From contig CAYRQJ010000001.1 in NCBI GenBank assembly GCA_964426555.1, positions 117,633-181,632 on the forward strand: a DNA stretch of 64,000 nucleotides, in the 5' to 3' direction. Of this stretch, positions 1 through 64,000 are shown piece by piece. The stretch comes from an uncultured Candidatus Saccharibacteria bacterium (GTDB lineage Bacteria > Patescibacteriota > Minisyncoccia > Phycocordibacterales > UBA9973). Under the pieces are notes generated by a model that was not told where the DNA came from, ran no database searches, and saw only the letters and a list, made by a program, of their open reading frames with translations. A program made the position numbers and the translations under genes. The first letter of the stretch is position 1; the number at the start of each line of letters is the position of its first letter.

Positions 1-656
1 GAAATTCCACGAGGGCCTTGTTCTACTTTGTATAAATACCCACGAATTCTTTCACCGCGACGGAAATATTCTCCTGGAATTTGTTCTTCCTGAGTCATTG
101 TTGCAAAAGCGCGACCAATAGCCACAGAAACCATTCCGCGTTCTATTTTATCGACTGTTCCAGAGATAATATCTCCTTCTTTTGCTCCAAATTCTGCTAA
201 AATTACTTCTTGTTCTGCTTCACGAATCTTTTGCATTATTACTTGTTTTGCAGTTTGAGCAGCAATACGACTAAATTCTAGTTGTTCTTCTAGTGGAAAG
301 ATTATTTCTTCTTCCAAAACTACACCAGATTTGATCATTTGAGCATCTACTATAAAAATATGATGTTCTTCGTTGTAGCGAACTCGAGTGTCTGATTCGT
401 CATAATCTTCATGTTCGGTTTCTTGGTTAACTATGCGTACTACACTGTCGTCTACTACGATTTTAACTTGATAAAAGTCTATTTTACCAGTTTCTACGTC
501 CATTCTGGCACGGACAATTTGTCCTTTTTTACCAAAATCTTTCTTGTATGCAGCCGCAAAAGCTTGTTCAATTGCGTCTACAATCTTTTCTTTTGGAATC
601 TTGCGTTCTTCACCAAGAGCTTCCAAAGCTGTCTTCATTGTTTTTAAATCCAACAT
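1..656 (-). CDS. nusA: Transcription termination/antitermination factor NusA, N-terminal part. The gene runs off the left edge, so it is partial.
   Basis: Minus-strand translation from the ATG (rc cat ~654-656) reads MLDLKTMKTALEALGEERKIPKEKIVDAIEQAFAAAYKK...GDIISGTVDKIERG, which matches the NusA N-domain plus S1 region. It is missing from the ORF track because it is open to the window edge. Confidence 0.75.
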   Translation of the reverse strand, partial: MLDLKTMKTALEALGEERKIPKEKIVDAIEQAFAAAYKKDFGKKGQIVRARMDVETGKIDFYQVKIVVDDSVVRIVNQETEHEDYDESDTRVRYNEEHHIFIVDAQMIKSGVVLEEEIIFPLEEQLEFSRIAAQTAKQVIMQKIREAEQEVILAEFGAKEGDIISGTVDKIERGMVSVAIGRAFATMTQEEQIPGEYFRRGERIRGYLYKVEQGPRGI

Positions 657-758
657 ATTAATTTGTATTTCTATTATTAACTTATAATATACTTTGACTT
701 TAGCATATTGGTAAATTCATTGCAAAAGGTTAGTTAAAATTGATATACTATACACAGT

Positions 759-2771
759 ATGAAGTTTATCTTAAAATCTTTTTTTATATTTGTCTTATTT
801 TTTATGGGATTCATAAATGTATCTCATGCAGCCAGTACTCAACATGCTTGTACTCATAATTCAGGACATAATTGTGTAGACATAAAAGGCTATGCATGGG
901 GAGCAGACGATAAACCTTTTGGTGGAGCTGGTTGGATAAATTTTAATAACACTAGTAGTGGCTCTACTACAAATACGGGGGGTAATGCGTCTTATAAAGT
1001 AGAGTTTGACCGAAATGACCTTAGTTTACAAGGTTATGCTTATAGTGAAAATTATGGATATATTAAATTTGGAGGATTTACCGAAGGGGCAGGCAATTAC
1101 CCAGTAGCAGCTGCTTGTAAAGGAGGAACAAACGATAATGCTAATTGTAATGCGCAATTAGTAGCAGTAAATGGTGGCTACGAACTGGTAGGCTACGCAA
1201 GGTTTTGTTTTGTATATCAAAGCGGATGTAGTGGTAATATTCGCCCAAGCTACGAACTGGGGGGGTATGATGGCTGGATAGCATTCAAAGGCTCAAATTT
1301 TGCAGTAACTTATAATACTTCTAATGTATTCCAATCTTATGCATGGGGTGGTGGACATGGTACACGTGGTAACAGTAACTATGCTGCAGGAATGGGCTGG
1401 ATAAAAATGAACCCAAGTGGAGGAGGAATATCCTGTTATGTAACAACTATAGGTAATGACTGTATTAGTGACAGTACAGACAAACCTATCGTAGACATAT
1501 ACACTGACAATAGCGACAACGGTACAACAAAAGTAAATTACAATACAACCTTTACTTTGAAATGGACAATTACAAATATTCCAAATGGTTGTGATGCTGT
1601 TACACCTACATCTACCCCAAATAACTCTGGTTGGAATAATCATTCAATTACAGGTACTAGAGTTGCCAGTGGTAGTTACACAGTAACTGGTGGAGTATCT
1701 GCTGATACAACATTTAATCTAGAATGTACTTATACCACAGAAAAAGGTAACGACAGTGAAATAATAGAGTTAAACAAATTTACTCCTGTGGTAACACTGG
1801 ACCCAACTAGCAGTATTACGTATGGTAACAGTGTAGATTTGACTTACAAAGTTACAAATGTGCCTTTTGGTTGTAGTGGTGGTGCCCAACTTTATACAGA
1901 AGGTGTCGCAGATGGTAGCCCAATTACCATAACCGGTGATGGCACAAGTACAAAAGAATACACCGGTACTATAACAAAAACCCCACTAGCAACTACAAAT
2001 TGGGAATTTCGTTGTACAGATTCTACCCCGCCTACACCAAATCGTATTGGTAGCGACACCGCAAAAACTACAGTAATAGTACCAACACCAACAATGTCAC
2101 TAACAGTAAAAGACACCGATACAAACAGTACTACAAATATTCCTTGTACAAATACTGGAGTAACAATTACATATAGTACAAAAGATGTAAAAACTGGTTC
2201 ATGTAAATCAATGTATATACCAGCCGGAGCTGGTAGTGCACAAGCATTGTCAGGCTGGGATACTGGAACCAGTATTACTGAAAATGATTACCCAACCACA
2301 CATACCAGTACAACAGGAAATATTACAAACACAGGGGGAAATGTATTTTATTTACAATGCCAAAAATTAGACGGAACTCCTTGGACTGCTGGTAAATCAC
2401 TAACTAGATCTTGTACTGCTGGCTCACTTTCAGTAACAGGACCAAGTTGCGTTGAGCCAACAGACATGTTAAACATTAGTTATATTGGATCTGGGTTTGA
2501 CAGTGGTAGTTGTACAATGAGTTGGAAAACCAGTCCAAATAATAAAATAAATACTACAGCACCAAATCATTCATTTAATGCAAACTATGTTTATCCAGCA
2601 AGCAATTTAACAGTAGGACAAACTTACACATATACAGTTTCTGGATGTCAGGAATCTGCTTACCCAGGAAATTCTCCTATGTCTAGTAGTGTAACCGTAG
2701 ATGTGCAAAATGATTGTGGTCCTGGACCAACACCGATACCTCGCCGTGGACCAAAATTTAAAGAACAATAA
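759..2771 (+). CDS. Secreted Thr/Gly/Asn/Cys-rich repeat protein, function unknown
   Basis: N-terminal signal peptide MKFILKSFFIFVLFFMGFINVSHA. An aromatic motif GYAWG..(D)GWI.F recurs at least four times. The composition is Thr/Asn/Gly-rich, typical of a surface protein. Confidence 0.6.
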   Translation: MKFILKSFFIFVLFFMGFINVSHAASTQHACTHNSGHNCVDIKGYAWGADDKPFGGAGWINFNNTSSGSTTNTGGNASYKVEFDRNDLSLQGYAYSENYGYIKFGGFTEGAGNYPVAAACKGGTNDNANCNAQLVAVNGGYELVGYARFCFVYQSGCSGNIRPSYELGGYDGWIAFKGSNFAVTYNTSNVFQSYAWGGGHGTRGNSNYAAGMGWIKMNPSGGGISCYVTTIGNDCISDSTDKPIVDIYTDNSDNGTTKVNYNTTFTLKWTITNIPNGCDAVTPTSTPNNSGWNNHSITGTRVASGSYTVTGGVSADTTFNLECTYTTEKGNDSEIIELNKFTPVVTLDPTSSITYGNSVDLTYKVTNVPFGCSGGAQLYTEGVADGSPITITGDGTSTKEYTGTITKTPLATTNWEFRCTDSTPPTPNRIGSDTAKTTVIVPTPTMSLTVKDTDTNSTTNIPCTNTGVTITYSTKDVKTGSCKSMYIPAGAGSAQALSGWDTGTSITENDYPTTHTSTTGNITNTGGNVFYLQCQKLDGTPWTAGKSLTRSCTAGSLSVTGPSCVEPTDMLNISYIGSGFDSGSCTMSWKTSPNNKINTTAPNHSFNANYVYPASNLTVGQTYTYTVSGCQESAYPGNSPMSSSVTVDVQNDCGPGPTPIPRRGPKFKEQ

Positions 2772-2778
2772 AAAACAA

Positions 2779-4605
2779 ATGGGAAATCAAGAAAACAAAT
2801 TACCAATAGATATTATTTCTTTGGTAATAGAAAATTATTTTACAAAAAATTATAATACTGCAATACCTGCGGAGTTGTCTTTGCCAGTGTACGAAATTCA
2901 TGGAGATATAACTACAAACATTGCACTGCGAGCTAGTAAAATAATTGGCGAGAAACCAATAGATATTGCAAATAATTTAGTAAAATTTTTAGAAACTGAA
3001 ATTACAGATTTGGTAGAAAAAATAGAAATAGCTGGACCAGGGTTAATAAATATTTTTCTTAGTAATACCGCGCGCAAAAATATAATTGTGGGTACTCTAA
3101 AAGAAAATACTGATTTTAAAATAAATACTGATACTGGTTTACACTGGGTAATAGAACACACCAGCCCCAACCCAAACAAAGCTATGCATCTTGGCCATTT
3201 GCGAAATAATTTAGTTGGAATGAGTCTTGCTAATATGATAGAAAACTGTGGGGCAGTAGTAACACGTGACGCAGTAGACAACAACCGCGGTATTGCTATA
3301 GCTAAAGCAATGTACGGGTTTTTAGCATTGGAAAAGCACCCCTCACAATCCCCTCTGTCTAAAGACATCTCCCCTTTATCAAGGGAAGAAAATTTGTTAC
3401 AAGCTTGGATAGAGAATCCAACTAATTGGTACACACCAGCTGAAAAAGATACACGTCCTGATGTATTTGTAACAAACTGTTATACCGGCGGGGAAGAACT
3501 ACGAAAAAATGACACAACTGGAGAAATAGACAAAGCTATTCGCCAAATGGTACTGGACTGGGAAGAAAAAGATGCAGATACTTGGGCATTGTGGCAGCAC
3601 ATTTTAGATTATTCTTATGCTGGAATGAACATTACTTTAAAGCGTTTAAATAACAAATGGGATAAAGTTTGGCACGAACATGAGCATTACCAAAGCGGTA
3701 AAGACTATGTAGAAGCAGGACTTGCAAAAGGCATATTTAAAAAGCTTGATGATGGCGCAGTACTAACCCAAATAGAAGAAAAATATAATATCCCAGAAAC
3801 CATATTACTGAAAAATGACGGAACAGCATTATATATTACACAAGACATTGCGCTAACAGATTTAAAAAAGAAAACATACAATGCCGACAAGCTAGTATGG
3901 GTAATAGGACCCGAACAATCTTTAGCAATGCAACAATTGTTTGCAGTATGTGAGCAATTGGGAATAGGTAAGTTAGAAGACTTTTTCCATATTGCATATG
4001 GATACATGGGACTAAAAGACGAAGCAGGGAATTTTAAAAAAATGTCATCACGTAGTGGTACGGTATTACTAATTGATGATCTTATAGACACAGTAAAAGA
4101 ACGACTAATCGAAAACAAAACTGAATTGGCTGACGATGATGTATTAGTAGAGAAACTGGCAATGGCTGCAATACGGTTTAGTATATTGAAATGCGAAAAG
4201 AATATGAACATGGCATTTGATATAAATGAATCTGTAAATATCAACGGTGATTCAGGAATATATGTGCTGTATACTTTGGCACGCATCAAATCTATTTTAC
4301 GTAATGCAAATTTTGAAAGTAAAAATATTAGTGCAGAATTTAGTGGGGCAGTAGCACAAGATGTACTACGTAAAATAAATGCGTACAGTGTAGTACTGCA
4401 CAGCGCGCGTAAACATTTATCCGTACACCCAATTGCGCATTACTTACTGGAACTGGCATCTACATTTAATAACTTTTATAACCGTGAAAAAGTTTTAGAT
4501 GGTGGTAAAGACGAGCAAGAAAAACTGGCAATATTAAATTCGGTGCTACGCGTAATGGAGCATGGGTTAGGTATACTGGGCATAGAAACAGTAGAGAAGA
4601 TGTAA
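2779..4605 (+). CDS. argS: Arginyl-tRNA synthetase (class I)
   Basis: HIGH-region PNPNKAMHLGHLRNN, ArgRS-like length and C-terminal anticodon-binding region. The start was moved to the in-frame ATG at 2779 (MGNQENK...), just after the upstream stop, instead of the overlapping track start at 2701. Confidence 0.9.
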   Translation: MGNQENKLPIDIISLVIENYFTKNYNTAIPAELSLPVYEIHGDITTNIALRASKIIGEKPIDIANNLVKFLETEITDLVEKIEIAGPGLINIFLSNTARKNIIVGTLKENTDFKINTDTGLHWVIEHTSPNPNKAMHLGHLRNNLVGMSLANMIENCGAVVTRDAVDNNRGIAIAKAMYGFLALEKHPSQSPLSKDISPLSREENLLQAWIENPTNWYTPAEKDTRPDVFVTNCYTGGEELRKNDTTGEIDKAIRQMVLDWEEKDADTWALWQHILDYSYAGMNITLKRLNNKWDKVWHEHEHYQSGKDYVEAGLAKGIFKKLDDGAVLTQIEEKYNIPETILLKNDGTALYITQDIALTDLKKKTYNADKLVWVIGPEQSLAMQQLFAVCEQLGIGKLEDFFHIAYGYMGLKDEAGNFKKMSSRSGTVLLIDDLIDTVKERLIENKTELADDDVLVEKLAMAAIRFSILKCEKNMNMAFDINESVNINGDSGIYVLYTLARIKSILRNANFESKNISAEFSGAVAQDVLRKINAYSVVLHSARKHLSVHPIAHYLLELASTFNNFYNREKVLDGGKDEQEKLAILNSVLRVMEHGLGILGIETVEKM

Positions 4606-4628
4606 CCTCTCCCTGGACTTCGTCTCAA

Positions 4629-4660
4629 CCCTCTCCTTAAAAAGGAGAGGGTCTTTATTA
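4629..4660. terminator. GC-rich hairpin plus T-tract downstream of argS. It is also a member of the GC-rich repeat family.
   Basis: ccctctcc-ttaaaaa-ggagaggg followed by tctttatt. Confidence 0.55.
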
Positions 4661-4722
4661 TAGTAATTAAACAATACTTGCATTTTATTGTAAAGTGTGT
4701 TATAATACTCTGCAATAACACT

Positions 4723-5100
4723 ATGAACAAAATAATTTCAAAAATTGTAGTAGTAGCAGTGATTTTCTTCACAGCTCCTGCAGTAAAATCACAAGTTAAT
4801 GATGCTGGACCAGAAGCATTTAAAAAAATTACAAAAATTGGCCCCGAAGGGTGTCCCGCATTATACTGGTGGAATCCACAGGGTTATTGCGGGTTAGGAT
4901 GTTGGCAATTAGCCAGTGATTCATCTACAGAAAAGATGATGATGCAACAAATTGTTCCAGAGAAATCTCGTGAAGTAAAAATTAATGGTGATACGACTAT
5001 TAAAATTATCACACTAACAGTGTCTGGCTTCTCTAACGAATTCTTTTTCGATGGATACTGGAGAAAGTATCCACAGTATTGTGTTGAACTCAACCAATAA
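4723..5100 (+). CDS. Small secreted/membrane-anchored hypothetical protein
   Basis: The internal Met gives the signal peptide MNKIISKIVVVAVIFFTAPAVKS. There is no recognisable domain. Confidence 0.45.
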   Translation: MNKIISKIVVVAVIFFTAPAVKSQVNDAGPEAFKKITKIGPEGCPALYWWNPQGYCGLGCWQLASDSSTEKMMMQQIVPEKSREVKINGDTTIKIITLTVSGFSNEFFFDGYWRKYPQYCVELNQ

Positions 5101-5117
5101 AAAAACCACAACGCAAA

Positions 5118-5150
5118 GGGCGGGGATGAATACATCCCCGCCCATTTTTT
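5118..5150. terminator. Bidirectional rho-independent terminator
   Basis: gggcggggatg-aata-catccccgccc hairpin with an A-tract upstream and a T-tract downstream. It lies between convergent genes. Confidence 0.7.
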
Positions 5151-5958
5151 ATACCCCACAAACTTTTTCAATATAGGGTTTTATATATTTAAAATTATCT
5201 TTAATAATTTTATTGGGTTCTACTAGTATTTTTTTATAATCTACTTCTTCGATTACTTGTTGCTCTACTTTAAGGTCTTTATCTATAGCTGAAGAAATTT
5301 CAACAATTGAATAAAATAACCAATGATTATTTCCTTTGTAATCTTCGGCTGCAGGAATTTGCATTAAATCTGCAAATAATCTTATACTTTTTCTTAATGT
5401 ATGAAGTTCGTCAACATTAATTTTTTCTTTATTAAAAAGTTTTTCAATCTTATTTAAGATTTTTAAAACATGATTTTTAAAATCTAAAACATCTACTGAT
5501 TCAATAGGTAATTCAATTTTATCGATCGCTAAAAAAATCTCATTTCTTTCAATTTCTAATGGGGTAGTTAAATACTTATCATTAAATTTCCCCAGTGTTG
5601 ATATAAATGTATGCAACTCATCCGGACATTTATGTTTTGGATATAAAAATTGGTAAATAGCTCTCAATACTAAACCATACCGCCTAATCATTCTAAGATA
5701 CTTTCGACTTTCTTTATTTGGTTCTTTTTGTAAATGATTTAAAAACTCATTTTTTTTAAAAACAAATGCAAAAGTCTTATTTGCTTCTTCAAATATATGT
5801 TTACGATATTCATCGTCAATAAAAATACTATTAAATTCTTCTACTCGAGGATTTAAATTTGGGTTCTCTCTAATATCCATAAAGTGATTAACCAAAACTG
5901 GTTCTAGATTTGAAGATTCATGGGTATTTGGAATATTAGAATTAAATTTTTCCTTCAT
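5149..5958 (-). CDS. Hypothetical protein, possibly CHAD-like (weak)
   Basis: 269-aa ORF with basic helical segments (RKYLRMIRRYGLVLRAI, ELHTLRKSIRLFADLM) that recall CHAD-domain patterns. No firm motif was found. Confidence 0.4.
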   Translation of the reverse strand: MKEKFNSNIPNTHESSNLEPVLVNHFMDIRENPNLNPRVEEFNSIFIDDEYRKHIFEEANKTFAFVFKKNEFLNHLQKEPNKESRKYLRMIRRYGLVLRAIYQFLYPKHKCPDELHTFISTLGKFNDKYLTTPLEIERNEIFLAIDKIELPIESVDVLDFKNHVLKILNKIEKLFNKEKINVDELHTLRKSIRLFADLMQIPAAEDYKGNNHWLFYSIVEISSAIDKDLKVEQQVIEEVDYKKILVEPNKIIKDNFKYIKPYIEKVCGV

Positions 5959-6403
5959 TATGGTTATTTAAAAATTTATATGCGTCTTCTAAAATCAGTT
6001 TTCGTTCCGGGAATGTTAAAAGTTCTATGGCTTGTTTGTAAGTAACCCATTTCAATTCTGGAATTTCATTTTTAAAATCATCAGGTATTGTGTTTTCTAT
6101 AGAATTAGTACGGCCTAAAAAATACACTACTGTTTTATTGTATGGTACCCCCTTTTTTTCCAAGTAAAATTTCTCAGTAAATGAAATGTTATTAATTAAA
6201 TTAATGTCAGTAATTCCTGTTTCTTCTTTTAATTCTCGAATTGCTGCTATTTCTTCTGTTTCACCCGGGTCTGCATGACCTTTTGGGAAACCCCAATGGC
6301 CTTTGTTGCTATATACTAAACAAATAAATATCTCACTATTTTGATCTTTAAAGAATGGAATAACCCCATATGATTTGTCTTCTTTTATTGCATTTATATC
6401 CAT
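5942..6403 (-). CDS. NUDIX hydrolase
   Basis: Nudix box GHADPGETEEIAAIRELKEETGI (G-x5-E-x7-REUxEExGU). Confidence 0.85.
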   Translation of the reverse strand: MDINAIKEDKSYGVIPFFKDQNSEIFICLVYSNKGHWGFPKGHADPGETEEIAAIRELKEETGITDINLINNISFTEKFYLEKKGVPYNKTVVYFLGRTNSIENTIPDDFKNEIPELKWVTYKQAIELLTFPERKLILEDAYKFLNNHNEGKI

Positions 6404-6434
6404 AAATAGATTATATCATACCAGTCCATAAAAA

Positions 6435-6470
6435 CAGGGCGGGGATGAATTCATCCCTGCCCTGTTTTTT
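6435..6470. terminator. Rho-independent terminator with nearly the same stem as the one at 5118
   Basis: cagggcggggatgaa-ttcatccctgccctg followed by tttttt. Confidence 0.65.
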
Positions 6471-6514
6471 ATCTATTTTTTTGTTTTAATATAAATTTTT
6501 ATTTAAAATAATTT

Positions 6515-7684
6515 TTACGGCTTCCAGTACATATACTGTCCATAATCGTCGGTTGATTTCCATTCCCAGAAACTGTTTGTACTGTTACATGAATCTACAT
6601 ATGAAATATTTCCTGTTGTGTCTGGGTCTACATTATTTAAAGTAGGGTAATGACCGTTTTGACAACCACCAGTTCCACAACCGCCACCAAATGTCCAATG
6701 GTAGCCATGTGTTTTTGGATTTTTACTATTTTTTGTTTTATCTATAACTAAACTAAATTTACATTGCCCTGTGTCACCCATATCGGTATCTGAAAAACTA
6801 CATGAACCAAAAGTAGTATATGTTGTCATGTTTACTCTTCTACACAAACGCTCTACAGTATAAGTATTTGTACTAAAAGGATTTGTTGCACATCTTCCTG
6901 TGTTTGTAGGGTTAGTAGATGGGTTAAATTTTGTACAAGTAGCCATTACTTGATTGTTGGTATTGTTAGTACCAGACAATGTTCCAGAAAAATTTGGAGC
7001 ACTATAGTATGAGATATAACTTCCTGCAGGACAGCCCCCGCCGCTACCAATAGTTACTCCAATGTCTGGAGCATACAAGTTACAACTATCCCCAAGACCA
7101 ATGTTGGTTGTGGGGTTATGTTTTGAGGTTTCAAAATTTGTAGCCAAAAAGTCTAATGAATAGACGGGGTTTGCAGCAGTATTACCAGATAAATTAATAT
7201 CATTTGTTATTGCAATTCCGCCCAACATTCTCCCAGCTATAATTCCTTGAAGTGCTTTAGCATTTTTAGCACTAGTATTAATTGGATAAACAAATTTAGG
7301 TATATTTAAATATTGATCAAATGATTTTGTTGTATTTTGATCATCTACCTGTGTTAATAAATCACTGGTTAAAAACCTTGTAGCTCCATTTACTACTAAC
7401 TTTTCACCAAATCCACCTTTGATACCATTTGCTCCATCGGACCCAGCATAAGACCCATTAGTTAAAACAGATTTTATATAATCTTTTGTTGTTTTGTTAG
7501 GGTCGGCACCTTCCCATGTACCAAATTTGTGTGCAATATTTACAGTATCAACACCCACTAACACTGGGGCACCAGTATTGCCAGCTGGGGCAGTAGTGGT
7601 TGGGTCTACATAGTCAGCCATTGCCATAGTTCCAAAAGTAAACATTAAAACAATTAGTGTAAGAAAAATTTTGTGCTTCATCAT
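6515..7684 (-). CDS. Secreted Cys-rich hypothetical protein
   Basis: Signal peptide MMKHKIFLTLIVLMFTFGTMAMA. The predicted mature N-terminus is DYVDPTTTAP. The C-terminal half has many Cys (GGGCGTGGCQ). Confidence 0.55.
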   Translation of the reverse strand: MMKHKIFLTLIVLMFTFGTMAMADYVDPTTTAPAGNTGAPVLVGVDTVNIAHKFGTWEGADPNKTTKDYIKSVLTNGSYAGSDGANGIKGGFGEKLVVNGATRFLTSDLLTQVDDQNTTKSFDQYLNIPKFVYPINTSAKNAKALQGIIAGRMLGGIAITNDINLSGNTAANPVYSLDFLATNFETSKHNPTTNIGLGDSCNLYAPDIGVTIGSGGGCPAGSYISYYSAPNFSGTLSGTNNTNNQVMATCTKFNPSTNPTNTGRCATNPFSTNTYTVERLCRRVNMTTYTTFGSCSFSDTDMGDTGQCKFSLVIDKTKNSKNPKTHGYHWTFGGGCGTGGCQNGHYPTLNNVDPDTTGNISYVDSCNSTNSFWEWKSTDDYGQYMYWKP

Positions 7685-7740
7685 AGGTATATTGTAACAT
7701 TTTAAAAGTATTCAAAACAAGCACAGATGCGCTGTATTTC

Positions 7741-7850
7741 ACTTCAACCTCACCCTCACCCTAACCCTCTCCAATAAATTAGAGATGGAATAATCACACA
7801 ACCACACCCCCCTTCTCTATATTTATGGAGCAGGGTCGGGGATGAGGTGT
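7741..7850. repeat. GC-rich imperfect palindrome of the cacctcaccct...ggagagggt family
   Basis: cacctcaccctcaccctaaccctctcc ... ggagcagggtcggggatgaggtg forms a long imperfect inverted repeat in an AT-rich intergenic region. Confidence 0.5.
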
Positions 7851-7953
7851 AACGGAAAAAATCACATCTAACGGGATATCCACATGCTGTGCAAATGTAT
7901 GTATTTGCTATATACAAAATGGTATAATTAATGTAAGAAATTAAAAACTGTAC

Positions 7954-9363
7954 ATGAAAAACATAAAGAAAATCTATGTGAGCATTCTGTGCAGCATAGT
8001 GTTATCCTTCGGGATAATCAGTCCTTTGAAAGGGCAAGTTGGTACCAAAGGGAACCAATGGAATAAACTAAGAGAAGATAATTTTGAAATCACCAACCGT
8101 TACCGCGCTGGTAAATATGTTGTAAAAACAACAGTACGGGATGGTGCAAAACAAACCACAACAATAAATGGAAAGACCGAAATCCAACCTATCACAATTT
8201 GGGATTTGACTCAAAAAGACAGCTTTGCAAATTTTGCAAATAATTGGGTGGGGGATCCTATGAATCCTGTGAAAATGTTTAAGTTCGACAGCTCTCGGTT
8301 ATTTATAACTGACGGAGTAAAGATAATTCGTGCTGATATTGATTTTCAGTACAAAACTATTAACTACGAACAAATATTTCAAGGAAATCAGGATAGTAAC
8401 AACATAATTGCTTTTTATAGAGGCAAAGATAATGTTTACTTTACTAGTTCTTATGGTAAAAATTTTGTTTATATTTGCGACATGTTTGGGAATATAGAAA
8501 AAACTATTACCATGAATACTTCGGCTCTTCTGTCTATTACGTCCATTGTTGAGTTGAATGACACCATTTATTTTGGTTACACCTATGTAGGTGGTCTTGC
8601 AGACGGAAGTGGTTTTGCAATTCTGGATCCAGTTAGTGGGCAGATTACAAAACTAAAAGACCCGTTATGGAAGAACAACAGTAACGGTTGTGAAATAAAA
8701 GTGATTAATGGTCGTTTTTATCTAACAACAGATGCTGCACTGTATAATTTTCGTCAAACATTATTTGAATATAAGAATGGTGGATGGAAAACAGTAGTAA
8801 TTGGAGCATGGATGCCAAAAACACAAGATGGTTCGTCTGTTATTGATATTGAAAAAAATGGTCACTATCCTAATGGTGATACAATCAATAAAACATCTGG
8901 TGGTCTTTATTACCAGTTTAAAACTGACGGAACTATTGGTAAGATAATTTCAAAAGATACTCGCCTCGACGTACAATTCTCAGAAACATTCAAAACACAG
9001 TTTTATCAAAGGAATAAATTTTTTCCTGCGATTGAATTCATTTACGAATATGAAAACAAAACAATTGGTTTTGGACCCAGTATCGTAGCTGAACTTGTTG
9101 ACACAAATTCTGTTGGAATTAAAAACCCAACAGTAATGGTCAAAAAAACTGTTTTAAATGTTTTACCCAACCCTGCCACTGGTGAAACAGTGTACATCCA
9201 AGGTTTGCAAAAACCAACAGAATACACCATTACCAACACAACTGGTCAAACAGTTGCAAATGGCTTGACGATGGACAGTATTGATGTGAACCAATTAAGT
9301 CCTGGTATTTATTTTATTGCTTTTCCGAAAATTGGCGCAACAGCCAAATTCATTCGGAACTAA
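7954..9363 (+). CDS. Secreted protein with a T9SS-type C-terminal sorting domain (Por_Secre_tail-like)
   Basis: Signal peptide. The C-terminal ~70 aa, LNVLPNPATGETVYIQGL...YTITNTTGQTVANG...LSPGIYFIAFPKIGATAKFIRN, matches the conserved PNPa / GvYfv pattern of T9SS CTDs. Confidence 0.6.
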   Translation: MKNIKKIYVSILCSIVLSFGIISPLKGQVGTKGNQWNKLREDNFEITNRYRAGKYVVKTTVRDGAKQTTTINGKTEIQPITIWDLTQKDSFANFANNWVGDPMNPVKMFKFDSSRLFITDGVKIIRADIDFQYKTINYEQIFQGNQDSNNIIAFYRGKDNVYFTSSYGKNFVYICDMFGNIEKTITMNTSALLSITSIVELNDTIYFGYTYVGGLADGSGFAILDPVSGQITKLKDPLWKNNSNGCEIKVINGRFYLTTDAALYNFRQTLFEYKNGGWKTVVIGAWMPKTQDGSSVIDIEKNGHYPNGDTINKTSGGLYYQFKTDGTIGKIISKDTRLDVQFSETFKTQFYQRNKFFPAIEFIYEYENKTIGFGPSIVAELVDTNSVGIKNPTVMVKKTVLNVLPNPATGETVYIQGLQKPTEYTITNTTGQTVANGLTMDSIDVNQLSPGIYFIAFPKIGATAKFIRN

Positions 9364-9449
9364 CCAGCCCGCAAAGCTGGAAACAATATTATTTGGCACT
9401 GTTAATTTATTAACAGTGCTTTTTTCTTTGTAAAATTTAGAACAAAACA

Positions 9450-9490
9450 ATATGCGCGGCCGTAGGCCGCGCATATTTTAGTTTTTATTT
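9450..9490. terminator. Rho-independent terminator
   Basis: atatgcgcggccgtaggccgcgcatat hairpin followed by a T-rich run. Confidence 0.6.
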
Positions 9491-9529
9491 TTTAACTTTT
9501 CCTATAGTAAGCTATGCTTACTACCGAGA

Positions 9530-10243
9530 TTAACTACAGGCTCCTTTGTTTACTGGGCTGGCAACCGGGGTAGTGTCATAACATGATACAACCACTTCGC
9601 TACCAGTACCAGGTATAATTTGACCCATATATGTTCGTACTGGGCATCCAGTGCTTTTTAGTTTATCTGCAGTTAATGTACAGTATGAATTATTCTTACC
9701 CATATTTGTAGCATTACTACCTGGTTCTACATAAAAATTATACAAATCCGCAGAAGCAGTCTTACTACCAATAACCATTCTTGGAACGCGAGTATGTTCA
9801 GTTACTTTAAATGTTAGCGGGCTACTATTTACATTATTTTGCATAAAAGTACTATTAGTAGGGTCTCCAACATACAATGGATATAGTGCAGAATTTGTTT
9901 CCAGTTCCGCACGGATACGGTTAGTATATGAACTGGTTAGTGAATCAGTAGTTAGTAAACCCATTACAACTAACGAATGCGCATTGAATTGTCCGTCGTC
10001 AACTGGGCTATTTGTTTTGTCTTTTGTTACACCCAGTTTACCCATTTTAAAATAACCAGTTTCACTGTTTGGAAATTTGTCAGCATTACCACTCAAAACT
10101 GCAGCAGGGGAATTGTTCCCCATTGGGCTACCAGCTGGTTCTACATATGCTGCTCGTACATAAGACAATGCTCCGCCAACTACTGCAGTTATTACTATAA
10201 TTGCAGTAAAGGAAAAGAATTTTTTTAAATTTATATTACTCAT
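9530..10243 (-). CDS. Secreted hypothetical protein, mature N-terminus AYVEP...
   Basis: Signal peptide ending VRA|AYVEPAGSP; Asn/Thr/Ser-rich. Confidence 0.5.
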   Translation of the reverse strand: MSNINLKKFFSFTAIIVITAVVGGALSYVRAAYVEPAGSPMGNNSPAAVLSGNADKFPNSETGYFKMGKLGVTKDKTNSPVDDGQFNAHSLVVMGLLTTDSLTSSYTNRIRAELETNSALYPLYVGDPTNSTFMQNNVNSSPLTFKVTEHTRVPRMVIGSKTASADLYNFYVEPGSNATNMGKNNSYCTLTADKLKSTGCPVRTYMGQIIPGTGSEVVVSCYDTTPVASPVNKGACS

Positions 10244-10249
10244 ATAGTA

Positions 10250-10564
10250 TTAGTTTTGTAAATTATAATTCATAATTTCGACTTGTTTTTTTACCGGTGG
10301 CAAACCTAATTCTTTTGTTTTGTTTACTGTTTCTTCTACGGCATTTACTTTTTCTTCCAGTGTTGGGATATATGGTTCTACGGGTTTTTTCATGTAAAAA
10401 TAATACCCAATTCCAAGCCCTATTAAAACAATTACAATTACAAAAATAGTTATTATTTTCTTTTTTGAAAATTTTTGTGTTATTACTGAATTATCATTTG
10501 ATACTGTATTTACAACTGGGTTTGGATTTATTGTTGTATTTTGTGTGTTTGTGTTTTCTTCCAT
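10250..10564 (-). CDS. Small membrane-anchored hypothetical protein
   Basis: Single TM segment IITIFVIVIVLIGLGIGYYFY followed by KKPVEPYIPT. Confidence 0.45.
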   Translation of the reverse strand: MEENTNTQNTTINPNPVVNTVSNDNSVITQKFSKKKIITIFVIVIVLIGLGIGYYFYMKKPVEPYIPTLEEKVNAVEETVNKTKELGLPPVKKQVEIMNYNLQN

Positions 10565-10589
10565 ATTTATAAATTTATATTAATTATTA

Positions 10590-11477
10590 TTACCATTTTT
10601 GACAATAAGTAGCAGAAGCTGTATTTACATCTACAGTTGTTGTGGTTTTTAGATTAAATTTATTTATTGTTGTTCCTCGTAATTCAAAAATCTTATAGCT
10701 TGTATTTTTAGTTAAGTCTACTGTTATATTTTTTGTTGTTCCAGAACCAAGATCTGTCCAAGTATTTACGTTTAAATTTTCTTTTAATTCCCACAAAGTA
10801 CTATCGGTTGCACTACTGGTGTATGTTAATGTTGCTAAACATTCAGCAGTATCTTTTGTGGTAGTTGTCAGGGTTAAAGCTATAGTTGGGTACGAGAATG
10901 AAGAACATTTTCCAAGATCACCCGAATTTTTTACTGGATTAATAAATCTACATACTGATTCACCAGTGCTAGGATTATGTTTTACTAATACAGTCCCAGA
11001 AGAACAAGGTACATTGCCAGAAGTAGTACAAGTATTACCACTAATTAAATTTGTAGTAGTTCCGTTTGGAAAATATAGTTTTTCAGCACCTGTGGTATAG
11101 CTTTGAGCTTTTGCAGGGTCAGCATCTACGGATACTTGAGCCACACGCAATGCTCCGGCAAAAATATTTCTTTTATCTACAGTAACATCACTAACAAAGT
11201 TGGCATTTTGTCTTACTGTTAAACGGTCTAATAATAAATTAGACTTTATCGCCAAAGATCCAACAGGGCACTGCGAAGTGTCTACTTTATTTGTACCATC
11301 ACCAAAACAAAGTGACCCGTAATGATACTGTGTAACTGGGCTCAAGTTAATAGGAGGGTACGACGACGTATCTGCAGGCAGTGTTGTTGGTTCAGTGAAT
11401 GCAGATATAGTAAATGCAGAACCAATTAACAAACCAAAAAGTGCAGCAATATAAAAATTCTTCTTATTTATGTTCAT
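10590..11477 (-). CDS. Secreted hypothetical protein, mature N-terminus FTEP...
   Basis: Signal peptide ending ISA|FTEPTTLP. The body is Thr-rich with several Cys. Confidence 0.5.
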   Translation of the reverse strand: MNINKKNFYIAALFGLLIGSAFTISAFTEPTTLPADTSSYPPINLSPVTQYHYGSLCFGDGTNKVDTSQCPVGSLAIKSNLLLDRLTVRQNANFVSDVTVDKRNIFAGALRVAQVSVDADPAKAQSYTTGAEKLYFPNGTTTNLISGNTCTTSGNVPCSSGTVLVKHNPSTGESVCRFINPVKNSGDLGKCSSFSYPTIALTLTTTTKDTAECLATLTYTSSATDSTLWELKENLNVNTWTDLGSGTTKNITVDLTKNTSYKIFELRGTTINKFNLKTTTTVDVNTASATYCQKW

Positions 11478-11563
11478 AAGTATATTGTAACATACCAGCC
11501 CAAAGTTAAAAGTCTATAAAGTAACAAGGTTTTTATTTTTCTTATGATATAATAAATACACAT

Positions 11564-13321
11564 ATGTATGTATCACCTGAAGCATTAAAAAAATTTTTAT
11601 TGGATTCAAATCTTGTTAATCAGTCTGACTTAGAAACAGCAGAAAAACAGGTAGAAAAAACTGGTGACAGTTTGGGAAATGTATTAGTTTCTCAAGGAAA
11701 ACTGGACGAAAATGAACTACAAAAATCTATGGGGTATGTTTTAGGAATACCTTTTCTTTCTATTGAAACTGAAAACATTGATTTTGAAACATTGTCTCTA
11801 ATTCCTGAACCTATTGTGCGTGCTCACAATATTGTAGCGTATCGCAAAACCGAAGCTGGTCTAGAAGTAGCAATGCTAGATGTAGATGATCTTGTGGTGT
11901 TGGATTCTTTAAAAAAGAAGCTGGGGGTAAGACTACTACCACGACTAACAAACAGTGCATCTATAAACCATGCACTAACTTTGTATAAAAAAACACTGCA
12001 AGATGAATTTCAAGAAATAATCGACAAAGAAGCCGGCAATGTTAAAGCATTAAATCAAGTAAAAGAAGGTGAAGGAGTAGAATCTGAAAAAGAACTAAAG
12101 CAATTAGCAGAAGATATGCCAATTGTAAAAATTGTTGATTCATTAGTTTCGCATGCAATATTGCAAGGTTCCAGTGATATTCATATGGAACCCCATGAAG
12201 ACGCTTTTTATGTGCGGTACCGTATCGATGGGCTACTACGCGACGCAATGGTGCTACCTAAAAAAACTGCAAGCGGAATAGTTGCACGTATTAAAGTTTT
12301 GTCTAATTTAAAACTGGACGAAAAGCGTTTACCACAAGATGGAAGATTTAAAATAGAACAAGACGGAGTAAAAGTATCTTTTCGTGTCTCAACTTTGCCA
12401 GTATATTACGGAGAAAAAATAGTTATTCGTATTTTGAAAGAAAATTCAAAAGGTTTTTCACTAGAAGGTCTTGGTTTTCATGGTGCATCACTGGAACGTG
12501 CTCATGAAGCACTAAAACAAAAAATTGGAATGATCGTAGCAGCTGGACCAACTGGGTCTGGTAAATCTACAACACTGTATACAATGCTGGATATGGTAAA
12601 TACTCCGGAAGTAAATATTTCAACTGTGGAAGATCCTGTGGAATATCAAATGCCACGAATAAACCAAACCCAAGTAAGACCAGAAATTGGATTAACTTTT
12701 GCAAACGGTTTACGTACTTTACTTCGTCAGGACCCAGACATCGTAATGGTGGGGGAAATTCGTGATGGAGAAACAGCTGGGATTGCAGTTAATGCTGCAC
12801 TAACCGGGCACCTGGTGCTATCAACCATCCACACCAACAGTGCTGCCGGAGCAATTCCTAGATTTGTGGACATGGGAGTTCCTCCTTTTCTTTTAGTATC
12901 AACGCTAAAAATCGTAATTGCTCAAAGACTGGTGCGCAGATTAGCTGAAACAAAAGAAAAATATTTCATGACCGATGCAGAATTGTTACAACTTGGTAAA
13001 TTTGTAGATTTAGACCGTATGATGAATTTCTTAAAAACCGAAAATATAATTGGCCCAAATGATACATGGCGAGAAATCCCTTTTTACAAAGCAGTATCTA
13101 CCCCGGACTGCCCAAGCGGTTATAAAAGCCGTGTTGGACTACACGAAGCTTTAAAAATTAGTTCAGCAATTAAAGAATTAATTCTTAAAAGCGCTACTAA
13201 CGACGCAATTGAAAAACAAGCAAAAGACGAAGGCATGATGACAATGCTTGAAGACGGAGTATTTTTAGCTGTAAAAGGTGAAACAACAATAGAAGAAGTC
13301 TTCCGTGTTATTAATGAATAA
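11564..13321 (+). CDS. pilB: Type IV pilus assembly ATPase PilB (GspE family)
   Basis: N-terminal GSPII_E_N-like region, Walker A GPTGSGKST and GspE signature regions. Confidence 0.9.
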   Translation: MYVSPEALKKFLLDSNLVNQSDLETAEKQVEKTGDSLGNVLVSQGKLDENELQKSMGYVLGIPFLSIETENIDFETLSLIPEPIVRAHNIVAYRKTEAGLEVAMLDVDDLVVLDSLKKKLGVRLLPRLTNSASINHALTLYKKTLQDEFQEIIDKEAGNVKALNQVKEGEGVESEKELKQLAEDMPIVKIVDSLVSHAILQGSSDIHMEPHEDAFYVRYRIDGLLRDAMVLPKKTASGIVARIKVLSNLKLDEKRLPQDGRFKIEQDGVKVSFRVSTLPVYYGEKIVIRILKENSKGFSLEGLGFHGASLERAHEALKQKIGMIVAAGPTGSGKSTTLYTMLDMVNTPEVNISTVEDPVEYQMPRINQTQVRPEIGLTFANGLRTLLRQDPDIVMVGEIRDGETAGIAVNAALTGHLVLSTIHTNSAAGAIPRFVDMGVPPFLLVSTLKIVIAQRLVRRLAETKEKYFMTDAELLQLGKFVDLDRMMNFLKTENIIGPNDTWREIPFYKAVSTPDCPSGYKSRVGLHEALKISSAIKELILKSATNDAIEKQAKDEGMMTMLEDGVFLAVKGETTIEEVFRVINE

Positions 13322-13323
13322 GT

Positions 13324-14526
13324 ATGAATTATAAATTCACAGCAATAAGAAGTAACGGTGAAAGATACGATGGCCAAATGGAAGCCGTTGATAAATTAAC
13401 TTTGGCAAAAAATTTACGTAGCCAAGGCGACATGTTAATAACAGTCAAAGAAAAGAAAAAAGGTGAAATAAATTTAAATTTTTTAAATAAAATAAAAACA
13501 ACAGATTTGATTTTGTTTTGTCGTAATATGGCTGGACTAATGCAAGCCGGAGTTTCTTTAGCAAGAGCTATTGAAATACTGGAAAGACAAACTACAAACC
13601 CAAAAATGAAAGAAACTTTACATGGAATTTTTGAATCAATAAAAGGAGGTGAAAGTCTTTCAAATTCACTGGAAAAATACCCAAAGGTTTTTGATAATTT
13701 ATTTGTATCAATGATGCGTGCCGGAGAAGAATCAGGAAATTTAGTTGGATCTTTGCGTGAAGTCCAAGTACACATAGAAAGATCATATAATCTAAAAAGA
13801 AAAATAAAAGGCGCAATGACATACCCCATGGTGATTATTGGGGCCATGGGAATAATTGGGCTATTAATGATGAAATTCGTTGTTCCAAATTTATTAAAAA
13901 TGTTTACAGAATTTGGAACTGATTTACCTTTTGCAACAAAAATAGTTATTTGGTTAGCTGATTTAATCAATAATAATTTTATCACAATGATAATTGGTAT
14001 TATTGTAATAATTTTTGGAATAATAAAATTAACAAAAATTGAAAAGGTTAAAAGATTTCTTAGTAAAGTTGTATTAAAATTACCAGCCATTGGCGGAATT
14101 GCAAAACAAACTTTAACAGCAAGAACGTCTCGTACAATGGCATCACTACTGAAATCTGGAGTAACTGTGGTTCGCAGTCTGGAAATTACGCGTGATGTAA
14201 TAGGTAATTACCAATACAAAGCTGTAATGGATGAAGCACTAAATAATATTCAAAAAGGGGAACCATTATCTAAAGCATTTCAAGCTCATCCAGATTTATA
14301 CCCAATAATGATGGGCGATATGATAGAAGTAGGGGAAGAATCAGGTAAAGTTGGAGATATGTTAATGGATGTAGCAAATTTTTACGAAGAAGAAGTAGAC
14401 GAAAAAACAAAAAGTCTTTCTACTATTGTAGAACCCATGCTAATGCTACTGATTGGGGGTGGGGTGGGATTTTTTGCGGTAGCGATGATGACTCCAATGT
14501 ATAAAATGATGGACAGTGTAAAATAA
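13324..14526 (+). CDS. pilC: Type IV pilus platform protein PilC (GspF family)
   Basis: 400 aa with two GspF-like repeats (GESLS..., GEESG motifs) and three TM segments. It sits immediately downstream of pilB. Confidence 0.85.
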   Translation: MNYKFTAIRSNGERYDGQMEAVDKLTLAKNLRSQGDMLITVKEKKKGEINLNFLNKIKTTDLILFCRNMAGLMQAGVSLARAIEILERQTTNPKMKETLHGIFESIKGGESLSNSLEKYPKVFDNLFVSMMRAGEESGNLVGSLREVQVHIERSYNLKRKIKGAMTYPMVIIGAMGIIGLLMMKFVVPNLLKMFTEFGTDLPFATKIVIWLADLINNNFITMIIGIIVIIFGIIKLTKIEKVKRFLSKVVLKLPAIGGIAKQTLTARTSRTMASLLKSGVTVVRSLEITRDVIGNYQYKAVMDEALNNIQKGEPLSKAFQAHPDLYPIMMGDMIEVGEESGKVGDMLMDVANFYEEEVDEKTKSLSTIVEPMLMLLIGGGVGFFAVAMMTPMYKMMDSVK

Positions 14527-14527
14527 T

Positions 14528-14998
14528 ATGAAAAAAAATAAAGGATTTACAATAATTGAACTACTAATGGCTATTGCAATACTGGTAATAATTACTGCAG
14601 TTAGCTGGCCAGGTCTACAAAATTATAAATTAAGCCAAATACAAAAATCTGGAACCGAGACAGTATTGTCTGTAATAAATGAAGCAAGAACATTGGCTCA
14701 GTCCGGAGAAAGCGCACGGTCTTACAGTGTTACTATTGATACAACAAATAAAACCCTGACATTATTCAAGGTCACAACCGACCCAGGGGACACTGCTTAT
14801 TCAAAAACAGAAACACTCGACAGTAATATAGTGTTGGTTACTCAAATAACTGGCAGTAGTGATACTATTACATTTGATAGATTTACCGGAGCAACAAGCA
14901 ACACTGCAACTGTAACTGTGCGTGTCACAAAAATAGATGGCACAAATTATGAAAAAATAGTTCGTATTTATAAAACTGGTCTTGCAGCATTAGACTAG
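14528..14998 (+). CDS. Type IV prepilin
   Basis: Class III signal K-G|FTIIELLMAIAILV (prepilin peptidase site with Glu+5). Confidence 0.8.
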   Translation: MKKNKGFTIIELLMAIAILVIITAVSWPGLQNYKLSQIQKSGTETVLSVINEARTLAQSGESARSYSVTIDTTNKTLTLFKVTTDPGDTAYSKTETLDSNIVLVTQITGSSDTITFDRFTGATSNTATVTVRVTKIDGTNYEKIVRIYKTGLAALD

Positions 14999-15016
14999 TA
15001 TCTATATAATTAAATA

Positions 15017-15499
15017 GTGAATTTATCTTTCCCTAAAAAAGAAAAAGGTTTTGCTTTGATTGAAGTATTAATTGCAGTTACATTGGTTAGCGGTGTAATG
15101 TTGGGTATTGTTAGTTCTGCAAATAAATTTTTAATTTATTCTAATTCATCTTTAAAATCATACCAAGCAACACTGGCACTGGAAGAAGGTGTAGAAGCAG
15201 TAAAAAATGTACGCGCAGTTTCATGGGGGAATATTTCTACTCTTGTTTCGGGGACTGATTATGGATTAACTTTTAGTGGACTAAACTGGACTATTGTTTC
15301 CGGAAGCCAACTTACAACAAATGGTTTTACGAGAAAGGTTAATTTTTATGATGTATACAGAGATGCGAATAATGACATTGCTGGTACAGGAACATTGGAC
15401 ACAAATATAAAAAATGTAGTAGTCACCACAACTTGGAACGACAGCGGGGTATCTAAATCTAAAGAAATAGAATTTTATATTGCTGATATTTTTAACTAA
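15017..15499 (+). CDS. Type IV prepilin-like protein
   Basis: KG|FALIEVLIAVTLV prepilin N-terminus. Confidence 0.75.
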   Translation: MNLSFPKKEKGFALIEVLIAVTLVSGVMLGIVSSANKFLIYSNSSLKSYQATLALEEGVEAVKNVRAVSWGNISTLVSGTDYGLTFSGLNWTIVSGSQLTTNGFTRKVNFYDVYRDANNDIAGTGTLDTNIKNVVVTTTWNDSGVSKSKEIEFYIADIFN

Positions 15500-15502
15500 T
15501 AT

Positions 15503-16036
15503 ATGAATAAATTTTTTAATAAAATTCAAAATCAAAAAGGCTTAACATTAATTGAAGTATTAATATATATTGGTATTTTTTCTTTAATGATTTCTATTAT
15601 TGTGCAAGTAATGAGCGGAACATTTTATATATTTGCCCAAGCAAGATCTGTCCGAGATTTAAACAATACTGGATCCAGTATAATGGAAAGAATTAGTACA
15701 AATGTGCGTAATGCTTATGATTTTAATTCTACAAATAATACTTTTGGGGTAAATCCTGGAGGATTATCTATTCTTGTTCGTGATGCAGCAGATGTATCCC
15801 ATACATATACTTATGTAACCACAGCTTCAAATACAATGTTAAACGAACAACTAGATTTGGGTACAGTTGAGCCACTGCATAGCAGTAAGATTACTTTGAC
15901 AAATTTTACAGTTAGCCAAATTACAACTGGGGGAACACAAGGAGTCGTAATAACAATAGAACTAACTGACAATAGAATTCGTCCAGCAAAATCAGCAATT
16001 TTTCAAACTACAGCATTAATGCGCGGAACTTATTAA
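15503..16036 (+). CDS. Type IV prepilin-like protein
   Basis: KG|LTLIEVLIYIGIF prepilin N-terminus. Confidence 0.75.
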   Translation: MNKFFNKIQNQKGLTLIEVLIYIGIFSLMISIIVQVMSGTFYIFAQARSVRDLNNTGSSIMERISTNVRNAYDFNSTNNTFGVNPGGLSILVRDAADVSHTYTYVTTASNTMLNEQLDLGTVEPLHSSKITLTNFTVSQITTGGTQGVVITIELTDNRIRPAKSAIFQTTALMRGTY

Positions 16037-16045
16037 TAACAAAAG

Positions 16046-17794
16046 TTGATTATGAAAAAAAATAAACTACAACAAGGAAATATTATGCTTATAACCGTAC
16101 TTTTTGTATGTATGGTTGGGGCATCAGTAATATTAACTTCCACAAAAAGCACAGTTAGCACAACATCTAATACAAAAAATTTATTACAATCAAAGCAAAG
16201 TTTTGCTACAGCAGAATCAGGAATAGAAGATGTTTTGTATCGAATAAGAAACAATATAGCGTACAGTAACCAAGAAGTTTTAAATATTGGAGATTCATCT
16301 ACAACAACAGACATAACATCTGGAGCAAGTGATAAAACTATTTCAGCATTAGGAATTTTTAATGGGAAAAATCGTGGATTAAATGTAAATGTTGTAACAG
16401 GTACAGGAACTTCTTTTAGTTACGGTATGCAAACAGGCCAAGGTGGTATTAGTTTTGGAAGTAATTCTGGAGTAGTTGGGAATATTTATACAAATGGCCC
16501 AATAACCGGAGCAAGTAACGCATATATTACAGGTACTGCAGTTGCTGCCAGTGGGGGTAGTGCTACGGCAGACCAGTCTTATGGCAATGGATCAGCCTCT
16601 AGCGTTGATACAACTTTTAGAAATGCATCAGGGACTCAGGATGCTACACAAAGTTTTGTAATTTCTGCAACAAATCCATTATCTAAAGCACGGATATATA
16701 TTAAAAAATTCGGTAGCCCAACAAATGCAACAGTTACCATAAGAACAAATAATTCAGGTAATCCATCTAGTACAGTAGTAGCAACAGGCACACTAACAGC
16801 TTCTTTAATAACTACTAGCTATTCTTGGGTAGACGTAACATTTAGTACAAGCCCCGCATTAACAGCAGGAACAACATACTGGTTAACAGTAGATAATTCT
16901 TCAACATCAGCATCTGCTTATTATGTTTGGGGTGGTGGTAATGCTGGATATAGTAGTGGGTTGGGTAAAATTGGTACTGTTGGTGGGACTTGGTACAGTA
17001 GCCCTTCACAAATTGCATCTGGTACAGATTTGTTTTTTGAAATATATACAGGTGGGGCATCTGGGTCAATTAGTAATGTAATAGTTGGTACTGGGTCAAC
17101 AGGAGATGCCTGGGCAAACACAGTAACTGGTTCGACTGTTCGTGGGACATTGTATTGCCAAACAGGTAGTAGTAATAATAAATCTTGTAACACAACACGT
17201 GCTGACCCAACACAACAAGATTTTCCAATATCAGACGCTACAATTAATGACTGGAAAGATACTGCCGCAGCAGGAAGTATAACAACAGGTAATGTTACAA
17301 TTTCTACAAACCAATCAATGGGGCCTAAAAAAATAGTGGGGAATTTAACAGTAGACAATAGTAAAACACTTACACTAACAGGTGTAGTTTGGGTAACAGG
17401 GAATATTACAGTATCAAACAATGGAATCATAAAACTGGATTCATCTTATGGTTCAAACGGAGGCATGATAATAGCTGATGGAACAATAACTATTTCAAAC
17501 AATGGTGATATGCGCGGATCTGGAACAACTGGTAGTTTTATGATGGCAATATCAACCAGCTCTTCAGGAAGCGCTATATCAATAGACAATAACGCTGGTA
17601 GTGTGGTTTTGTATGCCCCAAACGGTACACTAAGTTTGTCTAATAACGCTGGAGCAAAACAAGCTACTGCTTATAGAATAAGTTTATCCAACAACGCAAC
17701 GGTTACTTATGATTCAGGGTTAGCTAATTCTGTGTTTTCATCTGGGCCCAGTGGTGGATGGAATATTAGTAAATGGAAAGATTTAGATTTCTAA
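16046..17794 (+). CDS. PilX-like large minor pilin / pilus-associated protein
   Basis: N-terminus KLQQGNIMLITVLFVCMVGASVIL resembles the PilX N-terminus. The long Thr/Ser/Gly/Asn-rich body carries repeated SNNG motifs. It is the last gene of the pilus operon. Confidence 0.5.
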   Translation: MIMKKNKLQQGNIMLITVLFVCMVGASVILTSTKSTVSTTSNTKNLLQSKQSFATAESGIEDVLYRIRNNIAYSNQEVLNIGDSSTTTDITSGASDKTISALGIFNGKNRGLNVNVVTGTGTSFSYGMQTGQGGISFGSNSGVVGNIYTNGPITGASNAYITGTAVAASGGSATADQSYGNGSASSVDTTFRNASGTQDATQSFVISATNPLSKARIYIKKFGSPTNATVTIRTNNSGNPSSTVVATGTLTASLITTSYSWVDVTFSTSPALTAGTTYWLTVDNSSTSASAYYVWGGGNAGYSSGLGKIGTVGGTWYSSPSQIASGTDLFFEIYTGGASGSISNVIVGTGSTGDAWANTVTGSTVRGTLYCQTGSSNNKSCNTTRADPTQQDFPISDATINDWKDTAAAGSITTGNVTISTNQSMGPKKIVGNLTVDNSKTLTLTGVVWVTGNITVSNNGIIKLDSSYGSNGGMIIADGTITISNNGDMRGSGTTGSFMMAISTSSSGSAISIDNNAGSVVLYAPNGTLSLSNNAGAKQATAYRISLSNNATVTYDSGLANSVFSSGPSGGWNISKWKDLDF

Positions 17795-17811
17795 TAAATA
17801 TTCACTACGGG

Positions 17812-17840
17812 GTTGACAAATCACTTATAACTTGCTATAC
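17812..17840 (+). promoter_or_regulatory. Sigma70-like promoter (TTGACA-17-TATACT)
   Basis: TTGACA at 17812-17817, 17-bp spacer, TATACT at 17835-17840. Confidence 0.5.
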
Positions 17841-17846
17841 TACCTT

Positions 17847-17922
17847 TGTGAGTATATGCCTTTAACGGTTATTAATACAAACAAATGCCTCACAAAACCC
17901 CCGCAAGGGGGTTTTGTGTTTT
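17847..17922 (+). ncRNA. Candidate small RNA (promoter, internal stem, intrinsic terminator)
   Basis: Stem ctttgtgag...ctcacaaa, then terminator aaaacccccgcaagggggtttt plus T-run. No ORF. Confidence 0.3.
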
Positions 17923-17955
17923 TAGTGAAATATTTTTTTATGTTACAATAAATAA

Positions 17956-18717
17956 ATGAAATCCCAAAAAATAATCATTGGAAATTTTAAACAAAATCCT
18001 GACACGCTAGATCGGTCTATAAAATTAGCCGGAGAATACATAAAACTACAAAAAAAATATAAAGACACAACCATGGGAATAGCACTACCCAGTGTATTTT
18101 TGCATGAAGTAAACAAAAAGTATGGTAAAAATTTAAACATCTATAGTCAAACAGTTTCAGAATATTTAGAAGGGTCTCATACTGGAGAAATTTCTGTAAA
18201 CCAAATAAATTCCATTGGAATTAAAAAAACTTTAGTTGGCCATTCCGAAAGAAGAGCAATGGGGGACACAAATGAAATAGTCCAAAAACAAATATTAAAT
18301 GCATTAAATAAAAAAATGCAGGTAATTTTATGTGTTGGTGAACCAAACAGAGAAAACAATAACGAATACATAAAATTTGTAGATACCCAAATTGAAACAG
18401 CTTTGGATTTTGTAAAAAAAATAGATTATAAAAATATTACAGTTGCATACGAACCAGTTTGGGCAATAGGCAGTAATGCAAAAAGAAGTGCCAATGTAAA
18501 CGAAATATACGAAATGACAATCGCCATAAGAAAAAAATTAATTGAAATTTTTGGTAAAACAAATGGAACACAAATTTCAATATTGTATGGTGGCAGTGTT
18601 AATTCAAAAAATGCAGAAGAGATAATGGATGTTCACCACATAAATGGATTTTTATTAGGTAGAGCAAGTTTAGACATAAAAGAAGTTACTAAAATTATTG
18701 AAATAATAAATAAATAA
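17956..18717 (+). CDS. tpiA: Triosephosphate isomerase
   Basis: VGHSERR and AYEPVWAIG(S) TIM signatures. Confidence 0.9.
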   Translation: MKSQKIIIGNFKQNPDTLDRSIKLAGEYIKLQKKYKDTTMGIALPSVFLHEVNKKYGKNLNIYSQTVSEYLEGSHTGEISVNQINSIGIKKTLVGHSERRAMGDTNEIVQKQILNALNKKMQVILCVGEPNRENNNEYIKFVDTQIETALDFVKKIDYKNITVAYEPVWAIGSNAKRSANVNEIYEMTIAIRKKLIEIFGKTNGTQISILYGGSVNSKNAEEIMDVHHINGFLLGRASLDIKEVTKIIEIINK

Positions 18718-18718
18718 T

Positions 18719-19837
18719 ATGAATTCTGTAAAAAAAATAACGGGTATAAAAAATAAAACTGTCCTGCTTCGTGCTGATTTTAATGTACCAATGAAAGATG
18801 GCGTAATAACTGACACGTTTAGAATTGATGAAACCTTTAAAACTATAGATTTATTAATAAAAAAAGGTGCAAAAATAGTTGTAATTTCACATTTAGGGGA
18901 TGATGGTAAAGCAAGTCTATTACCTGTAGCAAAATATTTGGCCAAGAAAAAATACAAAGGTTATTTTGAGGAAAGTAATAATCCTGAAGTAATTCGTGAT
19001 AGCGTAGAAAATTTATGTAGTGGAGAAGTTTTGTTAGTCGAAAATATTCGTCGTTTTGATGGAGAAAAAACAAATGAAAAAAAATTTGCTGTATTTTTAG
19101 CATCACTGGCTGATGCATATGTAAATGATGCTTTCTCTGTATCACACAGAAAACATGCCAGTATTATAGGAGTTCCAAAATTACTTCCAGGCTACGCAGG
19201 ACTAGAAATGGAAAATGAAATTAAAATGTTATCTCGAGTACTAAAGCCTAAAAAACCTTTTTTCTTTATATTAGGCGGTGCAAAATTTGAAACAAAATTA
19301 CCTTTATTAAAAATATTTCTTGAAAAAGCTAACGGGGTGTTTGTAGGCGGAGCATTGGCTAATACATTATTACAAAAACGTGGCTACGAGATTGGTAAAT
19401 CAGTTAGTGAGCCAGAATTCAAAATTCCAGTAAGTTTACTTAAAAATCCTAAATTATTATTACCAATGGATGTAGTAATAAAAAAGAAAACAGGAAACGT
19501 AATTGTGGCAATAGAAGAAGTAGGTAAAGGCGATACTATAATAGACGTAGGGACAGAAACATTAACCCGAATAAGACCATTAATTGATTCTGCAAAAATG
19601 ATTTTATGGAACGGACCAGTAGGAAAATTTGATGAAGGTGGGCAAGATGGTACAAAAGAATTATTAAAATTGGTTGCTGGGTCAAATGCTGAAACAATAC
19701 TGGGTGGTGGCGATACTGCCGAAGCAATAGACGAACTAAAAATGAAAAATAAATTTACATTTGTGTCTACTGGTGGGGGAGCAACTCTGGATTTCCTGGC
19801 AGACGGAACATTGCCTGGAATACAAGCCTTAAAATAA
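18719..19837 (+). CDS. pgk: Phosphoglycerate kinase
   Basis: N-terminal LLRADFNVP, ~370 aa, located next to tpiA. Confidence 0.9.
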   Translation: MNSVKKITGIKNKTVLLRADFNVPMKDGVITDTFRIDETFKTIDLLIKKGAKIVVISHLGDDGKASLLPVAKYLAKKKYKGYFEESNNPEVIRDSVENLCSGEVLLVENIRRFDGEKTNEKKFAVFLASLADAYVNDAFSVSHRKHASIIGVPKLLPGYAGLEMENEIKMLSRVLKPKKPFFFILGGAKFETKLPLLKIFLEKANGVFVGGALANTLLQKRGYEIGKSVSEPEFKIPVSLLKNPKLLLPMDVVIKKKTGNVIVAIEEVGKGDTIIDVGTETLTRIRPLIDSAKMILWNGPVGKFDEGGQDGTKELLKLVAGSNAETILGGGDTAEAIDELKMKNKFTFVSTGGGATLDFLADGTLPGIQALK

Positions 19838-19850
19838 GATATTTTTATAA

Positions 19851-19882
19851 ATACCCCCGCATTTGCGGGGGTATTGACTTTT
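19851..19882. terminator. Rho-independent terminator
   Basis: atacccccgcatttgcgggggtat hairpin plus T-run. Confidence 0.65.
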
Positions 19883-19925
19883 GGTGTAGATATTAGTTTA
19901 ATTAGGAAAATTAAATCTAACGAAA

Positions 19926-20693
19926 ATGAAAAATTTTGATGAATCAGTCGAAAGACTAGTAAATGAAGGATTTTCAACTTTTGATTTTAAAAGACTTAGT
20001 ATAGTCGATTATGAACAATTGATGATACTTTCAAAAAAAGTTACTGCGCAAAACCCTGGTTTTAAATATTGCACAGATTATGGTGTAGTCCCTGACAAAA
20101 AAACTGACAGGGGAATCTTCCGAAGGGAAAGAGACGAAGTAACTGGTCAAGATGCAAAATGGCTTTACCAGTACAGACCATCTTTAAGAAGAGAGCTTTT
20201 AAATAAAAATGAGGAATCTCAATATTTACCTGCCGAGGTTGAAGACTGGATGCAAAAAGCAAAACAGGTGTACACAACACTTTATGGATTTTCAAAAGAA
20301 ATCATAAAAGGCGTAGACCATCTTTTGCCAGAATTTAAGATATATGAAAAATATGTAGATGTTGAATCAAGCGACATGCATATGCTTAGATCCATTGGAT
20401 ATGATGAATCAACTAGCGTTGCTCTTGTGGCAGACAAACATTGTGATTATTCATTCTTAACTTTAGCTCCGTATCAATCTTATCCAGGGCTTTGGCTTAA
20501 AAACAAGCTCGGAACCATGGTTGAATACAAACCAAAAGAAGGAGAATTGATGGCTTTCTGGGGTAGAAAAGCCCCAACTGTATCTAATGAAAAATTAATG
20601 AAAGTCGAGCACATGGTTGATATTCCAGAATTAGGAATACAGCGTGATGCAACTGTTTTCTTTGGACATTTGGCTGGTGTAAAAATGAGCTAA
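19926..20693 (+). CDS. Hypothetical protein, possibly 2OG-Fe(II) oxygenase-like (weak)
   Basis: H-x-D (DKHCDYSF) and a distal His, arranged as in DSBH oxygenases. Weak. Confidence 0.4.
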   Translation: MKNFDESVERLVNEGFSTFDFKRLSIVDYEQLMILSKKVTAQNPGFKYCTDYGVVPDKKTDRGIFRRERDEVTGQDAKWLYQYRPSLRRELLNKNEESQYLPAEVEDWMQKAKQVYTTLYGFSKEIIKGVDHLLPEFKIYEKYVDVESSDMHMLRSIGYDESTSVALVADKHCDYSFLTLAPYQSYPGLWLKNKLGTMVEYKPKEGELMAFWGRKAPTVSNEKLMKVEHMVDIPELGIQRDATVFFGHLAGVKMS

Positions 20694-20710
20694 TCTAAAG
20701 ATAAAAACAG

Positions 20711-20740
20711 AAACGGAGGTCTTGCCTCCGTTTTTTTTAT
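20711..20740. terminator. Bidirectional rho-independent terminator
   Basis: aaacggaggtcttgcctccgttt plus T-run, between convergent genes. Confidence 0.6.
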
Positions 20741-21123
20741 TTGTTTAATTTTTCTAGAACTTGTTCAAAGTCTTTTTTGTCTATCTCCATTGGGTTCCAG
20801 CCTTCTAGATGATCAGACATTACACGGGGAATCAAATGAATATGGAAATGGGGAACATCTTTACCCACGACAGACAGCTGGACATAGTCGGCACCAATTC
20901 TTTCCTTTATTTTATTAATTAAAGATTTAGATACAATAAACACATGCGACAATAAATCATCCGGAGTATCTTGTAACCACTGAAAATGTGATTTTGGAAC
21001 TATTAAAGTATGCCCCAGTGTAACTGGGTGAATGTCTAAAAAGGCAATACATTGTTCGTCTTCATAGACTTTGTAACTAGGAATTTCTCCAGCTACTATT
21101 TTACAAAAAATACAGTTATCCAT
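20737..21123 (-). CDS. HIT-family nucleotide hydrolase
   Basis: Histidine triad HFHIHLIP. Confidence 0.85.
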   Translation of the reverse strand: MDNCIFCKIVAGEIPSYKVYEDEQCIAFLDIHPVTLGHTLIVPKSHFQWLQDTPDDLLSHVFIVSKSLINKIKERIGADYVQLSVVGKDVPHFHIHLIPRVMSDHLEGWNPMEIDKKDFEQVLEKLNK

Positions 21124-21238
21124 CCCGTTAGAAGTAGGAAATCAAAGATTTCCGTCCTTTATTAACTATTAATTTAAAATTTGATTTATTCATTTCTTTA
21201 TTATATGTATTCCAATTAACAACAAAACTTCTAACGGG
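21124..21238. mobile_element. MITE-like element copy 1 (TIR CCCGTTAGAAG / CTTCTAACGGG, flanking ATCCAT direct repeats)
   Basis: 11-bp perfect terminal inverted repeats. A 6-bp direct repeat ATCCAT sits at 21118-21123 and 21239-21244. The element abuts the HIT-gene start codon. It contains the internal hairpin GGAAATC-aaa-GATTTCC. Confidence 0.55.
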
Positions 21239-21278
21239 ATCCATGAGTACATTATAACATATGCTATAATAGCCAAAT

Positions 21279-23018
21279 ATGCCAAACGGGAAATACACAT
21301 TACGAAAGAAAAACGAAGAAAGAAACGAGGATTTAGACAAAACTTATGGCACACTAATAGCTGATATTTTGTATTCACGTGGAGTTAGCGATATAAAATT
21401 AGCCCAAAAACATTTACATGACAAACTGGGGGATGTACATGATGACCCATTAAAGTTGGGTGAAATGGGTAAAGCTTTGGAGCGAATAAACAAAGCTATC
21501 CAAAATAATGAACACATTACAATACACGCAGACTATGACTGTGACGGTATTCCTGGAGCTGTAATACTAACTAGTTTGTTTAAAGAAATTGGTTTTACTA
21601 ATTACACAGTTTCAATACCTAATAGAAATATTGAAGGTTATGGTTTAAACACAGAACATGTTAAAAAATTTGTTAATACAAATACAAAATTAATTATTAC
21701 AATTGATTTAGGAATAACAGGATTTGAGGCAATTGAAGAGGCAAATATTTTAGGAATGGATACAATTATTACCGACCACCACACAATTCCGGAAAGAATC
21801 CCAACTGCCTACGCTATTGTTCACCCAAAAATATTTAATAGCAATTACGAAAACAAAGAATTATGTGGCGCCGGAGTAGTGTACACACTGGTTCGTGGGT
21901 TTATAAATGAATATGGTACACAATATAGTATCCCTAATAATTTTATAGACAGTGTAGTAGACATGGCAGCATTTGCAACATTGTCTGACATGGTAGAACT
22001 AACTCCTGAAAACAAAGCAATAATCAAAGAAGGTTTAAATAAAATTCGTAGTGGTAGCCGCCCAGGACTGTTGGCACTGGCTAAATCTGCACGAGTATAT
22101 TTACGTGATTTAACACAAGACGATTTAACTTTTATGTTGGCACCAAAATTAAATGTGGCGTCACGTATGGGTAACCCTCATGACGCATATAATTTATTGA
22201 TGGAAAAAGATTTTGCATTAGCTAGCGTATTGTCTGACGCATTAACAAATCTTTCAAATGAACGCAGAAAGATAGTGGCTTTGATGGTAAAGGAGGCACG
22301 ACGTGATATTGCTAAATTTGATAAAGACCAAAAAGATGTAATTGTGATTGGTCATCCTGCATGGAAAGTAGGGCTGTTGGGGTTAGTTGCTAGTAAAATA
22401 GTAGAAATATACGGTAAACCAACTTTTGTATGGGGGAGAACTGAAGATGAAGACAACATTGTATACAAAGGATCTTGCCGAGGAAACAATACAGTGAATG
22501 TTTACGAGATAATGGCATCATCACCAATGGAAACATTCTTGGAATTTGGTGGACATTTTGAAGCCGGAGGTTTTTCTGTTTCTCAAGAAAAAATTTATAA
22601 CCTAGAAAACAATTTAATCAAAGGCTACGAAAAAGTAGGCGAAGATATATTAAACATTACTGAATCTGTAGCATATATTGATGCGGTACTACCTATTTCA
22701 CTACTACACCCAAGACTACATTCTTCTATATTCAAATTAGCACCTTTTGGTAGTGGGTTTACTGAACCAGTTTTTGTTTTTAAAAATACAGAAATAGTAG
22801 ACATTCGTAATTTTGGTACAGGTAATGCACATATTGAAATAACATTTAAAGACACAAATGGGTTAACCGCCAGCGCTTATGCTTTTTATACAAAAGGGGC
22901 TGATCTTGGTAGCCCCGTAGTTGGCAACACTGTGCATATTGTTGGAACATTGGATGCAAAACTGTGGCAAGGAACAGTTCGTGTTAGACTAAAAGATATA
23001 ATTATAAGTGGAATTTAA
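21279..23018 (+). CDS. recJ: Single-stranded-DNA-specific exonuclease RecJ
   Basis: DHH motifs HADYDCDG and ITDHH, plus a DHHA1 region. Confidence 0.85.
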   Translation: MPNGKYTLRKKNEERNEDLDKTYGTLIADILYSRGVSDIKLAQKHLHDKLGDVHDDPLKLGEMGKALERINKAIQNNEHITIHADYDCDGIPGAVILTSLFKEIGFTNYTVSIPNRNIEGYGLNTEHVKKFVNTNTKLIITIDLGITGFEAIEEANILGMDTIITDHHTIPERIPTAYAIVHPKIFNSNYENKELCGAGVVYTLVRGFINEYGTQYSIPNNFIDSVVDMAAFATLSDMVELTPENKAIIKEGLNKIRSGSRPGLLALAKSARVYLRDLTQDDLTFMLAPKLNVASRMGNPHDAYNLLMEKDFALASVLSDALTNLSNERRKIVALMVKEARRDIAKFDKDQKDVIVIGHPAWKVGLLGLVASKIVEIYGKPTFVWGRTEDEDNIVYKGSCRGNNTVNVYEIMASSPMETFLEFGGHFEAGGFSVSQEKIYNLENNLIKGYEKVGEDILNITESVAYIDAVLPISLLHPRLHSSIFKLAPFGSGFTEPVFVFKNTEIVDIRNFGTGNAHIEITFKDTNGLTASAYAFYTKGADLGSPVVGNTVHIVGTLDAKLWQGTVRVRLKDIIISGI

Positions 23019-23023
23019 AATAC

Positions 23024-23545
23024 ATGTCAAAGGAAATAATATTTTTTACAGACGGTAGCGCGCTTGGCAACCCTGGGAAAGGGGGGTGGGCTTATTTAAT
23101 GATAGATAAAAAAAATGGGAATGTTTTGGAAAATGGTGGCAATAGTGCACACGCTACAAATAACCAAATGGAATTAAAAGCATTTTTAGAATCACTAAAA
23201 GAAATAAATGGTTTTACAGTAGAGAAAGAAATTATAATTTATCTTGATTCGGAATATGTAAAAAATGGTATTACCAGTTGGATACATGGATGGAAAAAAA
23301 ATGGTTGGCGCACTGCTGCAAAAAAACCTGTTTTAAATAAAGATTTATGGGTAGAAATAGATGAAGCTTATAATACAGTAATAGCTAAACAAAAATTAGA
23401 ATTAAAATATGTACCAGGACACAGCGGGGTAGCTGGTAACGAAATAGTTGATACCATAGCTAGAACATTGGCCGCAGGAGAAGAATACATTTTATATTCA
23501 GGAGATAAAACAAATTTTGAATTACAAAAAAATATAAAATTATAA
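23024..23545 (+). CDS. rnhA: Ribonuclease HI
   Basis: FTDGSALGNPGKGGWAY ... NQMELKA ... YLDSEYV RNase H type 1 pattern. Confidence 0.85.
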   Translation: MSKEIIFFTDGSALGNPGKGGWAYLMIDKKNGNVLENGGNSAHATNNQMELKAFLESLKEINGFTVEKEIIIYLDSEYVKNGITSWIHGWKKNGWRTAAKKPVLNKDLWVEIDEAYNTVIAKQKLELKYVPGHSGVAGNEIVDTIARTLAAGEEYILYSGDKTNFELQKNIKL

Positions 23546-23546
23546 T

Positions 23547-24863
23547 ATGTACAAATGGATAAGAATTATTTTAATAATCTTACCCATAACATACGGAATT
23601 TATTTTTGTTATATTAAAAAAGAAATTGAAATAATATTACCCCAAAACAGTGTAACTGTGATGGGGTATGTTAGTAATTACAAAGAAGAGAGAATTAGCA
23701 ACAACCATTATACTGTAAACGTAACAAAGCTAAATAACGAGCCGGTAACTGATAATTCAAAAATAATTATTACAACTAGTCCAGCAACTAATTTAAACTA
23801 TGGTGAAAATATAATAATAACTGGTGTAATAGAAAAACCCAAAAATTTTATTACAAATACTGGCATGGAGTTTGATTACCAAAATTATTTACGAATGAAA
23901 AATGTTGTTGGAATTATGCGTGAACCCGAAATAATAAATCATGGCGGGTTTAGTGGAAATTATTTATTAAAATTTTTATACAAAATTAGAAATAAATTTG
24001 CAATAAATTTAGAAAAATATTTAAATAAAAACGACAGCACATTATCTCGTGGAGTAATACTGGGGGAGAAGACTGGTATTACAAATAGCCTACGCGACAA
24101 TTTAGCAAATACATCTACCGCGCATATTATTGCACTGTCAGGCTACAACATTACTATTGTTAGTGAATTGGTTACTAAAATAACAGCGGGGTTAGGGCTG
24201 GTAATTAGCGGGGCATTGTCAGTATTTAGTATAATTATATTTATATTATTAGCTGGCGGGGGTAGTAGTGCATTGCGTGCGGGGATAATGGGAATAATTT
24301 TAGTTTACGCACGGTCTCGTGGTAAAAATTATAATGCAATATTTGCATTATTATTAGCGTCATCTATTTTAATATTGTTACAACCATTAATACTGCGCTA
24401 CGACATGGGTTTTCATCTTTCAGTATTGGCAACATTTGGTTTAATAGTCTTTCAGCGACCAATTGCAGTATTTTTAGTAAAGAAAAGATTTGGAAAATTT
24501 TTGGCAGAAATATTAGCCAGTACAATTTCTGCCAGTATTATGACTATGCCTTATATTGCATACAATATGGGCATAATTTCCATATTGGGAATTCCTGCAA
24601 ATATTATTGTGGTGCCACTACTGCCAATACTGATGTTTACTTCTTTTTTTACAGGATTATTTGGTGGAATATCTTACATACTAACTATACCTTTTGCATA
24701 TAGTACGCATATAGTTAGTAGTGTAATTTTAAAAACCATAAATACATTGGGCGATCTGCCATACAGTGCAGTGTATAAACAAAATATACCACTACTATTT
24801 ATAGTAGTGGTATATTTATTCTTGTTTTACTATGCTTTTAAATTACTTAAAAAATCATCGTAG
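23547..24863 (+). CDS. comEC: ComEC/Rec2 N-terminal and competence (membrane channel) portion
   Basis: N-terminal TM, an OB-like region, then a polytopic membrane domain (8+ TM) typical of the ComEC competence domain. There is no MBL domain in this ORF. Confidence 0.65.
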   Translation: MYKWIRIILIILPITYGIYFCYIKKEIEIILPQNSVTVMGYVSNYKEERISNNHYTVNVTKLNNEPVTDNSKIIITTSPATNLNYGENIIITGVIEKPKNFITNTGMEFDYQNYLRMKNVVGIMREPEIINHGGFSGNYLLKFLYKIRNKFAINLEKYLNKNDSTLSRGVILGEKTGITNSLRDNLANTSTAHIIALSGYNITIVSELVTKITAGLGLVISGALSVFSIIIFILLAGGGSSALRAGIMGIILVYARSRGKNYNAIFALLLASSILILLQPLILRYDMGFHLSVLATFGLIVFQRPIAVFLVKKRFGKFLAEILASTISASIMTMPYIAYNMGIISILGIPANIIVVPLLPILMFTSFFTGLFGGISYILTIPFAYSTHIVSSVILKTINTLGDLPYSAVYKQNIPLLFIVVVYLFLFYYAFKLLKKSS

Positions 24864-25429
24864 CGTCCACTGATTAATTCAAAATTAGTATTTTTAATAT
24901 AATCTTCTATATATTGTTTTTTGCCACTGGGCAGATAGTCGGCAACATAAGAATGTTCCCACATATCGATAGCATATACAGGAAAAGTATTCATAAGCTG
25001 GCCAATGTGTTGTTCGTCTACCCAAGATAATACAAGGTGGTCAAACGTTGTATCGTACGACAATACTGCCCAGCCTATACCCCTGGTCATTGCGGTTTCT
25101 TTTAGCCTAGCCATAAAATTATCCATACTACCAAAGTCAGCTACAATTTGATTTTCTAAATTTGAAGATGTGGGAATGTTTGAAGGAGCTCCAGTTAAAC
25201 TATAAAAATAAAGTTCGTGATTACGCATACCACAAAATTCAAAAGAAAATCTGCGTTGTAATTCAGTGCGAATATATGTTTCTTCCACTGGTAAGGAGTT
25301 TAGTTTTTCTTGAATTAAATTTGCGTGTTTTACATAACCAGCATACAGCTTTAAATGCTCTTCAATGTTTTTGGCAGAGATGCCAACAAGTTCTGGAATT
25401 TCAAAAGTTTTTGTATTATATGTTTCCAT
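24830..25429 (-). CDS. sodA: Fe/Mn superoxide dismutase
   Basis: C-terminal DMWEHSYV signature and the N-terminal helical domain. Confidence 0.9.
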   Translation of the reverse strand: METYNTKTFEIPELVGISAKNIEEHLKLYAGYVKHANLIQEKLNSLPVEETYIRTELQRRFSFEFCGMRNHELYFYSLTGAPSNIPTSSNLENQIVADFGSMDNFMARLKETAMTRGIGWAVLSYDTTFDHLVLSWVDEQHIGQLMNTFPVYAIDMWEHSYVADYLPSGKKQYIEDYIKNTNFELISGRYDDFLSNLKA

Positions 25430-25440
25430 ATTGATATTAT

Positions 25441-25545
25441 ATCACAAAGTGCACCCCACCTAAATCCTCCCCTTCACAGGCGGAGGACTTTGCACTTCTC
25501 CCCTTGTTAAGGGGGAGATAAAGAGGGGGTGCAGTGATATACTAC
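25441..25545. repeat. GC-rich composite palindromic repeat. It contains a reverse-complement copy of the 40-mer found at 51307 and 58381.
   Basis: gcaccccacctaaatcctccccttcacaggcggaggacttt at 25451-25491, plus the ctcccctt-gttaa-gggggag hairpin. The whole unit is bounded by atcacaaagtgcacccc / ggggtgcagtgat. Confidence 0.7.
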
Positions 25546-25549
25546 ATAT

Positions 25550-26410
25550 ATGAAACAGCGGAAACTGGTATATTGGATAATATTTATATTAATTGTTTTA
25601 ACTCTTGTATTTTTAGCCTTGTTTTATAAGACTGAAAAACCATTAAAGCTAGTAATGCTAGACGTTGGCCAAGGTGACGCAATATATATAGAAACCCCAA
25701 ATGGCACAAACATGCTAATAGATTCCGGCCGAGACAAGACGGTACTGTATGAACTGGGTGAAGTAATGAGTTTTAACCAAAACAAGATAGACATTATTGA
25801 AGTTAGTAATCCTGATTTGGACCATATAGGCGGATTTCCTTTTGTAATGGAGAAATATAAGATAAAAAATATAATTTCTCCTGGAACAAACCATGACAGC
25901 TTGGAAGCTTTTGGTGAAATAGAGAAATTAGCACAAGAAAAACAAATTCCAGTACTGAAACCAAAGCAGGGTACTGTAATAATGCTAGACCAAAAAGAAA
26001 ATATTACTTATACAATCTTATGGCCAACGGGAAATGTAAATGGTTGGGAAGTAAACGCTGGGTCACTGGTAGGGTTAATTACATATGGAGATAAAAAGAT
26101 ACTACTAACAGGCGACGCTCCAAAAGAAGTAGAAGACCAAATAATCAATAAATACAAAGACGAATTACAAAATATTGATATTTTAAAGGTTGGGCACCAT
26201 GGGTCAAAGACTTCTACTGGTAGCGCGCTCGCCATGCTCGCGCGCCCAAAATACGCACTAATTAGCGCCGGTAAAAACAACAGGTATGGCCACCCGCACA
26301 AAATAGTGTTGGATAATTTAAATAATGTGGGTTCAAAAATTTTAGTAACCAAAGATACAGGGAGAATAACTTGCACCATATGGCTTAAAAAAGAAACCGT
26401 GTGTGACTAA
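25550..26410 (+). CDS. comEC: ComEC C-terminal metallo-beta-lactamase-fold domain protein with an N-terminal TM anchor
   Basis: LVMLDVGQGDAIYIETPNGTNMLIDSG and the HHGSKTS MBL motifs. Confidence 0.75.
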   Translation: MKQRKLVYWIIFILIVLTLVFLALFYKTEKPLKLVMLDVGQGDAIYIETPNGTNMLIDSGRDKTVLYELGEVMSFNQNKIDIIEVSNPDLDHIGGFPFVMEKYKIKNIISPGTNHDSLEAFGEIEKLAQEKQIPVLKPKQGTVIMLDQKENITYTILWPTGNVNGWEVNAGSLVGLITYGDKKILLTGDAPKEVEDQIINKYKDELQNIDILKVGHHGSKTSTGSALAMLARPKYALISAGKNNRYGHPHKIVLDNLNNVGSKILVTKDTGRITCTIWLKKETVCD

Positions 26411-26434
26411 ATAATAGTATTTTTAAACAAGATT

Positions 26435-29400
26435 GTGTTAAAATATAAACATAATATGAAGCGGAAAGCCTTTGGGGTAATAGCAACTTTTCTGGTTATG
26501 TTCCAGATGTTTTCTCCGTGGGGGATACAGATAAATAAAAACGGAGTTAGCGTTAAAGAGAATACAGTTTTAGCAGCTGAACCATTAGACCATGGAGTTA
26601 TAGCTCTATTAAAGGAGGGAACAAAAGATGGTCAAATTAACTTAACTATACTTAGTGACCCACTTTATAAATATGATGAATTTGAGGTTAAAGTCCTTTC
26701 TGGTACAACAGTACAAACTGAAATGTTTAAAGGCGCACCAACAGATAAATCTATTACTCGAAATGAAGTTGGTGTGGTTGGTTTTGATAAAGATGGCAGC
26801 CAGGCAAGATTATATTTAAGAATCGATTATGAAATAAAAAATTCTAAATTTAAAACTTCAATGCTAACTGATGTTGCTGATCCTAAAATAGCAGTCAGGG
26901 TTCCATATTATGAAGCATTAAATCCTACAAACAAAAAAGATGCCTGGAACTACATTGGTCCGACCAATACAGATATTACTGATATTGAAGAAAATGGAAC
27001 TACTTTTATATCAGCTAGCGAAGCAAGTGGTAATAATTTCAAACTAAAATGGGGGGTTCTTTCTTCTAAGAGCTCTTCTACTAACTTAATATTACCTATG
27101 CCGTCTACTCTTAATGGTGCAGATGATGACTCAATAGCTTGTACAGGTGGATTAAAAACATTAGAAACAAAAAAGAAGTTACGGTTTGCACAAAACAACA
27201 AAGACTACCCAATATATGAACATTCTTGTTCTAATTTAATAGACATCACAAAAACATTACCAAAAAAAGAAAATGGTGTTTCAAAGTATGTTGCAAATTT
27301 TGATAAAACTTCTTGGTATAAAAATATTTCTTTGAATTTTAATTTCCCATTTACTGGGAAATTACATAGTTTTTATTTATACAACAACCCAGATGATATA
27401 TCAACAGATCTTCGTGGAACTTGTGATCTTGAGTGGTGTTTTCAAGATTTTCAAATCACAAAATTAGAAGCTGTTAAAGATGAAAATGGCACACCTGCTC
27501 TTGCGGCAGATGTATCAATATTTTTAGACGACAAAGAAATTGATGATTTTAACCCTTTTGAAGATGTTGGTGATGAACCTGGAAAATTAGATTCCAAAGA
27601 CAGACCAAACAGTTGGGAAGGATGGTTACTTGAAAAAAGAGTTGATAGCAGGGATCCATCTGTTGGTGGTGGTTTATCAAATGATAAAGATACATCTCGT
27701 GGGTTTTGGCTTATTTATTCAAAAGACAAAGATACTTTGAGTGACGGTATCGGAAATAGAGAAGTTATAAATCTGGGAGATTATTTGTTTGGTGGCGACA
27801 AGGTCCCAATTTCTCCAGTTGTAGTAAAAAAACAAAATGGATTAGCTTTTAAAGTATTAATCCCAGCAGAACTTGGTAAAACATATTATGCAAAACTGTA
27901 TTCATACAGAATAGATAAGGACAATTATATAAAAAACGAAAAGGCTAACTCTACAACAAAATCATATACTATGCCGGCTACAGTAGAAGAGATTACTCAA
28001 ACTGCTAGAGATGGGGCAATAATAGAAAATGGACAAGAAAAAGAATTAGTTGCCGACCCAGCATGGCTTCCAGCATGTGGGCTTGGTTTTTGGCCTGCAG
28101 AAGATGGATCAATTACTGGTTGTGCTATTCAAATATTTTATTATTTAGTGTTTGTTCCAACTGCTTATTTATTAGCAGCAGCAGGTACTGTTCTGGATTG
28201 GATTTTAGTTTATGCAATTTCACCAGTAGCGTATAAAGCTCAGTATATTGTAGATAGTTGGAAATTTGTAAGAGATGTATGTAATTTATTCTTCATCTTT
28301 ATGATGATATATCTTGCATTCAAACTTATACTTAGTATTGGGCATCATACAAAACAATTAATTGTAAACACACTAATTATTGCAGCGGTAATTAATTTTT
28401 CTTACCCATTAACTACTGTAATTATTGATGTTTCCAACATTACAGCAAGACAATTATATTATAATTCTTTCCCTAAAGAAGATACGTTGAATGGAAAACC
28501 TTATGGGCTTTCTTCAACAGTATCAAAAGGTTACAACCCTCAACAAATAGTTATAGATGGTTTAGATAAAAATAGTAACGATTTAAAAGATACCAAAGAA
28601 AACAATAAAGGAACAATTTTTATGATTCTTTTAATGGGGGTAATATTTAATATTATTGCCATGATAATATTCTTAAAAATAGCATTATTGTTTATATACC
28701 GTATTCTTGGTCTTGTTTTTGCAATTATACTTTCACCATTTGCTGTATTTTCATTTTCTATGGATAAAGAACAGCGTAGTAAATTAAAAATGGTTGGTTT
28801 TGACACATGGTTGTCTGGATTACTACAAGATGCATTTAAGGCTCCAGTATTTTTATTCTTTATGCTTATAATGGTGCTTTTTATAAAACACAATCCATTC
28901 AAGGCAGCATTTGGGTCTGATGTTAATGGTTTAGAATGGTGGGCAAGTTTAATTATTCCTTTTATGCTACTAGTTGGATTTTTAAGTCTAATTCATTCTA
29001 TAACTAAATCAATGTCTTCATCGTTAGCTGAAATGGCTGGGGGTGTGGTAATGAAGGGAATTGGTGCAGTAGCCGGAGTAGCTGCAGGGGGGTTAGCATT
29101 AGCTGGCAGTGGATTAATTGGTAAAGGGATGACTAAACTTGCTGGATCTGGAATGGGCCAAAGAATTATGGACCGCGCTGCTACTGGTAAAGGGCTTGGT
29201 GGTTTTATTGCTCGCCAACAAGCCAAAGCTATTCGTGGAATGCAAGCAGGTAGTTTTGATTTAAGACAAAATGGTGTAGCTAACGCAGTAAGTAAAGCAA
29301 CAGGGATGAACTTTAATCTTGGGGCATCTATGATTGGACTTGGTACAGCAAAAACTGCTGGTGGTTTCGTAGAAAGTGTTGAAAGAAAAAATAAAAAGAG

Positions 29401-30430
29401 AGAAGAATTTGTTAAAATGTTAGAGTGGAATAAAAATTTAGCAGAAAAACTAAAAGAACGCAAGGCGGATAAGGATACAGAGAAGGAAGGTTTAGAAACT
29501 GAAGCTAAGGATAAAAAAGCATTTATAGAAGAAAGAGATGCAGCTTTAAAAAATAGTGAGAAAAGTAAAAAAGATGCAGACGAAAGAGTAGGTGATTTTG
29601 AAAAATTACAAGATCTTTTAGCTAGAAGAACCGACTTTGTTTCAACAGGTAAACCAGTAACAGAAATTGATGTTCAAATTGGTAGAATAGAGGCAAAGTT
29701 AAGTGGTGGTCGTGGAAGTTTAAGTACTATTGACCCAACAACTAATACAAGGACAGTAAACGCTGTATTTGGAGCATTAAAAACAAATGCTGACGCTGAA
29801 AAAGTTAGAGCAAAGAGAGCAAAAGATGTTAATCAAGGCAGACTAGATATTGCTAAACAATCATTAAAAGAGAATAATGATGCAATAAGAAGTTTGGATA
29901 AAGAAATATCCGCACTTACTAAAGCAATTGAAAATGTAAAAAATAACCGTAAAAATGGTTATGCTCATATGATACGAAACAAATCTGGTCATATATTCCA
30001 TAAAGATACTTACACAGAAAAATATAACCACGGACACAAAACACCATTAAACGCTGCTGAAATGGCAAAATTTACTTCAACTTTTGGAACTCTTAGTGGG
30101 GATATGGCAAACATTATAACAAGAGTTGACGAGCATTCACATGAAGCAAATAATAAATTTAAAGCAAAAGTATTATCAGTAAATACAGCACTGGGGTTAT
30201 TAGCAGGAGCATTTACTGGTGGGGCAGGTGCTATTGCAGCCGGAATAGCTGCTGGGGGGCTAGTTGGAATATCTCGTACATACCAACCAGGTAACGAACA
30301 TTATGGCGTCGCACATGATCCAGCTGCTTGGCACCCACACCCTCATGATAATTATCACCCACCTACCGGTGGAGGAGGTGGCGGCGGAGGTGGCGGAGGT
30401 GGCGGAGGCCACGATAGTCACGGACACTAA
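26435..30430 (+). CDS. VirB6/TrbL-like polytopic giant protein of the T4SS-like locus
   Basis: Signal peptide, ~550-aa extracytoplasmic domain, central block of ~7 TM helices, coiled-coil Lys/Glu-rich region, Gly/Ala-rich segment, and the tail PPTGGGGGGGGGGGGGGHDSHGH. Confidence 0.55.
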   Translation: MLKYKHNMKRKAFGVIATFLVMFQMFSPWGIQINKNGVSVKENTVLAAEPLDHGVIALLKEGTKDGQINLTILSDPLYKYDEFEVKVLSGTTVQTEMFKGAPTDKSITRNEVGVVGFDKDGSQARLYLRIDYEIKNSKFKTSMLTDVADPKIAVRVPYYEALNPTNKKDAWNYIGPTNTDITDIEENGTTFISASEASGNNFKLKWGVLSSKSSSTNLILPMPSTLNGADDDSIACTGGLKTLETKKKLRFAQNNKDYPIYEHSCSNLIDITKTLPKKENGVSKYVANFDKTSWYKNISLNFNFPFTGKLHSFYLYNNPDDISTDLRGTCDLEWCFQDFQITKLEAVKDENGTPALAADVSIFLDDKEIDDFNPFEDVGDEPGKLDSKDRPNSWEGWLLEKRVDSRDPSVGGGLSNDKDTSRGFWLIYSKDKDTLSDGIGNREVINLGDYLFGGDKVPISPVVVKKQNGLAFKVLIPAELGKTYYAKLYSYRIDKDNYIKNEKANSTTKSYTMPATVEEITQTARDGAIIENGQEKELVADPAWLPACGLGFWPAEDGSITGCAIQIFYYLVFVPTAYLLAAAGTVLDWILVYAISPVAYKAQYIVDSWKFVRDVCNLFFIFMMIYLAFKLILSIGHHTKQLIVNTLIIAAVINFSYPLTTVIIDVSNITARQLYYNSFPKEDTLNGKPYGLSSTVSKGYNPQQIVIDGLDKNSNDLKDTKENNKGTIFMILLMGVIFNIIAMIIFLKIALLFIYRILGLVFAIILSPFAVFSFSMDKEQRSKLKMVGFDTWLSGLLQDAFKAPVFLFFMLIMVLFIKHNPFKAAFGSDVNGLEWWASLIIPFMLLVGFLSLIHSITKSMSSSLAEMAGGVVMKGIGAVAGVAAGGLALAGSGLIGKGMTKLAGSGMGQRIMDRAATGKGLGGFIARQQAKAIRGMQAGSFDLRQNGVANAVSKATGMNFNLGASMIGLGTAKTAGGFVESVERKNKKREEFVKMLEWNKNLAEKLKERKADKDTEKEGLETEAKDKKAFIEERDAALKNSEKSKKDADERVGDFEKLQDLLARRTDFVSTGKPVTEIDVQIGRIEAKLSGGRGSLSTIDPTTNTRTVNAVFGALKTNADAEKVRAKRAKDVNQGRLDIAKQSLKENNDAIRSLDKEISALTKAIENVKNNRKNGYAHMIRNKSGHIFHKDTYTEKYNHGHKTPLNAAEMAKFTSTFGTLSGDMANIITRVDEHSHEANNKFKAKVLSVNTALGLLAGAFTGGAGAIAAGIAAGGLVGISRTYQPGNEHYGVAHDPAAWHPHPHDNYHPPTGGGGGGGGGGGGGGHDSHGH

Positions 30431-30443
30431 TAAATAAATTTAT

Positions 30444-31190
30444 ATGGATGAAGAAGAAAACATACAATTAGACGAACAAGCTCAAGCAGAATCAATGAGA
30501 GATGCTATTCATGAAAGAATTGCTTCTCTTGATGCACCAGTTCGTAATTTACTGCTTAGTGATGATTATGTATTAAAGCTAAGAGACATGGTGACTAAAT
30601 ATAGCTTAGACGCAACAAACACTCAAAATCTTGAAGAGATTACTACAAATTATTTACTTGGGGTGATTCGTCCAGAAGAATTAGAACAAACATATAGAGA
30701 AGGTTTATCTAGTTTAACGAAAGATAATATAAATTCTATCTATACAGAAATAAAAAACAATATTTTAAATTCTGTATGGCAAACAATAATAGATGCTTGG
30801 GCTGAAGATGACGAAAACGAACAAATTTATAATGAACTTCTAGAAATGGACGAGATTCCACTACCACCTAATCAACAAAAAGATGGGTCAAAGACATTGG
30901 GGGACAAAGTAAACAAAGAAATAATTAGAAATACAGAATTAGAATTACAGAAAAAACAAGAACAAGTTGAAATAACCCCAGAAATTAAACCTTCAGGGAT
31001 TATAACCAACGAAGAATTAGTAAAAAAGATTAGCGAAGAAAAAAGTGTAGAAAAATCAGCTTGGGATAAAAAAGCTGACGACGTAGATGCAAATAACAAT
31101 GCAACAGTAACTAGTAGAAACAATGTGGACACCAGCTTACCAAAAATATCTCTAAAAAGTTCGGATCCATACAAAGAAACCATAGAATAA
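30444..31190 (+). CDS. Acidic hypothetical protein
   Basis: 248 aa, Glu/Asp-rich, no TM. Confidence 0.45.
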   Translation: MDEEENIQLDEQAQAESMRDAIHERIASLDAPVRNLLLSDDYVLKLRDMVTKYSLDATNTQNLEEITTNYLLGVIRPEELEQTYREGLSSLTKDNINSIYTEIKNNILNSVWQTIIDAWAEDDENEQIYNELLEMDEIPLPPNQQKDGSKTLGDKVNKEIIRNTELELQKKQEQVEITPEIKPSGIITNEELVKKISEEKSVEKSAWDKKADDVDANNNATVTSRNNVDTSLPKISLKSSDPYKETIE

Positions 31191-31214
31191 TCCCGCAATG
31201 CGGGGTTATTTTTA
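31190..31214. terminator. Rho-independent terminator
   Basis: cccgcaatgcgggg plus T-run. Confidence 0.55.
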
Positions 31215-31281
31215 TACAACATTTTATATAATACTAGTTAAAATGTTATTAATAAAATTTTATATGCTATAATTATTTTAT

Positions 31282-31710
31282 ATGCAATTCCAAATGCCAA
31301 GATTTTTGGACATTGAAGACAAAGTCATTGGGCCTTTGACTTTTAAACAATTCATATTTTTGGGTGGAGGTTTTGGTTTGGCATATGTGTCATACAAATA
31401 CTTGGGTTGGACATGGGGTTTTCCTTTGATTGGACTATTTTTATTCCTGGGAATAAGTTTGTCTTTTTGGAAACCAAACAGTCGTCCAGCAATTGTAATG
31501 TTTCAAGCTTTTTTAAAGCATTACACAAAAAACCATATGTATGTTTGGAAACGCCCTACAAAAGCTGAAAGAATTAAAAAAGAAGAAAAGAAAGACGAGG
31601 GTACAAATATACAAAACAAAGACATAAATAAAAATAAAATTGAAGCATTAGCATGGAGTCTAGATGTAATGGATAGAGTTGGATCGGGAATTAAAAAGGA
31701 AGAAAATTAA
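31282..31710 (+). CDS. Small two-TM protein, VirB3/PrgI-like (by position and topology)
   Basis: Two adjacent TM helices, and the gene sits directly upstream of VirB4. Confidence 0.4.
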   Translation: MQFQMPRFLDIEDKVIGPLTFKQFIFLGGGFGLAYVSYKYLGWTWGFPLIGLFLFLGISLSFWKPNSRPAIVMFQAFLKHYTKNHMYVWKRPTKAERIKKEEKKDEGTNIQNKDINKNKIEALAWSLDVMDRVGSGIKKEEN

Positions 31711-31711
31711 C

Positions 31712-32368
31712 ATGGCAATTAACGCACCTAAAAGTCAAGAATTTATACCTATAGAAAAAATCCGCGATGGTGTGGTTATACTTAAAGATGGGTCATACCG
31801 CAGTGTACTGTTGTGTACTGCTATTAATTTTACATTGCGGTCTGAAGACGAACAAAAAGCTATTCTTTCTCAATTTCAGTCATTTTTAAACTCACTGGAT
31901 TTCTCTGTACAAGTAGTAATTCAGTCTCGTAAATTTGATATAAGACCTTATTTAATAACACTGGAAGACAGATTAGATAAAATAGAAGAACCATTACTAA
32001 AATTCCAAACAAAAGAATACATAGAATTTATTCGCGAACTTACTAGCTCGGTAAATATAATGTCAAAACATTTTTATGTTGTTGTGCCATATTCCGAAGC
32101 AGTACTGGAAACTGCCGGGGCTTTTCAAAAATTATTTGGTGGAGTAGGTGGTTTAAAGAAAAAAGAAACATTTGAAGAAGCCGACTGGAACGAAAAAAGA
32201 AACCAGCTTGAACAAAGACTGGGAATTGTGGTATCTGGTTTGGGAAGATGTGGTGTTCGTAGTGAAGCATTAGATACCCAAGGTTTGATCGAATTGTATT
32301 ACAAGACTTTTAACCCTGGCGACGCAGCACAACATGTGCCAAAGCAAGCGATTGATGAATCCCGTTAG
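31712..32368 (+). CDS. virB4: VirB4-like ATPase, N-terminal segment (the gene is split by an inserted element)
   Basis: IPIEKIRDGVVILKDGSYRSVL... matches the VirB4/TrbE N-terminal pattern. It ends at a TAG inside the element's inverted repeat. The start was set at the ATG immediately after the upstream stop. Confidence 0.55.
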   Translation: MAINAPKSQEFIPIEKIRDGVVILKDGSYRSVLLCTAINFTLRSEDEQKAILSQFQSFLNSLDFSVQVVIQSRKFDIRPYLITLEDRLDKIEEPLLKFQTKEYIEFIRELTSSVNIMSKHFYVVVPYSEAVLETAGAFQKLFGGVGGLKKKETFEEADWNEKRNQLEQRLGIVVSGLGRCGVRSEALDTQGLIELYYKTFNPGDAAQHVPKQAIDESR

Positions 32369-32480
32369 AAGCCACGATCACAATTATGGTATTATTATAA
32401 TGATATGAGATATATGAAAGAGTTTAGTAAGTTTAATTTTATGCAAAATTGCGATTGTATCGTGATCTGCTTCTAACGGG
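32361..32480. mobile_element. MITE-like element copy 2, inserted inside virB4
   Basis: TIR CCCGTTAGAAGC (32361-32372) and GCTTCTAACGGG (32469-32480). Flanks are atgaat / atgggt. The upstream ORF stops in the TAG of the left TIR, and the downstream ORF starts at the ATG immediately after the right TIR. Confidence 0.55.
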
Positions 32481-34298
32481 ATGGGTATATTTTCAGGATT
32501 ATTTGGTGGTAATAAAAGGGAAGATTTAAACGATCTTGGATCTCTTTCTGTTCGCCCGGAAGATATTTACACTTCTGCTCAACTTGAACTACAAGACATT
32601 ATTGCTCCATCTGCATTACAAATAATGCCAACAGCGCTGAATTTGGGGGATATGATAGTGCGTTCATTTTATGTTGTGGGTTACCCCAGTATTCTTACAG
32701 ACAATTGGTTAACTCCTATTATTAATCTGGACCGAGTTTTTGATATTGCTATAAACATAAACCCAATTGATACTGGTAAAATTTTAATCCAATTCCAAAG
32801 AAAAGTTGCCGAAGTCCAAAGCCAAATCTCTGAGCGAGAAAGTAAAGGAATGGTTCGTGACCCAATGCTAGAAGCAGCGTATAGAGATTTAGAACAATTA
32901 CGTGATGGGCTACAACAAGCCCAAGAGCGAATGTTTGAAGTTGGGTTATACATTAGTATATATGCGCAAAACGAAACCGAATTATTCAAAGCTGAAAATG
33001 AAATAAAGGGTCAATTAGATTCTCAAATGGTTTTTCTAAAACCGGCAACATTCCAGCAAGACACAGCATTCCTGTCTAGTGTGCCAACTGGCGTAGACGA
33101 TTTAAAGGTTGTTCAAAAAATGAATACTGAACCATTAAGTAGTACTTTTCCTTTTGTATCTTTTGATTTAACAGGCAACAAAGGAATATTGTATGGTATT
33201 AACCAACATAATAATTCATTAATTATTTTTGACCGTTTTTCTTTAGAAAACTATAACTCGGTAACTTTTGCAAAATCTGGGTCTGGTAAATCTTTTGCTA
33301 CAAAGTTGGAAATTTTAAGATCTTTAATGTTTGATACCGAAGTAATCGTAATTGACCCAGAAAAAGAATACGAATATTTGTCTGATGCAGTAGGCGGAAG
33401 ATATTTTGATATTTCTCTTTCTTCTGACCACCATATTAATCCTTTTGATTTACCGGTACCAACAAAAGACGAAACAGCAGGGGACGTATTGCGTCAAAAC
33501 ACAATTAATCTTGTGGGGCTATTTCGTGTAATGCTGGGCGGGCTAACTCCTGAAGAAGATGCAATAATCGACCGCGCAATTACTGAAACTTATGCATTAA
33601 AAGACATTACCGTAGATTCAGATTTTACAAATTTAGAACCACCACTATTGTCTGACTTTGCTGTAGTACTGGCTGGTATGGACGGGACACAGTCTATCCA
33701 AACAAAGTTGGAAAAATATACAACCGGATCTTGGTCTGGGTTTTTAAACAAACCAAGTAATGTAGACATCAACCGTAAATTCGTAGTTTTTTCTATTCGA
33801 GATATGGAAGACGAACTAAAGCCAGTGGCAATGTATATTGTTACTCACTTTATTTGGAACGAAGTAAGAAAGAATTTAAGAAAGCGTTTAATGGTGGTAG
33901 ACGAAGCGTGGTGGATGATGAAAAATGAAGACACTGCTAGCTTCTTATATAGTATTGCAAAGCGTGGGCGTAAATATTATCTTGGTTTAGCTACAATTAC
34001 TCAAGACGTAGAAGATTTCTTAAAATCTCCTTATGGTAGACCAATATTGTCTAACTCTTCAATGCAACTATTGTTAAAACAATCGCCAACATCTATAGAT
34101 ATGTTAAAAGAGTCTTTTAATTTAACAGACTCTGAAAAATACACACTACTTGAAGCAAATGTAGGGGAAGGTATTTTCTTTGCTGGATTAAAACATGTAG
34201 CAATTAAAATTATTGCTTCTTATACTGAAGAACAAATTATCACATCTGACCCAGCCCAAGTATTGGCTATCCAAGCAGCAAAAGCTCAAGGTAAATAA
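32481..34298 (+). CDS. virB4: VirB4-like ATPase, C-terminal segment (Walker A/B)
   Basis: Walker A FAKSGSGKSFAT and Walker B MVVDEAWWMM (DEAW), typical of VirB4/TraC. Confidence 0.8.
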   Translation: MGIFSGLFGGNKREDLNDLGSLSVRPEDIYTSAQLELQDIIAPSALQIMPTALNLGDMIVRSFYVVGYPSILTDNWLTPIINLDRVFDIAININPIDTGKILIQFQRKVAEVQSQISERESKGMVRDPMLEAAYRDLEQLRDGLQQAQERMFEVGLYISIYAQNETELFKAENEIKGQLDSQMVFLKPATFQQDTAFLSSVPTGVDDLKVVQKMNTEPLSSTFPFVSFDLTGNKGILYGINQHNNSLIIFDRFSLENYNSVTFAKSGSGKSFATKLEILRSLMFDTEVIVIDPEKEYEYLSDAVGGRYFDISLSSDHHINPFDLPVPTKDETAGDVLRQNTINLVGLFRVMLGGLTPEEDAIIDRAITETYALKDITVDSDFTNLEPPLLSDFAVVLAGMDGTQSIQTKLEKYTTGSWSGFLNKPSNVDINRKFVVFSIRDMEDELKPVAMYIVTHFIWNEVRKNLRKRLMVVDEAWWMMKNEDTASFLYSIAKRGRKYYLGLATITQDVEDFLKSPYGRPILSNSSMQLLLKQSPTSIDMLKESFNLTDSEKYTLLEANVGEGIFFAGLKHVAIKIIASYTEEQIITSDPAQVLAIQAAKAQGK

Positions 34299-34322
34299 AT
34301 AAAGCTGTGATATAATAATTAG

Positions 34323-35267
34323 ATGAAAAGGCTTTTTGTAATGCTTTTTATGTTATCTAGTTTTTTAATTACTAACTCAAATGTATTTGGGCAAACTTCT
34401 AGCGCCGAACCAAATATAGACATTATAGCCAGCCCTAATGACCCAGAACCGGGGGAAGAAATCACAATTAGTCTTAGTAGTTACGAAATAGATTTGGGAT
34501 TAGCTTATATAAAATGGGCTGGAGAAAACAACACAAAAGAAGGTTATGGGGAAACAGAATTTACAGTAAACGCACCTAACAACGACAATGATTCATATAC
34601 TGCCCGAGCTTTTATAAAAACCAGTGATGGACAAAATATAGAAAAATCTATTACTGTATATACAAATACATATGATTTAATTTGGGAAGCCGTTGATACA
34701 AAATATCCTCCATTTTATGCTGGTAAAAAGTTACCAATTAAAGAAAATACGCTAAGAGTATCACTACTACGACCAACAACAAGTAAACAATATTCTTTTA
34801 AGTGGCAAAGAAATGGTAAAAGCATTACTGGTAAAGGTGGGATGCTTAACCCATGTGTAGAATTTGATAATACGGAAATTCAAAACAAAGAAAATGTTTC
34901 TGTAAAAATATCTAATGGTACAAACCAAGCTGAAAGAAATATTGATATACCATTAAACAAACAAAGAGTTTTGTTTTACGAATACATTCCACAATTTGGA
35001 TTAAACACAAATAATGCTTTGAATAAAAATTCAATTGGGTACGACGGCACAGTATCAGTACTGGGGTTGCCTTTAGGGTTAAGCAATAATGCAAAGACTG
35101 AATTTAGTTGGAATTTATCTGGAGATGATGTAAATAGTCAAGAAAATCCTTTTTTACTTTCTTTTGGTAAACCTGAAGGCAAGGGAGTTGTTAAAATAAC
35201 TGTAAGAATAGAAAATTTAAAATCTCTTTATCAAGAATTTAAAGGTGTTTTAAATTTAGAATTTTAA
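34323..35267 (+). CDS. Secreted hypothetical protein of the T4SS-like locus
   Basis: Signal peptide MKRLFVMLFMLSSFLITNSNVFG. Confidence 0.5.
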   Translation: MKRLFVMLFMLSSFLITNSNVFGQTSSAEPNIDIIASPNDPEPGEEITISLSSYEIDLGLAYIKWAGENNTKEGYGETEFTVNAPNNDNDSYTARAFIKTSDGQNIEKSITVYTNTYDLIWEAVDTKYPPFYAGKKLPIKENTLRVSLLRPTTSKQYSFKWQRNGKSITGKGGMLNPCVEFDNTEIQNKENVSVKISNGTNQAERNIDIPLNKQRVLFYEYIPQFGLNTNNALNKNSIGYDGTVSVLGLPLGLSNNAKTEFSWNLSGDDVNSQENPFLLSFGKPEGKGVVKITVRIENLKSLYQEFKGVLNLEF

Positions 35268-35367
35268 TATGAATCCGCCAAAACTTTTCATTTTAAATAA
35301 ACAAAAGTTTAGGAGGATGAATCCGCCAAAAATTTTTATTTGGTATTAATAATAAATTAAACTTTTC

Positions 35368-36450
35368 ATGAAAAAACTAAGAAAAATTAGGCGGATGAAT
35401 TTAAAAAAATTATTTACAATCATTTTTATACTAACTAGTATTGTTTTTTTGGGGAACATTACACATGCTGAAGAATTACCAACCGCCAAAACATACACCG
35501 AGCAAACCGGAATAGACGCATCTGCTGGTAGCTATGAACTAATCAGCCCAATAGGGAACTTAAGTAAAATACCAGATGTTAGTGATAATGGATTCTCTGA
35601 CTTTGTTAATCTACTTATTCGTATAGCTATAGCATTAGCAGGGGCTATAGCTGTAGTAATGCTAATAATAGGCGGTATACAGTATATGGGTACCGATAGT
35701 GTATGGGAGAAGGGGGAAAGTAGAAGTAGAATGACCAGTGCTATTATTGGTTTAGTGTTGTTATTAACATCTTATTTTATATTGTTTAATATTAATCCAG
35801 ATTTGGTAAATATTCGTATAGGGGGTCTGCGGGTTAGTGAAGAAGAGTGGGAAAAAGTAGAATTTGATAAAGGAGTAAGACCCTGGATAGGTTCTACTCC
35901 GGTAGATATAAGCAAAGCTTCAGAAAAAAATATTATTCAAAGCAATATTACTACTTATGATGTATCTTTAAAAAAAGCAGCAGTAGCAACAGGGTTATCT
36001 TGTACAGATTTAAAGGCTTTTGCTTTTGTGGAAACAGGTTTCGACAAAGATGTTGTTAATGGAACAAAAACTAGTAGTAGTGGAGCTGCTGGTCTTATGG
36101 CTTTAATGCCAGCTACGGGGAAAAATTATGGATGTAATACTGCTGCTGAACTAAGTGACCCTGAAAAAAGTGCTCTTTGCGGCGCAAAGTTTTTAAAAGA
36201 ATTAAAAACAAAAGCATGTAATGGTGCTGAAAAAAACGATGTTTGTAATACCACAGACACAAAATATATAAGTGCGGCTTATAACGGTGGCCCTGGGGTT
36301 AATGCTCAATCTAAAGACTGTCCAAATGAAAAAGTTACTCGCTGGCAGTGTCACACAAACCAGGGTGGATTAAAAGAAACAGAGTACTATACTGTTAAAA
36401 TAGCTGCAAATCAAGAACAACTAAAGAAAAAAGGGTGGGGTTGTGACTAA
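35368..36450 (+). CDS. VirB2/TrbC-like two-TM pilin module fused to an SLT-domain lytic transglycosylase (VirB1-like)
   Basis: Signal peptide, then FVNLLIRIAIALAGAIAVVMLIIGGIQYMG...RMTSAIIGLVLLLTSYFIL (two helices, VirB2-like pattern). C-terminal SLT motifs ETGF, AAGLMALMPATG and AYNGG. Confidence 0.7.
   Translation: MKKLRKIRRMNLKKLFTIIFILTSIVFLGNITHAEELPTAKTYTEQTGIDASAGSYELISPIGNLSKIPDVSDNGFSDFVNLLIRIAIALAGAIAVVMLIIGGIQYMGTDSVWEKGESRSRMTSAIIGLVLLLTSYFILFNINPDLVNIRIGGLRVSEEEWEKVEFDKGVRPWIGSTPVDISKASEKNIIQSNITTYDVSLKKAAVATGLSCTDLKAFAFVETGFDKDVVNGTKTSSSGAAGLMALMPATGKNYGCNTAAELSDPEKSALCGAKFLKELKTKACNGAEKNDVCNTTDTKYISAAYNGGPGVNAQSKDCPNEKVTRWQCHTNQGGLKETEYYTVKIAANQEQLKKKGWGCD
35500..35827. repeat. 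327-bp repeat, identical by eye (copy A), encoding the pilin-like module
   Basis: Same sequence as 38571-38898, as far as I can check by eye. Confidence 0.85.
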
Positions 36451-36520
36451 TATTTCTTTGTTTGATTAGTTTTATAAAAAATAAATAGTTTTTATAAAAG
36501 ATAAATGTTAAAATGTTTAT

Positions 36521-37771
36521 ATGCACAAGGGGCAAATGCTTCGAATATCTTTGTTTATCCTTATCTTAGGGATGGGAGCTTTTTTGATAATTAGAAACAT
36601 TACGCTAAAAAAACAACTAAAAAATGGAGAAATTGCGGAAATAAAACCCCGGGATTTTTTGCCGTTTGGAGACAAAGCAAAAGATTTTTTTAATAATGCA
36701 ATAGACAAAGTAACCGGTAACGAAGAAAACGACAATCAGCAAAATCAAGAAAATAAGCTTAGATTAAACAAGGTTTCTGCCGATGTTGCTGGTAGCGCAG
36801 TAGTAATAATAGACGACGAAATTGCAGGGCCAGTTGGAACAGATAAAAATGGTAATAACATATACGACAAAATTACTGCTGTGCAATATGTATTAAAGGA
36901 AAACGGATTTGTTTATAGCTATATCCCAAAATACAAAAAAAGTTATTTAATTTCAGAAACAAAAATTCCACACATTCAAAATGCTAAAATTTCAGATGAT
37001 GGAAATATTGTTTTATTTCAATATTTAGATTCAGATTTAAGTACTGAAAAATCTGTATTGGGTAAACTGGGGGACAGTGCTGTAAAAATTCTTCCGGACA
37101 ATATAATATCTTACGATATGAATCAAAGTGGTGATTTTGTTTATGTAAAAAAATCAAAAACAGGGTCAATTATTTCTTTAATTAATAATTTTGGGAATGA
37201 AGTAAATTTATATGTATCAACAGTCACAGAATGGAATGTAAAATTTATTAATAATAATGAATTATTACTAACTACAAAAGCATCAGAATATTTTAATGGG
37301 GTTTCTTATGTTTATAATATAAGATCAAAATCAATGACTCGTTTATGGGGAGGATTTTCTGGACTAACTACAAATATTTCCAGTGGTGGTAATTATATAT
37401 TACGAGCAGTTACAGAGCAGTCTGGACCAAAGCTTGCACTGTATGACAATAAAACTAAATCAGTTTTTGATTTAAACAAGCTGGGCATGGTTGAAAAGTG
37501 TGCTTTTAGTAAAGACGAAACAATTTTAGTATGTGCACTACCAAAAGAATTTCAGAATATGGCATATCCAGATAGTTGGTATTTAGGAGAAATCTCAACT
37601 AAAGATAATTTTATAAAATATACTACATTAAACAAAAACGAAACTATTCTTCCTGGTTTTAATGATATTACAGAAGATTTTGATGTAATAAATCTAAACA
37701 TTAGTAACACTGGAGACATTATGTCTTTTATCAACAAAAAAGATTCGTCTCTTTGGGTATATGAAGAATAA
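36521..37771 (+). CDS. Membrane-anchored hypothetical protein (N-terminal TM, large extracytoplasmic domain)
   Basis: N-terminal TM LRISLFILILGMGAFLII, no motif found. Confidence 0.45.
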   Translation: MHKGQMLRISLFILILGMGAFLIIRNITLKKQLKNGEIAEIKPRDFLPFGDKAKDFFNNAIDKVTGNEENDNQQNQENKLRLNKVSADVAGSAVVIIDDEIAGPVGTDKNGNNIYDKITAVQYVLKENGFVYSYIPKYKKSYLISETKIPHIQNAKISDDGNIVLFQYLDSDLSTEKSVLGKLGDSAVKILPDNIISYDMNQSGDFVYVKKSKTGSIISLINNFGNEVNLYVSTVTEWNVKFINNNELLLTTKASEYFNGVSYVYNIRSKSMTRLWGGFSGLTTNISSGGNYILRAVTEQSGPKLALYDNKTKSVFDLNKLGMVEKCAFSKDETILVCALPKEFQNMAYPDSWYLGEISTKDNFIKYTTLNKNETILPGFNDITEDFDVINLNISNTGDIMSFINKKDSSLWVYEE

Positions 37772-39377
37772 ATTTTTAAAAATTTTATTTGTTTTTGGAA
37801 TTTTATTTTATAGTATTAATTCTTTTGCTGCATGGAGTAATATTGGTAATAGTGTTTCCTTTATGGAAACCAGTAGTAATGGAAATGATACTGCTATTGT
37901 TTATTCTGGGTGTGGAGTTAGTGATGGTGGTGCACAAAACTGGGCAAATGCATTATATGAATCAAAATTAAAAACAAAAGGCATAAAATATCTCTATGCT
38001 GTGGCCTTACCTAGTGGAGCAAATAATTGTGCTGTATCTGTTGCAAATATCTCTAATTCAAAAATAGTTACTGATTTAGAATCAAAAAATACATCTGGGC
38101 AAATTAAAAATATTATAGTAATAATGCATTCATCTGGAGCATTCACAGCACAAGATTTTTTAAGACAAATCAATAATAAGTCAGCATTTAATAAAATAGT
38201 TACTGCTTTTAATATAGATGGGGCAAATATTAGTGGGGTAGCCTTAAAGAAAACATATTTAGTAATTGGTAAATCTGGAACAATCAAATCTTTAAATCAT
38301 GATATCGGTATTATAAACGACGAAACTATTGATTTAATTTTACCAACTGGATGTAGTACAGCTTTTTGTACACACATGAGACTGGTAAATAGTACTGGGG
38401 GGAATAGCACAGTAGATGCAGATTATAAAAATACGACAGCTAGTAATGTAACTAGTTCATATTTAGATAAACTACCTAATGTATCAGTTAGCTCTAGTGG
38501 CGGTACAACCCTTGTGGTTGGTGGTGGAGTAGCAAATACATCAACAACTCTAACGGCTAAAACTTTTAATGAGCAAACCGGAATAGACGCATCTGCTGGT
38601 AGCTATGAACTAATCAGCCCAATAGGGAACTTAAGTAAAATACCAGATGTTAGTGATAATGGATTCTCTGACTTTGTTAATCTACTTATTCGTATAGCTA
38701 TAGCATTAGCAGGGGCTATAGCTGTAGTAATGCTAATAATAGGCGGTATACAGTATATGGGTACCGATAGTGTATGGGAGAAGGGGGAAAGTAGAAGTAG
38801 AATGACCAGTGCTATTATTGGTTTAGTGTTGTTATTAACATCTTATTTTATATTGTTTAATATTAATCCAGATTTGGTAAATATTCGTATAGGGGGCTTA
38901 ACTGTAAATGAAGAAGCTTGGGATATCGAATTTGGTGATGGAGGATCACAGTATTTAACTAATGGCAGCTTAACTCCTGGATCTACAACAAAAAATTGTC
39001 CAGAAGGTTTTGTGAATACTGGTGTTTTTGTGGCTTGTAAAAGTATTGCTAAAAATATTGAAAACATGGTCGCAGCTGCAAAAAAAGATGGCATAATTTT
39101 AGGTGGGGGAGGATTTAGAACAAAAGAACAACAAATTGAATTAAGAAAGAAAAATTGCGGAGGCGATGTCGATACAAAAAAATCTACACAATGTAATCCA
39201 CCAACTGCTAAACCCGGAACTTCAAGACACGAAAGCGGAAAAGCTTTTGATATCACATGCGATGGTAAAAGTATGGCAGGTAGTAAATGTTTTACCTGGT
39301 TACAAAACAATGCAGCAAAGTATGGATTAAAAAACTACAAAGCCGAACCATGGCACTGGTCAACAGATGGACATTAA
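37761..39377 (+). CDS. Secreted multi-domain protein: N-terminal domain, VirB2-like two-TM module, C-terminal M15 (VanY/L-Ala-D-Glu peptidase-like) zinc peptidase
   Basis: Signal peptide. The internal 108 aa are identical to the 35368 gene. The C-terminus has SRHESGKAFD (SxHxxGxAxD) and EPWHW (ExxH) zinc ligands of peptidase M15. Confidence 0.65.
   Translation: MKNKFLKILFVFGILFYSINSFAAWSNIGNSVSFMETSSNGNDTAIVYSGCGVSDGGAQNWANALYESKLKTKGIKYLYAVALPSGANNCAVSVANISNSKIVTDLESKNTSGQIKNIIVIMHSSGAFTAQDFLRQINNKSAFNKIVTAFNIDGANISGVALKKTYLVIGKSGTIKSLNHDIGIINDETIDLILPTGCSTAFCTHMRLVNSTGGNSTVDADYKNTTASNVTSSYLDKLPNVSVSSSGGTTLVVGGGVANTSTTLTAKTFNEQTGIDASAGSYELISPIGNLSKIPDVSDNGFSDFVNLLIRIAIALAGAIAVVMLIIGGIQYMGTDSVWEKGESRSRMTSAIIGLVLLLTSYFILFNINPDLVNIRIGGLTVNEEAWDIEFGDGGSQYLTNGSLTPGSTTKNCPEGFVNTGVFVACKSIAKNIENMVAAAKKDGIILGGGGFRTKEQQIELRKKNCGGDVDTKKSTQCNPPTAKPGTSRHESGKAFDITCDGKSMAGSKCFTWLQNNAAKYGLKNYKAEPWHWSTDGH
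38571..38898. repeat. 327-bp repeat, identical by eye (copy B)
   Basis: Same sequence as 35500-35827. Confidence 0.85.
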
Positions 39378-39383
39378 TAAATA

Positions 39384-39408
39384 AAACCCGCAATTGCGGG
39401 TTTTATTC
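39384..39408. terminator. Bidirectional rho-independent terminator
   Basis: aaaacccgcaattgcgggtttt. Confidence 0.6.
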
Positions 39409-39876
39409 TTCTTTATAAGTTACAACTATTCTTCTTTCTTTACCTAAGCCAGTAGATTCTGTAGTTATGTTTTTGTCTTTTTCTAAGAATGTATGTATTA
39501 TTCTGCGTTCATATCCATTCATTGGGTCCAGCTCGATGCTGGATTTAAAAAATTTTGCACGCTCTGCCATCATATGGGCTTTTATTTTTAAATCCTCGAT
39601 ATGTTTTTTTTGAAAATCGTTAACATCAAGACCAACAGGGGTAGGGGTGTCAGTTTCTTTTAGGCCTGTTTCCATAAATCTATGTAGCAGAGTTACAAGT
39701 GAATGCAATGTTTCTCCATCTTTACCAATAAGTATTCTTCCGTCTCCCGATTTTATACTAATAGTGTTTAAACCACTTTCTTCGTCATATATCGTTTCAA
39801 TAGTCTCAATTTTAGCACCAATATTGGAAACAAGCTCATTTATGAAGTTTTGTGCATCTAAAATAGTCTTAGCCAT
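39403..39876 (-). CDS. khpB: Jag/KhpB-like RNA-binding protein (KH + R3H)
   Basis: C-terminal R3H-like GYERRIIHTFLEKDKNITTESTGLGKERRIVV. It is located downstream of yidC as in the jag-yidC cluster. Confidence 0.7.
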   Translation of the reverse strand: MAKTILDAQNFINELVSNIGAKIETIETIYDEESGLNTISIKSGDGRILIGKDGETLHSLVTLLHRFMETGLKETDTPTPVGLDVNDFQKKHIEDLKIKAHMMAERAKFFKSSIELDPMNGYERRIIHTFLEKDKNITTESTGLGKERRIVVTYKEE

Positions 39877-39926
39877 ATTTAGACTTTACCATAGACAGAT
39901 ATCTTGAGCAAGCTTGTAAATTAAGC

Positions 39927-40673
39927 TTATTTTAGTACTTCAGCTTTAGTATATACTTTGCCTTTATTTTTTATATGTTTAGCGATAGATCTTTCTTGAA
40001 CTATTGTAATAAGATTATTTACAACCCAATACAGTGCAACTGCGGCTTGGAATTTGTAAGCAATAAATATAATTAAAACAGGAAACACAAACTTCATTTG
40101 AGTTTGCATAGATTTTTGTAAATCAGCAGAAAATCCTTTTGCTCCACTGTTTGCATTGGCCTGCATTTTTTGAGTAGGGGAAAGATAAATCTGTAAGAAT
40201 TGAGAAACACCAGCAAGAATAGCTAAAGCAACAGAATGTACTTTTGTTAAATCAAGAATACCTAAAAACATTGTATTTAGTGTTTGGGGAGCATTCACAA
40301 ATGAATAAAGTGGTGCATTTGTAAAATCCATACCTTTTAAGAATACATAATACAAACCAAAAATAATCGGCAGTTGCACTATCATTACCAAACATCCTGA
40401 AAAAGGATTAACTTTTTTTTCTTTATATAAAGCAAATGTTGCTTTAGCTTCTTCTTCTTTAGAAAGACCTTGTTTTTTTAGTTCAGCTAATTCACCTTGA
40501 ATACTAGCTAATTCAAGCTGAGAAACAATAGCTTTTCTAGAAAGCGGATATAAAATAACTTTAATTAGAATAGTTAAAATTACAATTGCAAAACCAAGGT
40601 CTCCAAAAGTAACGTAAGAAAGTATTAAAACTAAAATGTTTAAAAGGGGTGTATAAATAAATGTATTCCACAT
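39927..40673 (-). CDS. yidC: Membrane protein insertase YidC (short monoderm type)
   Basis: 248 aa, five TM, YidC/Oxa1 core, in the rnpA-yidD-yidC context. Confidence 0.85.
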   Translation of the reverse strand: MWNTFIYTPLLNILVLILSYVTFGDLGFAIVILTILIKVILYPLSRKAIVSQLELASIQGELAELKKQGLSKEEEAKATFALYKEKKVNPFSGCLVMIVQLPIIFGLYYVFLKGMDFTNAPLYSFVNAPQTLNTMFLGILDLTKVHSVALAILAGVSQFLQIYLSPTQKMQANANSGAKGFSADLQKSMQTQMKFVFPVLIIFIAYKFQAAVALYWVVNNLITIVQERSIAKHIKNKGKVYTKAEVLK

Positions 40674-40693
40674 ATCGCTCCAGTGTAACAGAA

Positions 40694-40921
40694 CTAGGGC
40701 AGTGGGTCAAAGTTATTTTTTTGCCAAGGATGACAACGAATTATTCTTTTTATAGTTAGGCTTGTGCCTTTTAAAAAACCATATTTTATATATGCCTGTT
40801 TCCCATATTCTGAACAACTAGGATAAAATACACAAACTGCATTTTTTCTTTTAAAAATACCTGTATCTCTTGAAAGATATTTTTGGTAAAAATTTATCAA
40901 AAAAACCATTATTTTTGACAT
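40694..40921 (-). CDS. yidD: Membrane protein insertion efficiency factor YidD
   Basis: FYPSCSEY ... RCHPW motifs. Confidence 0.85.
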   Translation of the reverse strand: MSKIMVFLINFYQKYLSRDTGIFKRKNAVCVFYPSCSEYGKQAYIKYGFLKGTSLTIKRIIRCHPWQKNNFDPLP

Positions 40922-41229
40922 AAAATTCCTTCAAGTTCTTTTTTTAAGTCTAAATATGACAAATTATCAATGTTTACCTTTAAAAATAGGCTAAAGTGTC
41001 CATTTTTCTTATTATTTAGTTCTCTTATTATAGAAAAAACCCTTCTTTTGGCTCTATTTCTATCTACTGCCTTTTTATATAGCTTTTTAGTCACACTAAG
41101 GCCGTATTTATTGATGTTTTGGCGAGATTCTGCCCAGGTAATGGAAAAAAGAGTACTATGTACTCTTTTACCAGCTAATTTAAGCTCTTTTAAATCAAAT
41201 GTATTAAGCCGGTTTTGCCGAGGTAGCAT
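40909..41229 (-). CDS. rnpA: RNase P protein component
   Basis: Basic ~106-aa protein starting MLPRQNRL, with the RNR-like motif KAVDRNRAKRR, adjacent to rpmH. Confidence 0.8.
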   Translation of the reverse strand: MLPRQNRLNTFDLKELKLAGKRVHSTLFSITWAESRQNINKYGLSVTKKLYKKAVDRNRAKRRVFSIIRELNNKKNGHFSLFLKVNIDNLSYLDLKKELEGILCQK

Positions 41230-41230
41230 A

Positions 41231-41365
41231 TTAAACAGCTAATTTTGCGCGACCCTTGCGGCGACGTGCTTGTAGGATCTTTTGACCATCCTTACTAGCC
41301 CCACGAACTAAAAAACCATGGGTTTTTGCGCGCTTTCTTTTGTTTGGTTGATAGGTAACTGACAT
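41231..41365 (-). CDS. rpmH: 50S ribosomal protein L34
   Basis: Minus-strand translation MSVTYQPNKRKRAKTHGFLVRGASKDGQKILQARRRKGRAKLA. It is below the ORF-track size cutoff. Confidence 0.8.
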   Translation of the reverse strand: MSVTYQPNKRKRAKTHGFLVRGASKDGQKILQARRRKGRAKLAV

Positions 41366-41453
41366 ATAAAGCGATAATAACACTAAAGCTTATAAAAATC
41401 AACCCCGTGGTGAAGATTTGTAAAATATCTACTACTAGGGTTGATTTTTTAGT

Positions 41454-41483
41454 TTATCCAGAGTTATACACAACTTACCCACA
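41454..41483. promoter_or_regulatory. Three tandem DnaA-box-like 9-mers in the rpmH-dnaA intergenic region (oriC / dnaA promoter region)
   Basis: TTATCCAGA, TTATACACA and TTACCCACA each differ from TTATCCACA at one position. They are spaced ~10 bp apart. Confidence 0.5.
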
Positions 41484-41537
41484 ACTCTTTAACATTTATG
41501 GTGTGTTGTTTAGCTATAAAAAAAGTATAATAACTCT

Positions 41538-42896
41538 ATGCAAAATGATTTAAGCGGACAACAAGATCTTTGGAAGGAATGTTTAACATTATTAGAAAGA
41601 ATTGTTTCAAAGCCTAATTTCACAACTTGGTTCAAACAAACACACATAGTTAAAATTGAAGATGGTTTGGTTTTTATTGGTGTACCAAACGAATTTGCAA
41701 AAGACTGGTTACAAAACAAATTCCAAAAGGTAATATTAAAGACACTGGTAGATAATTCACCTGTTATAAAAGGTGTAGAGTTTATTGTTTCAAAATTTGA
41801 ACCTGAATCTAGTATTAAAAATATAGCTCCTAAAATAGCTACCCAACAATCTTTACCTATACAGGATATGTATGTAAACAAAGAAGATGGTTTAAACCCA
41901 AGATATACTTTTGAAAACATGATAGTTGGTTCATTTAATGAACTAGCGAATGCTGGAGCCCAAGCAGTGCTTCGTAGTCCTGGTATTTTATATAATCCAT
42001 ATTTTATTTATGGTAATACTGGTCTTGGAAAAACTCATATGATAGAAGCAGTAGGGAACTCTATAAAAAAACAATATCCTGGTAAAAAGGTTTATTACAC
42101 AAGTGCAGAAAAGTTTGTTATTGAGTGTGTACAAGCTGTGCAAAACAAAACAATGGGTACTTTTAAAGACAAGTACCGGATTTATGATGTTTTAATTATG
42201 GATGATATCCAAATGATAGGTAAGGGCGAAAAAATTCAAGACGAATTATTCCATTTATTTAACATGTTATACGAAGCAAATAAACAAATTGTATTTTCTT
42301 CAGATAAACATCCTAATTATATTCCAGGCTTAGAAGATCGTCTTCGTTCAAGATTCTCCCAAGGAATGATAGTAGATGTGCACGAACCAGACTATGAATC
42401 CCGTGTTGCTATAATCCGTACAAATCTGTCTAAATTAGGCGTAGGACTACCCACAGAGAGCATAGAATACATTGCAGCATCCGTTGAAGGAAACATTAGA
42501 GAGCTAGAAGGAAATGTAAAAACAATAGCCCTGCAAGCTGATATAAAGAAACGAAATTTAACCATTCAAGAAATAAAAGATGTATTAAAAAACAGTGTTA
42601 AATCACAAAAACAAATATCCGTAGAAGAAGTAGTAAAAGTAATAGCATCTTTTTACCATATAGAAAGTGAATCTGTATACGAAAAAACAAGAAGAAAAGA
42701 AGTTGTACGAGTTAGACAAATTGTTATGTATATATTAAGAGAAGATTTTAATTTATCATTTCCACTAATCGGACAAAAAATGGGTGGTAAAGACCATACA
42801 ACTGTAATTCATTCTTATGAAAAAATAAAACAAGAAATGGAAAAAGACACTGGATTAATGTCTGAAATGGAGAGGATAAGAGCATTATTCAAGTAG
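41538..42896 (+). CDS. dnaA: Chromosomal replication initiator DnaA
   Basis: AAA+ Walker A GNTGLGKTH, box VII, and a C-terminal DNA-binding domain with the DnaA signature. Confidence 0.95.
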   Translation: MQNDLSGQQDLWKECLTLLERIVSKPNFTTWFKQTHIVKIEDGLVFIGVPNEFAKDWLQNKFQKVILKTLVDNSPVIKGVEFIVSKFEPESSIKNIAPKIATQQSLPIQDMYVNKEDGLNPRYTFENMIVGSFNELANAGAQAVLRSPGILYNPYFIYGNTGLGKTHMIEAVGNSIKKQYPGKKVYYTSAEKFVIECVQAVQNKTMGTFKDKYRIYDVLIMDDIQMIGKGEKIQDELFHLFNMLYEANKQIVFSSDKHPNYIPGLEDRLRSRFSQGMIVDVHEPDYESRVAIIRTNLSKLGVGLPTESIEYIAASVEGNIRELEGNVKTIALQADIKKRNLTIQEIKDVLKNSVKSQKQISVEEVVKVIASFYHIESESVYEKTRRKEVVRVRQIVMYILREDFNLSFPLIGQKMGGKDHTTVIHSYEKIKQEMEKDTGLMSEMERIRALFK

Positions 42897-43084
42897 GATA
42901 AAATGTGAATAAGTAAAAAAATATAATACAAATAAAAAAGTTATAAGATAATGTGTTAATAAGTAAAAAAATAATTTAATTTAAAAACCTTGTAATATAA
43001 AGATAAAAAAAGTTTTCCCTAATTAACAGCCTTAATAGATAGTAATAATTTAATTTAAGATTTTATGCAAATAAATGTGGATAA
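42897..43084. promoter_or_regulatory. AT-rich dnaA-dnaN intergenic region with DnaA-box-like repeats (candidate oriC / DNA-unwinding element)
   Basis: Two direct repeats TGTGAATAAGTAAAAAAAT / TGTGTTAATAAGTAAAAAAAT. A perfect TGTGGATAA lies at 43076-43084 at the dnaN start. The composition is extremely AT-rich. Confidence 0.5.
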
Positions 43085-44153
43085 AAAATATAATGAAGAT
43101 ATAGTTAGAGCAATTAGTAGAATTTCTTTAAAAGGAATAATTCACCCTGCACTAAAATTATCTAGAGTTAATATAAAAAACAACAAAATAATAATATCTT
43201 CAACAAATCTTTCTATTGGGGTTACTATTGAAATACCTGTAGTGAATGATATTGAAAAAGAAATATTTATTGAAACAATGCCATTTGAAAGAGCTATTTC
43301 TGGAATGCTTAATTCTCCAGAAATAAGTTTTGATTTTAAAGATAATTATTTAGAACTAAAAACTAAAATTGCTAAAGCAAAAATTCCATATCAAAATGGA
43401 GAAGATATGCCAAATATACCAATAGTTACAGGGGAAAGTATGGTATTACCAGCCGCTATTTTTAAAAAAGCTATACAACTAACTATACCAGGGGCTTCAA
43501 CCACCGATATTAAACCAGAATTAGCTTCTTTATATGTTAGTCTTAAAAATAATTCAATAACCAGTGTTGCAACAGACGCTTTTCAACTTATTGAATTTAC
43601 TGATTCTGTAACAACAAATAAAGATTTAGCTTTTCTTATTCCTGCAAAAGAAGCAGGAGATGTTTTAAAAATAATTGAAAACATTGATGGAGCTATTACT
43701 GGTAGCTATACTGAGAATCTTTTTGAAGTAAAAACAACTACAACTACTGTTGTGGTAAAGCTTACAAACGGTTTATTCCCTGACTATAATGCAATTATTC
43801 CAAAAGAAGAAAAAGGTGGTGTACGACTACTTCGAAATGATCTTGATTCCGCAATGCGTTTCCTAAGTCAAATAAAATCTGAAAACAACCAAATAGTATT
43901 TAATGTTAACCAAGGGAATATTGTTCTAACAACTAAAAACGTTTCTGGTGGTGATAGTGAATTTATTATTAATTCCACATTAACCGGCGATGCTTTTTCT
44001 GGAACTGTTTTATTTAGTCATTTAAAAACATTAGCTGTAAATATCCCAAGTGAATCAATATATATATCTTATTATGGTAATAACAAACCCTTTATTGCTG
44101 TTCCTGGTCAAGGTACAGGGTTTAGATATTTAATGATGCCAATAGCTTCTTAA
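43065..44153 (+). CDS. dnaN: DNA polymerase III beta sliding clamp
   Basis: ~360 aa, three-domain clamp length, immediately downstream of dnaA. Confidence 0.8.
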   Translation: MQINVDKKYNEDIVRAISRISLKGIIHPALKLSRVNIKNNKIIISSTNLSIGVTIEIPVVNDIEKEIFIETMPFERAISGMLNSPEISFDFKDNYLELKTKIAKAKIPYQNGEDMPNIPIVTGESMVLPAAIFKKAIQLTIPGASTTDIKPELASLYVSLKNNSITSVATDAFQLIEFTDSVTTNKDLAFLIPAKEAGDVLKIIENIDGAITGSYTENLFEVKTTTTTVVVKLTNGLFPDYNAIIPKEEKGGVRLLRNDLDSAMRFLSQIKSENNQIVFNVNQGNIVLTTKNVSGGDSEFIINSTLTGDAFSGTVLFSHLKTLAVNIPSESIYISYYGNNKPFIAVPGQGTGFRYLMMPIAS

Positions 44154-44165
44154 AATAATATGGAT

Positions 44166-44245
44166 CCCGTTAGAAATTACATGGTTAATATAAATTATAA
44201 GTTTAATAAAATACGGAAATCTTAAGATTTCCTATTTCTAACGGG
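44166..44245. mobile_element. MITE-like element copy 3
   Basis: TIR CCCGTTAGAAAT / ATTTCTAACGGG. Perfect 6-bp direct repeat ATGGAT at 44160-44165 and 44246-44251. It shares the internal hairpin GGAAATC-ttaa-GATTTCC with copy 1. Confidence 0.6.
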
Positions 44246-44497
44246 ATGGATCATATAAATAGTTACTTTTCTAAAATTACAGGTACTATTTTAAAAAAAG
44301 GGCAAGAAAAAGAAGCTATTATTTTGTGCATAAAAGAAATAACTGGTATTGAATTAAAAAAACATGATTTTGTTTTAAAAAACCATGTTTTAAAAATAAA
44401 ACTTTTTGGGATTAAGAGATTTAAAATTATCTCCCTTAAGGAAAAAATTATCTCCCTTTTAAAAGAAAGAAATATTATAATTACTGAGCTTCAGTAG
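44246..44497 (+). CDS. Small hypothetical protein downstream of dnaN (possibly DUF721/DciA-like)
   Basis: 83 aa, basic. The start codon lies in the ATGGAT flank of the element. Assignment is by position only. Confidence 0.35.
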   Translation: MDHINSYFSKITGTILKKGQEKEAIILCIKEITGIELKKHDFVLKNHVLKIKLFGIKRFKIISLKEKIISLLKERNIIITELQ

Positions 44498-47063
44498 GGG
44501 GTAAATCTGTTTTCTTAAATTTAAAATTAATAGTATCTTCTCCTTGGTATAATAAATTATCGTATGCTATTGCTTTTATAATATAATCACCATCTTGAAG
44601 GTTTAAAAGATTTAAATCAATCTCGTAATCTAATTTTGCTGGTAACAATGTTGTTATTTTTCTGTTGTTTAAAAATAAATCAACTTTTTTCAAACTACTT
44701 GTTTCAGCTGTAATGATAATATTTATTTTTTCACCTGTTTTGAATTCATTGTTTCTCTCAAAACCACTAATTGTTACTGGAATATTTATAATATTTGTGT
44801 GAGCTGTATCGTAATAATTTGGTATATCAGCAGCGGTTACTGTTTTAGCTCCATTATTATTAAACCATCGTCTAACACCATATTCCCAATTATTAAATTG
44901 TGGGTCAGATTGTGGATTGTTAGGAATACCACCTGTTGGGTTGTCTTTGTCTAACCAATATAAAATTGTATGAACATTTGTTATGACTTTTTCTACTCTT
45001 GCGCTTTGCGGTGTAAAATCAGTTATTTTACCACCAGTGATACTGTCTATGTAAAAACTTTCTCCACCTTGCCACAAGCCTCGCAGGACCGCAGGACCAC
45101 CGGTTTCTGGCATTGGTATATCTAAAAATTCTTCATTTCCTGCTGTTTGCAGATATTTTGTTATAACTTTATTAAACAAAGGACCGGCAAGTTGTGCGCC
45201 ACCTTTTTTCATGGGTGTATTTTCATTGTTCCCAGCCCAAGCCCCAACAACAATTCTAGGAGAATATCCCACAATCCATGCATCGCGGTTAGAGTTTGTT
45301 GTTCCTGTTTTTGCGGCAACACTATAACCTGGCACATGTAGACTGGATCCACGCCCAAATGTTGGAGCTCTTAAGTCTTCATTAGAAAGAATTTTTGAAA
45401 TATTACTTGTTACATAGTCTGGCAGTATTTGTTCTCCTGTGTTTTCTTTATATTCTTCTAAAATCTCACCTTTTTTGTCTTCAATTTTCAGTATCCCTGT
45501 TGGAGATTTTTTTATACCGTTATTCGCAAAAACACCATAAGCTGAAACCATGTCTAATAGTTTTACTTCACCAGCTCCAAGAACCAAAGATAAACCATAA
45601 TCTTTGGGGTTACCCAGTGTTGTAATACCCATTGATCTTGCTGTGGCTATACTGTCACTAATTCCAGATAAATAAAGTAACTTTACTGAAGGAATATTTC
45701 TAGATTCTGCCAGTGCATTTTTTAATTGCATTGGGCCCTTGAATTTAGAATCAAAGTTTTCTGGAGAATAACATTCGCGCCCTTTTCCGTCTGAACTACA
45801 ATTTGTATTAAATTCTGTAAAAGTATCAAACAAAACTGTTTCTGGTCTATAACCTTTTTTAAAAGCAGTTGCATATACAAATGGTTTAAAAGAAGACCCA
45901 GGCTGTCTTGCGGCAGTTGCTACATTAAATTGCCCGTCTATTTCTTTATCAAAGAAATCTCTTGAACCAACCATTGATAAAATGTGTCCAGTTTTTGGAT
46001 CCAATGCAACCAGCGCAATATTTTTACCATTATAATCACGTTCGTTTCGTTCTGCTTCTTTTTTTGCTTCTTCTTCAGCATATACCTGTAAATCGTAATC
46101 CAGTGTTGATATTACATGTAAACCTTCTTTATTAACACGATCTTCTCCGTATTTTTTTATTAAATAATCTCTAATAAAAAACACAAAATGAGGAGCCTTT
46201 ACTGCAGTTTGAGCTTTGGGTACAAAGAAAACTTTTTCATTTAATGCTTCGTTTTGTTGTTCTTTTGTAATATAACCCAATGTTTCCATTCTGCTTAAAA
46301 CATAACGTTGTCTAACATCTAATTCGTCTCGATGTTTACCATTTGGGTCGTAATATACAGGACTTTGGGGGATTGCAGCTAAATAAGCTGCTTCAGCCAA
46401 GCTCACATCCAATGCATGTTTTTTAAAATAAACTTGTGACGCTTCTTCTACTCCGTACACATTTCCACTATATGGGGCTTCATTTAAATAAATTTCTAAA
46501 ATTTGATCCTTTGTTAGTTTTTGTTCTAAGCGTATTGCAATAATTATTTCTTTTATTTTTCTTGAAATTGTTTTTTCTCTTGTTAGTAAAGTATTTTTTA
46601 CAATTTGTTGAGTTAAAGTTGATCCTCCTTGGGTTTCACCTTTAAAGATTGTTGAAAAAGATGCACGGATGATTGATTTTACTCTAACACCGTGGTGTTT
46701 ATAGAATTCTGCATCTTCTGTTGCTATTATTGCATTAGGAATAAGTGGATTGATTTTATTTAAATCCACAACGGTTCTCCTTATTGAATTATGGTTATCG
46801 TAAAGTAAAATTTTTCCAGTACGGTCATAAATTTTTGTAGATTCTGTAATAATTCTTTTGTCAAAATTTGAAATATCAGGAAGAGGTACTGTTGCCAGAT
46901 AAAACAAAGACAAGGCAACTATTAGTGTTAAAAAACCTAAGGCAGTATAGCCCAAGTATTTTAAATAGTTTTTTGCAGTCTTTTTAACTTTTGGGTTTTC
47001 TATGTATTTTGTGACATTTTTAACCGCTTTGTGCTTTTTTACATCTTGTATGAATTTATGCAT
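44481..47063 (-). CDS. Class A penicillin-binding protein (transglycosylase + transpeptidase), PBP1A-like
   Basis: N-terminal TM. GT51 motifs EDAEFYKHHGV and GGSTLTQQ. Transpeptidase SSFKPF. C-terminal extra domain. Confidence 0.9.
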   Translation of the reverse strand: MHKFIQDVKKHKAVKNVTKYIENPKVKKTAKNYLKYLGYTALGFLTLIVALSLFYLATVPLPDISNFDKRIITESTKIYDRTGKILLYDNHNSIRRTVVDLNKINPLIPNAIIATEDAEFYKHHGVRVKSIIRASFSTIFKGETQGGSTLTQQIVKNTLLTREKTISRKIKEIIIAIRLEQKLTKDQILEIYLNEAPYSGNVYGVEEASQVYFKKHALDVSLAEAAYLAAIPQSPVYYDPNGKHRDELDVRQRYVLSRMETLGYITKEQQNEALNEKVFFVPKAQTAVKAPHFVFFIRDYLIKKYGEDRVNKEGLHVISTLDYDLQVYAEEEAKKEAERNERDYNGKNIALVALDPKTGHILSMVGSRDFFDKEIDGQFNVATAARQPGSSFKPFVYATAFKKGYRPETVLFDTFTEFNTNCSSDGKGRECYSPENFDSKFKGPMQLKNALAESRNIPSVKLLYLSGISDSIATARSMGITTLGNPKDYGLSLVLGAGEVKLLDMVSAYGVFANNGIKKSPTGILKIEDKKGEILEEYKENTGEQILPDYVTSNISKILSNEDLRAPTFGRGSSLHVPGYSVAAKTGTTNSNRDAWIVGYSPRIVVGAWAGNNENTPMKKGGAQLAGPLFNKVITKYLQTAGNEEFLDIPMPETGGPAVLRGLWQGGESFYIDSITGGKITDFTPQSARVEKVITNVHTILYWLDKDNPTGGIPNNPQSDPQFNNWEYGVRRWFNNNGAKTVTAADIPNYYDTAHTNIINIPVTISGFERNNEFKTGEKINIIITAETSSLKKVDLFLNNRKITTLLPAKLDYEIDLNLLNLQDGDYIIKAIAYDNLLYQGEDTINFKFKKTDLPPTEAQ

Positions 47064-47105
47064 ACCCCTATTTTAGCACAGCTGAGAAAATGTTATAGTC
47101 TATAT

Positions 47106-48284
47106 ATGGACAAACATGTTATTGATACAATATTAGAAAGAGGGGTAAGTGAGATTATCGACCGTAAATCTCTGGAAGAAAAGCTAAACTCTGGCCAAAA
47201 ATTAAGAATAAAGCTAGGTATTGACCCAACAAGCCCAAATATTCACCTGGGTAGAGCTACCGCACTAAGAAAGCTACGGGATTTTCAAGATGCTGGACAC
47301 CAAATTGTTTTTATTATTGGAGATTTTACTGGAACAGTTGGAGACACTTCAGACAAAGATGCTGAAAGACCAATGTTGGAGCAATCTGCAATTGAAGAAA
47401 ATTTAAAAACATATATTGATCAAGCAGCTAAAATAATTGATATTTCAAAATGCGAAATTCATAGAAATAGTGAATGGTTAACTAAATTAACTTTTGCTGA
47501 TGTTTCTTCTCTGACTGACGAATTTTCTGTAAATGATTTTATTTCAAGAGAACTAATTAGTAAAAGATTAGATGATGGTAAACGTGTGTCACTGCGCGAA
47601 GTAATGTACCCAATTATGCAGGGGTATGACAGTGTTGCTATAAAATCTGATGTTGAGATTGGTGGTACAGATCAAAGATTTAATATGCTAGCGGGTAGAA
47701 CACTGCAAGCAAAATTTGGCCAACCAAAACAAGATATAATAATGCTACCTTTAATAGAAGGTTTAGACGGCCGTAAAATGAGTTCAAGTTGGGGGAATAC
47801 TATAAACCTGTTTGATACACCAAATGATATTTTTGGTAAAGTAATGTCACTAAGAGATGATTTGATAGTTCGGTATTTTACAGTTTGTACTAGACTGCCA
47901 CTAACAGAAATAAAAAAACACGAAGAAGATTTAAATAGCGGCGTAAATCCAAAAGATATTAAAATCAAATTAGCTCAAAGAATTGTAGAAGATTTATATA
48001 ATGAAAAAGAATCAGAAAATGCCAAAGATTTTTGGATAGAGACTTTTTCTGAAAATAAAATTCCAGAAACAGTAGAACATGCTGTAAATAATACTGACGG
48101 CGCAATGCTTGTTGATTTGGTGGTTAGTGCAGGATTAGTTACTTCTAAATCTGAATACACTAGATTAGTTGATACTGGTTCCATTGAATTAATGGAAGAT
48201 GGTGAGATAATTAAAGATATAAAACAAACTGCAAAACCCGGAACTTATCGCATAGGTAAAAAAAGATTTATTCGAATAGTATAA
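47106..48284 (+). CDS. tyrS: Tyrosyl-tRNA synthetase
   Basis: HLGR (HIGH-type) and KMSSS (KMSKS) motifs, plus a C-terminal S4-like domain. The start was taken at the internal Met (MDKHVIDT...) using the ORF-track frame, because the track start overlaps the PBP gene. Confidence 0.85.
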   Translation: MDKHVIDTILERGVSEIIDRKSLEEKLNSGQKLRIKLGIDPTSPNIHLGRATALRKLRDFQDAGHQIVFIIGDFTGTVGDTSDKDAERPMLEQSAIEENLKTYIDQAAKIIDISKCEIHRNSEWLTKLTFADVSSLTDEFSVNDFISRELISKRLDDGKRVSLREVMYPIMQGYDSVAIKSDVEIGGTDQRFNMLAGRTLQAKFGQPKQDIIMLPLIEGLDGRKMSSSWGNTINLFDTPNDIFGKVMSLRDDLIVRYFTVCTRLPLTEIKKHEEDLNSGVNPKDIKIKLAQRIVEDLYNEKESENAKDFWIETFSENKIPETVEHAVNNTDGAMLVDLVVSAGLVTSKSEYTRLVDTGSIELMEDGEIIKDIKQTAKPGTYRIGKKRFIRIV

Positions 48285-48288
48285 ATTT

Positions 48289-48765
48289 ATGGAATCAAAA
48301 AAAGTCTTTATTCTGCATTCAATTAATGATTTATTAAAACCAATTAATGATTTAATTTTAAATATCAATAAAGCTTTAGATAAAAATGGGGTTATTATTT
48401 TTTTGAATGGAGATTTAGCCAGTGGTAAAACCGCTTTTGTTCAAGAATTTGGATTTTATGTTGGGATAACAAAAAATATTCAAAGTCCAACTTTTACTTT
48501 AATGAAAAGCTATAATGTAGATAGCGAAAAAATTCCTGAATTATATAAAATAGTACATATTGATGCGTACAGGTTAGAACCGCACCATAAAGAATCTTTA
48601 AATGTTGAAGAATTTTTATACGAAGCGGGAACTTTAGTTTTTATTGAATGGCCAACTGCAATTGATTTAGATAGTTCAATTTGTTTTGCAAATATTGACT
48701 TTGAGGTTGTTACAGAAGAAATGAGAAAAATTACTATTCGTTACAAAACAAAAGACGGGGTTTAA
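48289..48765 (+). CDS. tsaE: tRNA t6A37 biosynthesis ATPase TsaE
   Basis: P-loop LNGDLASGKTAF ... SPTFTL ... DAYRL, the TsaE/YjeE pattern. Confidence 0.8.
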   Translation: MESKKVFILHSINDLLKPINDLILNINKALDKNGVIIFLNGDLASGKTAFVQEFGFYVGITKNIQSPTFTLMKSYNVDSEKIPELYKIVHIDAYRLEPHHKESLNVEEFLYEAGTLVFIEWPTAIDLDSSICFANIDFEVVTEEMRKITIRYKTKDGV

Positions 48766-48986
48766 TACATCCCGTCTCTGTCTTCTTCGTCTCCAAAAAA
48801 ATCAAATAAATTTTCGTCTAAAACTTCTTCGTTTTCTCTTAGTCCTAAATAAAGATTATTTTCTTCTTCTATTTCTTCTACTGGTGTTTCTACTTCGTCA
48901 TGAAAATCATCTATTGCTGGCTCAGCACCTTCTGCCCCAAAAATTTCTGGGGATTCAAATATTGGTTTGTCTTCTTGTTCAGACAT
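48762..48986 (-). CDS. Small highly acidic hypothetical protein
   Basis: 74 aa, Glu/Asp-rich, no motif. Confidence 0.3.
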   Translation of the reverse strand: MSEQEDKPIFESPEIFGAEGAEPAIDDFHDEVETPVEEIEEENNLYLGLRENEEVLDENLFDFFGDEEDRDGMY

Positions 48987-49055
48987 GTTTCTTAAAAAAT
49001 TAAATACTACTACTATGTTTCATACTTTTACATTTATTATTTAATTTAGCAAGTG

Positions 49056-49568
49056 TTATTTTGAGGATAGCTGTGAATAACGAATACGAGAGCTACCTGC
49101 CAGGGCTATAGCTATTGCATCTATCTCGTCGTCACCCATTTTACTGGTGTCTAATTTAATAATTTTAGGCACCATTTTTAAAATTTCTGGCTTTCCAGAA
49201 GCACCATTTCCTGTTACAGCGCTTTTTATTTCAGTAGGGGTTAGTTCTATTATTTTAATATTTTGTTTGCCAATACTGGACAGTATTGCTCCACGAGCAT
49301 GAGCCACGGTTATTGCAGTTTTGATATTTACTGTAAAAAATATTTTTTCAATTATAACTACATTTGGTTTATATTTTTTTATAATTTCTTCTACGTGTTC
49401 ATAAATGTGGGACAATCTTTTTTCTATGTCTAAATTCTTACTAGTTTTAAAACATTCTGAGAAGATTAATTTTTCTTTTGGGTTTGTATTTAAATTTTTA
49501 TTTATTATTGCTATACCAACTCGCTCTATGCCTGGGTCAATACCACAAATAATATAGTCGTTATTCAT
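49056..49568 (-). CDS. ruvC: Holliday junction resolvase RuvC
   Basis: IICGIDPGIERVGIAI, the RuvC N-terminal catalytic Asp context. Confidence 0.85.
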   Translation of the reverse strand: MNNDYIICGIDPGIERVGIAIINKNLNTNPKEKLIFSECFKTSKNLDIEKRLSHIYEHVEEIIKKYKPNVVIIEKIFFTVNIKTAITVAHARGAILSSIGKQNIKIIELTPTEIKSAVTGNGASGKPEILKMVPKIIKLDTSKMGDDEIDAIAIALAGSSRIRYSQLSSK

Positions 49569-49569
49569 A

Positions 49570-50529
49570 TTAGCTATTTAAATAGTTTATTCCACTTTCA
49601 GTGATTGTTCTGCCACGAGGAGTTCTTTCCATAAAACCCAATGTTAGTAAATATGGTTCTATTACATCTTCTAGTGTTCCTTCGTCTTCGTGTAGCGATG
49701 CAGCCAGTGTTTGCAATCCTGTTGGACCTCCACGGAATTTTTCCTGTAATGTTTTTAAATATTCGCGGTCTAGTTCGTTCAGTCCCATATGGTCAACACC
49801 CAATAGCGTTAGTGCATCGTCAGCAATATTTGCGTCTAAATCTACGCCTTTGACTTGTCCGTAATCACGTACACGCTTTAAAAAATAGTTTGCAGTACGT
49901 GGAGTTTTGCGGGACCTGCGCACGATGGTATTTATTGCATCATTTTTTATTGGAATACTTAAAATATTTGCAGAGCGTTCTAATATTTTTTCCAGCTCTT
50001 GGTCTGTATAATATTCTAGTCTAAATACACCACCTCCAAAACGAGACCGCAGTGGGGCAGACAGTAGGGAAATACGAGTAGTGGCCCCAACCAAAGTAAA
50101 TGGTGGTAATTCCAGTTGCACACTGCGAGCTGATGGACCTTTGCCAATCATAATATCCATTACGCCAGACTCCATGGCAGGGTAGAGAATTTCTTCTACA
50201 AGTTTTGAAAGCCGATGTATTTCGTCAATAAATAAAATATCGTGCGGAGCTAAATTTGTAAGAATACTGGCAAGGTCACCAATTTTTTCTATTGCGGGGC
50301 CAGATGTTACAGTAATATTTCTTCCTGTTTCTTTTGCTATAAGGTGAGCCAAGGTAGTTTTGCCTAATCCTGGGGGACCATAAAAAAGCATATGTTCAGC
50401 AGATTCACCACGCTCTTTTGCGGCTGTTAATAAGATGTGTATATTCTGTTTAATATTATTCTGACCAATGTATTCGGTCCAGCTCTCTGGGCGAAGATGT
50501 TGGTCTAAAAATTTGGATTCTGTCTTCAT
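49570..50529 (-). CDS. ruvB: Holliday junction branch migration ATPase RuvB
   Basis: Walker A GPPGLGKTTLA and RuvB winged-helix C-terminus. The start was taken at the internal Met (MKTESKF...). Confidence 0.9.
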   Translation of the reverse strand: MKTESKFLDQHLRPESWTEYIGQNNIKQNIHILLTAAKERGESAEHMLFYGPPGLGKTTLAHLIAKETGRNITVTSGPAIEKIGDLASILTNLAPHDILFIDEIHRLSKLVEEILYPAMESGVMDIMIGKGPSARSVQLELPPFTLVGATTRISLLSAPLRSRFGGGVFRLEYYTDQELEKILERSANILSIPIKNDAINTIVRRSRKTPRTANYFLKRVRDYGQVKGVDLDANIADDALTLLGVDHMGLNELDREYLKTLQEKFRGGPTGLQTLAASLHEDEGTLEDVIEPYLLTLGFMERTPRGRTITESGINYLNS

Positions 50530-50571
50530 ATATAAGGCTTTTTGGCTAATTGATGTAATATCTCTATGGTC

Positions 50572-50600
50572 TTGACAATTAAAACTTAATCTGCTATACT
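50572..50600 (+). promoter_or_regulatory. Sigma70-like promoter (TTGACA-17-TATACT) reading into a 270-nt noncoding stretch
   Basis: TTGACA at 50572-50577, TATACT at 50595-50600. Confidence 0.4.
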
Positions 50601-50606
50601 GTGCTA

Positions 50607-50880
50607 GTAGAAGTATCAAGTTTAGTTGCACGAAAGTCAGGACTTGATATAATTACATTATAGCACAGATGAAGTTCTGGCTTTGTTTTTTTCTAAAGAC
50701 AATATTGATCTATAAGCAATCAGCTAATTTTGCCCGGTGCCTCTCGCGGAGGACGATTTGGTTTCGACTGGATCTATCCTACAAGGTTGTACTACTTGCT
50801 CGGACTTGTGCCTTGCAAGGATTGTTTATAGATTAATGCTGTTTTTAAAAAACCACTGAAATAAATTCAGTGGTTTTTTT
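50607..50880 (+). ncRNA. Candidate structured noncoding RNA (unidentified) bounded by a promoter and an intrinsic terminator
   Basis: No ORF. A GC-rich core ggtgcctctcgcggaggacgatttggtttcgactgg stands out in an AT-rich background. The terminator aaaaaccactgaaataaattcagtggttttttt lies at 50848-50880. Confidence 0.2.
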
Positions 50881-50883
50881 GTT

Positions 50884-50935
50884 TACTTATTTTAACGCAC
50901 CCCACCCTGACCCTCCCCGTGACCAGGGAGGGAAG
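50884..50935. repeat. GC-rich hairpin repeat (family member) overlapping the 3' end of the DUF559 gene
   Basis: gcaccccaccctgaccctcccc-gtgaccag-ggaggg. Confidence 0.6.
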
Positions 50936-51278
50936 ACAGCAAAATCTTAATACTTGTTATTGTTTTATCTAAATCAGATTCTATCTCCTGATTTTTAAAT
51001 CTAATTATATTTAGTCCTAAGGATTTTAAATAATAATCTCTTTCTTTGTCGTAATTTTTATTTTTTAAATGTATTTCTCCATCTAATTCAATTACTAAAT
51101 TTTTATCTTTACAATAAAAATCTACAATATATATACCAATACTATGTTGTCTTCTAAATTTAAATCCTAGTTGTTTGTTTTTTAAATTACTCCAAAGTAA
51201 AGATTCTGCGTTAGTCATATTTTTTCTTAAACTTTGTCTTCTTTCTTTTAAGGTAAATTTAGTAAAAATCTTCTTCAT
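50892..51278 (-). CDS. DUF559 (Vsr-like endonuclease fold) protein
   Basis: LWSNLKNKQLGFKFRRQHSIGIYIVDFYC...ELDGEIH is the DUF559 pattern. The C-terminal residues GHGEGQGGVR are encoded by the GC-rich repeat. Confidence 0.75.
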   Translation of the reverse strand: MKKIFTKFTLKERRQSLRKNMTNAESLLWSNLKNKQLGFKFRRQHSIGIYIVDFYCKDKNLVIELDGEIHLKNKNYDKERDYYLKSLGLNIIRFKNQEIESDLDKTITSIKILLSSLPGHGEGQGGVR

Positions 51279-51300
51279 GTATAAATAATATCATTTATGT

Positions 51301-51352
51301 AGCAAAAGTCCTCCGCCTGTGAAGGGGAGGATTTAGGTGGGGTGCGGTTAGT
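51301..51352. repeat. GC-rich repeat, exact 40-mer copy
   Basis: agtcctccgcctgtgaaggggaggatttaggtggggtgcg at 51307-51346, identical to 58381-58420. Confidence 0.8.
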
Positions 51353-51355
51353 TCT

Positions 51356-53059
51356 TTACTTATTTTCTTCTAAGCTAACAACACTACGTACTTCTTCTAA
51401 TGTTGTGATTTTGTTTAATACTTTTACTATTCCATCTTCGCGCATATCAAATATTCCTTGTTTATCAGCAACTGTTTTGATTTCGTATTCAGAAGGATTG
51501 TTTGGAATAATTTCTTGAATGGATTGGTCATTATAAATTGCTTCAAATATTCCCATTTGGCCCTTGAATCCTGTGAAGTTACATTTCTCACATCCATGCG
51601 CCATGGCTAATTCGTAACTATCTTTTATTTCTACATTATAAGGTTTTAAATCTTTACCATTTTTTACAGCAACATTTAAAATATTATTTATTATCGCAAC
51701 TTCTTCAGCTGTCGCAGGTTTTGTTGTGCTGCAGTCTTTACAAATTTTTCTTACCAACCTTTGTGCAATAGACAAAGATAATGCAGATACAAGAATTTTT
51801 GGGTTTACTCCAAGATCTATAAAACGAGGGATTACTCCGGCAGCGTTGTTGGTGTGCAAAGTAGAGAACACAATGTGTCCAGTTAATGCTGCTTCTATGG
51901 CAATTTCTGCTGTTTCGTGGTCACGGATTTCTCCAACCATTATTACTTCTGGGTCTTGGCGAAGTGCACTACGCAAACCTGCTGCAAAAGTATAGCCTTT
52001 TTCTACATCAGCTTGAGTTTGGGTTATACCCGGTAAATGATATTCAATAGGGTCTTCAATTGTAATGATTTTTACTTCTTTACTATAAATTCTTTGTAAG
52101 AATGAATATAATGATGTTGTTTTACCAGACCCTGTAGGACCAGTTAATAGTATCATTCCATTTGGCTTATGAATTTCAGCATCGATAAGTTTAAATAAAT
52201 TATCTGGGATACCCAATACTTCCATACCAACACGAATAGATTTCGGGTTAAGTAAACGCATTACAATAGACTCACCATATGCTCCTGGGATTAAAGATAC
52301 ACGAACAGATATTTCGTCTTCACCAATAAAAATAGAAAATCTTCCGTCTTGAGCAATAGAACTGTTGGTAATTTTAACTCCGGAAATTAATTTGATACGA
52401 GAAGAAATAAGATGGAAAAATTTAATAGGCAACACTACGGCTTCTTGCAGTACTCCGTCAAGACGATAGCGAATAGTTAAATCATTTTCATTGGGTTCAA
52501 TATGAATGTCAGATGCAGATAATTTCATTGCACCGGCAATAATTGTTTTTAAAACATGAGATGTAAAATGAATACTGTCTTTTCCTGCTTCATCAATTTT
52601 GCTTTTTACATCAGCAATAGTTTTAATAGATTCACCAATTTCCATTATTACGTCTCCTGTAATTTCAATACTACCAGTAGCGCTGGCGGTAGCTCCGGAC
52701 AATTCGGTATAACGCTCCCAAACTTTTTCTAAACTAGCGCGAGACGCAATGTATAATTCGGGATTCATACCTTTACGCTGAATACTTTCTAGAATTTGAG
52801 ACACTTCACCACGGCTGGGTGCATGAGCAGCCACCATTATTTTTTTACCAACAATTTTAAAAGGAGCTACTTCGGCATTTCTAGCTTCGGCTTCGGTAAC
52901 GTAGCGCAGGGCTTCGTTGTCGATAGCAATAGTACCCAAATTAATATAGGGGATGTTATATTTTTCAGCAGAAAGTAGTTGCATTAAGGCTTCTTCTTCT
53001 CTACGACGAAAATCTTCTATGGTTTTGTTTTGTTCGTCTTTATCACTAAGGTTGGACAT
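51356..53059 (-). CDS. Second GspE/PilB-family secretion ATPase (solitary paralog)
   Basis: Walker A GPTGSGKTT, GspE signature, tetracysteine CKDC...CEKC motif. Confidence 0.85.
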   Translation of the reverse strand: MSNLSDKDEQNKTIEDFRRREEEALMQLLSAEKYNIPYINLGTIAIDNEALRYVTEAEARNAEVAPFKIVGKKIMVAAHAPSRGEVSQILESIQRKGMNPELYIASRASLEKVWERYTELSGATASATGSIEITGDVIMEIGESIKTIADVKSKIDEAGKDSIHFTSHVLKTIIAGAMKLSASDIHIEPNENDLTIRYRLDGVLQEAVVLPIKFFHLISSRIKLISGVKITNSSIAQDGRFSIFIGEDEISVRVSLIPGAYGESIVMRLLNPKSIRVGMEVLGIPDNLFKLIDAEIHKPNGMILLTGPTGSGKTTSLYSFLQRIYSKEVKIITIEDPIEYHLPGITQTQADVEKGYTFAAGLRSALRQDPEVIMVGEIRDHETAEIAIEAALTGHIVFSTLHTNNAAGVIPRFIDLGVNPKILVSALSLSIAQRLVRKICKDCSTTKPATAEEVAIINNILNVAVKNGKDLKPYNVEIKDSYELAMAHGCEKCNFTGFKGQMGIFEAIYNDQSIQEIIPNNPSEYEIKTVADKQGIFDMREDGIVKVLNKITTLEEVRSVVSLEENK

Positions 53060-53084
53060 GGGTTTATTATATAGGAAAATAGGG

Positions 53085-53165
53085 AGAGGAGCAAAAACCT
53101 ATAACACCTCAAAAACACACCTCACCCCTGACCCCTCTCCATTAAAATAGGAGAGGGGAATGTGG
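53085..53165. repeat. GC-rich hairpin repeat (family member)
   Basis: cacctcacccctgacccctctcc-attaaaata-ggagagggg. Confidence 0.6.
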
Positions 53166-53170
53166 TTTAT

Positions 53171-53530
53171 TTACAAACTAAGTTCTTTTTTGATTTTTAA
53201 TATTACACTTGGTAAATTTTTAGCAATTTCGCTATTCCAAAATCTAAGAACTTTAATATCTTTTGAGTTTAAGTATTCTTGTCGTCCAAGATCATAATTT
53301 TTTGTTTCTTTATTATGCACACCACCATCTAGTTCTATACATAACTTCATTTCTGGACAATAAAAATCAAGGATAAATTTATCCAAGGGGTGTTGTCTTC
53401 TAAATTTAAAGCCTAGTTTGTTATTACGTAAAAATTTCCAAAGCATTTTTTCTTCAATAGTTTCTTCCTTTCTTAAATATCTAGATTTTTTAATTAGATC
53501 AACTTTATTCATGTATTTAAATTTTACCAC
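53171..53530 (-). CDS. DUF559 (Vsr-like endonuclease fold) protein, second copy
   Basis: MLWKFLRNNKLGFKFRRQHPLDKFILDFYCPEMKLCIELDGGVH. Confidence 0.75.
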   Translation of the reverse strand: MVKFKYMNKVDLIKKSRYLRKEETIEEKMLWKFLRNNKLGFKFRRQHPLDKFILDFYCPEMKLCIELDGGVHNKETKNYDLGRQEYLNSKDIKVLRFWNSEIAKNLPSVILKIKKELSL

Positions 53531-53590
53531 ATTCCTTTCTCCGCAAAAGTGGGGAGAAAGGTAAGGGATGAGGTGTTTTTGGGATATAAA
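53531..53590. repeat. GC-rich hairpin repeat (family member)
   Basis: cctttctcc-gcaaaagtg-gggagaaagg ... gggatgaggtg. Confidence 0.55.
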
Positions 53591-53684
53591 ATACTCTTAA
53601 TCTATAAGCCTAAAACCCAAATACTACCCATTGACTTTTTATATAAAAAGTGATATAATAATACCAAATTAACAATAGAAAAAG

Positions 53685-54875
53685 ATGAAAAACCATAAAG
53701 GTTTGAAGACGTGGATCCTGATTGGATTCTGCTTCGCAGCACAAATTGTGGCAGGGTCTAATTACAACCCACCAATGAAGGCCACTGATGGCTCAACTAT
53801 CTCCAACTTAACCATACTCGACTTTGTTGAGAACGGTGAGAACGTGAAAGTTGGGGAGGAGTTTTACTCTGCTCGTAGTGGGCAAACAGTAAAGGTTTAC
53901 GTAAAGTGGGCACAGTATGTGTACACCTACAAAACTTTATTGTCTGAGGCAAAAACAATTAACCCAGCTAGATATCGTAAATATGTCACACTGGAAGATT
54001 TTATTGCTGACTGGGTTTCGATTCCTGGAGAAAAAGTTGGTAGTGAAAACCGTTTCAAAAATACCGGAGTACACATTGTAACCGGTGCTATTGAGCCACT
54101 TCCAAGTTTTACTACTTGGAGTACATTACCAACCAATACCTCGTATTGGGGAATTGTAGACGGAGGCATTTATTATGATATATGGGCTAAAGGTAACTGT
54201 GCAAATGTTATCTTAACCTATATGGAGTATATTGCTCCTGTGGTTGTATCAGACTTTGTTGAAGCACCAGCACCTGTTGTTGTAACACGCCGTGCATTGG
54301 GTTCCAATGAAAAGATCACCTGTTTGGGTGATACTGTAGTTATGGGAACCAGAACTACTAGCGGAACTTTTGCAAAGAATAATACTCTTTGGTTAAGTGA
54401 TGCTGGTGTGTGGTATCAGCTGCATCCACCAGTTAATGGAGTAAAGGTTGATAAAACCGAACTGTGCCCAAAGACTGGAAGTGTTATTAAAACCGACACC
54501 ATTCACAAAATGGTTATTATTGAAGAAATTCATAAAAAAACTACTACAGTGGATACTACTCGGACCATGTCTCAGAATTATTCTGGATCTGGTAGACGAT
54601 TCGTTCAACAGAGATCTATTTGGAGATCTGGTGGAGGCTACGTCACTTTTAATAGTGGTGGTGGTCAGCAACGACAACAAACAAGGAGATCTCGCCCGCA
54701 ACAACGAACACAATTTGGTGGAAGATCTTCCAACGGTGGCTCATCTGGAGGACTTGTCTCTAATGGTGGCTCAAACGGTGGAGTTATTTCCAACGGTGGC
54801 TCATCTGGCGGCGGCGGTTCCAATGGAGGAGGCGCAATCTCTGGTGTAAAACAAAGAATGCCTCGTCGATGGTAA
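53685..54875 (+). CDS. Secreted hypothetical protein with a Gly/Ser/Asn tandem-repeat C-terminus
   Basis: Signal peptide. C-terminal RRSRPQQR..SNGGSSGG repeats are encoded by a ~20-bp tandem DNA repeat. Confidence 0.5.
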   Translation: MKNHKGLKTWILIGFCFAAQIVAGSNYNPPMKATDGSTISNLTILDFVENGENVKVGEEFYSARSGQTVKVYVKWAQYVYTYKTLLSEAKTINPARYRKYVTLEDFIADWVSIPGEKVGSENRFKNTGVHIVTGAIEPLPSFTTWSTLPTNTSYWGIVDGGIYYDIWAKGNCANVILTYMEYIAPVVVSDFVEAPAPVVVTRRALGSNEKITCLGDTVVMGTRTTSGTFAKNNTLWLSDAGVWYQLHPPVNGVKVDKTELCPKTGSVIKTDTIHKMVIIEEIHKKTTTVDTTRTMSQNYSGSGRRFVQQRSIWRSGGGYVTFNSGGGQQRQQTRRSRPQQRTQFGGRSSNGGSSGGLVSNGGSNGGVISNGGSSGGGGSNGGGAISGVKQRMPRRW

Positions 54876-54897
54876 TTTGTTCTTTTAAGATTTATTT

Positions 54898-54932
54898 AGG
54901 CTCCTGGATTTTTAATCCAGGAGCCTTTTTTC
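54898..54932. terminator. Rho-independent terminator
   Basis: aggctcctggatt-tttaa-tccaggagcct plus T-run. Confidence 0.65.
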
Positions 54933-54947
54933 TTGTATAAACTTGAC

Positions 54948-55014
54948 CCCGTTAGAGCCAAGCCGCCCCAAGGTGGCTGTAGCACTCGCGTTGCGAGGGC
55001 GGGCCTCTAACGGG
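54948..55014. mobile_element. MITE-like element copy 4 (GC-rich interior), inserted at a promoter -35 box
   Basis: TIR CCCGTTAGAG / CTCTAACGGG. Flanks are cttgac / gttgac. The right flank is the TTGACA of the downstream promoter. Confidence 0.5.
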
Positions 55015-55015
55015 G

Positions 55016-55045
55016 TTGACAAAAGCCTATAAAAGGTGATATAAT
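55016..55045 (+). promoter_or_regulatory. Sigma70-like promoter TTGACA-18-TATAAT for the 55052 gene
   Basis: TTGACA at 55016-55021, TATAAT at 55040-55045, ATG at 55052. Confidence 0.55.
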
Positions 55046-55051
55046 ACTGGC

Positions 55052-57178
55052 ATGAAACAAAGTATAAAACTTTTAGGTTTTTCATTATTTGCCTTTGCAA
55101 TGCTGGCTTTTACTAGCACAGCACATGCAGCATTTAACGAAAATATTGCCGGAACAGATTGTTCCGTAGCTGGTATTGCACTGGCTGGGCAACCACTGCA
55201 AAATGGTTGTGCAAATTATCAGGATCAAGTATCTGCAACATACGGACAAGTAATAGATGTTAATCTTTACTACCGTAATACTAGTAGTACCGATGCACAA
55301 AATGCACGCGGGACAATTGCTGTTGTTGGTAGTGCAAATGGTTATTCATTTAGAAACAGTATCACATCCAGTGTGGGTGGAGCTGGTCCAAAAACAGTGT
55401 ATCTTACACTGCCAGCTGATGCTGAAATAGATTTTAATGGTGCAAAAATATATCAACGTCGTCGTGCTAGTCCAATGAATCAAACATTGATGGGGCAAAT
55501 TACAGACGCCGCTAATTTAAATAGTTTTGCATTGGGAAATAACGGAACTGTAGAATCTTATTTAAAATGTCAAACATTTGGTGATTCTTTTTGTTACCAA
55601 GGTTATGTTGTAGCTACTTTTACTGTAGTAAAAACTGCAACTAATCCACAAATTTGTACTGACCCAACTGCATTAAATTACAATGGGGCATTGCCATGTA
55701 GTTACTATACACCTCCACAACAACCAAGATGTTTGGTTCCAGGAGCTATTAACTATGGATCTTACGACCCATGTACTTTTCCTTATGTTCCTCCGGTGCA
55801 ACAATGTGTAATAAATTATTTTAGTGCAAACCCTGCAGTAATAACACAAGGAGCTACTTCTAACTTAACTTGGTCAACAACTAATTGTACTAGTGCACAA
55901 ATATATCCAACATTAAACAGTGTTAGTGTTACAGGTTCTCAATATGTAACACCTGCATCTAGTACTGTGTATACTTTGTACGCAACTGGCCAAAATGGTA
56001 ACCCAACAGCTACTACTGTAGTTACAGTAGGAGCTCCTCCGGTAAAGCCTGTATGTTCTGACAATATCGATAACGATGGTGATGGTAAAATTGATATAAA
56101 CGACCCAGGGTGTTTTGATGGTAATATTTATAACCCAAACAAGCAAAGTGAATACAACGTTGTAATAAATACACAATCTGGACCAAGCGTTAGTACACTG
56201 GCTGCTTCTAGTATTACAAAAGATACTTGTAAAATATCTGGAATTGTTCGTATTAATGACACTGCTTTGACTACTGGATATTTCAAATATGGGACTAGTC
56301 CAAGTAATTTAATTTATACAACAAAACAGGATACTGTAGGCAGTAGTGCTGGGTCTTACCAATTTGCAGATTATATTCAAAGTCTTGCAGCTAATACTAC
56401 TTATTACTATAAAATAGTAGCAACAAATAGTTTTGGTACTAAAGAAGGTGAAGTAAGATCTTGTAAAACAAAAACAAATACAGTAGTCGTAACACAGCCG
56501 GGTGATACTGTTACAAGAACAGTAGTAAGACAAGTAGAAGTAAAACCAATTGTTACAACTGTTGTTCCTCAGGAAAGAATTATTGCAAATTCTGCACCGT
56601 CACTGTTATTCCTAAGAATTGATGACCGTAGAGAAGATTTAACTTGTAGTGATGTTGTGGACTATCAAGTAGTTTACAAAAATGTATCAAATGTAGTATT
56701 GCAAAATGCAGTATTAGAAGTTCAATTACCAACAGGAGTTAACTTTGTTAAAGCCAGTGGTGGTGGTGCATATAGTGAATCTACAAAAACAGTTACATTT
56801 ACTATTGGTACAGTATTGCCTGGGCAAGAAGATGCTAAATTTATTCAAGCAGATGTTGTTTGTGCTGATATTGATTCTAATATGCTTGTAGCTAATGCTA
56901 GTATGGTTTACACAAACCCAATGACAACTGCTCAGGAAGAAGCAATTGCTTATGATATTGATGCATTTTTAGGAGCTACTGCAATAAACGGTAGAACATC
57001 TCTAACTGGTGCTGCAATTTTTGGAGCAGGATTTATGCCTAATTCATTAGTTGGATGGTTAATATTGATACTACTGATTGCTGGTTTAATATATTTGATA
57101 AGAATATTTTTAATGCCAACACCATTAAGACGATCAAAAATTACTACTGATACTCATAGCGAAGAAACACATCACTAA
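55052..57178 (+). CDS. Large surface protein with an FN3/PKD-like region and a C-terminal TM anchor plus basic tail
   Basis: Signal peptide, NTTYYYKIVATNSFG FN3-like motif, C-terminal LVGWLILILLIAGLIYLIRIFLMPTPLRRSK. Confidence 0.55.
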   Translation: MKQSIKLLGFSLFAFAMLAFTSTAHAAFNENIAGTDCSVAGIALAGQPLQNGCANYQDQVSATYGQVIDVNLYYRNTSSTDAQNARGTIAVVGSANGYSFRNSITSSVGGAGPKTVYLTLPADAEIDFNGAKIYQRRRASPMNQTLMGQITDAANLNSFALGNNGTVESYLKCQTFGDSFCYQGYVVATFTVVKTATNPQICTDPTALNYNGALPCSYYTPPQQPRCLVPGAINYGSYDPCTFPYVPPVQQCVINYFSANPAVITQGATSNLTWSTTNCTSAQIYPTLNSVSVTGSQYVTPASSTVYTLYATGQNGNPTATTVVTVGAPPVKPVCSDNIDNDGDGKIDINDPGCFDGNIYNPNKQSEYNVVINTQSGPSVSTLAASSITKDTCKISGIVRINDTALTTGYFKYGTSPSNLIYTTKQDTVGSSAGSYQFADYIQSLAANTTYYYKIVATNSFGTKEGEVRSCKTKTNTVVVTQPGDTVTRTVVRQVEVKPIVTTVVPQERIIANSAPSLLFLRIDDRREDLTCSDVVDYQVVYKNVSNVVLQNAVLEVQLPTGVNFVKASGGGAYSESTKTVTFTIGTVLPGQEDAKFIQADVVCADIDSNMLVANASMVYTNPMTTAQEEAIAYDIDAFLGATAINGRTSLTGAAIFGAGFMPNSLVGWLILILLIAGLIYLIRIFLMPTPLRRSKITTDTHSEETHH

Positions 57179-57227
57179 GCCCTACGTGGCCTACACCCGT
57201 AGGTAAATGTGTAGCCGATACTAAATC

Positions 57228-57258
57228 AAAACCCGCCAAATTCTTGGCGGGTTTTGTT
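57228..57258. terminator. Rho-independent terminator
   Basis: aaaacccgccaaattcttggcgggtttt. Confidence 0.65.
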
Positions 57259-57422
57259 ATTGTGGATAAGTTGCTATGTTTAAAAATTATATCTGTTATT
57301 ATAGCTACTAGTATGTCGATACAGAACAAACATGTAAAAAGATTTTCTATCGAATCTATTATATGTTTTTCGTCCCTCACAATTGTTGTGAGGGATTTTT
57401 TTATTAATTAATTAAATTTATT

Positions 57423-58268
57423 ATGAGAAATAACTATATAGCAACGCCAGATATAAAATTGTTTAACGAAGTCGTGCAAAAAATGCGCAGTTTCTTTTTA
57501 GGAAAAGGTTATGTTGAAGTTCACACTCAAGACCGGTTATCCATACTTGCAGCATGTGAAGACCCTGAAACCGTAGCTACATACAACTATGCTGGAGAAG
57601 TGTGGCCATTACCCCAAACGGGCCAAATGTGGCTAGAATATGAACTATTAACCAAGCCTAAAATTCCAGGTGTTTTTTGTGTCTCTACTAGCTACCGCCA
57701 AGAACCACGCCCAGTGCCAGGAAGACATAATATAGTTTTTCCAATGTTTGAATTTGAATCACACGGGACACTGGATGATTTACGAAAATTAGAAATTGAA
57801 CTTTTGGAATATATGGGCTTTGGAAAAGAAGAAGATTTCAAACATTTTACATATAAAGAATTAGCAAATAAATACGGAGTTATTGAATTAACCAATGAAC
57901 ATGAAATGAAAATGGATACAGAAATTGCGCATAATACTTTTATAGAATATTTTCCGGAAACTACATCTCCATTTTGGAATATGAAAAGGCAAGACTCCGA
58001 AACTGCAAAAAAAATAGATGTAATAATGTACGGAATGGAAACCATTGGTAGTGCGGAAAGAGAAGTGGATAAAGAAATTATGCGTAAAAGATTTGATACT
58101 ATTTCAAACGGGGGTTATGCGCAAAAGCTGTATGATTTGTTTGGGCGTGAGCGAGTAGAAAAAGAATTGAACGAATTTTTAGAACTGGAATTTTTCCCAA
58201 GATTTGGTGGGGGAATAGGCATGACCCGCATAATGCGAGCATATAAGATACTAAATGAAGGCAAGTAG
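57423..58268 (+). CDS. Class II aaRS-like catalytic-core paralog, probably AsnA-type aspartate-ammonia ligase
   Basis: Class II motif 2 YRQEPRPVPGRHNIVFPMFEFE and motif 3 GGGIGMTR. At 281 aa it lacks an anticodon-binding domain. Confidence 0.55.
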   Translation: MRNNYIATPDIKLFNEVVQKMRSFFLGKGYVEVHTQDRLSILAACEDPETVATYNYAGEVWPLPQTGQMWLEYELLTKPKIPGVFCVSTSYRQEPRPVPGRHNIVFPMFEFESHGTLDDLRKLEIELLEYMGFGKEEDFKHFTYKELANKYGVIELTNEHEMKMDTEIAHNTFIEYFPETTSPFWNMKRQDSETAKKIDVIMYGMETIGSAEREVDKEIMRKRFDTISNGGYAQKLYDLFGRERVEKELNEFLELEFFPRFGGGIGMTRIMRAYKILNEGK

Positions 58269-58380
58269 TATTTAAAACTAAGCTCTTCTCAAAATGCACA
58301 CATAATTTTTTGAGAAAAATTTGCTCTGCTCGAAGGATGGACCTTCTGCGCAAGGCATTTTTCAAAGACTTAGTTTTTAA

Positions 58381-58420
58381 AGTCCTCCGCCTGTGAAGGG
58401 GAGGATTTAGGTGGGGTGCG
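58381..58420. repeat. GC-rich repeat, exact 40-mer copy
   Basis: Identical to 51307-51346. A reverse complement lies at 25451-25491. Confidence 0.8.
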
Positions 58421-58469
58421 TTATAGAAGCTAAAGAATTTATTAGTGGGTTTTGTGCTAAAATAGGCTT

Positions 58470-60893
58470 ATGAAACGAATAGTACTACTGGATACTCATG
58501 CCATAATACACCGGGCTTATCATGCCTTGCCGGACTTTCGAGCTAGCGATGGCACGCCTACTGGGGCACTGTACGGCCTGTCTACTATGATTAGTAGTAT
58601 TATTCGTGAACTAAAGCCGGATTATATTTTTTCGTGTTACGACTTGCCAGGTAAGACTTTTCGCCACGAGGCATTTGACGCATACAAAGGTAAAAGACAA
58701 AAAGGTGACGATGATTTGATTACTCAAATTATTTCTTCACGAGATATAATAAATGCATTAAATATTCCTATATATGATGAACCTGGGTTTGAAGCCGATG
58801 ATGTAATTGGTACTATTGCAAAAAAATTTGCCGACAAAAATAAATACGACATTATAATTGCATCAGGGGACATGGACACTCTGCAATTGATAGAAGACAA
58901 ACATGTACGTGTATTTACTTTGAAAAAAGGAATTACCGACACAGTACTGCTGGACGAAGATTATGTAATTGAAAGATTTGGTTTTGAACCAAAATATATT
59001 CCTGATTATAAAGGTTTGCGTGGAGATAATTCTGACAATATTCCTGGGGTTCCTGGTGTTGGAGAAAAAACCGGAATGATACTAATAAGTAAATTTAAAA
59101 CTATTGAAAATTTGTATAAAGTTTTAAAGAAAAATCCAGAACTAGTTAAAGCAGCTGGGGTAACTGACAGAATAATAAATATTTTGAAAGAAAATGAAGA
59201 CGGGGCAGTTTTTTCAAAAATGCTGGGGTCTATTCGTTATGATGCTCCGGTAAAAATTGAGACACCAAAGAAAACTTGGGCAGAATCTTTTGATAAAGAT
59301 AAGGCTGAAAAATGTTTTAAAAAATATGAATTTAAAAATATGTTAAACCGTTTTGACCCTGATTATATAAAGCCAATTCCTGTAAAAGTAGAAAAGAATA
59401 CAGTAAAAACAAAAGAAATAAAAGATGGTGACAGTATTTCAGTTTCAAAAAAACAACCCGATTTATTTGCCGAACCAGTGGATGAAATAAAATTAGAGGA
59501 AGCACGCATAATGCTATTTTTGCTAAATTCCGAAAGAACCAATGTTCCAGTAGAAACAATAATCGACGACATGGGCGCAAATAGTTTTGATGAGGCATAT
59601 AAAGATTTGGAAATAAAAATAAACAAAGAGTCTAAATTAAAATGGCTATACGATAATATGGACCGCCCATTAATACCAATAGTTCAAAAAATGAAGGAGC
59701 GTGGTATGAAAATGGACAGGGGATATTTAAAAGAACTTTCAAAAAATATTCATAAAGAAATTTTAGATTTAGAACGCGAGATTATAAAACTTGCAGGTGA
59801 AGAATTTAATTTAAATTCACCAAAGCAACTTTCTCAAGTTTTATTTGAAAGAATGGGTTTACCAACCAAAGGTTTGAAGAAAAGAAAAGATGGACTATAT
59901 TCTACAGACGTAGATACGCTAAATAAATTTTCTGCAGATTACCCTGTTGTAGCTAAAATGCTGGAATACCGAGAATTGGAAAAATTGCGTTCAACTTATA
60001 TTGATGCGTGGATAGAATTACTAGATGACCAAGACGAACTGCACCCTACATTTATTTTAACCGGGGCAGCTACTGGACGATTTGCTTCACAAAATCCTGG
60101 CGTTCAAAACATTCCAATTCGTGGCGAGCGAGGGCAGCAAATTCGTAAAGCTTTTATTGCGCGACCTGGGTTTACACTTGCTGCGTTTGATTATTCACAA
60201 ATTGAACTACGCGCATTGGCGATACTGTCTCAAGATCCAGTTTTAATAGATGTGTTTAATAACGGGGAAGACATTCATAGTGAAGTAGCTTCCCGTGTTT
60301 ACAATGTACCCGCAAATGAAGTTACTAAAGACATGCGTCGTCATGCAAAAGTAATAAACTTTGGCATATTGTATGGTATGGGGGCAACAGCGCTAGCTAA
60401 AGAAATGGGAGTTAGCCGTACCGAAGCCAAAGCCGTAATAGATACTTATTTTACCCGTTTTCCAAAAATTGCTATGTATATAGACAATGTTTTAACTACT
60501 GCAAAAAAGACCGGCTATACGGAGACATTGTTTGGGCGCAGGCGCTATGTGCCAAATATTAAATCAAATATCCCATTCCTGCGGGCTATGGCAGAAAGAA
60601 TGGCGGGGAATGCCCCCATCCAAGGCACAGCCACAGCAGACATTATTCGTTTGGCATTGGTAAATGTACATAAAATGTTTGAAAAGAATGGTTATACAGG
60701 GAAAGCTTTTACAATACTACAAATTCATGATGAATTGGTTTTTGAAATTAGTGACGATGTTTTAAAAGTTGTATGTGAAGATATCAAAGCCGAAATGGAA
60801 CGCGGAATTGCAAAAGAATTTTTGGTAGGTAAAAAAAGTGTACCAATAATAGTAGATATGCATCTTGGCAAGACATGGGGAGATATGGTATAA
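58470..60893 (+). CDS. polA: DNA polymerase I (5'-3' exonuclease + polymerase; too short for a full proofreading domain)
   Basis: Motif B RRHAKVINFGILYGMG, motif C LQIHDELVFE, and an N-terminal FEN-like domain. Confidence 0.9.
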   Translation: MKRIVLLDTHAIIHRAYHALPDFRASDGTPTGALYGLSTMISSIIRELKPDYIFSCYDLPGKTFRHEAFDAYKGKRQKGDDDLITQIISSRDIINALNIPIYDEPGFEADDVIGTIAKKFADKNKYDIIIASGDMDTLQLIEDKHVRVFTLKKGITDTVLLDEDYVIERFGFEPKYIPDYKGLRGDNSDNIPGVPGVGEKTGMILISKFKTIENLYKVLKKNPELVKAAGVTDRIINILKENEDGAVFSKMLGSIRYDAPVKIETPKKTWAESFDKDKAEKCFKKYEFKNMLNRFDPDYIKPIPVKVEKNTVKTKEIKDGDSISVSKKQPDLFAEPVDEIKLEEARIMLFLLNSERTNVPVETIIDDMGANSFDEAYKDLEIKINKESKLKWLYDNMDRPLIPIVQKMKERGMKMDRGYLKELSKNIHKEILDLEREIIKLAGEEFNLNSPKQLSQVLFERMGLPTKGLKKRKDGLYSTDVDTLNKFSADYPVVAKMLEYRELEKLRSTYIDAWIELLDDQDELHPTFILTGAATGRFASQNPGVQNIPIRGERGQQIRKAFIARPGFTLAAFDYSQIELRALAILSQDPVLIDVFNNGEDIHSEVASRVYNVPANEVTKDMRRHAKVINFGILYGMGATALAKEMGVSRTEAKAVIDTYFTRFPKIAMYIDNVLTTAKKTGYTETLFGRRRYVPNIKSNIPFLRAMAERMAGNAPIQGTATADIIRLALVNVHKMFEKNGYTGKAFTILQIHDELVFEISDDVLKVVCEDIKAEMERGIAKEFLVGKKSVPIIVDMHLGKTWGDMV

Positions 60894-60929
60894 TATACAA
60901 ATATTAGTAAGACTATTAATAAAATATTT

Positions 60930-61418
60930 ATGTCATCTACTCCGCATAATTACGAACAAACTATGGCTGAACCAAAAATGAATATTCAAATACTGCTTTC
61001 TAAATCTTATTCTGTGTATTTTTTTACATTTATCACAGCATTACTTTTTGATATTTTTGTAAAATTTAATTTTAAAAGTAACACTTTTGGGGCTATTGGT
61101 TTAGCACTGATAATTCTTTCAAGTTTGCTTATATATTGGGCACAAACAGTAAATAAAAAACCTGCATATAACATTGATGGAACCAGAGATTTTACATTGG
61201 GACCATATGCGTATTCTCGTAACCCAACTCAAACAGGGCTTTTTATAATGATGGTTGGAGCTAGTTTTGTAATGGGTTCGTTTCTTGTGTTGGCTTCAGC
61301 AATAGCTGCATTAATGTATTCTACATTTGTGATAATACCTCTGGAAGAACGTCGTCATATTAAAAAATACGGAGATGTATATACAAACTATATGAAGCGT
61401 GTTCGCCGAATAATATAA
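60930..61418 (+). CDS. ICMT/PEMT-family membrane methyltransferase
   Basis: RNPTQTG ... EERRHIKKYGDVYTNYMKRVRR C-terminal signature and multiple TM segments. Confidence 0.6.
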   Translation: MSSTPHNYEQTMAEPKMNIQILLSKSYSVYFFTFITALLFDIFVKFNFKSNTFGAIGLALIILSSLLIYWAQTVNKKPAYNIDGTRDFTLGPYAYSRNPTQTGLFIMMVGASFVMGSFLVLASAIAALMYSTFVIIPLEERRHIKKYGDVYTNYMKRVRRII

Positions 61419-61420
61419 AT

Positions 61421-62113
61421 ATGCTTTTTGTAATTTGCGCCAAAGATTATAAAAAATTAGTAGCAGAGGTTAGTAAAAAAACCACTGCTATTTTAAAGAT
61501 AAATGCGGATGCAAATGTAGAAAAATTCTTGGCAGATAATTTAAAAAAAGATGATCTTGTATATAAGGCTGAAGGTAATTCACTGTTTGGCAATATTAGT
61601 GTAAATATAGTAAATGAATATATTACAAAAAATAGAGATGAATTTTTAGAGATTATCCCAAAACTAGCGATTTCAAAAAACTATTTTATTTTTACCGAAG
61701 ACGAAGTAAATAAAGAAACTGAAAAAGAAATATTAAAATACCGTGGTGAATACATGGTAATAAAAAATGACGAAAAAGAAAGAACTAATCCTTTTGCCAT
61801 AACTGATGCATTGCTAGCTAAAGACAAAAAGAAATTATGGTTATTGTATCGACAAGAAATTGACGGTGGCGAAAGCGCCGAAGCCATTTTGGGCCGGTTT
61901 GTATGGGCAATAAAGACGCTAACATTGATACAAAAAAACCCAAACCAAAATGCGCTGGATTTAGGTATATCACCATTTGTGTATACTAAAACTAAATTTG
62001 CTGGTAAAAGCTGGAAAGACGGCGAACCGGAAGAATTTTATACTAAATTACTATTTGGGATTAAAGACGGCGAAGAAATGGAATACCATTTAGAAAAACT
62101 AATACTGAGTTAA
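61421..62113 (+). CDS. Possible DNA polymerase III delta subunit (HolA-like), short form
   Basis: Weak. NPFAITDALLAKDKKKLWLLYRQEIDGGESAEAILGRFVWAIKTL resembles a delta-subunit helical domain. Confidence 0.35.
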   Translation: MLFVICAKDYKKLVAEVSKKTTAILKINADANVEKFLADNLKKDDLVYKAEGNSLFGNISVNIVNEYITKNRDEFLEIIPKLAISKNYFIFTEDEVNKETEKEILKYRGEYMVIKNDEKERTNPFAITDALLAKDKKKLWLLYRQEIDGGESAEAILGRFVWAIKTLTLIQKNPNQNALDLGISPFVYTKTKFAGKSWKDGEPEEFYTKLLFGIKDGEEMEYHLEKLILS

Positions 62114-62114
62114 G

Positions 62115-62148
62115 AAATATGCTAGGCAAGACCTAGCATATTTTTATT
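62115..62148. terminator. Bidirectional rho-independent terminator
   Basis: aaatatgctaggcaagacctagcatattt. Confidence 0.6.
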
Positions 62149-62674
62149 TAAAATCTCTAGTTAGTTCAGCCAGTGCTATGGCTGCGGCGACGGAGACATT
62201 TAGAGATTCTTTTTCTCCGCGCATAGGTATAGCAATAATATGGTCCGAATTTTTAAGTGCACCCTTTGTAACACCAGTTACTTCATTGCCAACTATTAAT
62301 GCAATTTTTAAATCGGTACCAGTATTTTCTTTTTTTAATTTATTTACAATTTCTCGGTAATCTACTGCATTAGCATCTAGCTCTAAGGCTAAAATTAGAA
62401 AATTATCTTCCCTTAATTTTTTTAATAGTGGGGCAAGAGTTAAGCATTTTTCATATTTTATAGTTTTTTCTGCACCCAGTGCAGTTTTGGCTATTTTACT
62501 GTCGGGCTTTTTAAATTTGTCGATGGGGGATGGAGTATAGCCAACAAGGTAAATTGCGTTTATTCCCAGTGCATCGCTGGTACGAAAAAATGACCCTACA
62601 TTTTCACTACTGCGAATATTCTCGGCAATTAGAATAATTGTGTTGATTTTATCTTGTTTTCGTGGTATCTTCAT
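62144..62674 (-). CDS. SpoU/TrmH-family RNA 2'-O-methyltransferase
   Basis: SPOUT motifs LIVGNEVTGV ... IPMRGEKESLNVSVAAAIALAEL. Confidence 0.75.
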   Translation of the reverse strand: MKIPRKQDKINTIILIAENIRSSENVGSFFRTSDALGINAIYLVGYTPSPIDKFKKPDSKIAKTALGAEKTIKYEKCLTLAPLLKKLREDNFLILALELDANAVDYREIVNKLKKENTGTDLKIALIVGNEVTGVTKGALKNSDHIIAIPMRGEKESLNVSVAAAIALAELTRDFK

Positions 62675-62700
62675 ATTTGTAGCTTAGCATAAAAAAATAT

Positions 62701-62773
62701 CCTCTTGTAGCTCAGTCGGTAGAGCAGCTCCCTTTTAAGGAGATGGTCGTAGGTTCGATTCCTACCGAGAGGA
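62701..62773 (+). tRNA. tRNA-Lys (anticodon UUU)
   Basis: Cloverleaf folded by hand. Acceptor CCUCUUG/CGAGAGG, D-arm GCUC-AGUCGGUA-GAGC, anticodon loop CUUUUAA, T-arm GUAGG-UUCGAUU-CCUAC. No encoded CCA. Confidence 0.85.
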
Positions 62774-64000
62774 CAGTAGAAGACTTAGGAGGCAGAAATG
62801 CCTCTTTTATCTTGAATACACTGGCTACTTGAGTGGTTCCAAAAGTATTATCACAGAATGTTATCCCAGATGGAAATTGGAACCATTGTAATTTTACTTT
62901 TGTTTCCATTTTAGTACTTTTCCATATATCACTTGGTTTTTTTAAATATCCTTCTAGATAATCAATCATTTCTTCAAAATTAGAATCAGTATTGGGTCTA
63001 GAAGAGAGAGTCGTGTCTATCTTTAATAATTCTTCTTCAATCATTTCAAGTTGTTTTTGCAAAACATCATCGGAAATAAACCCATCGAGATTTTTCTTTA
63101 TAATTAAAGATTGTTTGTTATTTAATTCTTGGATACGCTTAACCAACCTACCTACCTCCATTCTTTGATCTTGTGTGGCTTTTATTAAGTTTTCTCTTAC
63201 TAACTCTTTTAATTTTTCTATTCTTGAAGCATCAAAACTATACTGGTCCATAAACTTAATAAAATCTTCTTCAAATTTATCTCGATTTAAACTCTTGTTT
63301 TTATTACCAAAACGATAAAAGGGGTATTTTTTACTTCTTTCTTTGGACCAACTACCAGTTATTTTTTCACCATCTTCATTTTCTATAAATCTACGCAAAG
63401 GGAAATCTGGGTTATCGGTTAAATATCCTGAATTCTTCCTACCTCTACTATTTAATATTTTTTGGACCTGATTAAATAAATGATCAGAAATAACTGGAGT
63501 AAAAGTTCCTTTATGTTTTTCACCAAACTTAATAATCCATCCAGTGTAAAGCTCATTTCTAAGTAAATGATAAAAATATGATTTTGATAATGGTTTACCT
63601 ACTTTATTAATAAGGCCCTCTTTTGTCATAATTTTTCTAACATCTTCTATCAAATATATATTTGTAGAAATTAATTCGAAAGTTTTTTGTATTAAAGGAC
63701 CAAATACAGGATTAATTACTATTGTATGTTTACCATCAACTTTAAGATTGTCATATCCAATAGGAGCCATCCAAACATATCTTCCATCTCTCATTGCATC
63801 TCTCATACCCCCCATACTACGTTCAGAACGTACATCATTATCAAATTGTGCTACATTAGCAAACATGTTTTCCATAAAACGACCAGCTGAGTTGTTTCCG
63901 AAATTCTCAGTAGTAGATTTTATTTCTATTTCATATTTTTTTAATAAAAGCCTTATGTAACTATAATCATCAGTATTTCTAGATAGACGATCTAGTTTGT
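62712..64000 (-). CDS. Large serine recombinase (integrase/resolvase family). Partial: the N-terminus lies beyond the right edge.
   Basis: The reading frame stays open upstream of the track start to the window edge and reads ...LDRLSRNTDDYSYIRLL...FANVAQFDNDVRSERSMGG. These are the serine-recombinase LDRLSR and E-helix motifs, followed by a recombinase domain. The 3' end overlaps tRNA-Lys antisense. Confidence 0.7.
   Translation of the reverse strand, partial: KLDRLSRNTDDYSYIRLLLKKYEIEIKSTTENFGNNSAGRFMENMFANVAQFDNDVRSERSMGGMRDAMRDGRYVWMAPIGYDNLKVDGKHTIVINPVFGPLIQKTFELISTNIYLIEDVRKIMTKEGLINKVGKPLSKSYFYHLLRNELYTGWIIKFGEKHKGTFTPVISDHLFNQVQKILNSRGRKNSGYLTDNPDFPLRRFIENEDGEKITGSWSKERSKKYPFYRFGNKNKSLNRDKFEEDFIKFMDQYSFDASRIEKLKELVRENLIKATQDQRMEVGRLVKRIQELNNKQSLIIKKNLDGFISDDVLQKQLEMIEEELLKIDTTLSSRPNTDSNFEEMIDYLEGYLKKPSDIWKSTKMETKVKLQWFQFPSGITFCDNTFGTTQVASVFKIKEAFLPPKSSTVLSVGIEPTTISLKGSCSTD

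Follow-up and report, generated by a model that had tools for sequence, protein, structure and literature searches.

What are the four short palindromic repeats in the 64-kb stretch of DNA analysed here (the window): insertions, or regulatory palindromes of the genes beside which they lie? An initial annotation had described them as a non-autonomous family of inverted-repeat mobile elements tied to ATG starts, and all four copies were found where it had placed them, with CCCGTTAGA...TCTAACGGG occupying 21124–21238, 32361–32480, 44166–44245 and 54948–55014 (outermost base pair excluded). The account as a whole that we consider probable is that these repeats are miniature copies, devoid of coding sequence, of a mobile element, and that they arose from a nuclease-encoding parent, are mobilised in trans, and are placed and tolerated on start codons. 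With the outer base pair included, the window holds four elements of 69–122 bp plus one lone end, and the terminal 9-mer occurs exactly nine times in 64 kb against ~0.5 occurrences expected from length. The ninth of these, probably a copy that has been truncated, is a right end TCTAACGGG at 7867..7875 (plus strand) for which no partner lies within 260 bp. This lone end adjoins a single unit of another repeat, CACCTCACCC...GGGGATGAGGTG.

Copy 1 (21123..21239, minus strand, 117 bp including the terminal T...A) is flanked by TCCA (TGGA on the minus strand) at 21119–21122 and 21240–21243. Its terminal base 21123 is the A of the start codon (21121–21123, minus strand) of the adjoining HIT ORF (20737–21123, minus strand), which it cuts off from the original leaderless HIT promoter (21244..21264, minus strand); the latter reads, on the minus strand, TATAAT (21251–21256), GTACTC (21245–21250) and a distal ATG (21242–21244). 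Copy 2 (32360..32481, plus strand, 122 bp) lies in an imperfect duplication, TGAA (32356–32359) / TGGG (32482–32485). The stop of the upstream TraC-like ORF (31679–32368) is now a TAG within the left end, and the terminal A (32481) is the first base of the ATG of a 605-aa T4SS ATPase gene (32481–34298). This gene had been taken for the C-terminal part of a split virB4, a reading that we abandon, as the ~120 homologues listed are all stand-alone proteins (589–678 aa, nearly all 603–623 aa), each behind a separate TraC-like gene. In copy 3 (44165..44246, plus strand, 82 bp, a short variant flanked by TGGA at 44161–44164 and 44247–44250), the terminal A (44246) is the first base of the ATG of an 83-aa ORF downstream of dnaN. 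Copy 4 (54947..55015, plus strand, 69 bp, terminal C...G) belongs to a G+C-rich subfamily found also in L027, L035 and L064. It is flanked by TTGA at 54943–54946 and 55016–55019, and the proximal duplication restores the −35 box TTGACA (55016–55021) of the leaderless promoter of a 708-aa gene (ATG at 55052), with TATAAT 18 nt further on. Three copies thus adjoin an ATG and the fourth TTGACA, just as originally described. The module said to be common to copies 1 and 3, GGAAATC-loop-GATTTCC, forms a subterminal hairpin at their gene-proximal ends (GGAAATC-AAA-GATTTCC at 21137–21153 and GGAAATC-TTAA-GATTTCC at 44215–44232); it is confined to these two copies, with none expected by chance.

The boundaries of the family were set on 148 non-redundant copies from the window and other genomes. 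The two ends pair in 127–148 of the 148 copies over positions −1 to 12, and pairing falls to background (47/148) at position 13. The outermost pair, T..A or C..G, is complementary in 134/148, while positions 10–12 vary in sequence and keep their pairing (complementary in 127–139/148). The inverted repeat proposed earlier is therefore real, and its length of 10–12 bp needs correction to 13 bp, Y-CCCGTTAGA-NNN, with one more base at each end. Between the ends lies a variable interior of 40–110 bp, unrelated between separate subfamilies, and copy lengths in the wider samples range from 62 to 130 bp.

The target duplication is 4 bp long, TNNA, inside the target R|TNNA|Y. At its middle positions the flanks form a direct repeat in 94/148 copies versus an inverted one only in 7, a permuted control gave no perfect matches, and in the metagenome sample the TNNA duplication is perfect in 67/106 copies (63%), with one mismatch in a further 14. 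The 6-bp flanks previously quoted (ATCCAT/ATCCAT, ATGAAT/ATGGGT, ATGGAT/ATGGAT and CTTGAC/GTTGAC) are literally present, but the outer bases of each 'hexamer' derive from the terminal Y/R of the element itself and from the bases next to the target, so that a 6-bp duplication is rejected. The commonest 4-mers in one subfamily are TGAA (37), TGGA (19), TGTA (6) and TGCA (4). Some duplications are 2, 3 or 5 bp long, the flanks of some copies are inverted instead of direct, and a recurrent flank, ACTTGT/RCAAGY, carries no duplication. Tandem arrays (L072 and L260) have one duplication common to the array, and nested copies also occur, such as the small copy inside the long form in L029.

The elements are mobile. 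Presence and absence were compared at three loci: the HIT start, Gmd in L098 and the ATPase junction. Between RecJ and HIT, the window and a 96% relative have the element and a spacer of 155 nt, L140 a spacer of 33 nt. The copy 1 site, which is also filled in the same strain, is empty in L140, where the same HIT promoter directly abuts a single ATGGAG of HIT; L141 has a single ATGGAT at this site. The ATPase junction lacks the element in relatives with 99%, 92% and 91% identical ATPases, in which the upstream stop lies 1–2 nt before the ATG; because a locus with a 99%-identical ATPase is without it, copy 2 appears to be recent. At Gmd, the filled site in L098 reads ATGAA-[C..G]-TGAAAAAAGC and the empty site in two of its relatives ATGAAAAAGG, a comparison that, together with the flank statistics, fixes the duplication at 4 bp and reveals an ATG turned into GTG. 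Empty sites in relatives and consistent flanking duplications elsewhere, the two observations on which the initial annotation had made its reading depend, were thus both found, and its mobile, non-autonomous family tied to ATG starts stands.

How exactly the copies meet gene starts was counted in two unbiased samples. Among the genome copies, 65/148 (44%) lie at offset 0 to an ORF start, against 0–5 at each offset from −3 to +9. In the metagenome sample 93/106 (88%) touch a gene start at offset 0, with the hairpin end on the gene side in 87 versus 6, and most of the remaining copies lie upstream of ORFs of 27–55 aa. When copies are conceptually excised, the reading frame stays open upstream for a median of only 7 codons, which indicates that the gene starts are true 5' ends. 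For comparison, of the RTNNAY sites in the window, 14 fall on starts and 310 between genes. Where the target reads A|TGNA, a start codon, ATG or GTG, is completed next to the gene by the final base of the element, and the original ATG is left next to the promoter. A smaller class inserts into the −35 box TTGA(CA) and restores it likewise. Since most genes of the window are leaderless (TGnTAnAAT-N6-ATG), the target coincides with the point at which the transcript begins.

The precision of this placement raises the question of how it is tolerated. Regeneration of the start codon or −35 box would be one contribution, and signals carried by the element may keep ribosomes reaching the gene. A coupling of translation across the insertion had been proposed through an in-repeat TAG; that stop drops out, and the idea gains partial statistical support through the TAA of the right end, at which ATG-initiated ORFs of at least 10 codons terminate in 23/62 copies on the gene side versus 7/62 on the far side (p = 5e-4). 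Such a small ORF would end at the right-end TAA, 4 nt ahead of the gene ATG, and in L158 the same TAA is the stop of the nuclease ORF described below. As a further element-borne signal, about a third of copies may use an internal extended −10 box (sense in 24/70, antisense in 4/70). As the small ORF with its TAA is present in ~37% of gene-abutting copies and the −10 box in about one-third, neither explains tolerance generally. Inspection of the right end for a promoter initiating at the ATG gave no acceptable −10 box. The one-sided orientation would reflect either selection for tolerance or asymmetric insertion. Small ORFs that begin at the distal ATG stop at variable places, and frame 0 relative to the gene ATG is the rarest (9/51, against 27 and 15 in the other frames). 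We reject translational bypass or in-frame read-through, since only these 9/51 are in frame and none reads through; the Rickettsia palindromic elements, the mitochondrial 'byp' elements and the T4 gene 60 bypass are likewise short palindromic insertions in or at coding sequence that the host tolerates, whereas the present family sits before the ORF and is neither bypassed nor read in frame.

A coding relative points to the origin of the small copies. Three elements of ~275 bp with the same ends, L216:10227-10504, L158:23-295 and L029:3774-4159 (the last interrupted by the nested small copy), encode a GIY-YIG (UPF0213-like) nuclease of ~85 aa; these three coding long forms are chance finds within loci picked for small copies. 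They share identical 12-nt ends, and a clean duplication, TTAA, is present in L216 only. Their ORFs (83–95 aa) fill the element almost end to end, comprise the catalytic domain alone and match Pfam GIY-YIG (PF01541) at E = 1e-17 to 1e-19, the nearest solved structure being 1ZG2, the UPF0213 protein BH0048. The small copies of ~116–120 bp align to the ~275-bp parent with a single 155-nt gap, and this alignment shows them, as far as sequence comparison goes, to be the parent with one internal deletion of ~155 bp. Folding predicts a long-range stem in the parent, and in this model the small copies retain a collapsed form of it as their subterminal hairpin. A scan of viral sequences for further long forms at 240–270-nt spacing returned four chance matches, and tblastn against plasmids none; no GIY-YIG gene was found in the 64-kb window.

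We infer that the GIY-YIG nuclease moves the small copies. It would act on them in trans, nicking R^TNNAY with a 4-nt stagger, and the element's terminal Y/R would recreate this motif at both junctions. Several observations speak against such a role: the window has no GIY-YIG gene and yet a recent copy 2; a protein of 85 aa has no obvious separate DNA-binding domain for reading CCCGTTAGA; and the duplications of 2, 3 and 5 bp, the inverted flanks and the ACTTGT/RCAAGY flank do not fit. To our knowledge, characterised GIY-YIG enzymes leave 3' overhangs or single nicks, not the 5'-staggered cuts that a duplication requires. More tentatively still, and at a probability that we place somewhat short of even, the ~275-bp form may be a complete autonomous transposon with the ~85-aa nuclease as its sole gene, and so a new class of bacterial mobile element that homes onto first codons. 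The transposase-encoding partner for which the initial annotation proposed to look was not found in the loci searched; these ends were seen on one kind of coding relative, that with the GIY-YIG nuclease.

The strongest competitor, which we regard as unlikely, is that a classical DDE transposase, such as one of the IS1380/piggyBac lineage, mobilises the copies in trans as it would any ordinary MITE, the GIY-YIG ORF being either a passenger or a separate selfish gene that has entered one of the subfamilies. PiggyBac duplicates TTAA and has ends CCCTAGAAAGATA, and the IS1380/piggyBac lineage has 4–5-bp duplications and ends starting CC/CCC. The 4-bp TNNA duplication with its T...A ends and the ~13-bp ends beginning (Y)CCC resemble this pattern (CCCGTTAGAAAG in the family, CCCTAGAAAG in piggyBac), a variable duplication length is typical of some IS families, and the short G+C-rich and other subfamilies bear no trace of the nuclease ORF. 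The use of IS1380 transposases as the prokaryotic outgroup of piggyBac also counts for this reading (PMC10813416). Against it, pairs of the same ends 0.5–7 kb apart enclose no transposase in ~1.7 Mb of loci, housekeeping genes make up the ORFs that recur in the neighbourhood of copies, the target TNNA is looser than the strict TTAA, and the nuclease ORF fills the long form and takes part in its conserved stem, unlike a passenger gene. A tblastn search of the loci with ISEcp1 TnpA, a test of low sensitivity, gave no match, and the ISEcp1 ends (CCTAGATTCTACGT) are unrelated to those of the family. Across all loci, end pairs 0.4–7 kb apart yielded no credible autonomous DDE copy, nor was a transposase found among the window ORFs of unknown function. 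Candidates set aside were chance pairs in L221 and L187, a 330-bp inverted duplication round a secreted-protein gene in L053, and a Mu-like viral contig, which carries three copies and has MuA/MuB genes with no relation to the family ends.

A second possibility, to which we give little credence, is that the nuclease triggers copying: the GIY-YIG enzyme would break TNNA/ATGNA sites, the element would be copied in through 4-nt microhomology, and the 'duplication' would be a signature of repair. The dominance of a few 4-mers in one subfamily, the varying duplication lengths and the inverted flanks would fit. Free-standing GIY-YIG homing genes are known between phage genes (the T4 seg genes), and the long form resembles these, as well as UPF0213/Slx1-like proteins, in its catalytic domain, and the homing genes also in being a selfish gene between host genes. 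It differs from homing genes in having the catalytic domain only (~85 aa), without a C-terminal DNA-binding domain, in its inverted repeats and target duplications, and in having spawned a large non-coding derivative family. Homing has no need of conserved inverted ends and addresses one cognate locus, whereas the family occupies many unrelated loci that share no more than 4–6 bp of homology. Clean 4-bp direct repeats in 63% of copies, and tandem arrays (L072, L260) that look like repeated insertion, also count against this reading.

Placed slightly lower still is the improbable view that the repeats are host regulatory 5' modules or processed leaders, in which an mRNA end-hairpin is cut or a stem gates translation, and that copies at starts are kept by selection and not targeted. 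The extreme offset-0 placement and orientation bias, a 14-bp stem in which the start codon's A and U are base-paired, interior boxes conserved across metagenomes, and the retention favoured when imprecise deletion at such sites kills the gene are all compatible with it, and Correia elements of Neisseria are reportedly cleaved by RNase III. Set against this, the subfamily interiors are unrelated, a conserved interior can be explained as decayed nuclease ORF, the recent insertion beside a 99%-identical empty locus argues against an ancient role, and no Rfam family matches (a gathering-threshold scan of the window returned tRNA-Lys only). That the repeats are conserved palindromic operator or terminator sites of the genes, as their promoter or 5' positions and strictly conserved 9-mer might suggest, has a negligible probability, being refuted by orthologous loci without elements, and the duplications that differ from copy to copy, the nested and tandem copies, the unrelated neighbour genes across phyla at 30–62% G+C and the missing T-run all oppose it.

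Two other classes of repeat were considered and rejected. Integron attC sites (5'-RYYYAAC...GTTRRRY-3') have the opposite polarity on both strands (here 5'-GTTAGA...TCTAAC-3'), and no array is present. REP/REPIN sequences are similarly abundant hairpin-forming palindromes with a single-copy or rare candidate mobilising gene, but they lack target duplications, depend on HUH Y1 enzymes and have a GTAG-hairpin, whereas our family has clear duplications and a GIY-YIG gene, with no RAYT-like ORF among the recurrent ORFs.

The closest likeness is to prokaryotic MITEs such as Neisseria Correia/NEMIS and MITEAba12: short, non-coding, multi-copy sequences with terminal inverted repeats and duplications, which are found close to genes and may supply promoters or fold into hairpins in mRNA. 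The window copies are short (well below the ~500 bp that bounds the class) and hold no complete ORF for a mobility protein, and the family has inverted repeats, duplications that vary from copy to copy, presence/absence differences and a longer coding relative. Correia/NEMIS elements have a 26-bp inverted repeat and a TA duplication; the present family has another end sequence and duplicates 4 bp, TNNA, rather than TA (Correia) or 9 bp. Unlike these MITEs, it spreads across phyla, meets start codons at offset 0 with its last base serving as codon base, and has a GIY-YIG nuclease instead of a DDE transposase in its coding relative. A 2024 review of prokaryotic MITEs mentions neither start codons, leaderless genes, GIY nor Patescibacteria (PMC10969869).

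Copies were recorded at no fewer than 120 genome loci, at least 120 metagenome loci and 16 viral loci, in collection scans that matched exact 9-mers only, so that diverged members and their partners lie outside the sample. The matches listed come mostly from CPR/Patescibacteria, with some from Omnitrophota, Planctomycetota, Deltaproteobacteria and phage contigs, and the host DNA spans 30–62% G+C with unrelated genes alongside. Protein homologues put the organism of the window itself close to Nomurabacteria/Paceibacterota. The family is apparently very large in ultra-small (CPR) bacteria and so far undescribed: no earlier description was found in the literature searched, in which the 9-mer returned unrelated primer matches only, and the combinations MITE and CPR, MITE and start codon or leaderless, and leaderless and CPR gave nothing relevant.

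CPR/Patescibacteria genomes are usually called streamlined and poor in mobile DNA. If our description holds, they carry a major repeat family, which reaches Omnitrophota, Planctomycetota, Deltaproteobacteria and phages, and which makes a rare choice of target, hitting start codons and −35 boxes exactly and supplying the first codon base itself. Such an element can turn ATG into GTG, add upstream mini-ORFs and shift promoters. It also misleads gene callers: HIT and Gmd have been recorded with extended products, of 179 and 370 aa. Where leaderless gene expression is the rule, as here, the insertions provide natural 'insertion mutants' for its study. Should the GIY-YIG nuclease indeed drive transposition, the long form would rank among the smallest autonomous elements, with an enzyme that is neither DDE, HUH nor a recombinase, and would add a new mechanism of mobility as well as a highly compact tool for DNA insertion. 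Very small UPF0213-like GIY-YIG proteins, for which we know of no function, would gain a testable one. By landing on first codons, often of leaderless genes, the element would be expressed from a promoter and start codon borrowed from the host, and would have seeded thousands of miniature derivatives over CPR bacteria as well as other uncultivated phyla and the phages of both.

Four elements lie in the window where the initial annotation had placed them: copy 1 at 21123–21239 (minus strand) beside the HIT gene, and on the plus strand copy 2 at 32360–32481 (605-aa type IV secretion ATPase), copy 3 at 44165–44246 (83-aa ORF) and copy 4 at 54947–55015 (-35 box of a 708-aa gene). Scanning the 64 kb gave nine exact occurrences of CCCGTTAGA, eight of which form four inward-facing pairs, the ninth being a lone right end (7867–7875). 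A subterminal hairpin, GGAAATC-loop-GATTTCC, is common to copies 1 and 3 and absent from the rest of the window. In single-strand folds of all four copies the two ends close a 14-bp stem, predicted to take in the A and U of the neighbouring start codon (free energies -29 to -47 kcal/mol, z-scores -3.5 to -4.6), and no Rfam family matched the four elements. Across the 148 non-redundant copies listed, end positions 10–12 are variable yet complementary in 127–139, with pairing breaking off abruptly at position 13; the paired ends are not chance pairs.

Three collections were scanned for the same end pair 44–104 nt apart: viral contigs (16 stretches), species-representative genomes (at least 120 stretches) and metagenome contigs. 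The genome matches listed, with a G+C of 30–62%, came mostly from Saccharibacteria, Paceibacterota and many other CPR lineages, and also from Omnitrophota, Planctomycetota, Deltaproteobacteria-type MAGs and a few others. The metagenome contigs, scanned second and independently with 20 nt of the hairpin end, returned at least 120 loci; among the 126 matches listed, 119 were elements of 74–192 nt (118 of them 74–130 nt), with a length peak at 116–120 nt. The family is very large. A literature search of incomplete coverage found no description of it, though an earlier one may exist. In an unclassified MAG, a ~330-bp inverted duplication (L053:2046-2369 and 4832-5155) carries one copy per arm and encloses a gene for a 686-aa secreted protein; it is not a transposase-bearing composite.

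The window holds a second mobile-looking element at 53113–53583. Its DUF559 endonuclease-like gene (53171–53530, minus strand; PF04480, E = 6e-34) has its own flanking inverted repeats, AAAACACACCTCACCCC and GGGATGAGGTGTTTTTG, and a gene-less solo version of these at ~7745–7850 adjoins the lone end at 7867–7875. At 62701–63875, an ORF (62712–63875, minus strand) with a serine-recombinase 'Recombinase' domain, lacking the N-terminal catalytic domain, overlaps or abuts tRNA-Lys (62701–62774) and may be what is left of an integrated element.

As expected of the mobile family proposed in the initial annotation, empty sites were found in relatives for copies 1 and 2. Copy 1 is present in a 96% relative; at locus L140 (HIT 74% identical) the same promoter directly abuts a single ATGGAG without an element, the RecJ–HIT spacer measuring 33 nt versus 155 nt in the window, and locus L141 has a single ATGGAT at the HIT site. 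The L141 spacer (L141:3960-4140) holds no element with CCCGTTAGA ends; in its place is another insert, of ~150 nt, which has internal repeats (CCGTGCGCTAC...CCGTGCGATAT...). The copy 2 site is empty in three relatives with ATPases 99, 92 and 91% identical, where the upstream stop lies 1–2 nt before the ATG, so this insertion is recent. Its flanks show no clean duplication, and the upstream gene has an altered 3' end whose stop is now the TAG in the element's left end. The downstream gene had been described as the C-terminal part of a split virB4, which proved mistaken: the '229-aa + 605-aa VirB4' layout is ancestral and present in listed homologues, and the ~120 ATPase homologues listed are all 589–678 aa long (nearly all 603–623 aa), each with a separate TraC-like gene upstream. 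Among the genes of the type IV secretion cluster (30444–39377; L146) are PrgI and a TraC-like gene, together with the ATPase and pilin fusions that carry SLT and VanY domains. A 97,264-bp JGI contig encodes an ATPase 99% identical to this one, and a HIT homologue with only 64% identity lies on a JGI contig that also measures 97,264 bp; if both are one contig, the cluster has moved between lineages recently. Public gene calls behind insertions sometimes extend upstream through the element (protein records P0006, 179 aa; P0018, 161 aa; P0121, 370 aa), giving HIT and Gmd proteins spurious N-terminal extensions.

The elements insert with a 4-bp duplication, own their terminal bases and regenerate the start codon or -35 box upon insertion. 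The boundary question is decided at a Gmd locus, L098, where the filled site reads TGGTAAGT-ATGAA-[C CCCG...CGGG G]-TGAA-AAAAGC and the empty site in two relatives (86–87% identical) reads TGGTAACC-ATGAAAAAGG; hence TGAA is duplicated, the terminal C..G belongs to the element, and Gmd now starts with GTG instead of ATG, its G coming from the element. The 6-bp 'ATGGAT' duplication of the initial annotation thus resolves into a target base (A), a 4-bp duplication (TGGA) and an element end base (T). Among the 148 listed copies, the bases immediately outside the two 9-mers can pair with each other in 134 (C..G 68, T..A 66) and match as the supposed sixth duplicated base in only 68. The middle two positions of the flanks are directly repeated in 94 and solely inverted in 7, and a permuted control gave 0 perfect matches. 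All 106 metagenome copies listed have a T..A terminal pair; their 4-bp duplication is exact in 67 and off by one base in 14, and 6/6 flank identity holds in only 22. Duplications of 2, 3 and 5 bp were also seen. A recurrent flank, AC(T/C)TGT (RCAAGY on the other strand; L016, L077, L112, L118, L119, L136, L157 and others), occurs in unrelated genomes opposite a side without matching duplication and is not explained by the 4-bp model. Tandem arrays (L072:5899-6278, L078:7674-7895, L260) contain two or three elements with a single duplicated 4-mer in common (ATGAAT-E-ATGAAT-E-ATGAAT).

Insertions concentrate at gene starts. Of the 148 copies listed for the genome sample, 65 stand at offset 0 to the ATG/GTG of an ORF no shorter than 60 aa, against 0–5 copies at each other offset from -3 to +9; the metagenome sample has 93 of its 106 listed copies at offset 0, most others preceding ORFs of 27–55 aa or lying within tandem arrays. 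After conceptual excision the upstream frame is open for a median of 7 codons, and for at least 50 in only 6/153 cases, indicating true gene starts rather than internal methionines. Most window genes (G+C ~34%; dnaA, dnaN, the type IV secretion cluster, type IV pilus genes, aminoacyl-tRNA synthetases; homologues place the host among CPR bacteria near Nomurabacteria/Paceibacterota) are leaderless and strikingly uniform in their expression signals: exactly 6 nt separate an extended -10 box (TGnTAnAAT) from the ATG, for example at 5942–6403, 10590–11477, 24830–25429, 41538 and 55052, and no Shine-Dalgarno motif is present; operon-internal genes begin 1–7 nt past the preceding stop. A literature search returned no paper joining 'leaderless' and CPR bacteria. 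Agreeing with such starts, -10-like hexamers before the original, promoter-side ATG peak at a 6-nt spacer, and in a smaller class, including copy 4, the TTGA of a -35 TTGACA is duplicated with a -10 box at the proper distance. A loose target motif with loss of gene-disrupting insertions does not explain the 44–88% found at gene starts, because the window has 310 RTNNAY sites outside genes versus 14 on start codons; the possible explanations are that the target is tighter (A|TGNA), that initiation regions are targeted, that copies there are preferentially retained, or that they have a function.

No DDE transposase was found for the family in the loci covered. Three 273–278-bp elements with the same 12-nt ends encode a GIY-YIG protein of 83–95 aa (Pfam, E = 1e-17 to 1e-19; nearest solved structure, UPF0213 protein 1ZG2): L216:10227-10504, L158:23-295 and, in an Omnitrophota MAG, L029:3774-4159, where a nested small copy (L029:3877-3982) with inverted rather than direct flanks, GTTTAC...GTAAAC, breaks up the ORF. 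Small copies align with the first ~97 nt of this long form, up to TTACGGAAA (encoding D-L-R-K), and its last ~26 nt, across a single ~155-nt gap, showing that they derive from the GIY-YIG-coding element. In long-form folds, GGAAACGACTTAAGC within the ORF pairs with GCTTAAGTCGTTTTC at the 3' end, covarying in L029 and L158, and this stem survives in collapsed form as the small-copy hairpin. The nuclease ORF faces the host gene, and its stop codon in L158 is the in-repeat TAA, 4 nt upstream of the host ATG. The small copies thus inherited their orientation bias, TAA and conserved interior boxes from this parent. Other small GIY-YIG genes in CPR MAGs (L022:4350-4700, L254:9020-9330, L072:2140-2560) have no CCCGTTAGA ends and are located within or next to tRNA genes, one of them inside the T-loop region; one is flanked by direct repeats resembling tRNA 5' halves with an extra hairpin. 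The closest reports in the literature are of GIY-YIG-encoding insertions, neither introns nor homing-like, in CPR rRNA genes (PMC11270868) and of GIY-YIG genes among the transfers from Patescibacteria to other bacteria (PMC12455944).

The hairpin end faces the gene in 20/24 informative genome copies listed and in 87 versus 6 listed metagenome copies. In 23/62 copies (copies 1 and 2 included), an ORF that starts with ATG and spans 10 or more codons ends at the gene-side TAA, 4 nt before the gene's ATG, versus 7/62 on the far side (p = 5e-4). An internal extended -10 box occurs in sense in 24/70 copies versus 4/70 in antisense. These partial features favour translational coupling across the insertion, as proposed initially, in a subset of copies without establishing it. 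Few long forms were found, none of them in the window, some flanks are irregular, and known GIY-YIG cleavage geometry differs, all of which count against nuclease-driven mobility. We nevertheless propose that the GIY-YIG nuclease moves the family, nicking at R^TNNAY, a motif that the element's terminal Y/R would recreate at both junctions. Tolerance at gene starts may reflect the regenerated start codon or -35 box together with coupling or an internal promoter.

What the first reader, a model, noticed from the sequence alone, without database searches (positions are those of the whole stretch)
26435..39377. T4SS-like locus without relaxase or coupling protein, in a chromosomal housekeeping context next to the origin
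The locus has a VirB6-like giant polytopic protein, an acidic protein, a VirB3-like two-TM protein, VirB4, a secreted protein, the two hydrolase fusions and a membrane-anchored protein. It lacks a recognisable VirD4, relaxase, VirB11 or an integrase on either side. It is flanked by comEC and by jag-yidC at oriC. This fits the non-conjugative T4SS-like systems proposed for CPR-type bacteria (DNA uptake or host attachment) rather than an ICE. The presence of comEC and a type IV pilus operon in the same window supports a DNA-uptake role.
Basis: inference. Interest (0 to 1): 0.55.

Follow-up and report, generated by a model that had tools for sequence, protein, structure and literature searches.

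The report
Chromosomal type IV secretion system, CPR bacterium
This is the chromosomal, non-conjugative type IV secretion system already described for ultra-small CPR (Patescibacteria) bacteria, in its Paceibacteria form; the one feature I did not find described is that its pilin-like module is fused to interchangeable cell-wall-cutting enzymes.

Summary
Window 26435-39377 is a one-strand, nine-ORF cluster ending at a strong terminator. It encodes a 1331-aa polytopic protein, an acidic protein, PrgI/VirB3, a VirB4 ATPase, a secreted protein, two pilin-hydrolase fusions and an N-anchored protein. VirB4 is in two ORFs, a TrsD-like N-domain plus the ATPase.

No ORF of 100 aa or more in the 64-kb window matches a coupling protein, relaxase or VirB11. 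The only recombinase-like ORF lies 23 kb away. The gene order, abutting jag-yidC-rnpA | dnaA-dnaN, recurs in about 80 Paceibacteria species. It is therefore a vertically inherited core locus, not an ICE.

This was published in 2023-2025 (Wang 2023; Quinonero-Coronel 2025), so the main claim is a rediscovery.

The proposed DNA-uptake link to comEC and type IV pili is not supported. comEC lies nearby in only 3 of 82 loci. In the one genetically tested relative the T4SS is essential and comEC is dispensable.

New detail:
- The VirB2-like module is fused to swappable peptidoglycan enzymes (VanY, SLT, NlpC/P60, YkuD, amidases) in about half of relatives.
- Paralogues within a genome share the pilin half and differ in the enzyme.

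A widespread palindromic element that abuts start codons sits between the two VirB4 ORFs.

The parts
26435..30430 (+). 1331-aa 'extended VirB6-like' polytopic membrane protein. It has a signal/anchor, a roughly 500-aa outside domain, about 7 TM helices (aa 563-889), a charged coiled-coil-like region, one more hydrophobic segment and a Gly14/His-rich tail.
   Evidence: Hydropathy. No significant family hit for this sequence (MMCAP2_0566 E 0.044). Of 34 orthologous TM cores, 11 match the Mycoplasma-ICE polytopic protein MMCAP2_0566 (best 1.1e-7), 9 match Mbov_0396 (1.3e-6), 2 match CD3337/EF1877 and 1 matches TrbL/VirB6 (0.009). The TM core is conserved in 67 of 82 loci.
30444..31190 (+). 248-aa acidic (pI 4.4) soluble protein of unknown role. 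The position is conserved; the sequence is not.
   Evidence: BLAST-detectable in only 5 of 82 loci, but a gene of similar size sits at this position in L002.
31282..31710 (+). PrgI/VirB3-like small membrane protein.
   Evidence: Pfam PrgI E 7.8e-6. Orthologues in 78 of 82 loci. PF12666 is recorded for the relatives.
31712..32368 (+). TrsD-like protein, the detached N-terminal domain of VirB4. The ORF opens at TTG 31679; the likely start is ATG 31712.
   Evidence: NCBIfam: VirB4_plasma E 1.2e-12 (model 103-235), conju_CD1110 E 4.3e-8 (model 2-129), TrsD E 1.3e-4. A separate gene in all close relatives, 81 of 82 loci.
32360..32481 (.). Palindromic insertion element between the two VirB4 ORFs. 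The TrsD-like ORF's stop (TAG) lies in the left arm, and the VirB4 ATG begins right after the right arm.
   Evidence: Perfect 13-14-bp arms, -40 kcal/mol, z = -3. Family found elsewhere. The same 112-nt gap occurs in two independent assemblies. Absent at this junction in L003.
32481..34298 (+). VirB4 ATPase (C-terminal two thirds of a canonical VirB4).
   Evidence: P-loop_TraG 7.6e-27. conju_CD1110 2.9e-115, 386 bits, above the cut-off, model 178-732 of 752. tblastn with pCF10 PrgJ 1e-38. Thousands of homologues of about 605-612 aa in Paceibacteria.
34323..35267 (+). 314-aa secreted protein of unknown fold (weak Ig-like signals only).
   Evidence: Signal peptide. Conserved in 75 of 82 loci directly after VirB4. 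No Pfam, NCBIfam or PDB match.
35368..36450 (+). Fusion protein: signal peptide, VirB2-like two-helix pilin module (aa about 40-150) and a C-terminal SLT lytic transglycosylase.
   Evidence: By topology both ends of the hairpin and the SLT domain are outside the membrane (inference).
36521..37771 (+). 416-aa protein with one N-terminal TM helix and a beta-rich outside domain, possibly a TolB-like propeller.
   Evidence: The profile of 30 orthologues hits TolB at E 0.0036. Conserved in 69 of 82 loci as the last gene before jag. The AF2 model was unusable.
37761..39377 (+). Fusion protein: signal peptide, unknown 250-aa domain, Ser/Thr/Gly linker, VirB2-like pilin module (aa about 280-375) and a C-terminal VanY/M15 peptidase.
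   Evidence: (VanY structures 5e-8). The N-terminal domain has no counterpart in the 82 loci.
35500..35825 (+). 326-nt stretch encoding the pilin module, 100% identical to 38571-38896.
   Evidence: blastn, the repeat finder. Independent short-read contigs end inside this repeat.
38571..38896 (+). Second copy of the 326-nt pilin-module repeat.
39380..39407 (.). Bidirectional intrinsic-terminator-like hairpin (12 bp) closing the operon, between the last T4SS gene and the convergent jag.

Best explanation
The locus is the Paceibacteria version of the Patescibacteria-clade type IV secretion system. It is a monoderm-type machine descended from Gram-positive/Mollicute conjugation systems (MPF_FATA). 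It has become a fixed chromosomal operon next to the replication-initiation genes and no longer has a relaxase or coupling protein encoded beside it.

Shown:
- A VirB4 ATPase, here made of a TrsD-like N-domain protein plus the ATPase proper.
- A PrgI/VirB3 partner.
- A large polytopic protein at the VirB6 position.
- Two proteins in which a VirB2-like helical hairpin is fused to a peptidoglycan enzyme.
- Two conserved extracytoplasmic proteins.

Inferred mechanism:
1. VirB3, VirB4 and the VirB6-like protein form the membrane translocon.
2. VirB4 extracts the VirB2-like hairpins from the membrane to build a short tube or pilus.
3. The enzyme domains carried on those hairpins sit outside the membrane and cut peptidoglycan so that the structure can cross a cell wall. 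This is certainly the bacterium's own wall (the VirB1/PrgK role) and possibly the host's.
4. The machine serves contact-dependent exchange with a host cell that this reduced-genome bacterium needs for growth. I think uptake of host material is somewhat more likely than effector export.

It is not a conjugation apparatus, and its function does not depend on ComEC.
For: Component identities:
-. VirB4 scores 386 bits against conju_CD1110. The TrsD-like ORF and the ATPase ORF cover model positions 2-129 and 178-732 of that family.
- PrgI, two T4SS_pilin hits above Pfam's cut-off, SLT and VanY are all detected.
- Orthologues of the polytopic protein match the Mycoplasma-ICE TM proteins encoded next to a pilin-like gene and VirB4.

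Core-genome status:
- The order polytopic-PrgI-TrsD-VirB4-secreted-pilin fusion-anchored protein | jag-yidC | dnaA-dnaN holds across about 80 species.
- A complete 808-kb genome (CP064958.1) has the same arrangement.
- G+C is unremarkable.
- The genes are tightly spaced on one strand with a terminator at the end.

No conjugation genes.

Pilin-enzyme fusion as a design principle:
- Among 70 syntenic orthologues, 55 match T4SS_pilin, with NlpC/P60 in 11, VanY in 9, SLT-type in 7, YkuD in 3 and amidases in 4.
- Among 112 representatives of separate 50%-identity clusters: VanY 23, SLT 17 plus SLT_2 2, NlpC/P60 10, YkuD 7, M15_4 5.
- 68 of the 70 have at least 100 aa after the module.
- Paralogues within one genome share the pilin half (56-99% protein identity, 100% over 326 nt here) but carry different enzymes.

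Literature:
- The T4SS is present in 2,417 of 3,035 Patescibacteria genomes, forms its own VirB4 clade inside MPF_FATA, has TrsD and VirB2-like genes near virB4, rarely has a relaxase, and lies close to dnaA in Paceibacteria (PMC12102498).
- The T4SS and its pilins are essential for epibiotic growth, while comEC is dispensable (PMC10633639, PMC12857230).
- Tubular structures that reach into the host, together with host RNA uptake, are reported in a cultivated Microgenomatia strain (bioRxiv 10.64898/2026.06.21.733656).
Against: - Nothing here shows expression, assembly or a substrate. The direction of transport is a guess.
- The VirB6 assignment is weak for this protein itself (E 0.04-0.06; hhalign against PrgH E 0.095).
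- No VirB8-like protein was identified.
- Pilin modules carrying 170-250-aa domains at one or both ends may be unable to pack into a VirB2-type filament. They may be nothing more than membrane anchors.
- A T4CP or relaxase could be encoded outside the 64 kb. The 2025 survey finds VirD4-like proteins elsewhere in most genomes.
- The essentiality data come from another class, Saccharimonadia.
Confidence: 0.72

Rival explanations
1. DNA-uptake T4SS. The machine imports DNA from the environment or the host, in the manner of Helicobacter ComB or the archaeal Ced system, and hands it to ComEC.
For: - No relaxase or T4CP is present.
- ComB and Ced are precedents for importing T4SS-like machines (PMC11665869).
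- VirB4 gives a weak, partial hit to CedB (E 4.3e-9 over about 70 residues).
- comEC, recJ and a type IV pilus operon are in the window.
- These bacteria cannot make nucleotides.
Against: - comEC is near the T4SS in only 3 of 82 loci.
- T4P plus ComEC already account for transformation in the tested relative, where comEC is dispensable and the T4SS is essential.
- The CedB hit covers only the shared P-loop region. The same protein scores 386 bits against a conjugative VirB4 family.
- Nucleic-acid import that does not pass through ComEC is not excluded. It is folded into the best explanation as one possible cargo.
Confidence: 0.12
2. Degenerate or cryptic conjugative element (ICE remnant) that still transfers DNA with a relaxase and coupling protein encoded elsewhere.
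For: - The parts are homologous to conjugation genes of pCF10, CD1110-type ICEs and Mycoplasma ICEs.
- VirD4-like genes exist away from virB4 in most Patescibacteria.
- A recombinase-domain ORF next to tRNA-Lys lies at 62701-63875.
Against: - The chromosomal position and gene order are the same in about 80 species.
- There is no integrase, att-like repeat or composition shift at the borders.
- Relaxases were found in only 103 of 3,035 genomes in the survey.
- The recombinase ORF is 23 kb away, across dnaA, dnaN, pbp, ruvAB and other housekeeping genes.
Confidence: 0.03
3. No pilus and no host targeting. The VirB2-like hairpins are only membrane anchors that hold VirB1-type hydrolases beside an envelope-spanning channel, as the N-terminal TM segment does for PrgK in pCF10. 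The enzymes act only on the bacterium's own wall.
For: - Monoderm T4SSs normally use multidomain, membrane-anchored hydrolases with varied catalytic domains (PrgK, 871 aa, is annotated in pCF10; PMC12102498).
- Large domains on both ends of the module in 37761-39377 argue against filament packing.
- The window encodes a class A PBP, so the cell has its own wall to cross.
Against: - The module is a bona fide VirB2/TrbC relative, not a generic TM pair.
- Some relatives have short, stand-alone versions of 131-210 aa.
- Pilin genes are essential in S. epibionticum, and tubes are seen in strain OT8.
- Rapid swapping of enzyme type among close relatives is more than a housekeeping hole-puncher needs.
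Confidence: 0.3

Closest known systems
Patescibacteria-clade T4SS as surveyed by Quinonero-Coronel et al. 2025 (PMC12102498); experimentally, the Southlakia epibionticum locus SEML1_0006-0019 (Wang et al. 2023, PMC10633639)
   Same: - MPF_FATA-type VirB4, with TrsD and PrgI/VirB3 homologues beside it.
- A VirB6-like polytopic protein and VirB2-like pilin genes (PF18895), with wall hydrolases downstream.
- No relaxase or T4CP in the cluster.
- Chromosomal and, in Paceibacteria, next to dnaA, dnaN, rnpA and rpmH.
   Different: - Saccharimonadia carry an array of about 6 small, divergent pilins. Here and in most Paceibacteria relatives there are one or two pilin modules, each fused to a peptidoglycan enzyme.
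- I found no mention of such fusions in the papers I could search.
pCF10 Prg/Pcf conjugation system of Enterococcus faecalis (MPF_FATA prototype)
   Same: - The core order is polytopic protein, then PrgI, then VirB4, then a wall hydrolase.
- PrgJ aligns with the ATPase ORF (25% identity, 1e-38).
- It is a monoderm architecture without VirB7, VirB9, VirB10 or VirB11.
   Different: - pCF10 has the PcfC coupling protein, the PcfG relaxase and surface adhesins, and no pilin.
- Its VirB4 is one polypeptide.
- Its hydrolase PrgK is anchored by an ordinary TM segment.
- PrgH and PrgL gave no significant profile match to the window proteins.
Mycoplasma ICE transfer module (Mbov_0395 pilin-like / Mbov_0396 or MMCAP2_0566 TM protein / Mbov_0397 VirB4)
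   Same: - This is the only named system whose polytopic protein family is hit by the orthologues of the 1331-aa protein (11 and 9 of 34).
- Its VirB4 family matches both VirB4 ORFs.
- It also has a pilin-like small protein, which gives a faint hit to the pilin module (E 0.022).
   Different: It is a mobile element with its own transposase, coupling protein and variable location. Its pilin-like protein is about 80 aa and unfused.
Helicobacter pylori ComB and archaeal Ced DNA-import systems
   Same: Both are T4SS-derived, lack a relaxase and T4CP, and are chromosomal.
   Different: - ComB has the diderm core (VirB7/9/10), which is absent here.
- Ced has its own CedA proteins; only a partial P-loop match to CedB was seen.
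- No conserved linkage to comEC was found.

Membership tests
Patescibacteria-clade T4SS (MPF_FATA-derived) | VirB4 ATPase of the MPF_FATA type | tested here: met
   NCBIfam conju_CD1110 at 386 bits, above the 325 cut-off. P-loop_TraG 7.6e-27. PrgJ tblastn 1e-38. All nearest homologues are Paceibacteria/Nomurabacteria proteins. No tree was built.
Patescibacteria-clade T4SS (MPF_FATA-derived) | TrsD-like protein (VirB4 N-domain homologue) encoded beside virB4 | tested here: met
   ORF 31712-32368: VirB4_plasma 1.2e-12, conju_CD1110 4.3e-8, TrsD 1.3e-4. Present in 81 of 82 loci.
Patescibacteria-clade T4SS (MPF_FATA-derived) | VirB3/PrgI homologue | tested here: met
   PF12666 E 7.8e-6, 26.8 bits, which is 0.2 below Pfam's cut-off. 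Orthologues in relatives carry the precomputed PrgI hit.
Patescibacteria-clade T4SS (MPF_FATA-derived) | VirB6-type polytopic channel protein | tested here: inconclusive
   The topology and gene position fit. This protein itself scores only E 0.044-0.064. Of 34 orthologues, 11 match MMCAP2_0566 (best 1.1e-7), 9 match Mbov_0396 and 1 matches TrbL (0.009). hhalign against PrgH gives E 0.095. The AF2 model was unusable.
Patescibacteria-clade T4SS (MPF_FATA-derived) | VirB2-like pilin (PF18895/PF04956) near virB4 | tested here: met
   Two modules at 29.2 and 29.8 bits against a cut-off of 26.6. 55 of 70 orthologues match T4SS_pilin and 4 match TrbC.
Patescibacteria-clade T4SS (MPF_FATA-derived) | No relaxase or T4CP in the cluster; chromosomal position near dnaA | tested here: met
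   for the window. for the position. The rest of the genome was not available.
Patescibacteria-clade T4SS (MPF_FATA-derived) | VirB8-like bitopic protein | tested here: not met
   Neither the 314-aa nor the 416-aa protein profile matches PrgL or any VirB8/TcpC structure. The survey also finds VirB8 rarely, so this feature is not strictly defining.
Conjugative element (ICE or plasmid T4SS) | Relaxase and oriT | tested here: not met
   No relaxase family appears in any window ORF. PcfG tblastn finds nothing in the window or the 82 loci.
Conjugative element (ICE or plasmid T4SS) | Type IV coupling protein (VirD4/TcpA) | tested here: not met
   The same scans apply. PcfC tblastn gives a best E of 0.81. 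The unknown ORFs have no Walker A motif. The genome outside the window was not tested.
Conjugative element (ICE or plasmid T4SS) | Integrase, att sites and variable insertion site | tested here: not met
   There is no integrase at either border. The neighbours are identical in about 80 species. No long flanking direct repeats were found.
DNA-import T4SS (ComB / Ced) | Conserved genetic linkage with competence genes, or the family's own marker proteins (ComB7/9/10, CedA) | tested here: not met
   comEC is nearby in 3 of 82 loci. Only a partial CedB P-loop hit was found. No VirB9/10-type proteins were detected.
DNA-import T4SS (ComB / Ced) | DNA uptake depends on the machine | not testable with these tools
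   This needs genetics in a cultivated Paceibacteria strain.

The most novel reading that the evidence does not exclude
The VirB2-like modules do polymerise, or cap a tube, so that the T4SS builds a pilus studded or tipped with peptidoglycan enzymes. The organism uses this as a wall-piercing organelle to open the host's sacculus.

The constant pilin half and swappable enzyme half would then behave like a polymorphic effector system. The enzyme type (glycosidase, D,L-endopeptidase, carboxypeptidase, amidase, L,D-transpeptidase fold) would track the host's wall chemistry and so help set host range.
Probability: 0.2. Interest if true: 0.75.

Novelty: new member of a known kind. Interest (0 to 1): 0.4.

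Why it matters
- The function of the Patescibacteria T4SS is an open question. It is essential in the only species tested, and reviews call its role completely unknown.
- This locus adds nothing to the basic description: relaxase-less, chromosomal, near dnaA.
- The comparison it prompted does show that, in the largest CPR class, the pilin-like module is a carrier for interchangeable cell-wall enzymes. That gives concrete experiments: which wall do the enzymes cut, and where do they sit?
- It also argues against reading nearby comEC as functional linkage.

Tried and rejected
1. **Frameshift or pseudogene reading of the split VirB4.** Rejected. Every close relative has a separate N-domain gene of about 215 aa and an ATPase gene of about 605-612 aa, usually 1-4 nt apart. 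Only one fused 846-aa homologue was seen.
2. **Intron, bypass or ribozyme reading of the 112-nt gap.** No Rfam family matches. It is a copy of a dispersed palindromic element.
3. **Structure route to VirB6 and VirB8.** AlphaFold2 on the 416-aa protein (single sequence) and on the TM core of the 1331-aa protein (3 sequences) gave pLDDT 39 and 42, so no fold search was run. Deeper alignments could not be made. The word-indexed homologue search returned only 2 hits for each of the TM core and the pilin module, and sequences from fetched loci are not accepted by the predictor.
4. **Profile comparisons.** hhalign of orthologue profiles against single pCF10 PrgH and PrgL sequences was not significant.
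5. **PDB sequence and profile searches.** These gave only VanY for the last gene, a weak TolB hit for the 416-aa family and noise for the rest.
6. **Extending the window along its contig to look for a T4CP.** The flanking proteins are not on record, or only on short contigs.
7. **DnaA boxes.** The total number of boxes in the window is not above chance. Only the local cluster upstream of dnaA is suggestive.

Full report
**What is there**

Window 26435-39377 carries nine ORFs on the + strand. They are tightly spaced and are closed by a 12-bp terminator-like hairpin at 39380-39407. In order:

1. A 1331-aa protein with an N-terminal signal/anchor, about seven hydrophobic helices between residues 563 and 889, a charged region, one more hydrophobic segment and a Gly14/His tail.
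2. A 248-aa acidic protein, pI 4.4.
3. A PrgI/VirB3-like protein (Pfam E 7.8e-6).
4. A 218-229-aa ORF that matches only the N-terminal part of VirB4 families and TrsD.
5. A 605-aa VirB4 ATPase: P-loop_TraG 7.6e-27; NCBIfam conju_CD1110 at 386 bits, above its cut-off.
6. A 314-aa secreted protein.
7. A 360-aa protein with a signal peptide, a T4SS_pilin module and an SLT lytic transglycosylase.
8. A 416-aa protein with one N-terminal TM helix.
9. A 538-aa protein with a signal peptide, an unknown domain, the same T4SS_pilin module and a VanY/M15 peptidase.

VirB4 is two ORFs. The anchored protein sits between the two fusions. 'VirB6-like' is not supported by a significant hit for this protein itself.

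**Surroundings**

- Upstream lie recJ, rnhA, a Competence-domain ORF, sodA on the other strand, and a separate metallo-beta-lactamase ORF. ComEC is therefore split.
- Downstream lie jag, yidC and rnpA on the - strand, then dnaA and dnaN.
- Three DnaA-box-like 9-mers cluster 55-85 nt upstream of dnaA.
- A type IV pilus operon (PilB, PilC, three prepilins) is at 11564-17794, and a second PilB at 51356-53059.
- Every substantial ORF in the 64 kb was scanned against Pfam. None matches a coupling protein, relaxase, VirB11-type ATPase or tyrosine/serine integrase next to the locus.
- tblastn with pCF10 PcfC, PcfG and the Tn916 integrase found nothing.
- The only recombinase-domain ORF (62712-63875, beside tRNA-Lys) is 23 kb away, beyond the replication genes.

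**Related sequences**

- The ATPase ORF is 100% identical to proteins in NCBI and Logan assemblies. It has thousands of homologues of about 605-612 aa labelled Nomurabacteria, Paceibacterota or Parcubacteria.
- A complete 808-kb genome (CP064958.1) has the same cluster in the same place, with the N-domain gene and the ATPase gene 3 nt apart.
- A scan of one genome per species returned 80 loci with VirB4 68-92% identical.
- tblastn with the window's proteins shows the order polytopic protein - PrgI - TrsD-like - VirB4 - secreted protein - pilin fusion - anchored protein, followed by jag(-) yidC(-) and dnaA dnaN, in nearly all of them.
- Counts out of 82 loci: TrsD-like 81, PrgI 78, secreted protein 75, pilin 70, anchored protein 69, polytopic core 67. 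yidC is present in 63 and dnaA in 57; many contigs end early.
- comEC is present in only three.
- The locus is therefore ancient and vertically inherited in this class, and the split VirB4 is its normal state.

**Is the big protein VirB6?**

- The protein itself has no significant match.
- Of 34 orthologous TM cores scanned one by one, 11 match the MMCAP2_0566 family (best 1.1e-7) and 9 match the Mbov_0396 family (1.3e-6). These are the polytopic proteins encoded between a pilin-like gene and VirB4 in Mycoplasma ICEs.
- Two more match CD3337/EF1877 and one matches TrbL/VirB6 at 0.009.
- I read this as homology to the polytopic component of Mollicute/Firmicute transfer systems. Equivalence to VirB6 is inferred from position and topology.
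- No VirB8-like protein was found. The 416-aa family gives only a weak TolB-propeller signal (E 0.0036), and the 314-aa family gives nothing. Both AlphaFold2 attempts failed for lack of alignment depth.

**The pilin-enzyme fusions**

- The two fusion genes share 326 nt that are 100% identical (35500-35825 and 38571-38896). Two independent short-read assemblies of the same organism break exactly there. This argues that the repeat is real.
- In the 70 orthologous pilin-bearing ORFs from the related loci, 55 match T4SS_pilin, and 68 have at least 100 residues after the module.
- The recognisable C-terminal domains are almost all peptidoglycan enzymes: NlpC/P60 11, VanY 9, SLT-type 7, YkuD 3, Amidase_5 3, Amidase_2 1, M15_4 1, 3D 1.
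- An exhaustive HMMER search with the 116-aa module found 13,407 cluster representatives (1,715 at E <= 1e-10). The best 150 have a median length of 444 aa.
- Of 112 of these scanned: VanY 23, SLT 17 plus SLT_2 2, NlpC/P60 10, YkuD 7, M15_4 5.
- In the seven genomes that have two such genes, the paralogues share the N-terminal/pilin half (56-99% identity). That is far more than between genomes (20-45%). Their C-terminal enzymes differ.
- By topology (a cleaved signal peptide followed by two TM helices), both ends of the hairpin, and so the enzyme, lie outside the membrane. This step is inferred.
- I did not find these fusions mentioned in the papers I could search.

**What is already known**

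- Wang et al. 2023 described the relaxase-less, pilin-bearing T4SS of Southlakia epibionticum. Tn-seq showed it to be essential for epibiotic growth. comEC was needed for transformation but not for growth.
- Quinonero-Coronel et al. 2025 surveyed 3,035 Patescibacteria genomes. They reported:
  - VirB4 in 2,417 genomes, forming its own clade inside MPF_FATA.
  - TrsD, VirB3, VirB6 and VirB2-like genes near virB4.
  - Relaxases in only 103 genomes.
  - VirD4-like genes mostly far from virB4.
  - Proximity to dnaA, dnaN, rnpA and rpmH in Paceibacteria.
- A 2025 review and a 2024 perspective call the function unknown. They mention both effector export and uptake of host molecules.
- A 2026 preprint on a cultivated Microgenomatia strain reports tubes reaching into the host, together with uptake of host RNA.

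**Mechanism**

- Shown: the parts list, their conservation, their position, and the absence of conjugation genes nearby.
- Inferred: VirB3, the two-piece VirB4 and the polytopic protein form the membrane translocon. VirB4 mobilises the VirB2-like hairpins. The attached enzymes open peptidoglycan.
- At minimum the fusions play the VirB1/PrgK role on the cell's own wall. The window encodes a class A PBP, so there is a wall to cross.
- Their rapid domain swapping and the constant/variable architecture make action on the host wall a live possibility, which I put at about 0.2.
- The cargo and its direction are unknown. I lean toward uptake of host material, because of the organism's dependence on a host and the OT8 observations, but export of effectors is not excluded.
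- The comEC/T4P argument for DNA uptake fails, both on synteny (3 of 82 loci) and on the published genetics.

**The element inside the locus**

The 112 nt between the two VirB4 ORFs form a hairpin with perfect 13-14-bp arms (CCCGTTAGAAGC...GCTTCTAACGGG). The upstream stop codon lies in the left arm, and the VirB4 ATG begins immediately after the right arm.

Other copies:
- One abuts the ATG of the HIT gene (21124-21238).
- A shorter GC-rich relative (54944-55014) lies just upstream of a TTGACA-17-TATAAT promoter.
- The same element sits at the same junction in a species with 72%-identical VirB4 (L023), and at the PrgI/TrsD junction in another (L032). It is absent in the closest relatives.

Wider distribution:
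- Of 102 copies with adequate flanks, 57 directly abut the ATG or GTG of an ORF of at least 90 codons.
- 44 of those have a second start-codon copy on the other side, and 39 have an identical 4-nt flank on both sides.
- The right-hand start is GTG exactly when the element's terminal base is G.
- A second inner helix shows compensatory variants: CGCGGTC, CGCGATC, CTCGGTC, CGCGGAC.
- No Rfam family or paper matches it.

For the T4SS, the practical point is that the insertion regenerates the VirB4 start. The hairpin probably keeps VirB4 translation coupled to that of the N-domain gene. That last step is an inference.

**Verdict**

The finding is real and correctly read as a non-conjugative CPR T4SS. 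It is a new member of a known, recently described kind. Its suggested DNA-uptake link is unsupported. The pilin-enzyme fusion pattern and the start-codon-abutting palindromic element are the parts that go beyond what I found in the literature.

Noticed in passing
window 32360-32481, 21124-21238, 54944-55014; L023 9880-9999; L032 9243-9358; loci L084-L203: A widespread family of 99-130-nt palindromic elements with the ends CCCGTTAGA(A/G)G...C(T/C)TCTAACGGG. Of 102 copies, 57 sit exactly against the start codon of a long ORF, usually with a duplicated 4-nt flank (such as TGAA) and a second start-codon copy on the other side. Others sit in TTGAC (-35-like) sites. An inner helix shows compensatory changes, and the median folding z-score is -5.3. 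No Rfam family and no paper match it.
   Followed up: partly
window 23547-24863, 24830-25429 (-), 25550-26410: ComEC is split. A DUF4131 + Competence-domain ORF and a separate membrane-anchored metallo-beta-lactamase ORF are separated by sodA on the opposite strand. The closest relatives L003, L004 and L205 have the same arrangement.
   Followed up: partly
proteins P0134, P0139, P0142, P0146, P0229: Some relatives of the pilin module are giant proteins (966-1775 aa) with 10-15 tandem pilin modules in one chain. They look like pilin arrays fused into polyproteins.
   Followed up: no
window 26435-39377 relative to dnaA 41538; the same in about 80 loci: The whole T4SS operon is transcribed toward dnaA and converges on jag-yidC. 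If oriC is at dnaA, the operon would be head-on to the replication fork. This orientation is conserved across the class. The published gene-dosage idea does not address it.
   Followed up: no
window 62701-62774 (+) and 62712-63875 (-): tRNA-Lys(UUU) overlaps the 3' end of an ORF with only a 'Recombinase' domain (E 5.7e-8). This may be the edge of an integrated element at the end of the window. It is unrelated to the T4SS.
   Followed up: no
window 50892-51278 (-) and 53171-53530 (-): Two DUF559 (Vsr-like endonuclease fold) ORFs flank the second PilB gene.
   Followed up: no
window 30360-30410: The 1331-aa protein ends in a run of 14 glycines followed by a His-rich tail (HPHPHDNYHPP...GGGGGGGGGGGGGGHDSHGH), encoded by a GGN repeat. 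Its role is unknown.
   Followed up: no
P0032 (846 aa): One homologue (61% identity) is a single-chain VirB4 in which the N-domain and the ATPase are joined by a short linker (…MNWFDKLIINN-MGIFDK…). It is either a rare fused form or a read-through gene call.
   Followed up: no

Follow-up and report, generated by a model that had tools for sequence, protein, structure and literature searches.

We find that the apparent division of virB4 in the window, a 64,000-nt stretch of an uncultured Candidatus Saccharibacteria genome, is very probably the product of two genes that were separate from the outset, trsD and virB4, and of the later insertion of a MITE-like element at the virB4 start codon that left both genes intact. 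The original prediction had described a virB4 gene split into two ORFs by the element, with a tolerated split, ongoing pseudogenization or an element that limits polar damage as possible explanations.

The locus is a prgI-trsD-virB4 core in which all genes lie on the plus strand, and the same order is found in the related loci L001, L003 and L126. The first gene (31282-31710) encodes a PrgI/VirB3-like small membrane protein whose match to Pfam PF12666 PrgI (E=7.8e-6, 26.8 bits) just missed the cutoff of 27 bits. It is followed by the trsD-like gene (31712-32368), counted here as 218 aa, which runs from an ATG at 31712 to a TAG at 32366-32368 and contains the predicted KDGS-type region (ILKDGSY). 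This ORF hits the N-terminal positions of NCBIfam VirB4 profiles and matches the TrsD/TraD model NF041427 weakly (21.9 bits, cutoff 200). It had no match in the local copy of Pfam, while a precomputed match to PF26593 (TraC-like) is present on 120 of its 120 best homologues and on an identical TrsD-like protein in L193 and L194. A PDB sequence search with TrsD returned nothing. The virB4 ATPase gene (32481-34298) encodes 605 aa, the short form typical of Patescibacteria, with a Walker A motif (KSGSGKS) and the expected DEAW Walker B (VVDEAWW). Its product contains Pfam P-loop_TraG (7.6e-27) and scores 386.2 bits with NF045971, the CD1110-family VirB4 model, whose cutoff is 325.

The two ORFs do correspond to contiguous N-terminal and ATPase parts of VirB4, as had been proposed. 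Positions 2-129 of the 752-position CD1110-type profile fall on the upstream ORF and positions 178-732 on the downstream one, and in the fused 797-aa homologue P0242, whose full length the combined ORFs match, residues 1-210 align to the upstream ORF and residues 230-791 to the downstream ORF. A ~200-aa homologue of the VirB4 N-terminal domain beside virB4, within a prgI-trsD-virB4 cluster, is also what defines TrsD in the type IV secretion systems of Patescibacteria (PMC12102498). The arrangement resembles TrsD/TraD and TrsE/TraE (VirB4) of the staphylococcal plasmids pGO1 and pSK41, where a VirB4-N-terminal homologue of ~200-220 aa likewise stands immediately upstream of a shortened VirB4. 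As in the Patescibacteria pair, a PrgI/VirB3-like gene precedes, and dnaA and dnaN are close to the cluster (PMC12102498). It differs from known TrsD-VirB4 pairs only in the 122-bp element between the genes and in the last five residues of TrsD, which are altered.

A full-length VirB4, with N-terminal domain and ATPase in one polypeptide, is absent here and in all close relatives. The best 120 homologues of the trsD-like ORF (53-95% identity) are all stand-alone proteins of 207-221 aa, and wherever both genes were readable in metagenomic relatives (~50 cases), a stop is always followed by a separate gene of ~600-650 aa, with a distance from trsD stop to virB4 start of usually -8 to +30 nt. In L001, whose VirB4 is identical at 603 of 605 residues (99.7%), the genes are 2 nt apart and the junction reads ...CAATAAttATGTCT... 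with no element; in L003 the gap is 1 nt. The element is also missing from this junction in L003, L127-L131 and 64 metagenomic relatives. TrsD is moreover a published component in its own right: as the VirB4-N-terminal homologue beside virB4 it is the commonest T4SS component of Patescibacteria, with 2,272 homologues of which 1,664 are next to virB4, and it is essential in S. epibionticum ML1 (PMC12102498). These comparisons show that trsD and virB4 are ancestrally separate and that the element did not split virB4.

It is therefore highly improbable that a once-continuous virB4 was recently cut in two by the element and is now either tolerated or becoming a pseudogene. Fused VirB4 proteins with such an N-terminal domain do exist (P0242 and P0161; 797 and 898 aa), but only among distant representatives, while close and moderately distant relatives all have two genes and no element; L001 and L003 refute a recent cut. 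The in silico excision suggested as a check was partly favorable to it, as deletion of 121 or 124 nt yields a single frame of 820-821 codons. However, deletion of 120 or 122 nt does not, nor does deletion of the 126 nt inferred for the family as the excision unit (the 122-nt element plus one 4-nt duplication), and joining of the frames is a one-in-three chance. Pseudogenization in progress finds no support in the codon differences from L001: 136 are synonymous and 2 non-synonymous in virB4, and 44 and 9, respectively, in trsD. Both genes are intact and under strong purifying selection.

The two frames could also be thought to be joined during translation, by ribosomes that bypass the element in the manner of T4 gene 60 and make one fused VirB4 polypeptide. 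The gap bypassed in T4 gene 60 is 50 nt. Here a potential take-off site at the foot of a strong hairpin is immediately followed by a stop codon, and the 124-nt join is in frame. We nevertheless regard bypass as extremely improbable: matching take-off and landing codons are absent in the required frames, the gap is more than twice that of gene 60, and element-free relatives encode two proteins, each with its own stop and start.

The element between the genes is 122 bp long (32360-32481), with the termini T...A. The 120-bp span predicted to separate the ORFs is confirmed as CCCG...CGGG at 32361-32480, and a perfect 14-nt inverted repeat, ATCCCGTTAGAAGC, occupies 32359-32372 and 32469-32482 and takes in the AT of the virB4 ATG. 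As predicted, the element provides the stop of the first ORF: the trsD frame runs ~5-7 nt into the left arm before reaching the TAG, so that its last codons, TCC CGT TAG, lie inside that arm. It also adjoins the start of the second ORF, and more closely than had been proposed, since the ATG directly follows CGGG and the terminal A of the element (32481) is itself the first base of the codon. Stops occur in all frames of the element and it has no ORF; together with small size and terminal inverted repeats, these are the features of a MITE. A scan of its interior found no forward promoter-like site. Folded as RNA it reaches -39.5 kcal/mol (z=-5.1); the A and U of the AUG are base-paired in this fold. 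The presumed 4-bp target duplications, whose register at this copy is taken from the statistics of the element family, are TGAA at 32356-32359, now codons in the TrsD tail, and TGGG at 32482-32485, bases 2-5 of virB4; these match at only 2 of 4 positions. VirB4 residue 2 is Gly here and Ser in L001, one of the only two amino acid differences between these proteins. Logan SRR12762274 and GCA_020049755.1 both contain the filled junction without a single base difference, so it is not an assembly artefact.

The window holds four CCCGTTAGA(N)TCTAACGGG pairs, compared with none in 100 shuffles, so the motif is not a product of chance. The three besides the virB4 copy have exact flanking repeats (TCCA, TGGA and TTGA). 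The second copy (117 bp, 21123-21239, minus strand; TCCA at 21119-21122 and 21240-21243) adjoins the ATG of a HIT-family gene on the minus strand (20737-21123), with ATGGAT on both sides. This site is likewise filled in L124 and L125, and exact-protein look-ups for the HIT gene returned only the same filled allele. The third (82 bp, 44165-44246, plus strand; TGGA at 44161-44164 and 44247-44250) adjoins the ATG of a gene that encodes 83 aa and lies downstream of dnaN. The site of this copy is empty in L191, where the sequence reads TAA...ATGGAAcat, and in L192; an exact-protein look-up for the 83-aa gene returned nothing. The fourth copy (69 bp, 54947-55015; TTGA at 54943-54946 and 55016-55019) is G+C-rich, folds at -46.2 kcal/mol, and has a terminator-like hairpin on one side and a TTGACA-N17-TATAAT promoter-like site on the other. 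A solo right-end remnant, ACATCTAACGGGAT, is present at 7862-7877, and no partner arm was found for it.

Beyond the window, a survey with one exact 9+9-nt pattern, covering at least 120 loci, found the family to be widespread in CPR genomes, with matches in more than 120 species; by our own estimate ~500 chance matches to the bare pattern are expected in the 596-Gb collection, so that inverted repeats arising by chance may account for some of the 137 copies in the survey, above all the ones from non-CPR MAGs. The family ends are YCCCGTTAGA...TCTAACGGGR and copies range from 65 to 125 bp. Exact 4-bp flanking repeats of the form T-N-N-A were found at 82 of 137 copies, compared with 7 of 137 when partners were shuffled, and 130 of 137 have complementary terminal bases (C..G or T..A). 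An ATG or GTG opening at least 60 codons adjoins 64 of 138 copies (46%), compared with 0.97% of random positions, and in these start-abutting copies the last base of the element is the first base of the downstream start codon. Where the ends are C..G, an ATG stands on the left and a GTG on the right. Presence or absence of the element is polymorphic at two orthologous sites, the trsD/virB4 junction and the site downstream of dnaN. The data show that the element is mobile, with target duplications and a start-codon habit, although this habit could reflect filtering by survivorship where genomes are very compact, and not an adaptation. Nearly half of the copies are placed precisely at a start codon or stop/start junction with both genes intact, and four copies are found within the 64 kb of the window.

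Some of these features would also be accounted for if the hairpin, in place of being mobile DNA, were a cis-regulatory RNA structure passed on vertically in front of certain genes, for example as a translational operator or a processing site. Stem positions 10-12 vary yet stay Watson-Crick paired in ~93% of copies, and an asymmetric arm motif is start-proximal in 27 copies and distal in 3 (p=8e-6), a bias in orientation with respect to the gene. The 5' end has a possible alternative pairing partner in an internal CGGGA motif, and 19 of 64 copies, where ~8 are expected, have no stop in the frame that starts at the left ATG copy. We consider this explanation very unlikely, since presence and absence differ among close relatives at two loci, the flanking 4-bp repeats change from site to site, and copies neighbour unrelated genes in several phyla. 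The interiors are almost unrelated between genomes, with ~12 nt conserved at each end; an all-against-all BLAST of interiors gave almost no clusters and hence no useful family alignment or covariance model. At informative positions there was no strand bias of G-U versus A-C pairs that would separate RNA from DNA constraint. Rfam yielded only a tRNA in the window at gathering score and nothing meaningful for two elements searched at E<=10. A mobile origin would be compatible with a secondary role of the element as RNA.

For the insertion of a mobile element beside intact genes, we propose the following course of events. trsD (218 aa) and virB4 (605 aa) would have been tightly adjacent genes in the chromosomal type IV secretion cluster of a Parcubacteria/Nomurabacteria-like CPR bacterium when a non-autonomous inverted-repeat element of 122 bp landed at the virB4 start codon, as the family commonly does. 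Insertion would duplicate 4 bp of target sequence of the form T-N-N-A, in many cases the TGRA within ATGRA, and the terminal A or G of the element would restore the first base of the start codon, leaving the downstream gene unharmed. The junction cannot be derived by simply inserting the element into the sequence of L001, so later remodelling must be assumed; the native trsD tail and stop were probably lost or remodelled, such that trsD now stops at the TAG of the left arm. A ribosome terminating at this TAG in the 5' arm may melt the 14-bp closing stem and expose the AUG in the 3' arm, and virB4 would in this way still be translated, by coupling to trsD.

The same structure might instead be harmful, with the hairpin and a 112-nt spacer uncoupling virB4 from trsD so that little VirB4 is made and the system decays. 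The spacing of 1-2 nt kept in relatives suggests that coupling matters, the AUG is partly buried in the 14-bp stem, and no Shine-Dalgarno-like sequence is visible before it. Decay appears unlikely, however, as neither virB4 nor trsD has an excess of non-synonymous change, the identical allele is present in three assemblies, and almost half of the family members stand at the starts of apparently intact genes. The independent lineage L126, the only other one among ~50 related loci to carry the element at this junction, represents a second insertion, remodelled separately and with a degenerate right arm, and there again trsD ends at the TAG of the arm. The earlier idea of an element that minimizes polar damage receives some family-wide support; of its companions, the split of virB4 by the element does not hold and pseudogenization is not supported.

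In being small, non-coding and present in many copies, with terminal inverted repeats and a short target duplication, the element resembles the Correia/NEMIS elements of Neisseria and the enterobacterial ERIC/IRU elements, which are also found between co-transcribed genes and form a long hairpin in the mRNA. The target duplication of Correia and ERIC elements is TA. The present family differs in its YCCCGTTAGA termini, its 4-bp T-N-N-A duplication, its CPR hosts and its near-unrelated interiors, and in adjoining start codons and rebuilding their first base. Rickettsia palindromic elements are similar as palindromic, mobile sequences of ~100-150 bp that survive in or at genes of reduced genomes and leave those genes functional. 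Those elements are in-frame insertions translated within the host protein, whereas the element described here has stop codons in its arms and interior and sits between reading frames. REP/REPIN and IS200/IS605-type hairpins were ruled out by the site-specific 4-bp flanking repeats; for REP/REPIN, the ends are CCCGTTAGA and not the conserved GTAG, and no Y1 transposase was found among the proteins scanned. Integron attC sites, suggested by the GTTAGA and TCTAAC words, have these in the opposite order (RYYYAAC...GTTRRRY) and were also rejected.

The CCC ends and the 4-bp T..A duplication are compatible with those of the piggyBac/IS1380 DDE(D) transposons (TTAA in piggyBac) and point, by analogy, to a piggyBac/IS1380-type enzyme as the candidate transposase. 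The likeness is one of ends and duplication only, and the family differs in an extra Y/R base outside the CCC and in its TNNA target. IS1380 transposases are prokaryotic relatives of piggyBac (PMC10813416). No pair of ends 0.13-4 kb apart enclosed a transposase in the window or in ~1.3 Mb of retrieved loci, and no transposase domain was detected among 26 window proteins scanned. The one candidate autonomous copy from long-range end pairs, L075, was an ordinary ORF that happens to start with ATGATCCCGTTAGG.

A full-text literature search with the 9-mers of the termini yielded nothing but primers and shRNAs, searches on MITEs in CPR or Patescibacteria returned nothing relevant, and no description of the YCCCGTTAGA inverted-repeat family was found in Rfam or the searched literature. 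We think it doubtful, but worth stating, that the CCCGTTAGA elements are undescribed, phylum-spanning piggyBac/IS1380-like MITEs adapted to CPR translation start sites. If so, their features would serve to keep neighbouring genes expressed or under hairpin control and would not reflect survivorship. The adaptations would include duplication of the TG-R-A of the ATG context, donation of the first base of the new start (sometimes converting ATG to GTG), a stop codon in each arm, a single orientation relative to the downstream gene, and a short M-(N/D/S)-P-V-R reading frame opened from the left ATG copy.

Taken together, what looks like a split virB4 is the TrsD and VirB4 arrangement that is normal in Patescibacteria and already published, and annotation as a disrupted gene or a pseudogene would be inappropriate. 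The element family bears on the annotation of gene starts, through switches from ATG to GTG and spurious upstream ATGs. It offers a handle on the persistence of mobile DNA where a genome has hardly any intergenic space, and possibly on hairpin-based translational coupling, in bacteria that are not yet easily manipulated.

The junction between trsD and virB4 was found to be as the original prediction had described it. The upstream ORF (trsD) runs from an ATG at 31712 to a TAG at 32366-32368, encodes 218 aa and contains ILKDGSY, and the downstream ORF (virB4) runs from an ATG at 32481 to 34298, encodes 605 aa and contains GSGKS and DEAW. Between both ORFs lies the core of the element (32361-32480, CCCGTTAGAAGC...GCTTCTAACGGG), whose perfect inverted repeat is 14 nt long (ATCCCGTTAGAAGC) and therefore covers the AT of the virB4 start codon. 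This element, a mobile insert, stands at the start of virB4 and supplies the trsD stop, as the TAG in its left arm, and the first base of the virB4 ATG; both genes are conserved. The junction is a real allele, as it is base-for-base identical in two other assemblies, Logan SRR12762274 and GCA_020049755.1. The two ORFs are also, as predicted, two halves of VirB4. On the NCBIfam CD1110-type VirB4 profile (752 positions) the upstream ORF occupies positions 2-129 and the downstream ORF positions 178-732 (386 bits vs a cutoff of 325), and the alignments of P0242, a fused 797-aa VirB4 homologue, agree, with residues 1-210 matching the upstream ORF (41% identity) and residues 230-791 the downstream ORF (54% identity).

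The headline claim that the element split virB4 is, however, not correct, as relatives without the element already have two genes. The best 120 homologues of the upstream ORF share 53-95% identity with it, and every one has a length of 207-221 aa; representatives at 36-57% identity are mostly 200-250 aa with few fused. The element is absent from the trsD/virB4 junction in all 64 metagenomic loci containing relatives; in all of the approximately 50 with both genes readable, a stop is followed by a separate gene of ~600-650 aa, at a gap that is usually -8 to +30 nt and is TAAtATG in the closest. Two further loci without the element, L001 and L003, read ...GAACAATAAttATGTCTATATTT and ...AAATAAtATGGCA at the junction, and L001 encodes a VirB4 identical to that of the window at 603 of 605 residues (DNA ~90% identity). 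The two-gene split is already known in the literature, where TrsD outnumbers every other T4SS component (2,272 homologues, of which 1,664 adjoin virB4) and is essential in S. epibionticum ML1 (PMC12102498). Removal of the element in silico, proposed as a check on whether a single frame is restored, gave a frame of 820-821 codons when 121 or 124 nt were deleted and none when 120 or 122 nt were deleted. Deletion of the family's own unit, 126 nt comprising the element and one duplication, restores no single frame, and the joining of frames at 121 or 124 nt is a one-in-three coincidence.

The T4SS cluster of the window is chromosomal and adjoins yidC and jag/khpB (39403-40673, minus strand), dnaA (41538-42896) and dnaN (43065-44153). 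This neighbourhood (26435-44153) is the replication-origin region, a site that fits the origin-region remark made for the T4SS in PMC12102498. The cluster is headed by a 1331-aa ORF (26435-30430) without a Pfam hit, which ends in 14 consecutive glycines followed by HDSHGH and, judging by its hydrophobic stretches, may be a membrane protein, perhaps one resembling VirB6. Two further ORFs (35368-36450 and 37761-39377) carry T4SS_pilin fused to a cell-wall enzyme, which is an SLT transglycosylase in one and a VanY D-Ala-D-Ala carboxypeptidase in the other.

Pseudogenization in progress, one of the explanations originally offered, is not supported by the substitutions that separate the window from L001. 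In virB4, 145 nucleotides differ, changing 136 codons synonymously and 2 non-synonymously, and one of these two is residue 2, at the junction. For trsD the counts over the first 213 codons are 44 synonymous and 9 non-synonymous; neither of the two genes resembles a pseudogene. Folded as RNA, the element has a predicted energy of -39.5 kcal/mol (z=-5.1), and its closing stem would pair the region of the trsD stop with that of the virB4 AUG. A ribosome ending at the UAG in the 5' arm would melt this stem and expose the AUG, keeping the coupling that relatives get from TAAtATG. We regard such release of the virB4 AUG by termination as possible, although the model is on balance doubtful; alternatively, the insertion may be mildly harmful and merely tolerated.

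The 4-mers flanking this element are unequal (TGAA vs TGGG), and TrsD in the window ends in AIDESR*. The left flank lacks the native tail and stop (AEEEQ*) and so differs from an L001 sequence that simply gained an insertion. L126, a locus from another lineage (TrsD 79% identical), also carries an element at this junction, of the arm subtype seen in the window. Its right end is degenerate, and its inner stem shows a compensatory change (CGCGAT/ATCGCG, against CACGAT/ATCGTG in the window); TrsD of L126 likewise ends, in ...PESR*, at the TAG of the arm. Judging from these two cases, two independent insertions would be more economical than one gain and several precise losses, because closer relatives lack the element and excision cannot restore a deleted tail. 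Unrelated inserts of 100-170 nt occupy the same stop/start junction in other relatives (L142, L146, L160, L168-L170, L178 and L183), that of L146 with a palindromic GCCTAAGGC-type repeat; small elements have landed repeatedly at this junction.

Besides four complete copies of the element, the window has one solo end, a right end at 7862-7877 (ACATCTAACGGGAT) that, within 7720-7880, follows an unrelated long imperfect hairpin (CACCTCACCCTCACCCTAACCCTCTCC ... GGAGCAGGGTCGGGGATGAGGTG) in a 270-nt intergenic region. The family was surveyed by scanning one genome per species for the exact pattern, yielding at least 120 loci; the pattern fixed both 9-mers alone, so flanks are unbiased. Among the loci listed, roughly three quarters belong to the CPR/Patescibacteria (Saccharibacteria, Nomura-, Kaiser-, Kerfeld-, Paceibacterota and others), and 30 of 120 are labelled Omnitrophota, Planctomycetota, Desulfobacterota or Brocadia. 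MAGs with these labels have the same CCCGTTAGA...TCTAACGGG ends (L009, L014, L015, L030, L045, L082, L108, L121 and others), mostly, by the untallied flank listing, with TAAA/TTTA repeats; horizontal spread, mis-binning or partly chance matches may account for them.

In 130 of the 137 copies listed, the bases just outside the two ends are complementary to each other (C..G 66, T..A 64), and the next four bases form an exact direct repeat in 82 of the 137, vs 7/137 for shuffled partners. These repeats have the form T-N-N-A, the commonest among the copies listed, as strand-neutral pairs, being TGAA/TTCA (30), TAAA/TTTA (16), TGGA/TCCA (13) and TTGA/TCAA (8). Elements ending in C..G show ATG at the left and GTG at the right (e.g. 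ATGAAC...GTGAAG); the outermost base is therefore part of the element, which leaves a duplication of 4 bp. Downstream of dnaN, the filled site in the window (TAAaataatATGGAT-element-ATGGATcat) corresponds to an empty site in L191 (TAAaaataaaaactgtATGGAAcat). Interiors are almost unrelated between genomes, and stem positions 10-12 are variable, yet paired in ~93% of the copies listed. The ends, site-varying duplications and filled/empty pairs make the element MITE-like. No transposase or autonomous copy with these ends was found in the window or the fetched loci; the CCC ends and 4-bp T..A duplication of piggyBac/IS1380 (PMC10813416) resemble those of the element, and this possible kinship is a lead. 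Many interiors among the scan loci (L004-L123) contain, 15-35 nt from the start-distal end, a CGGGA(W) motif with the same sequence as the start-proximal terminus, and this motif could pair alternatively with the 5' end of the element. In one subtype, a GGAAATC-N3-4-GATTTCC hairpin immediately precedes the start-proximal arm.

In 64 of the 138 copies listed, CGGG is directly followed by an ATG or GTG heading an open frame of at least 60 codons, never on both sides of one copy, compared with a rate of 0.97% at random positions in the same loci. The asymmetric arm motif HYCTRY-N-TCTAACGGG lies in the start-proximal arm 27 times and in the distal arm 3 times among the copies listed (p=8e-6). A long co-directional upstream gene often ends in the left duplication copy, at a TGA within ATGA, which means that a stop/start overlap of this ATGA type was duplicated; other upstream genes end at the left-arm TAG, at the virB4 junction and five other loci. 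A short frame starting M-(N/D/S)-P-V-R runs from the left ATG copy, and in 16 of the 50 copies listed it reaches the right-arm TAA or a TGA that overlaps the real ATG; its interior is stop-free in 19 of 64 vs ~8 expected, an excess that is a weak signal.

Three of the four window copies lie at start codons (virB4, a HIT gene and an 83-aa gene after dnaN). Upstream of the left ATGGAT copy at the HIT gene, within 21118-21280 on the minus strand, is TTGGCT-N14-TATAAT-N6-ATGGAT, which makes a leaderless ancestral HIT mRNA probable. From the left ATG there, a 38-codon frame (MDPVRSF...SYF) now runs to the right-arm TAA, 4 nt before the real ATG. Within 54943-55060, the fourth copy, G+C-rich and 69 bp long, duplicates the TTGA of a TTGACA -35 box, the right copy lying within gTTGACA-N17-TATAAT with an ATG (55052) 6 nt later. 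The insertion appears to have duplicated the -35 box of what looks like a leaderless-type promoter, and immediately upstream is a terminator-like hairpin (54899-54931).

Taken together, the element belongs to the bacterial MITEs, a known kind of element, and its preference for, or survivorship at, start codons in CPR genomes is unusual and well supported. The family would be more notable if this start-site habit were an adaptation.
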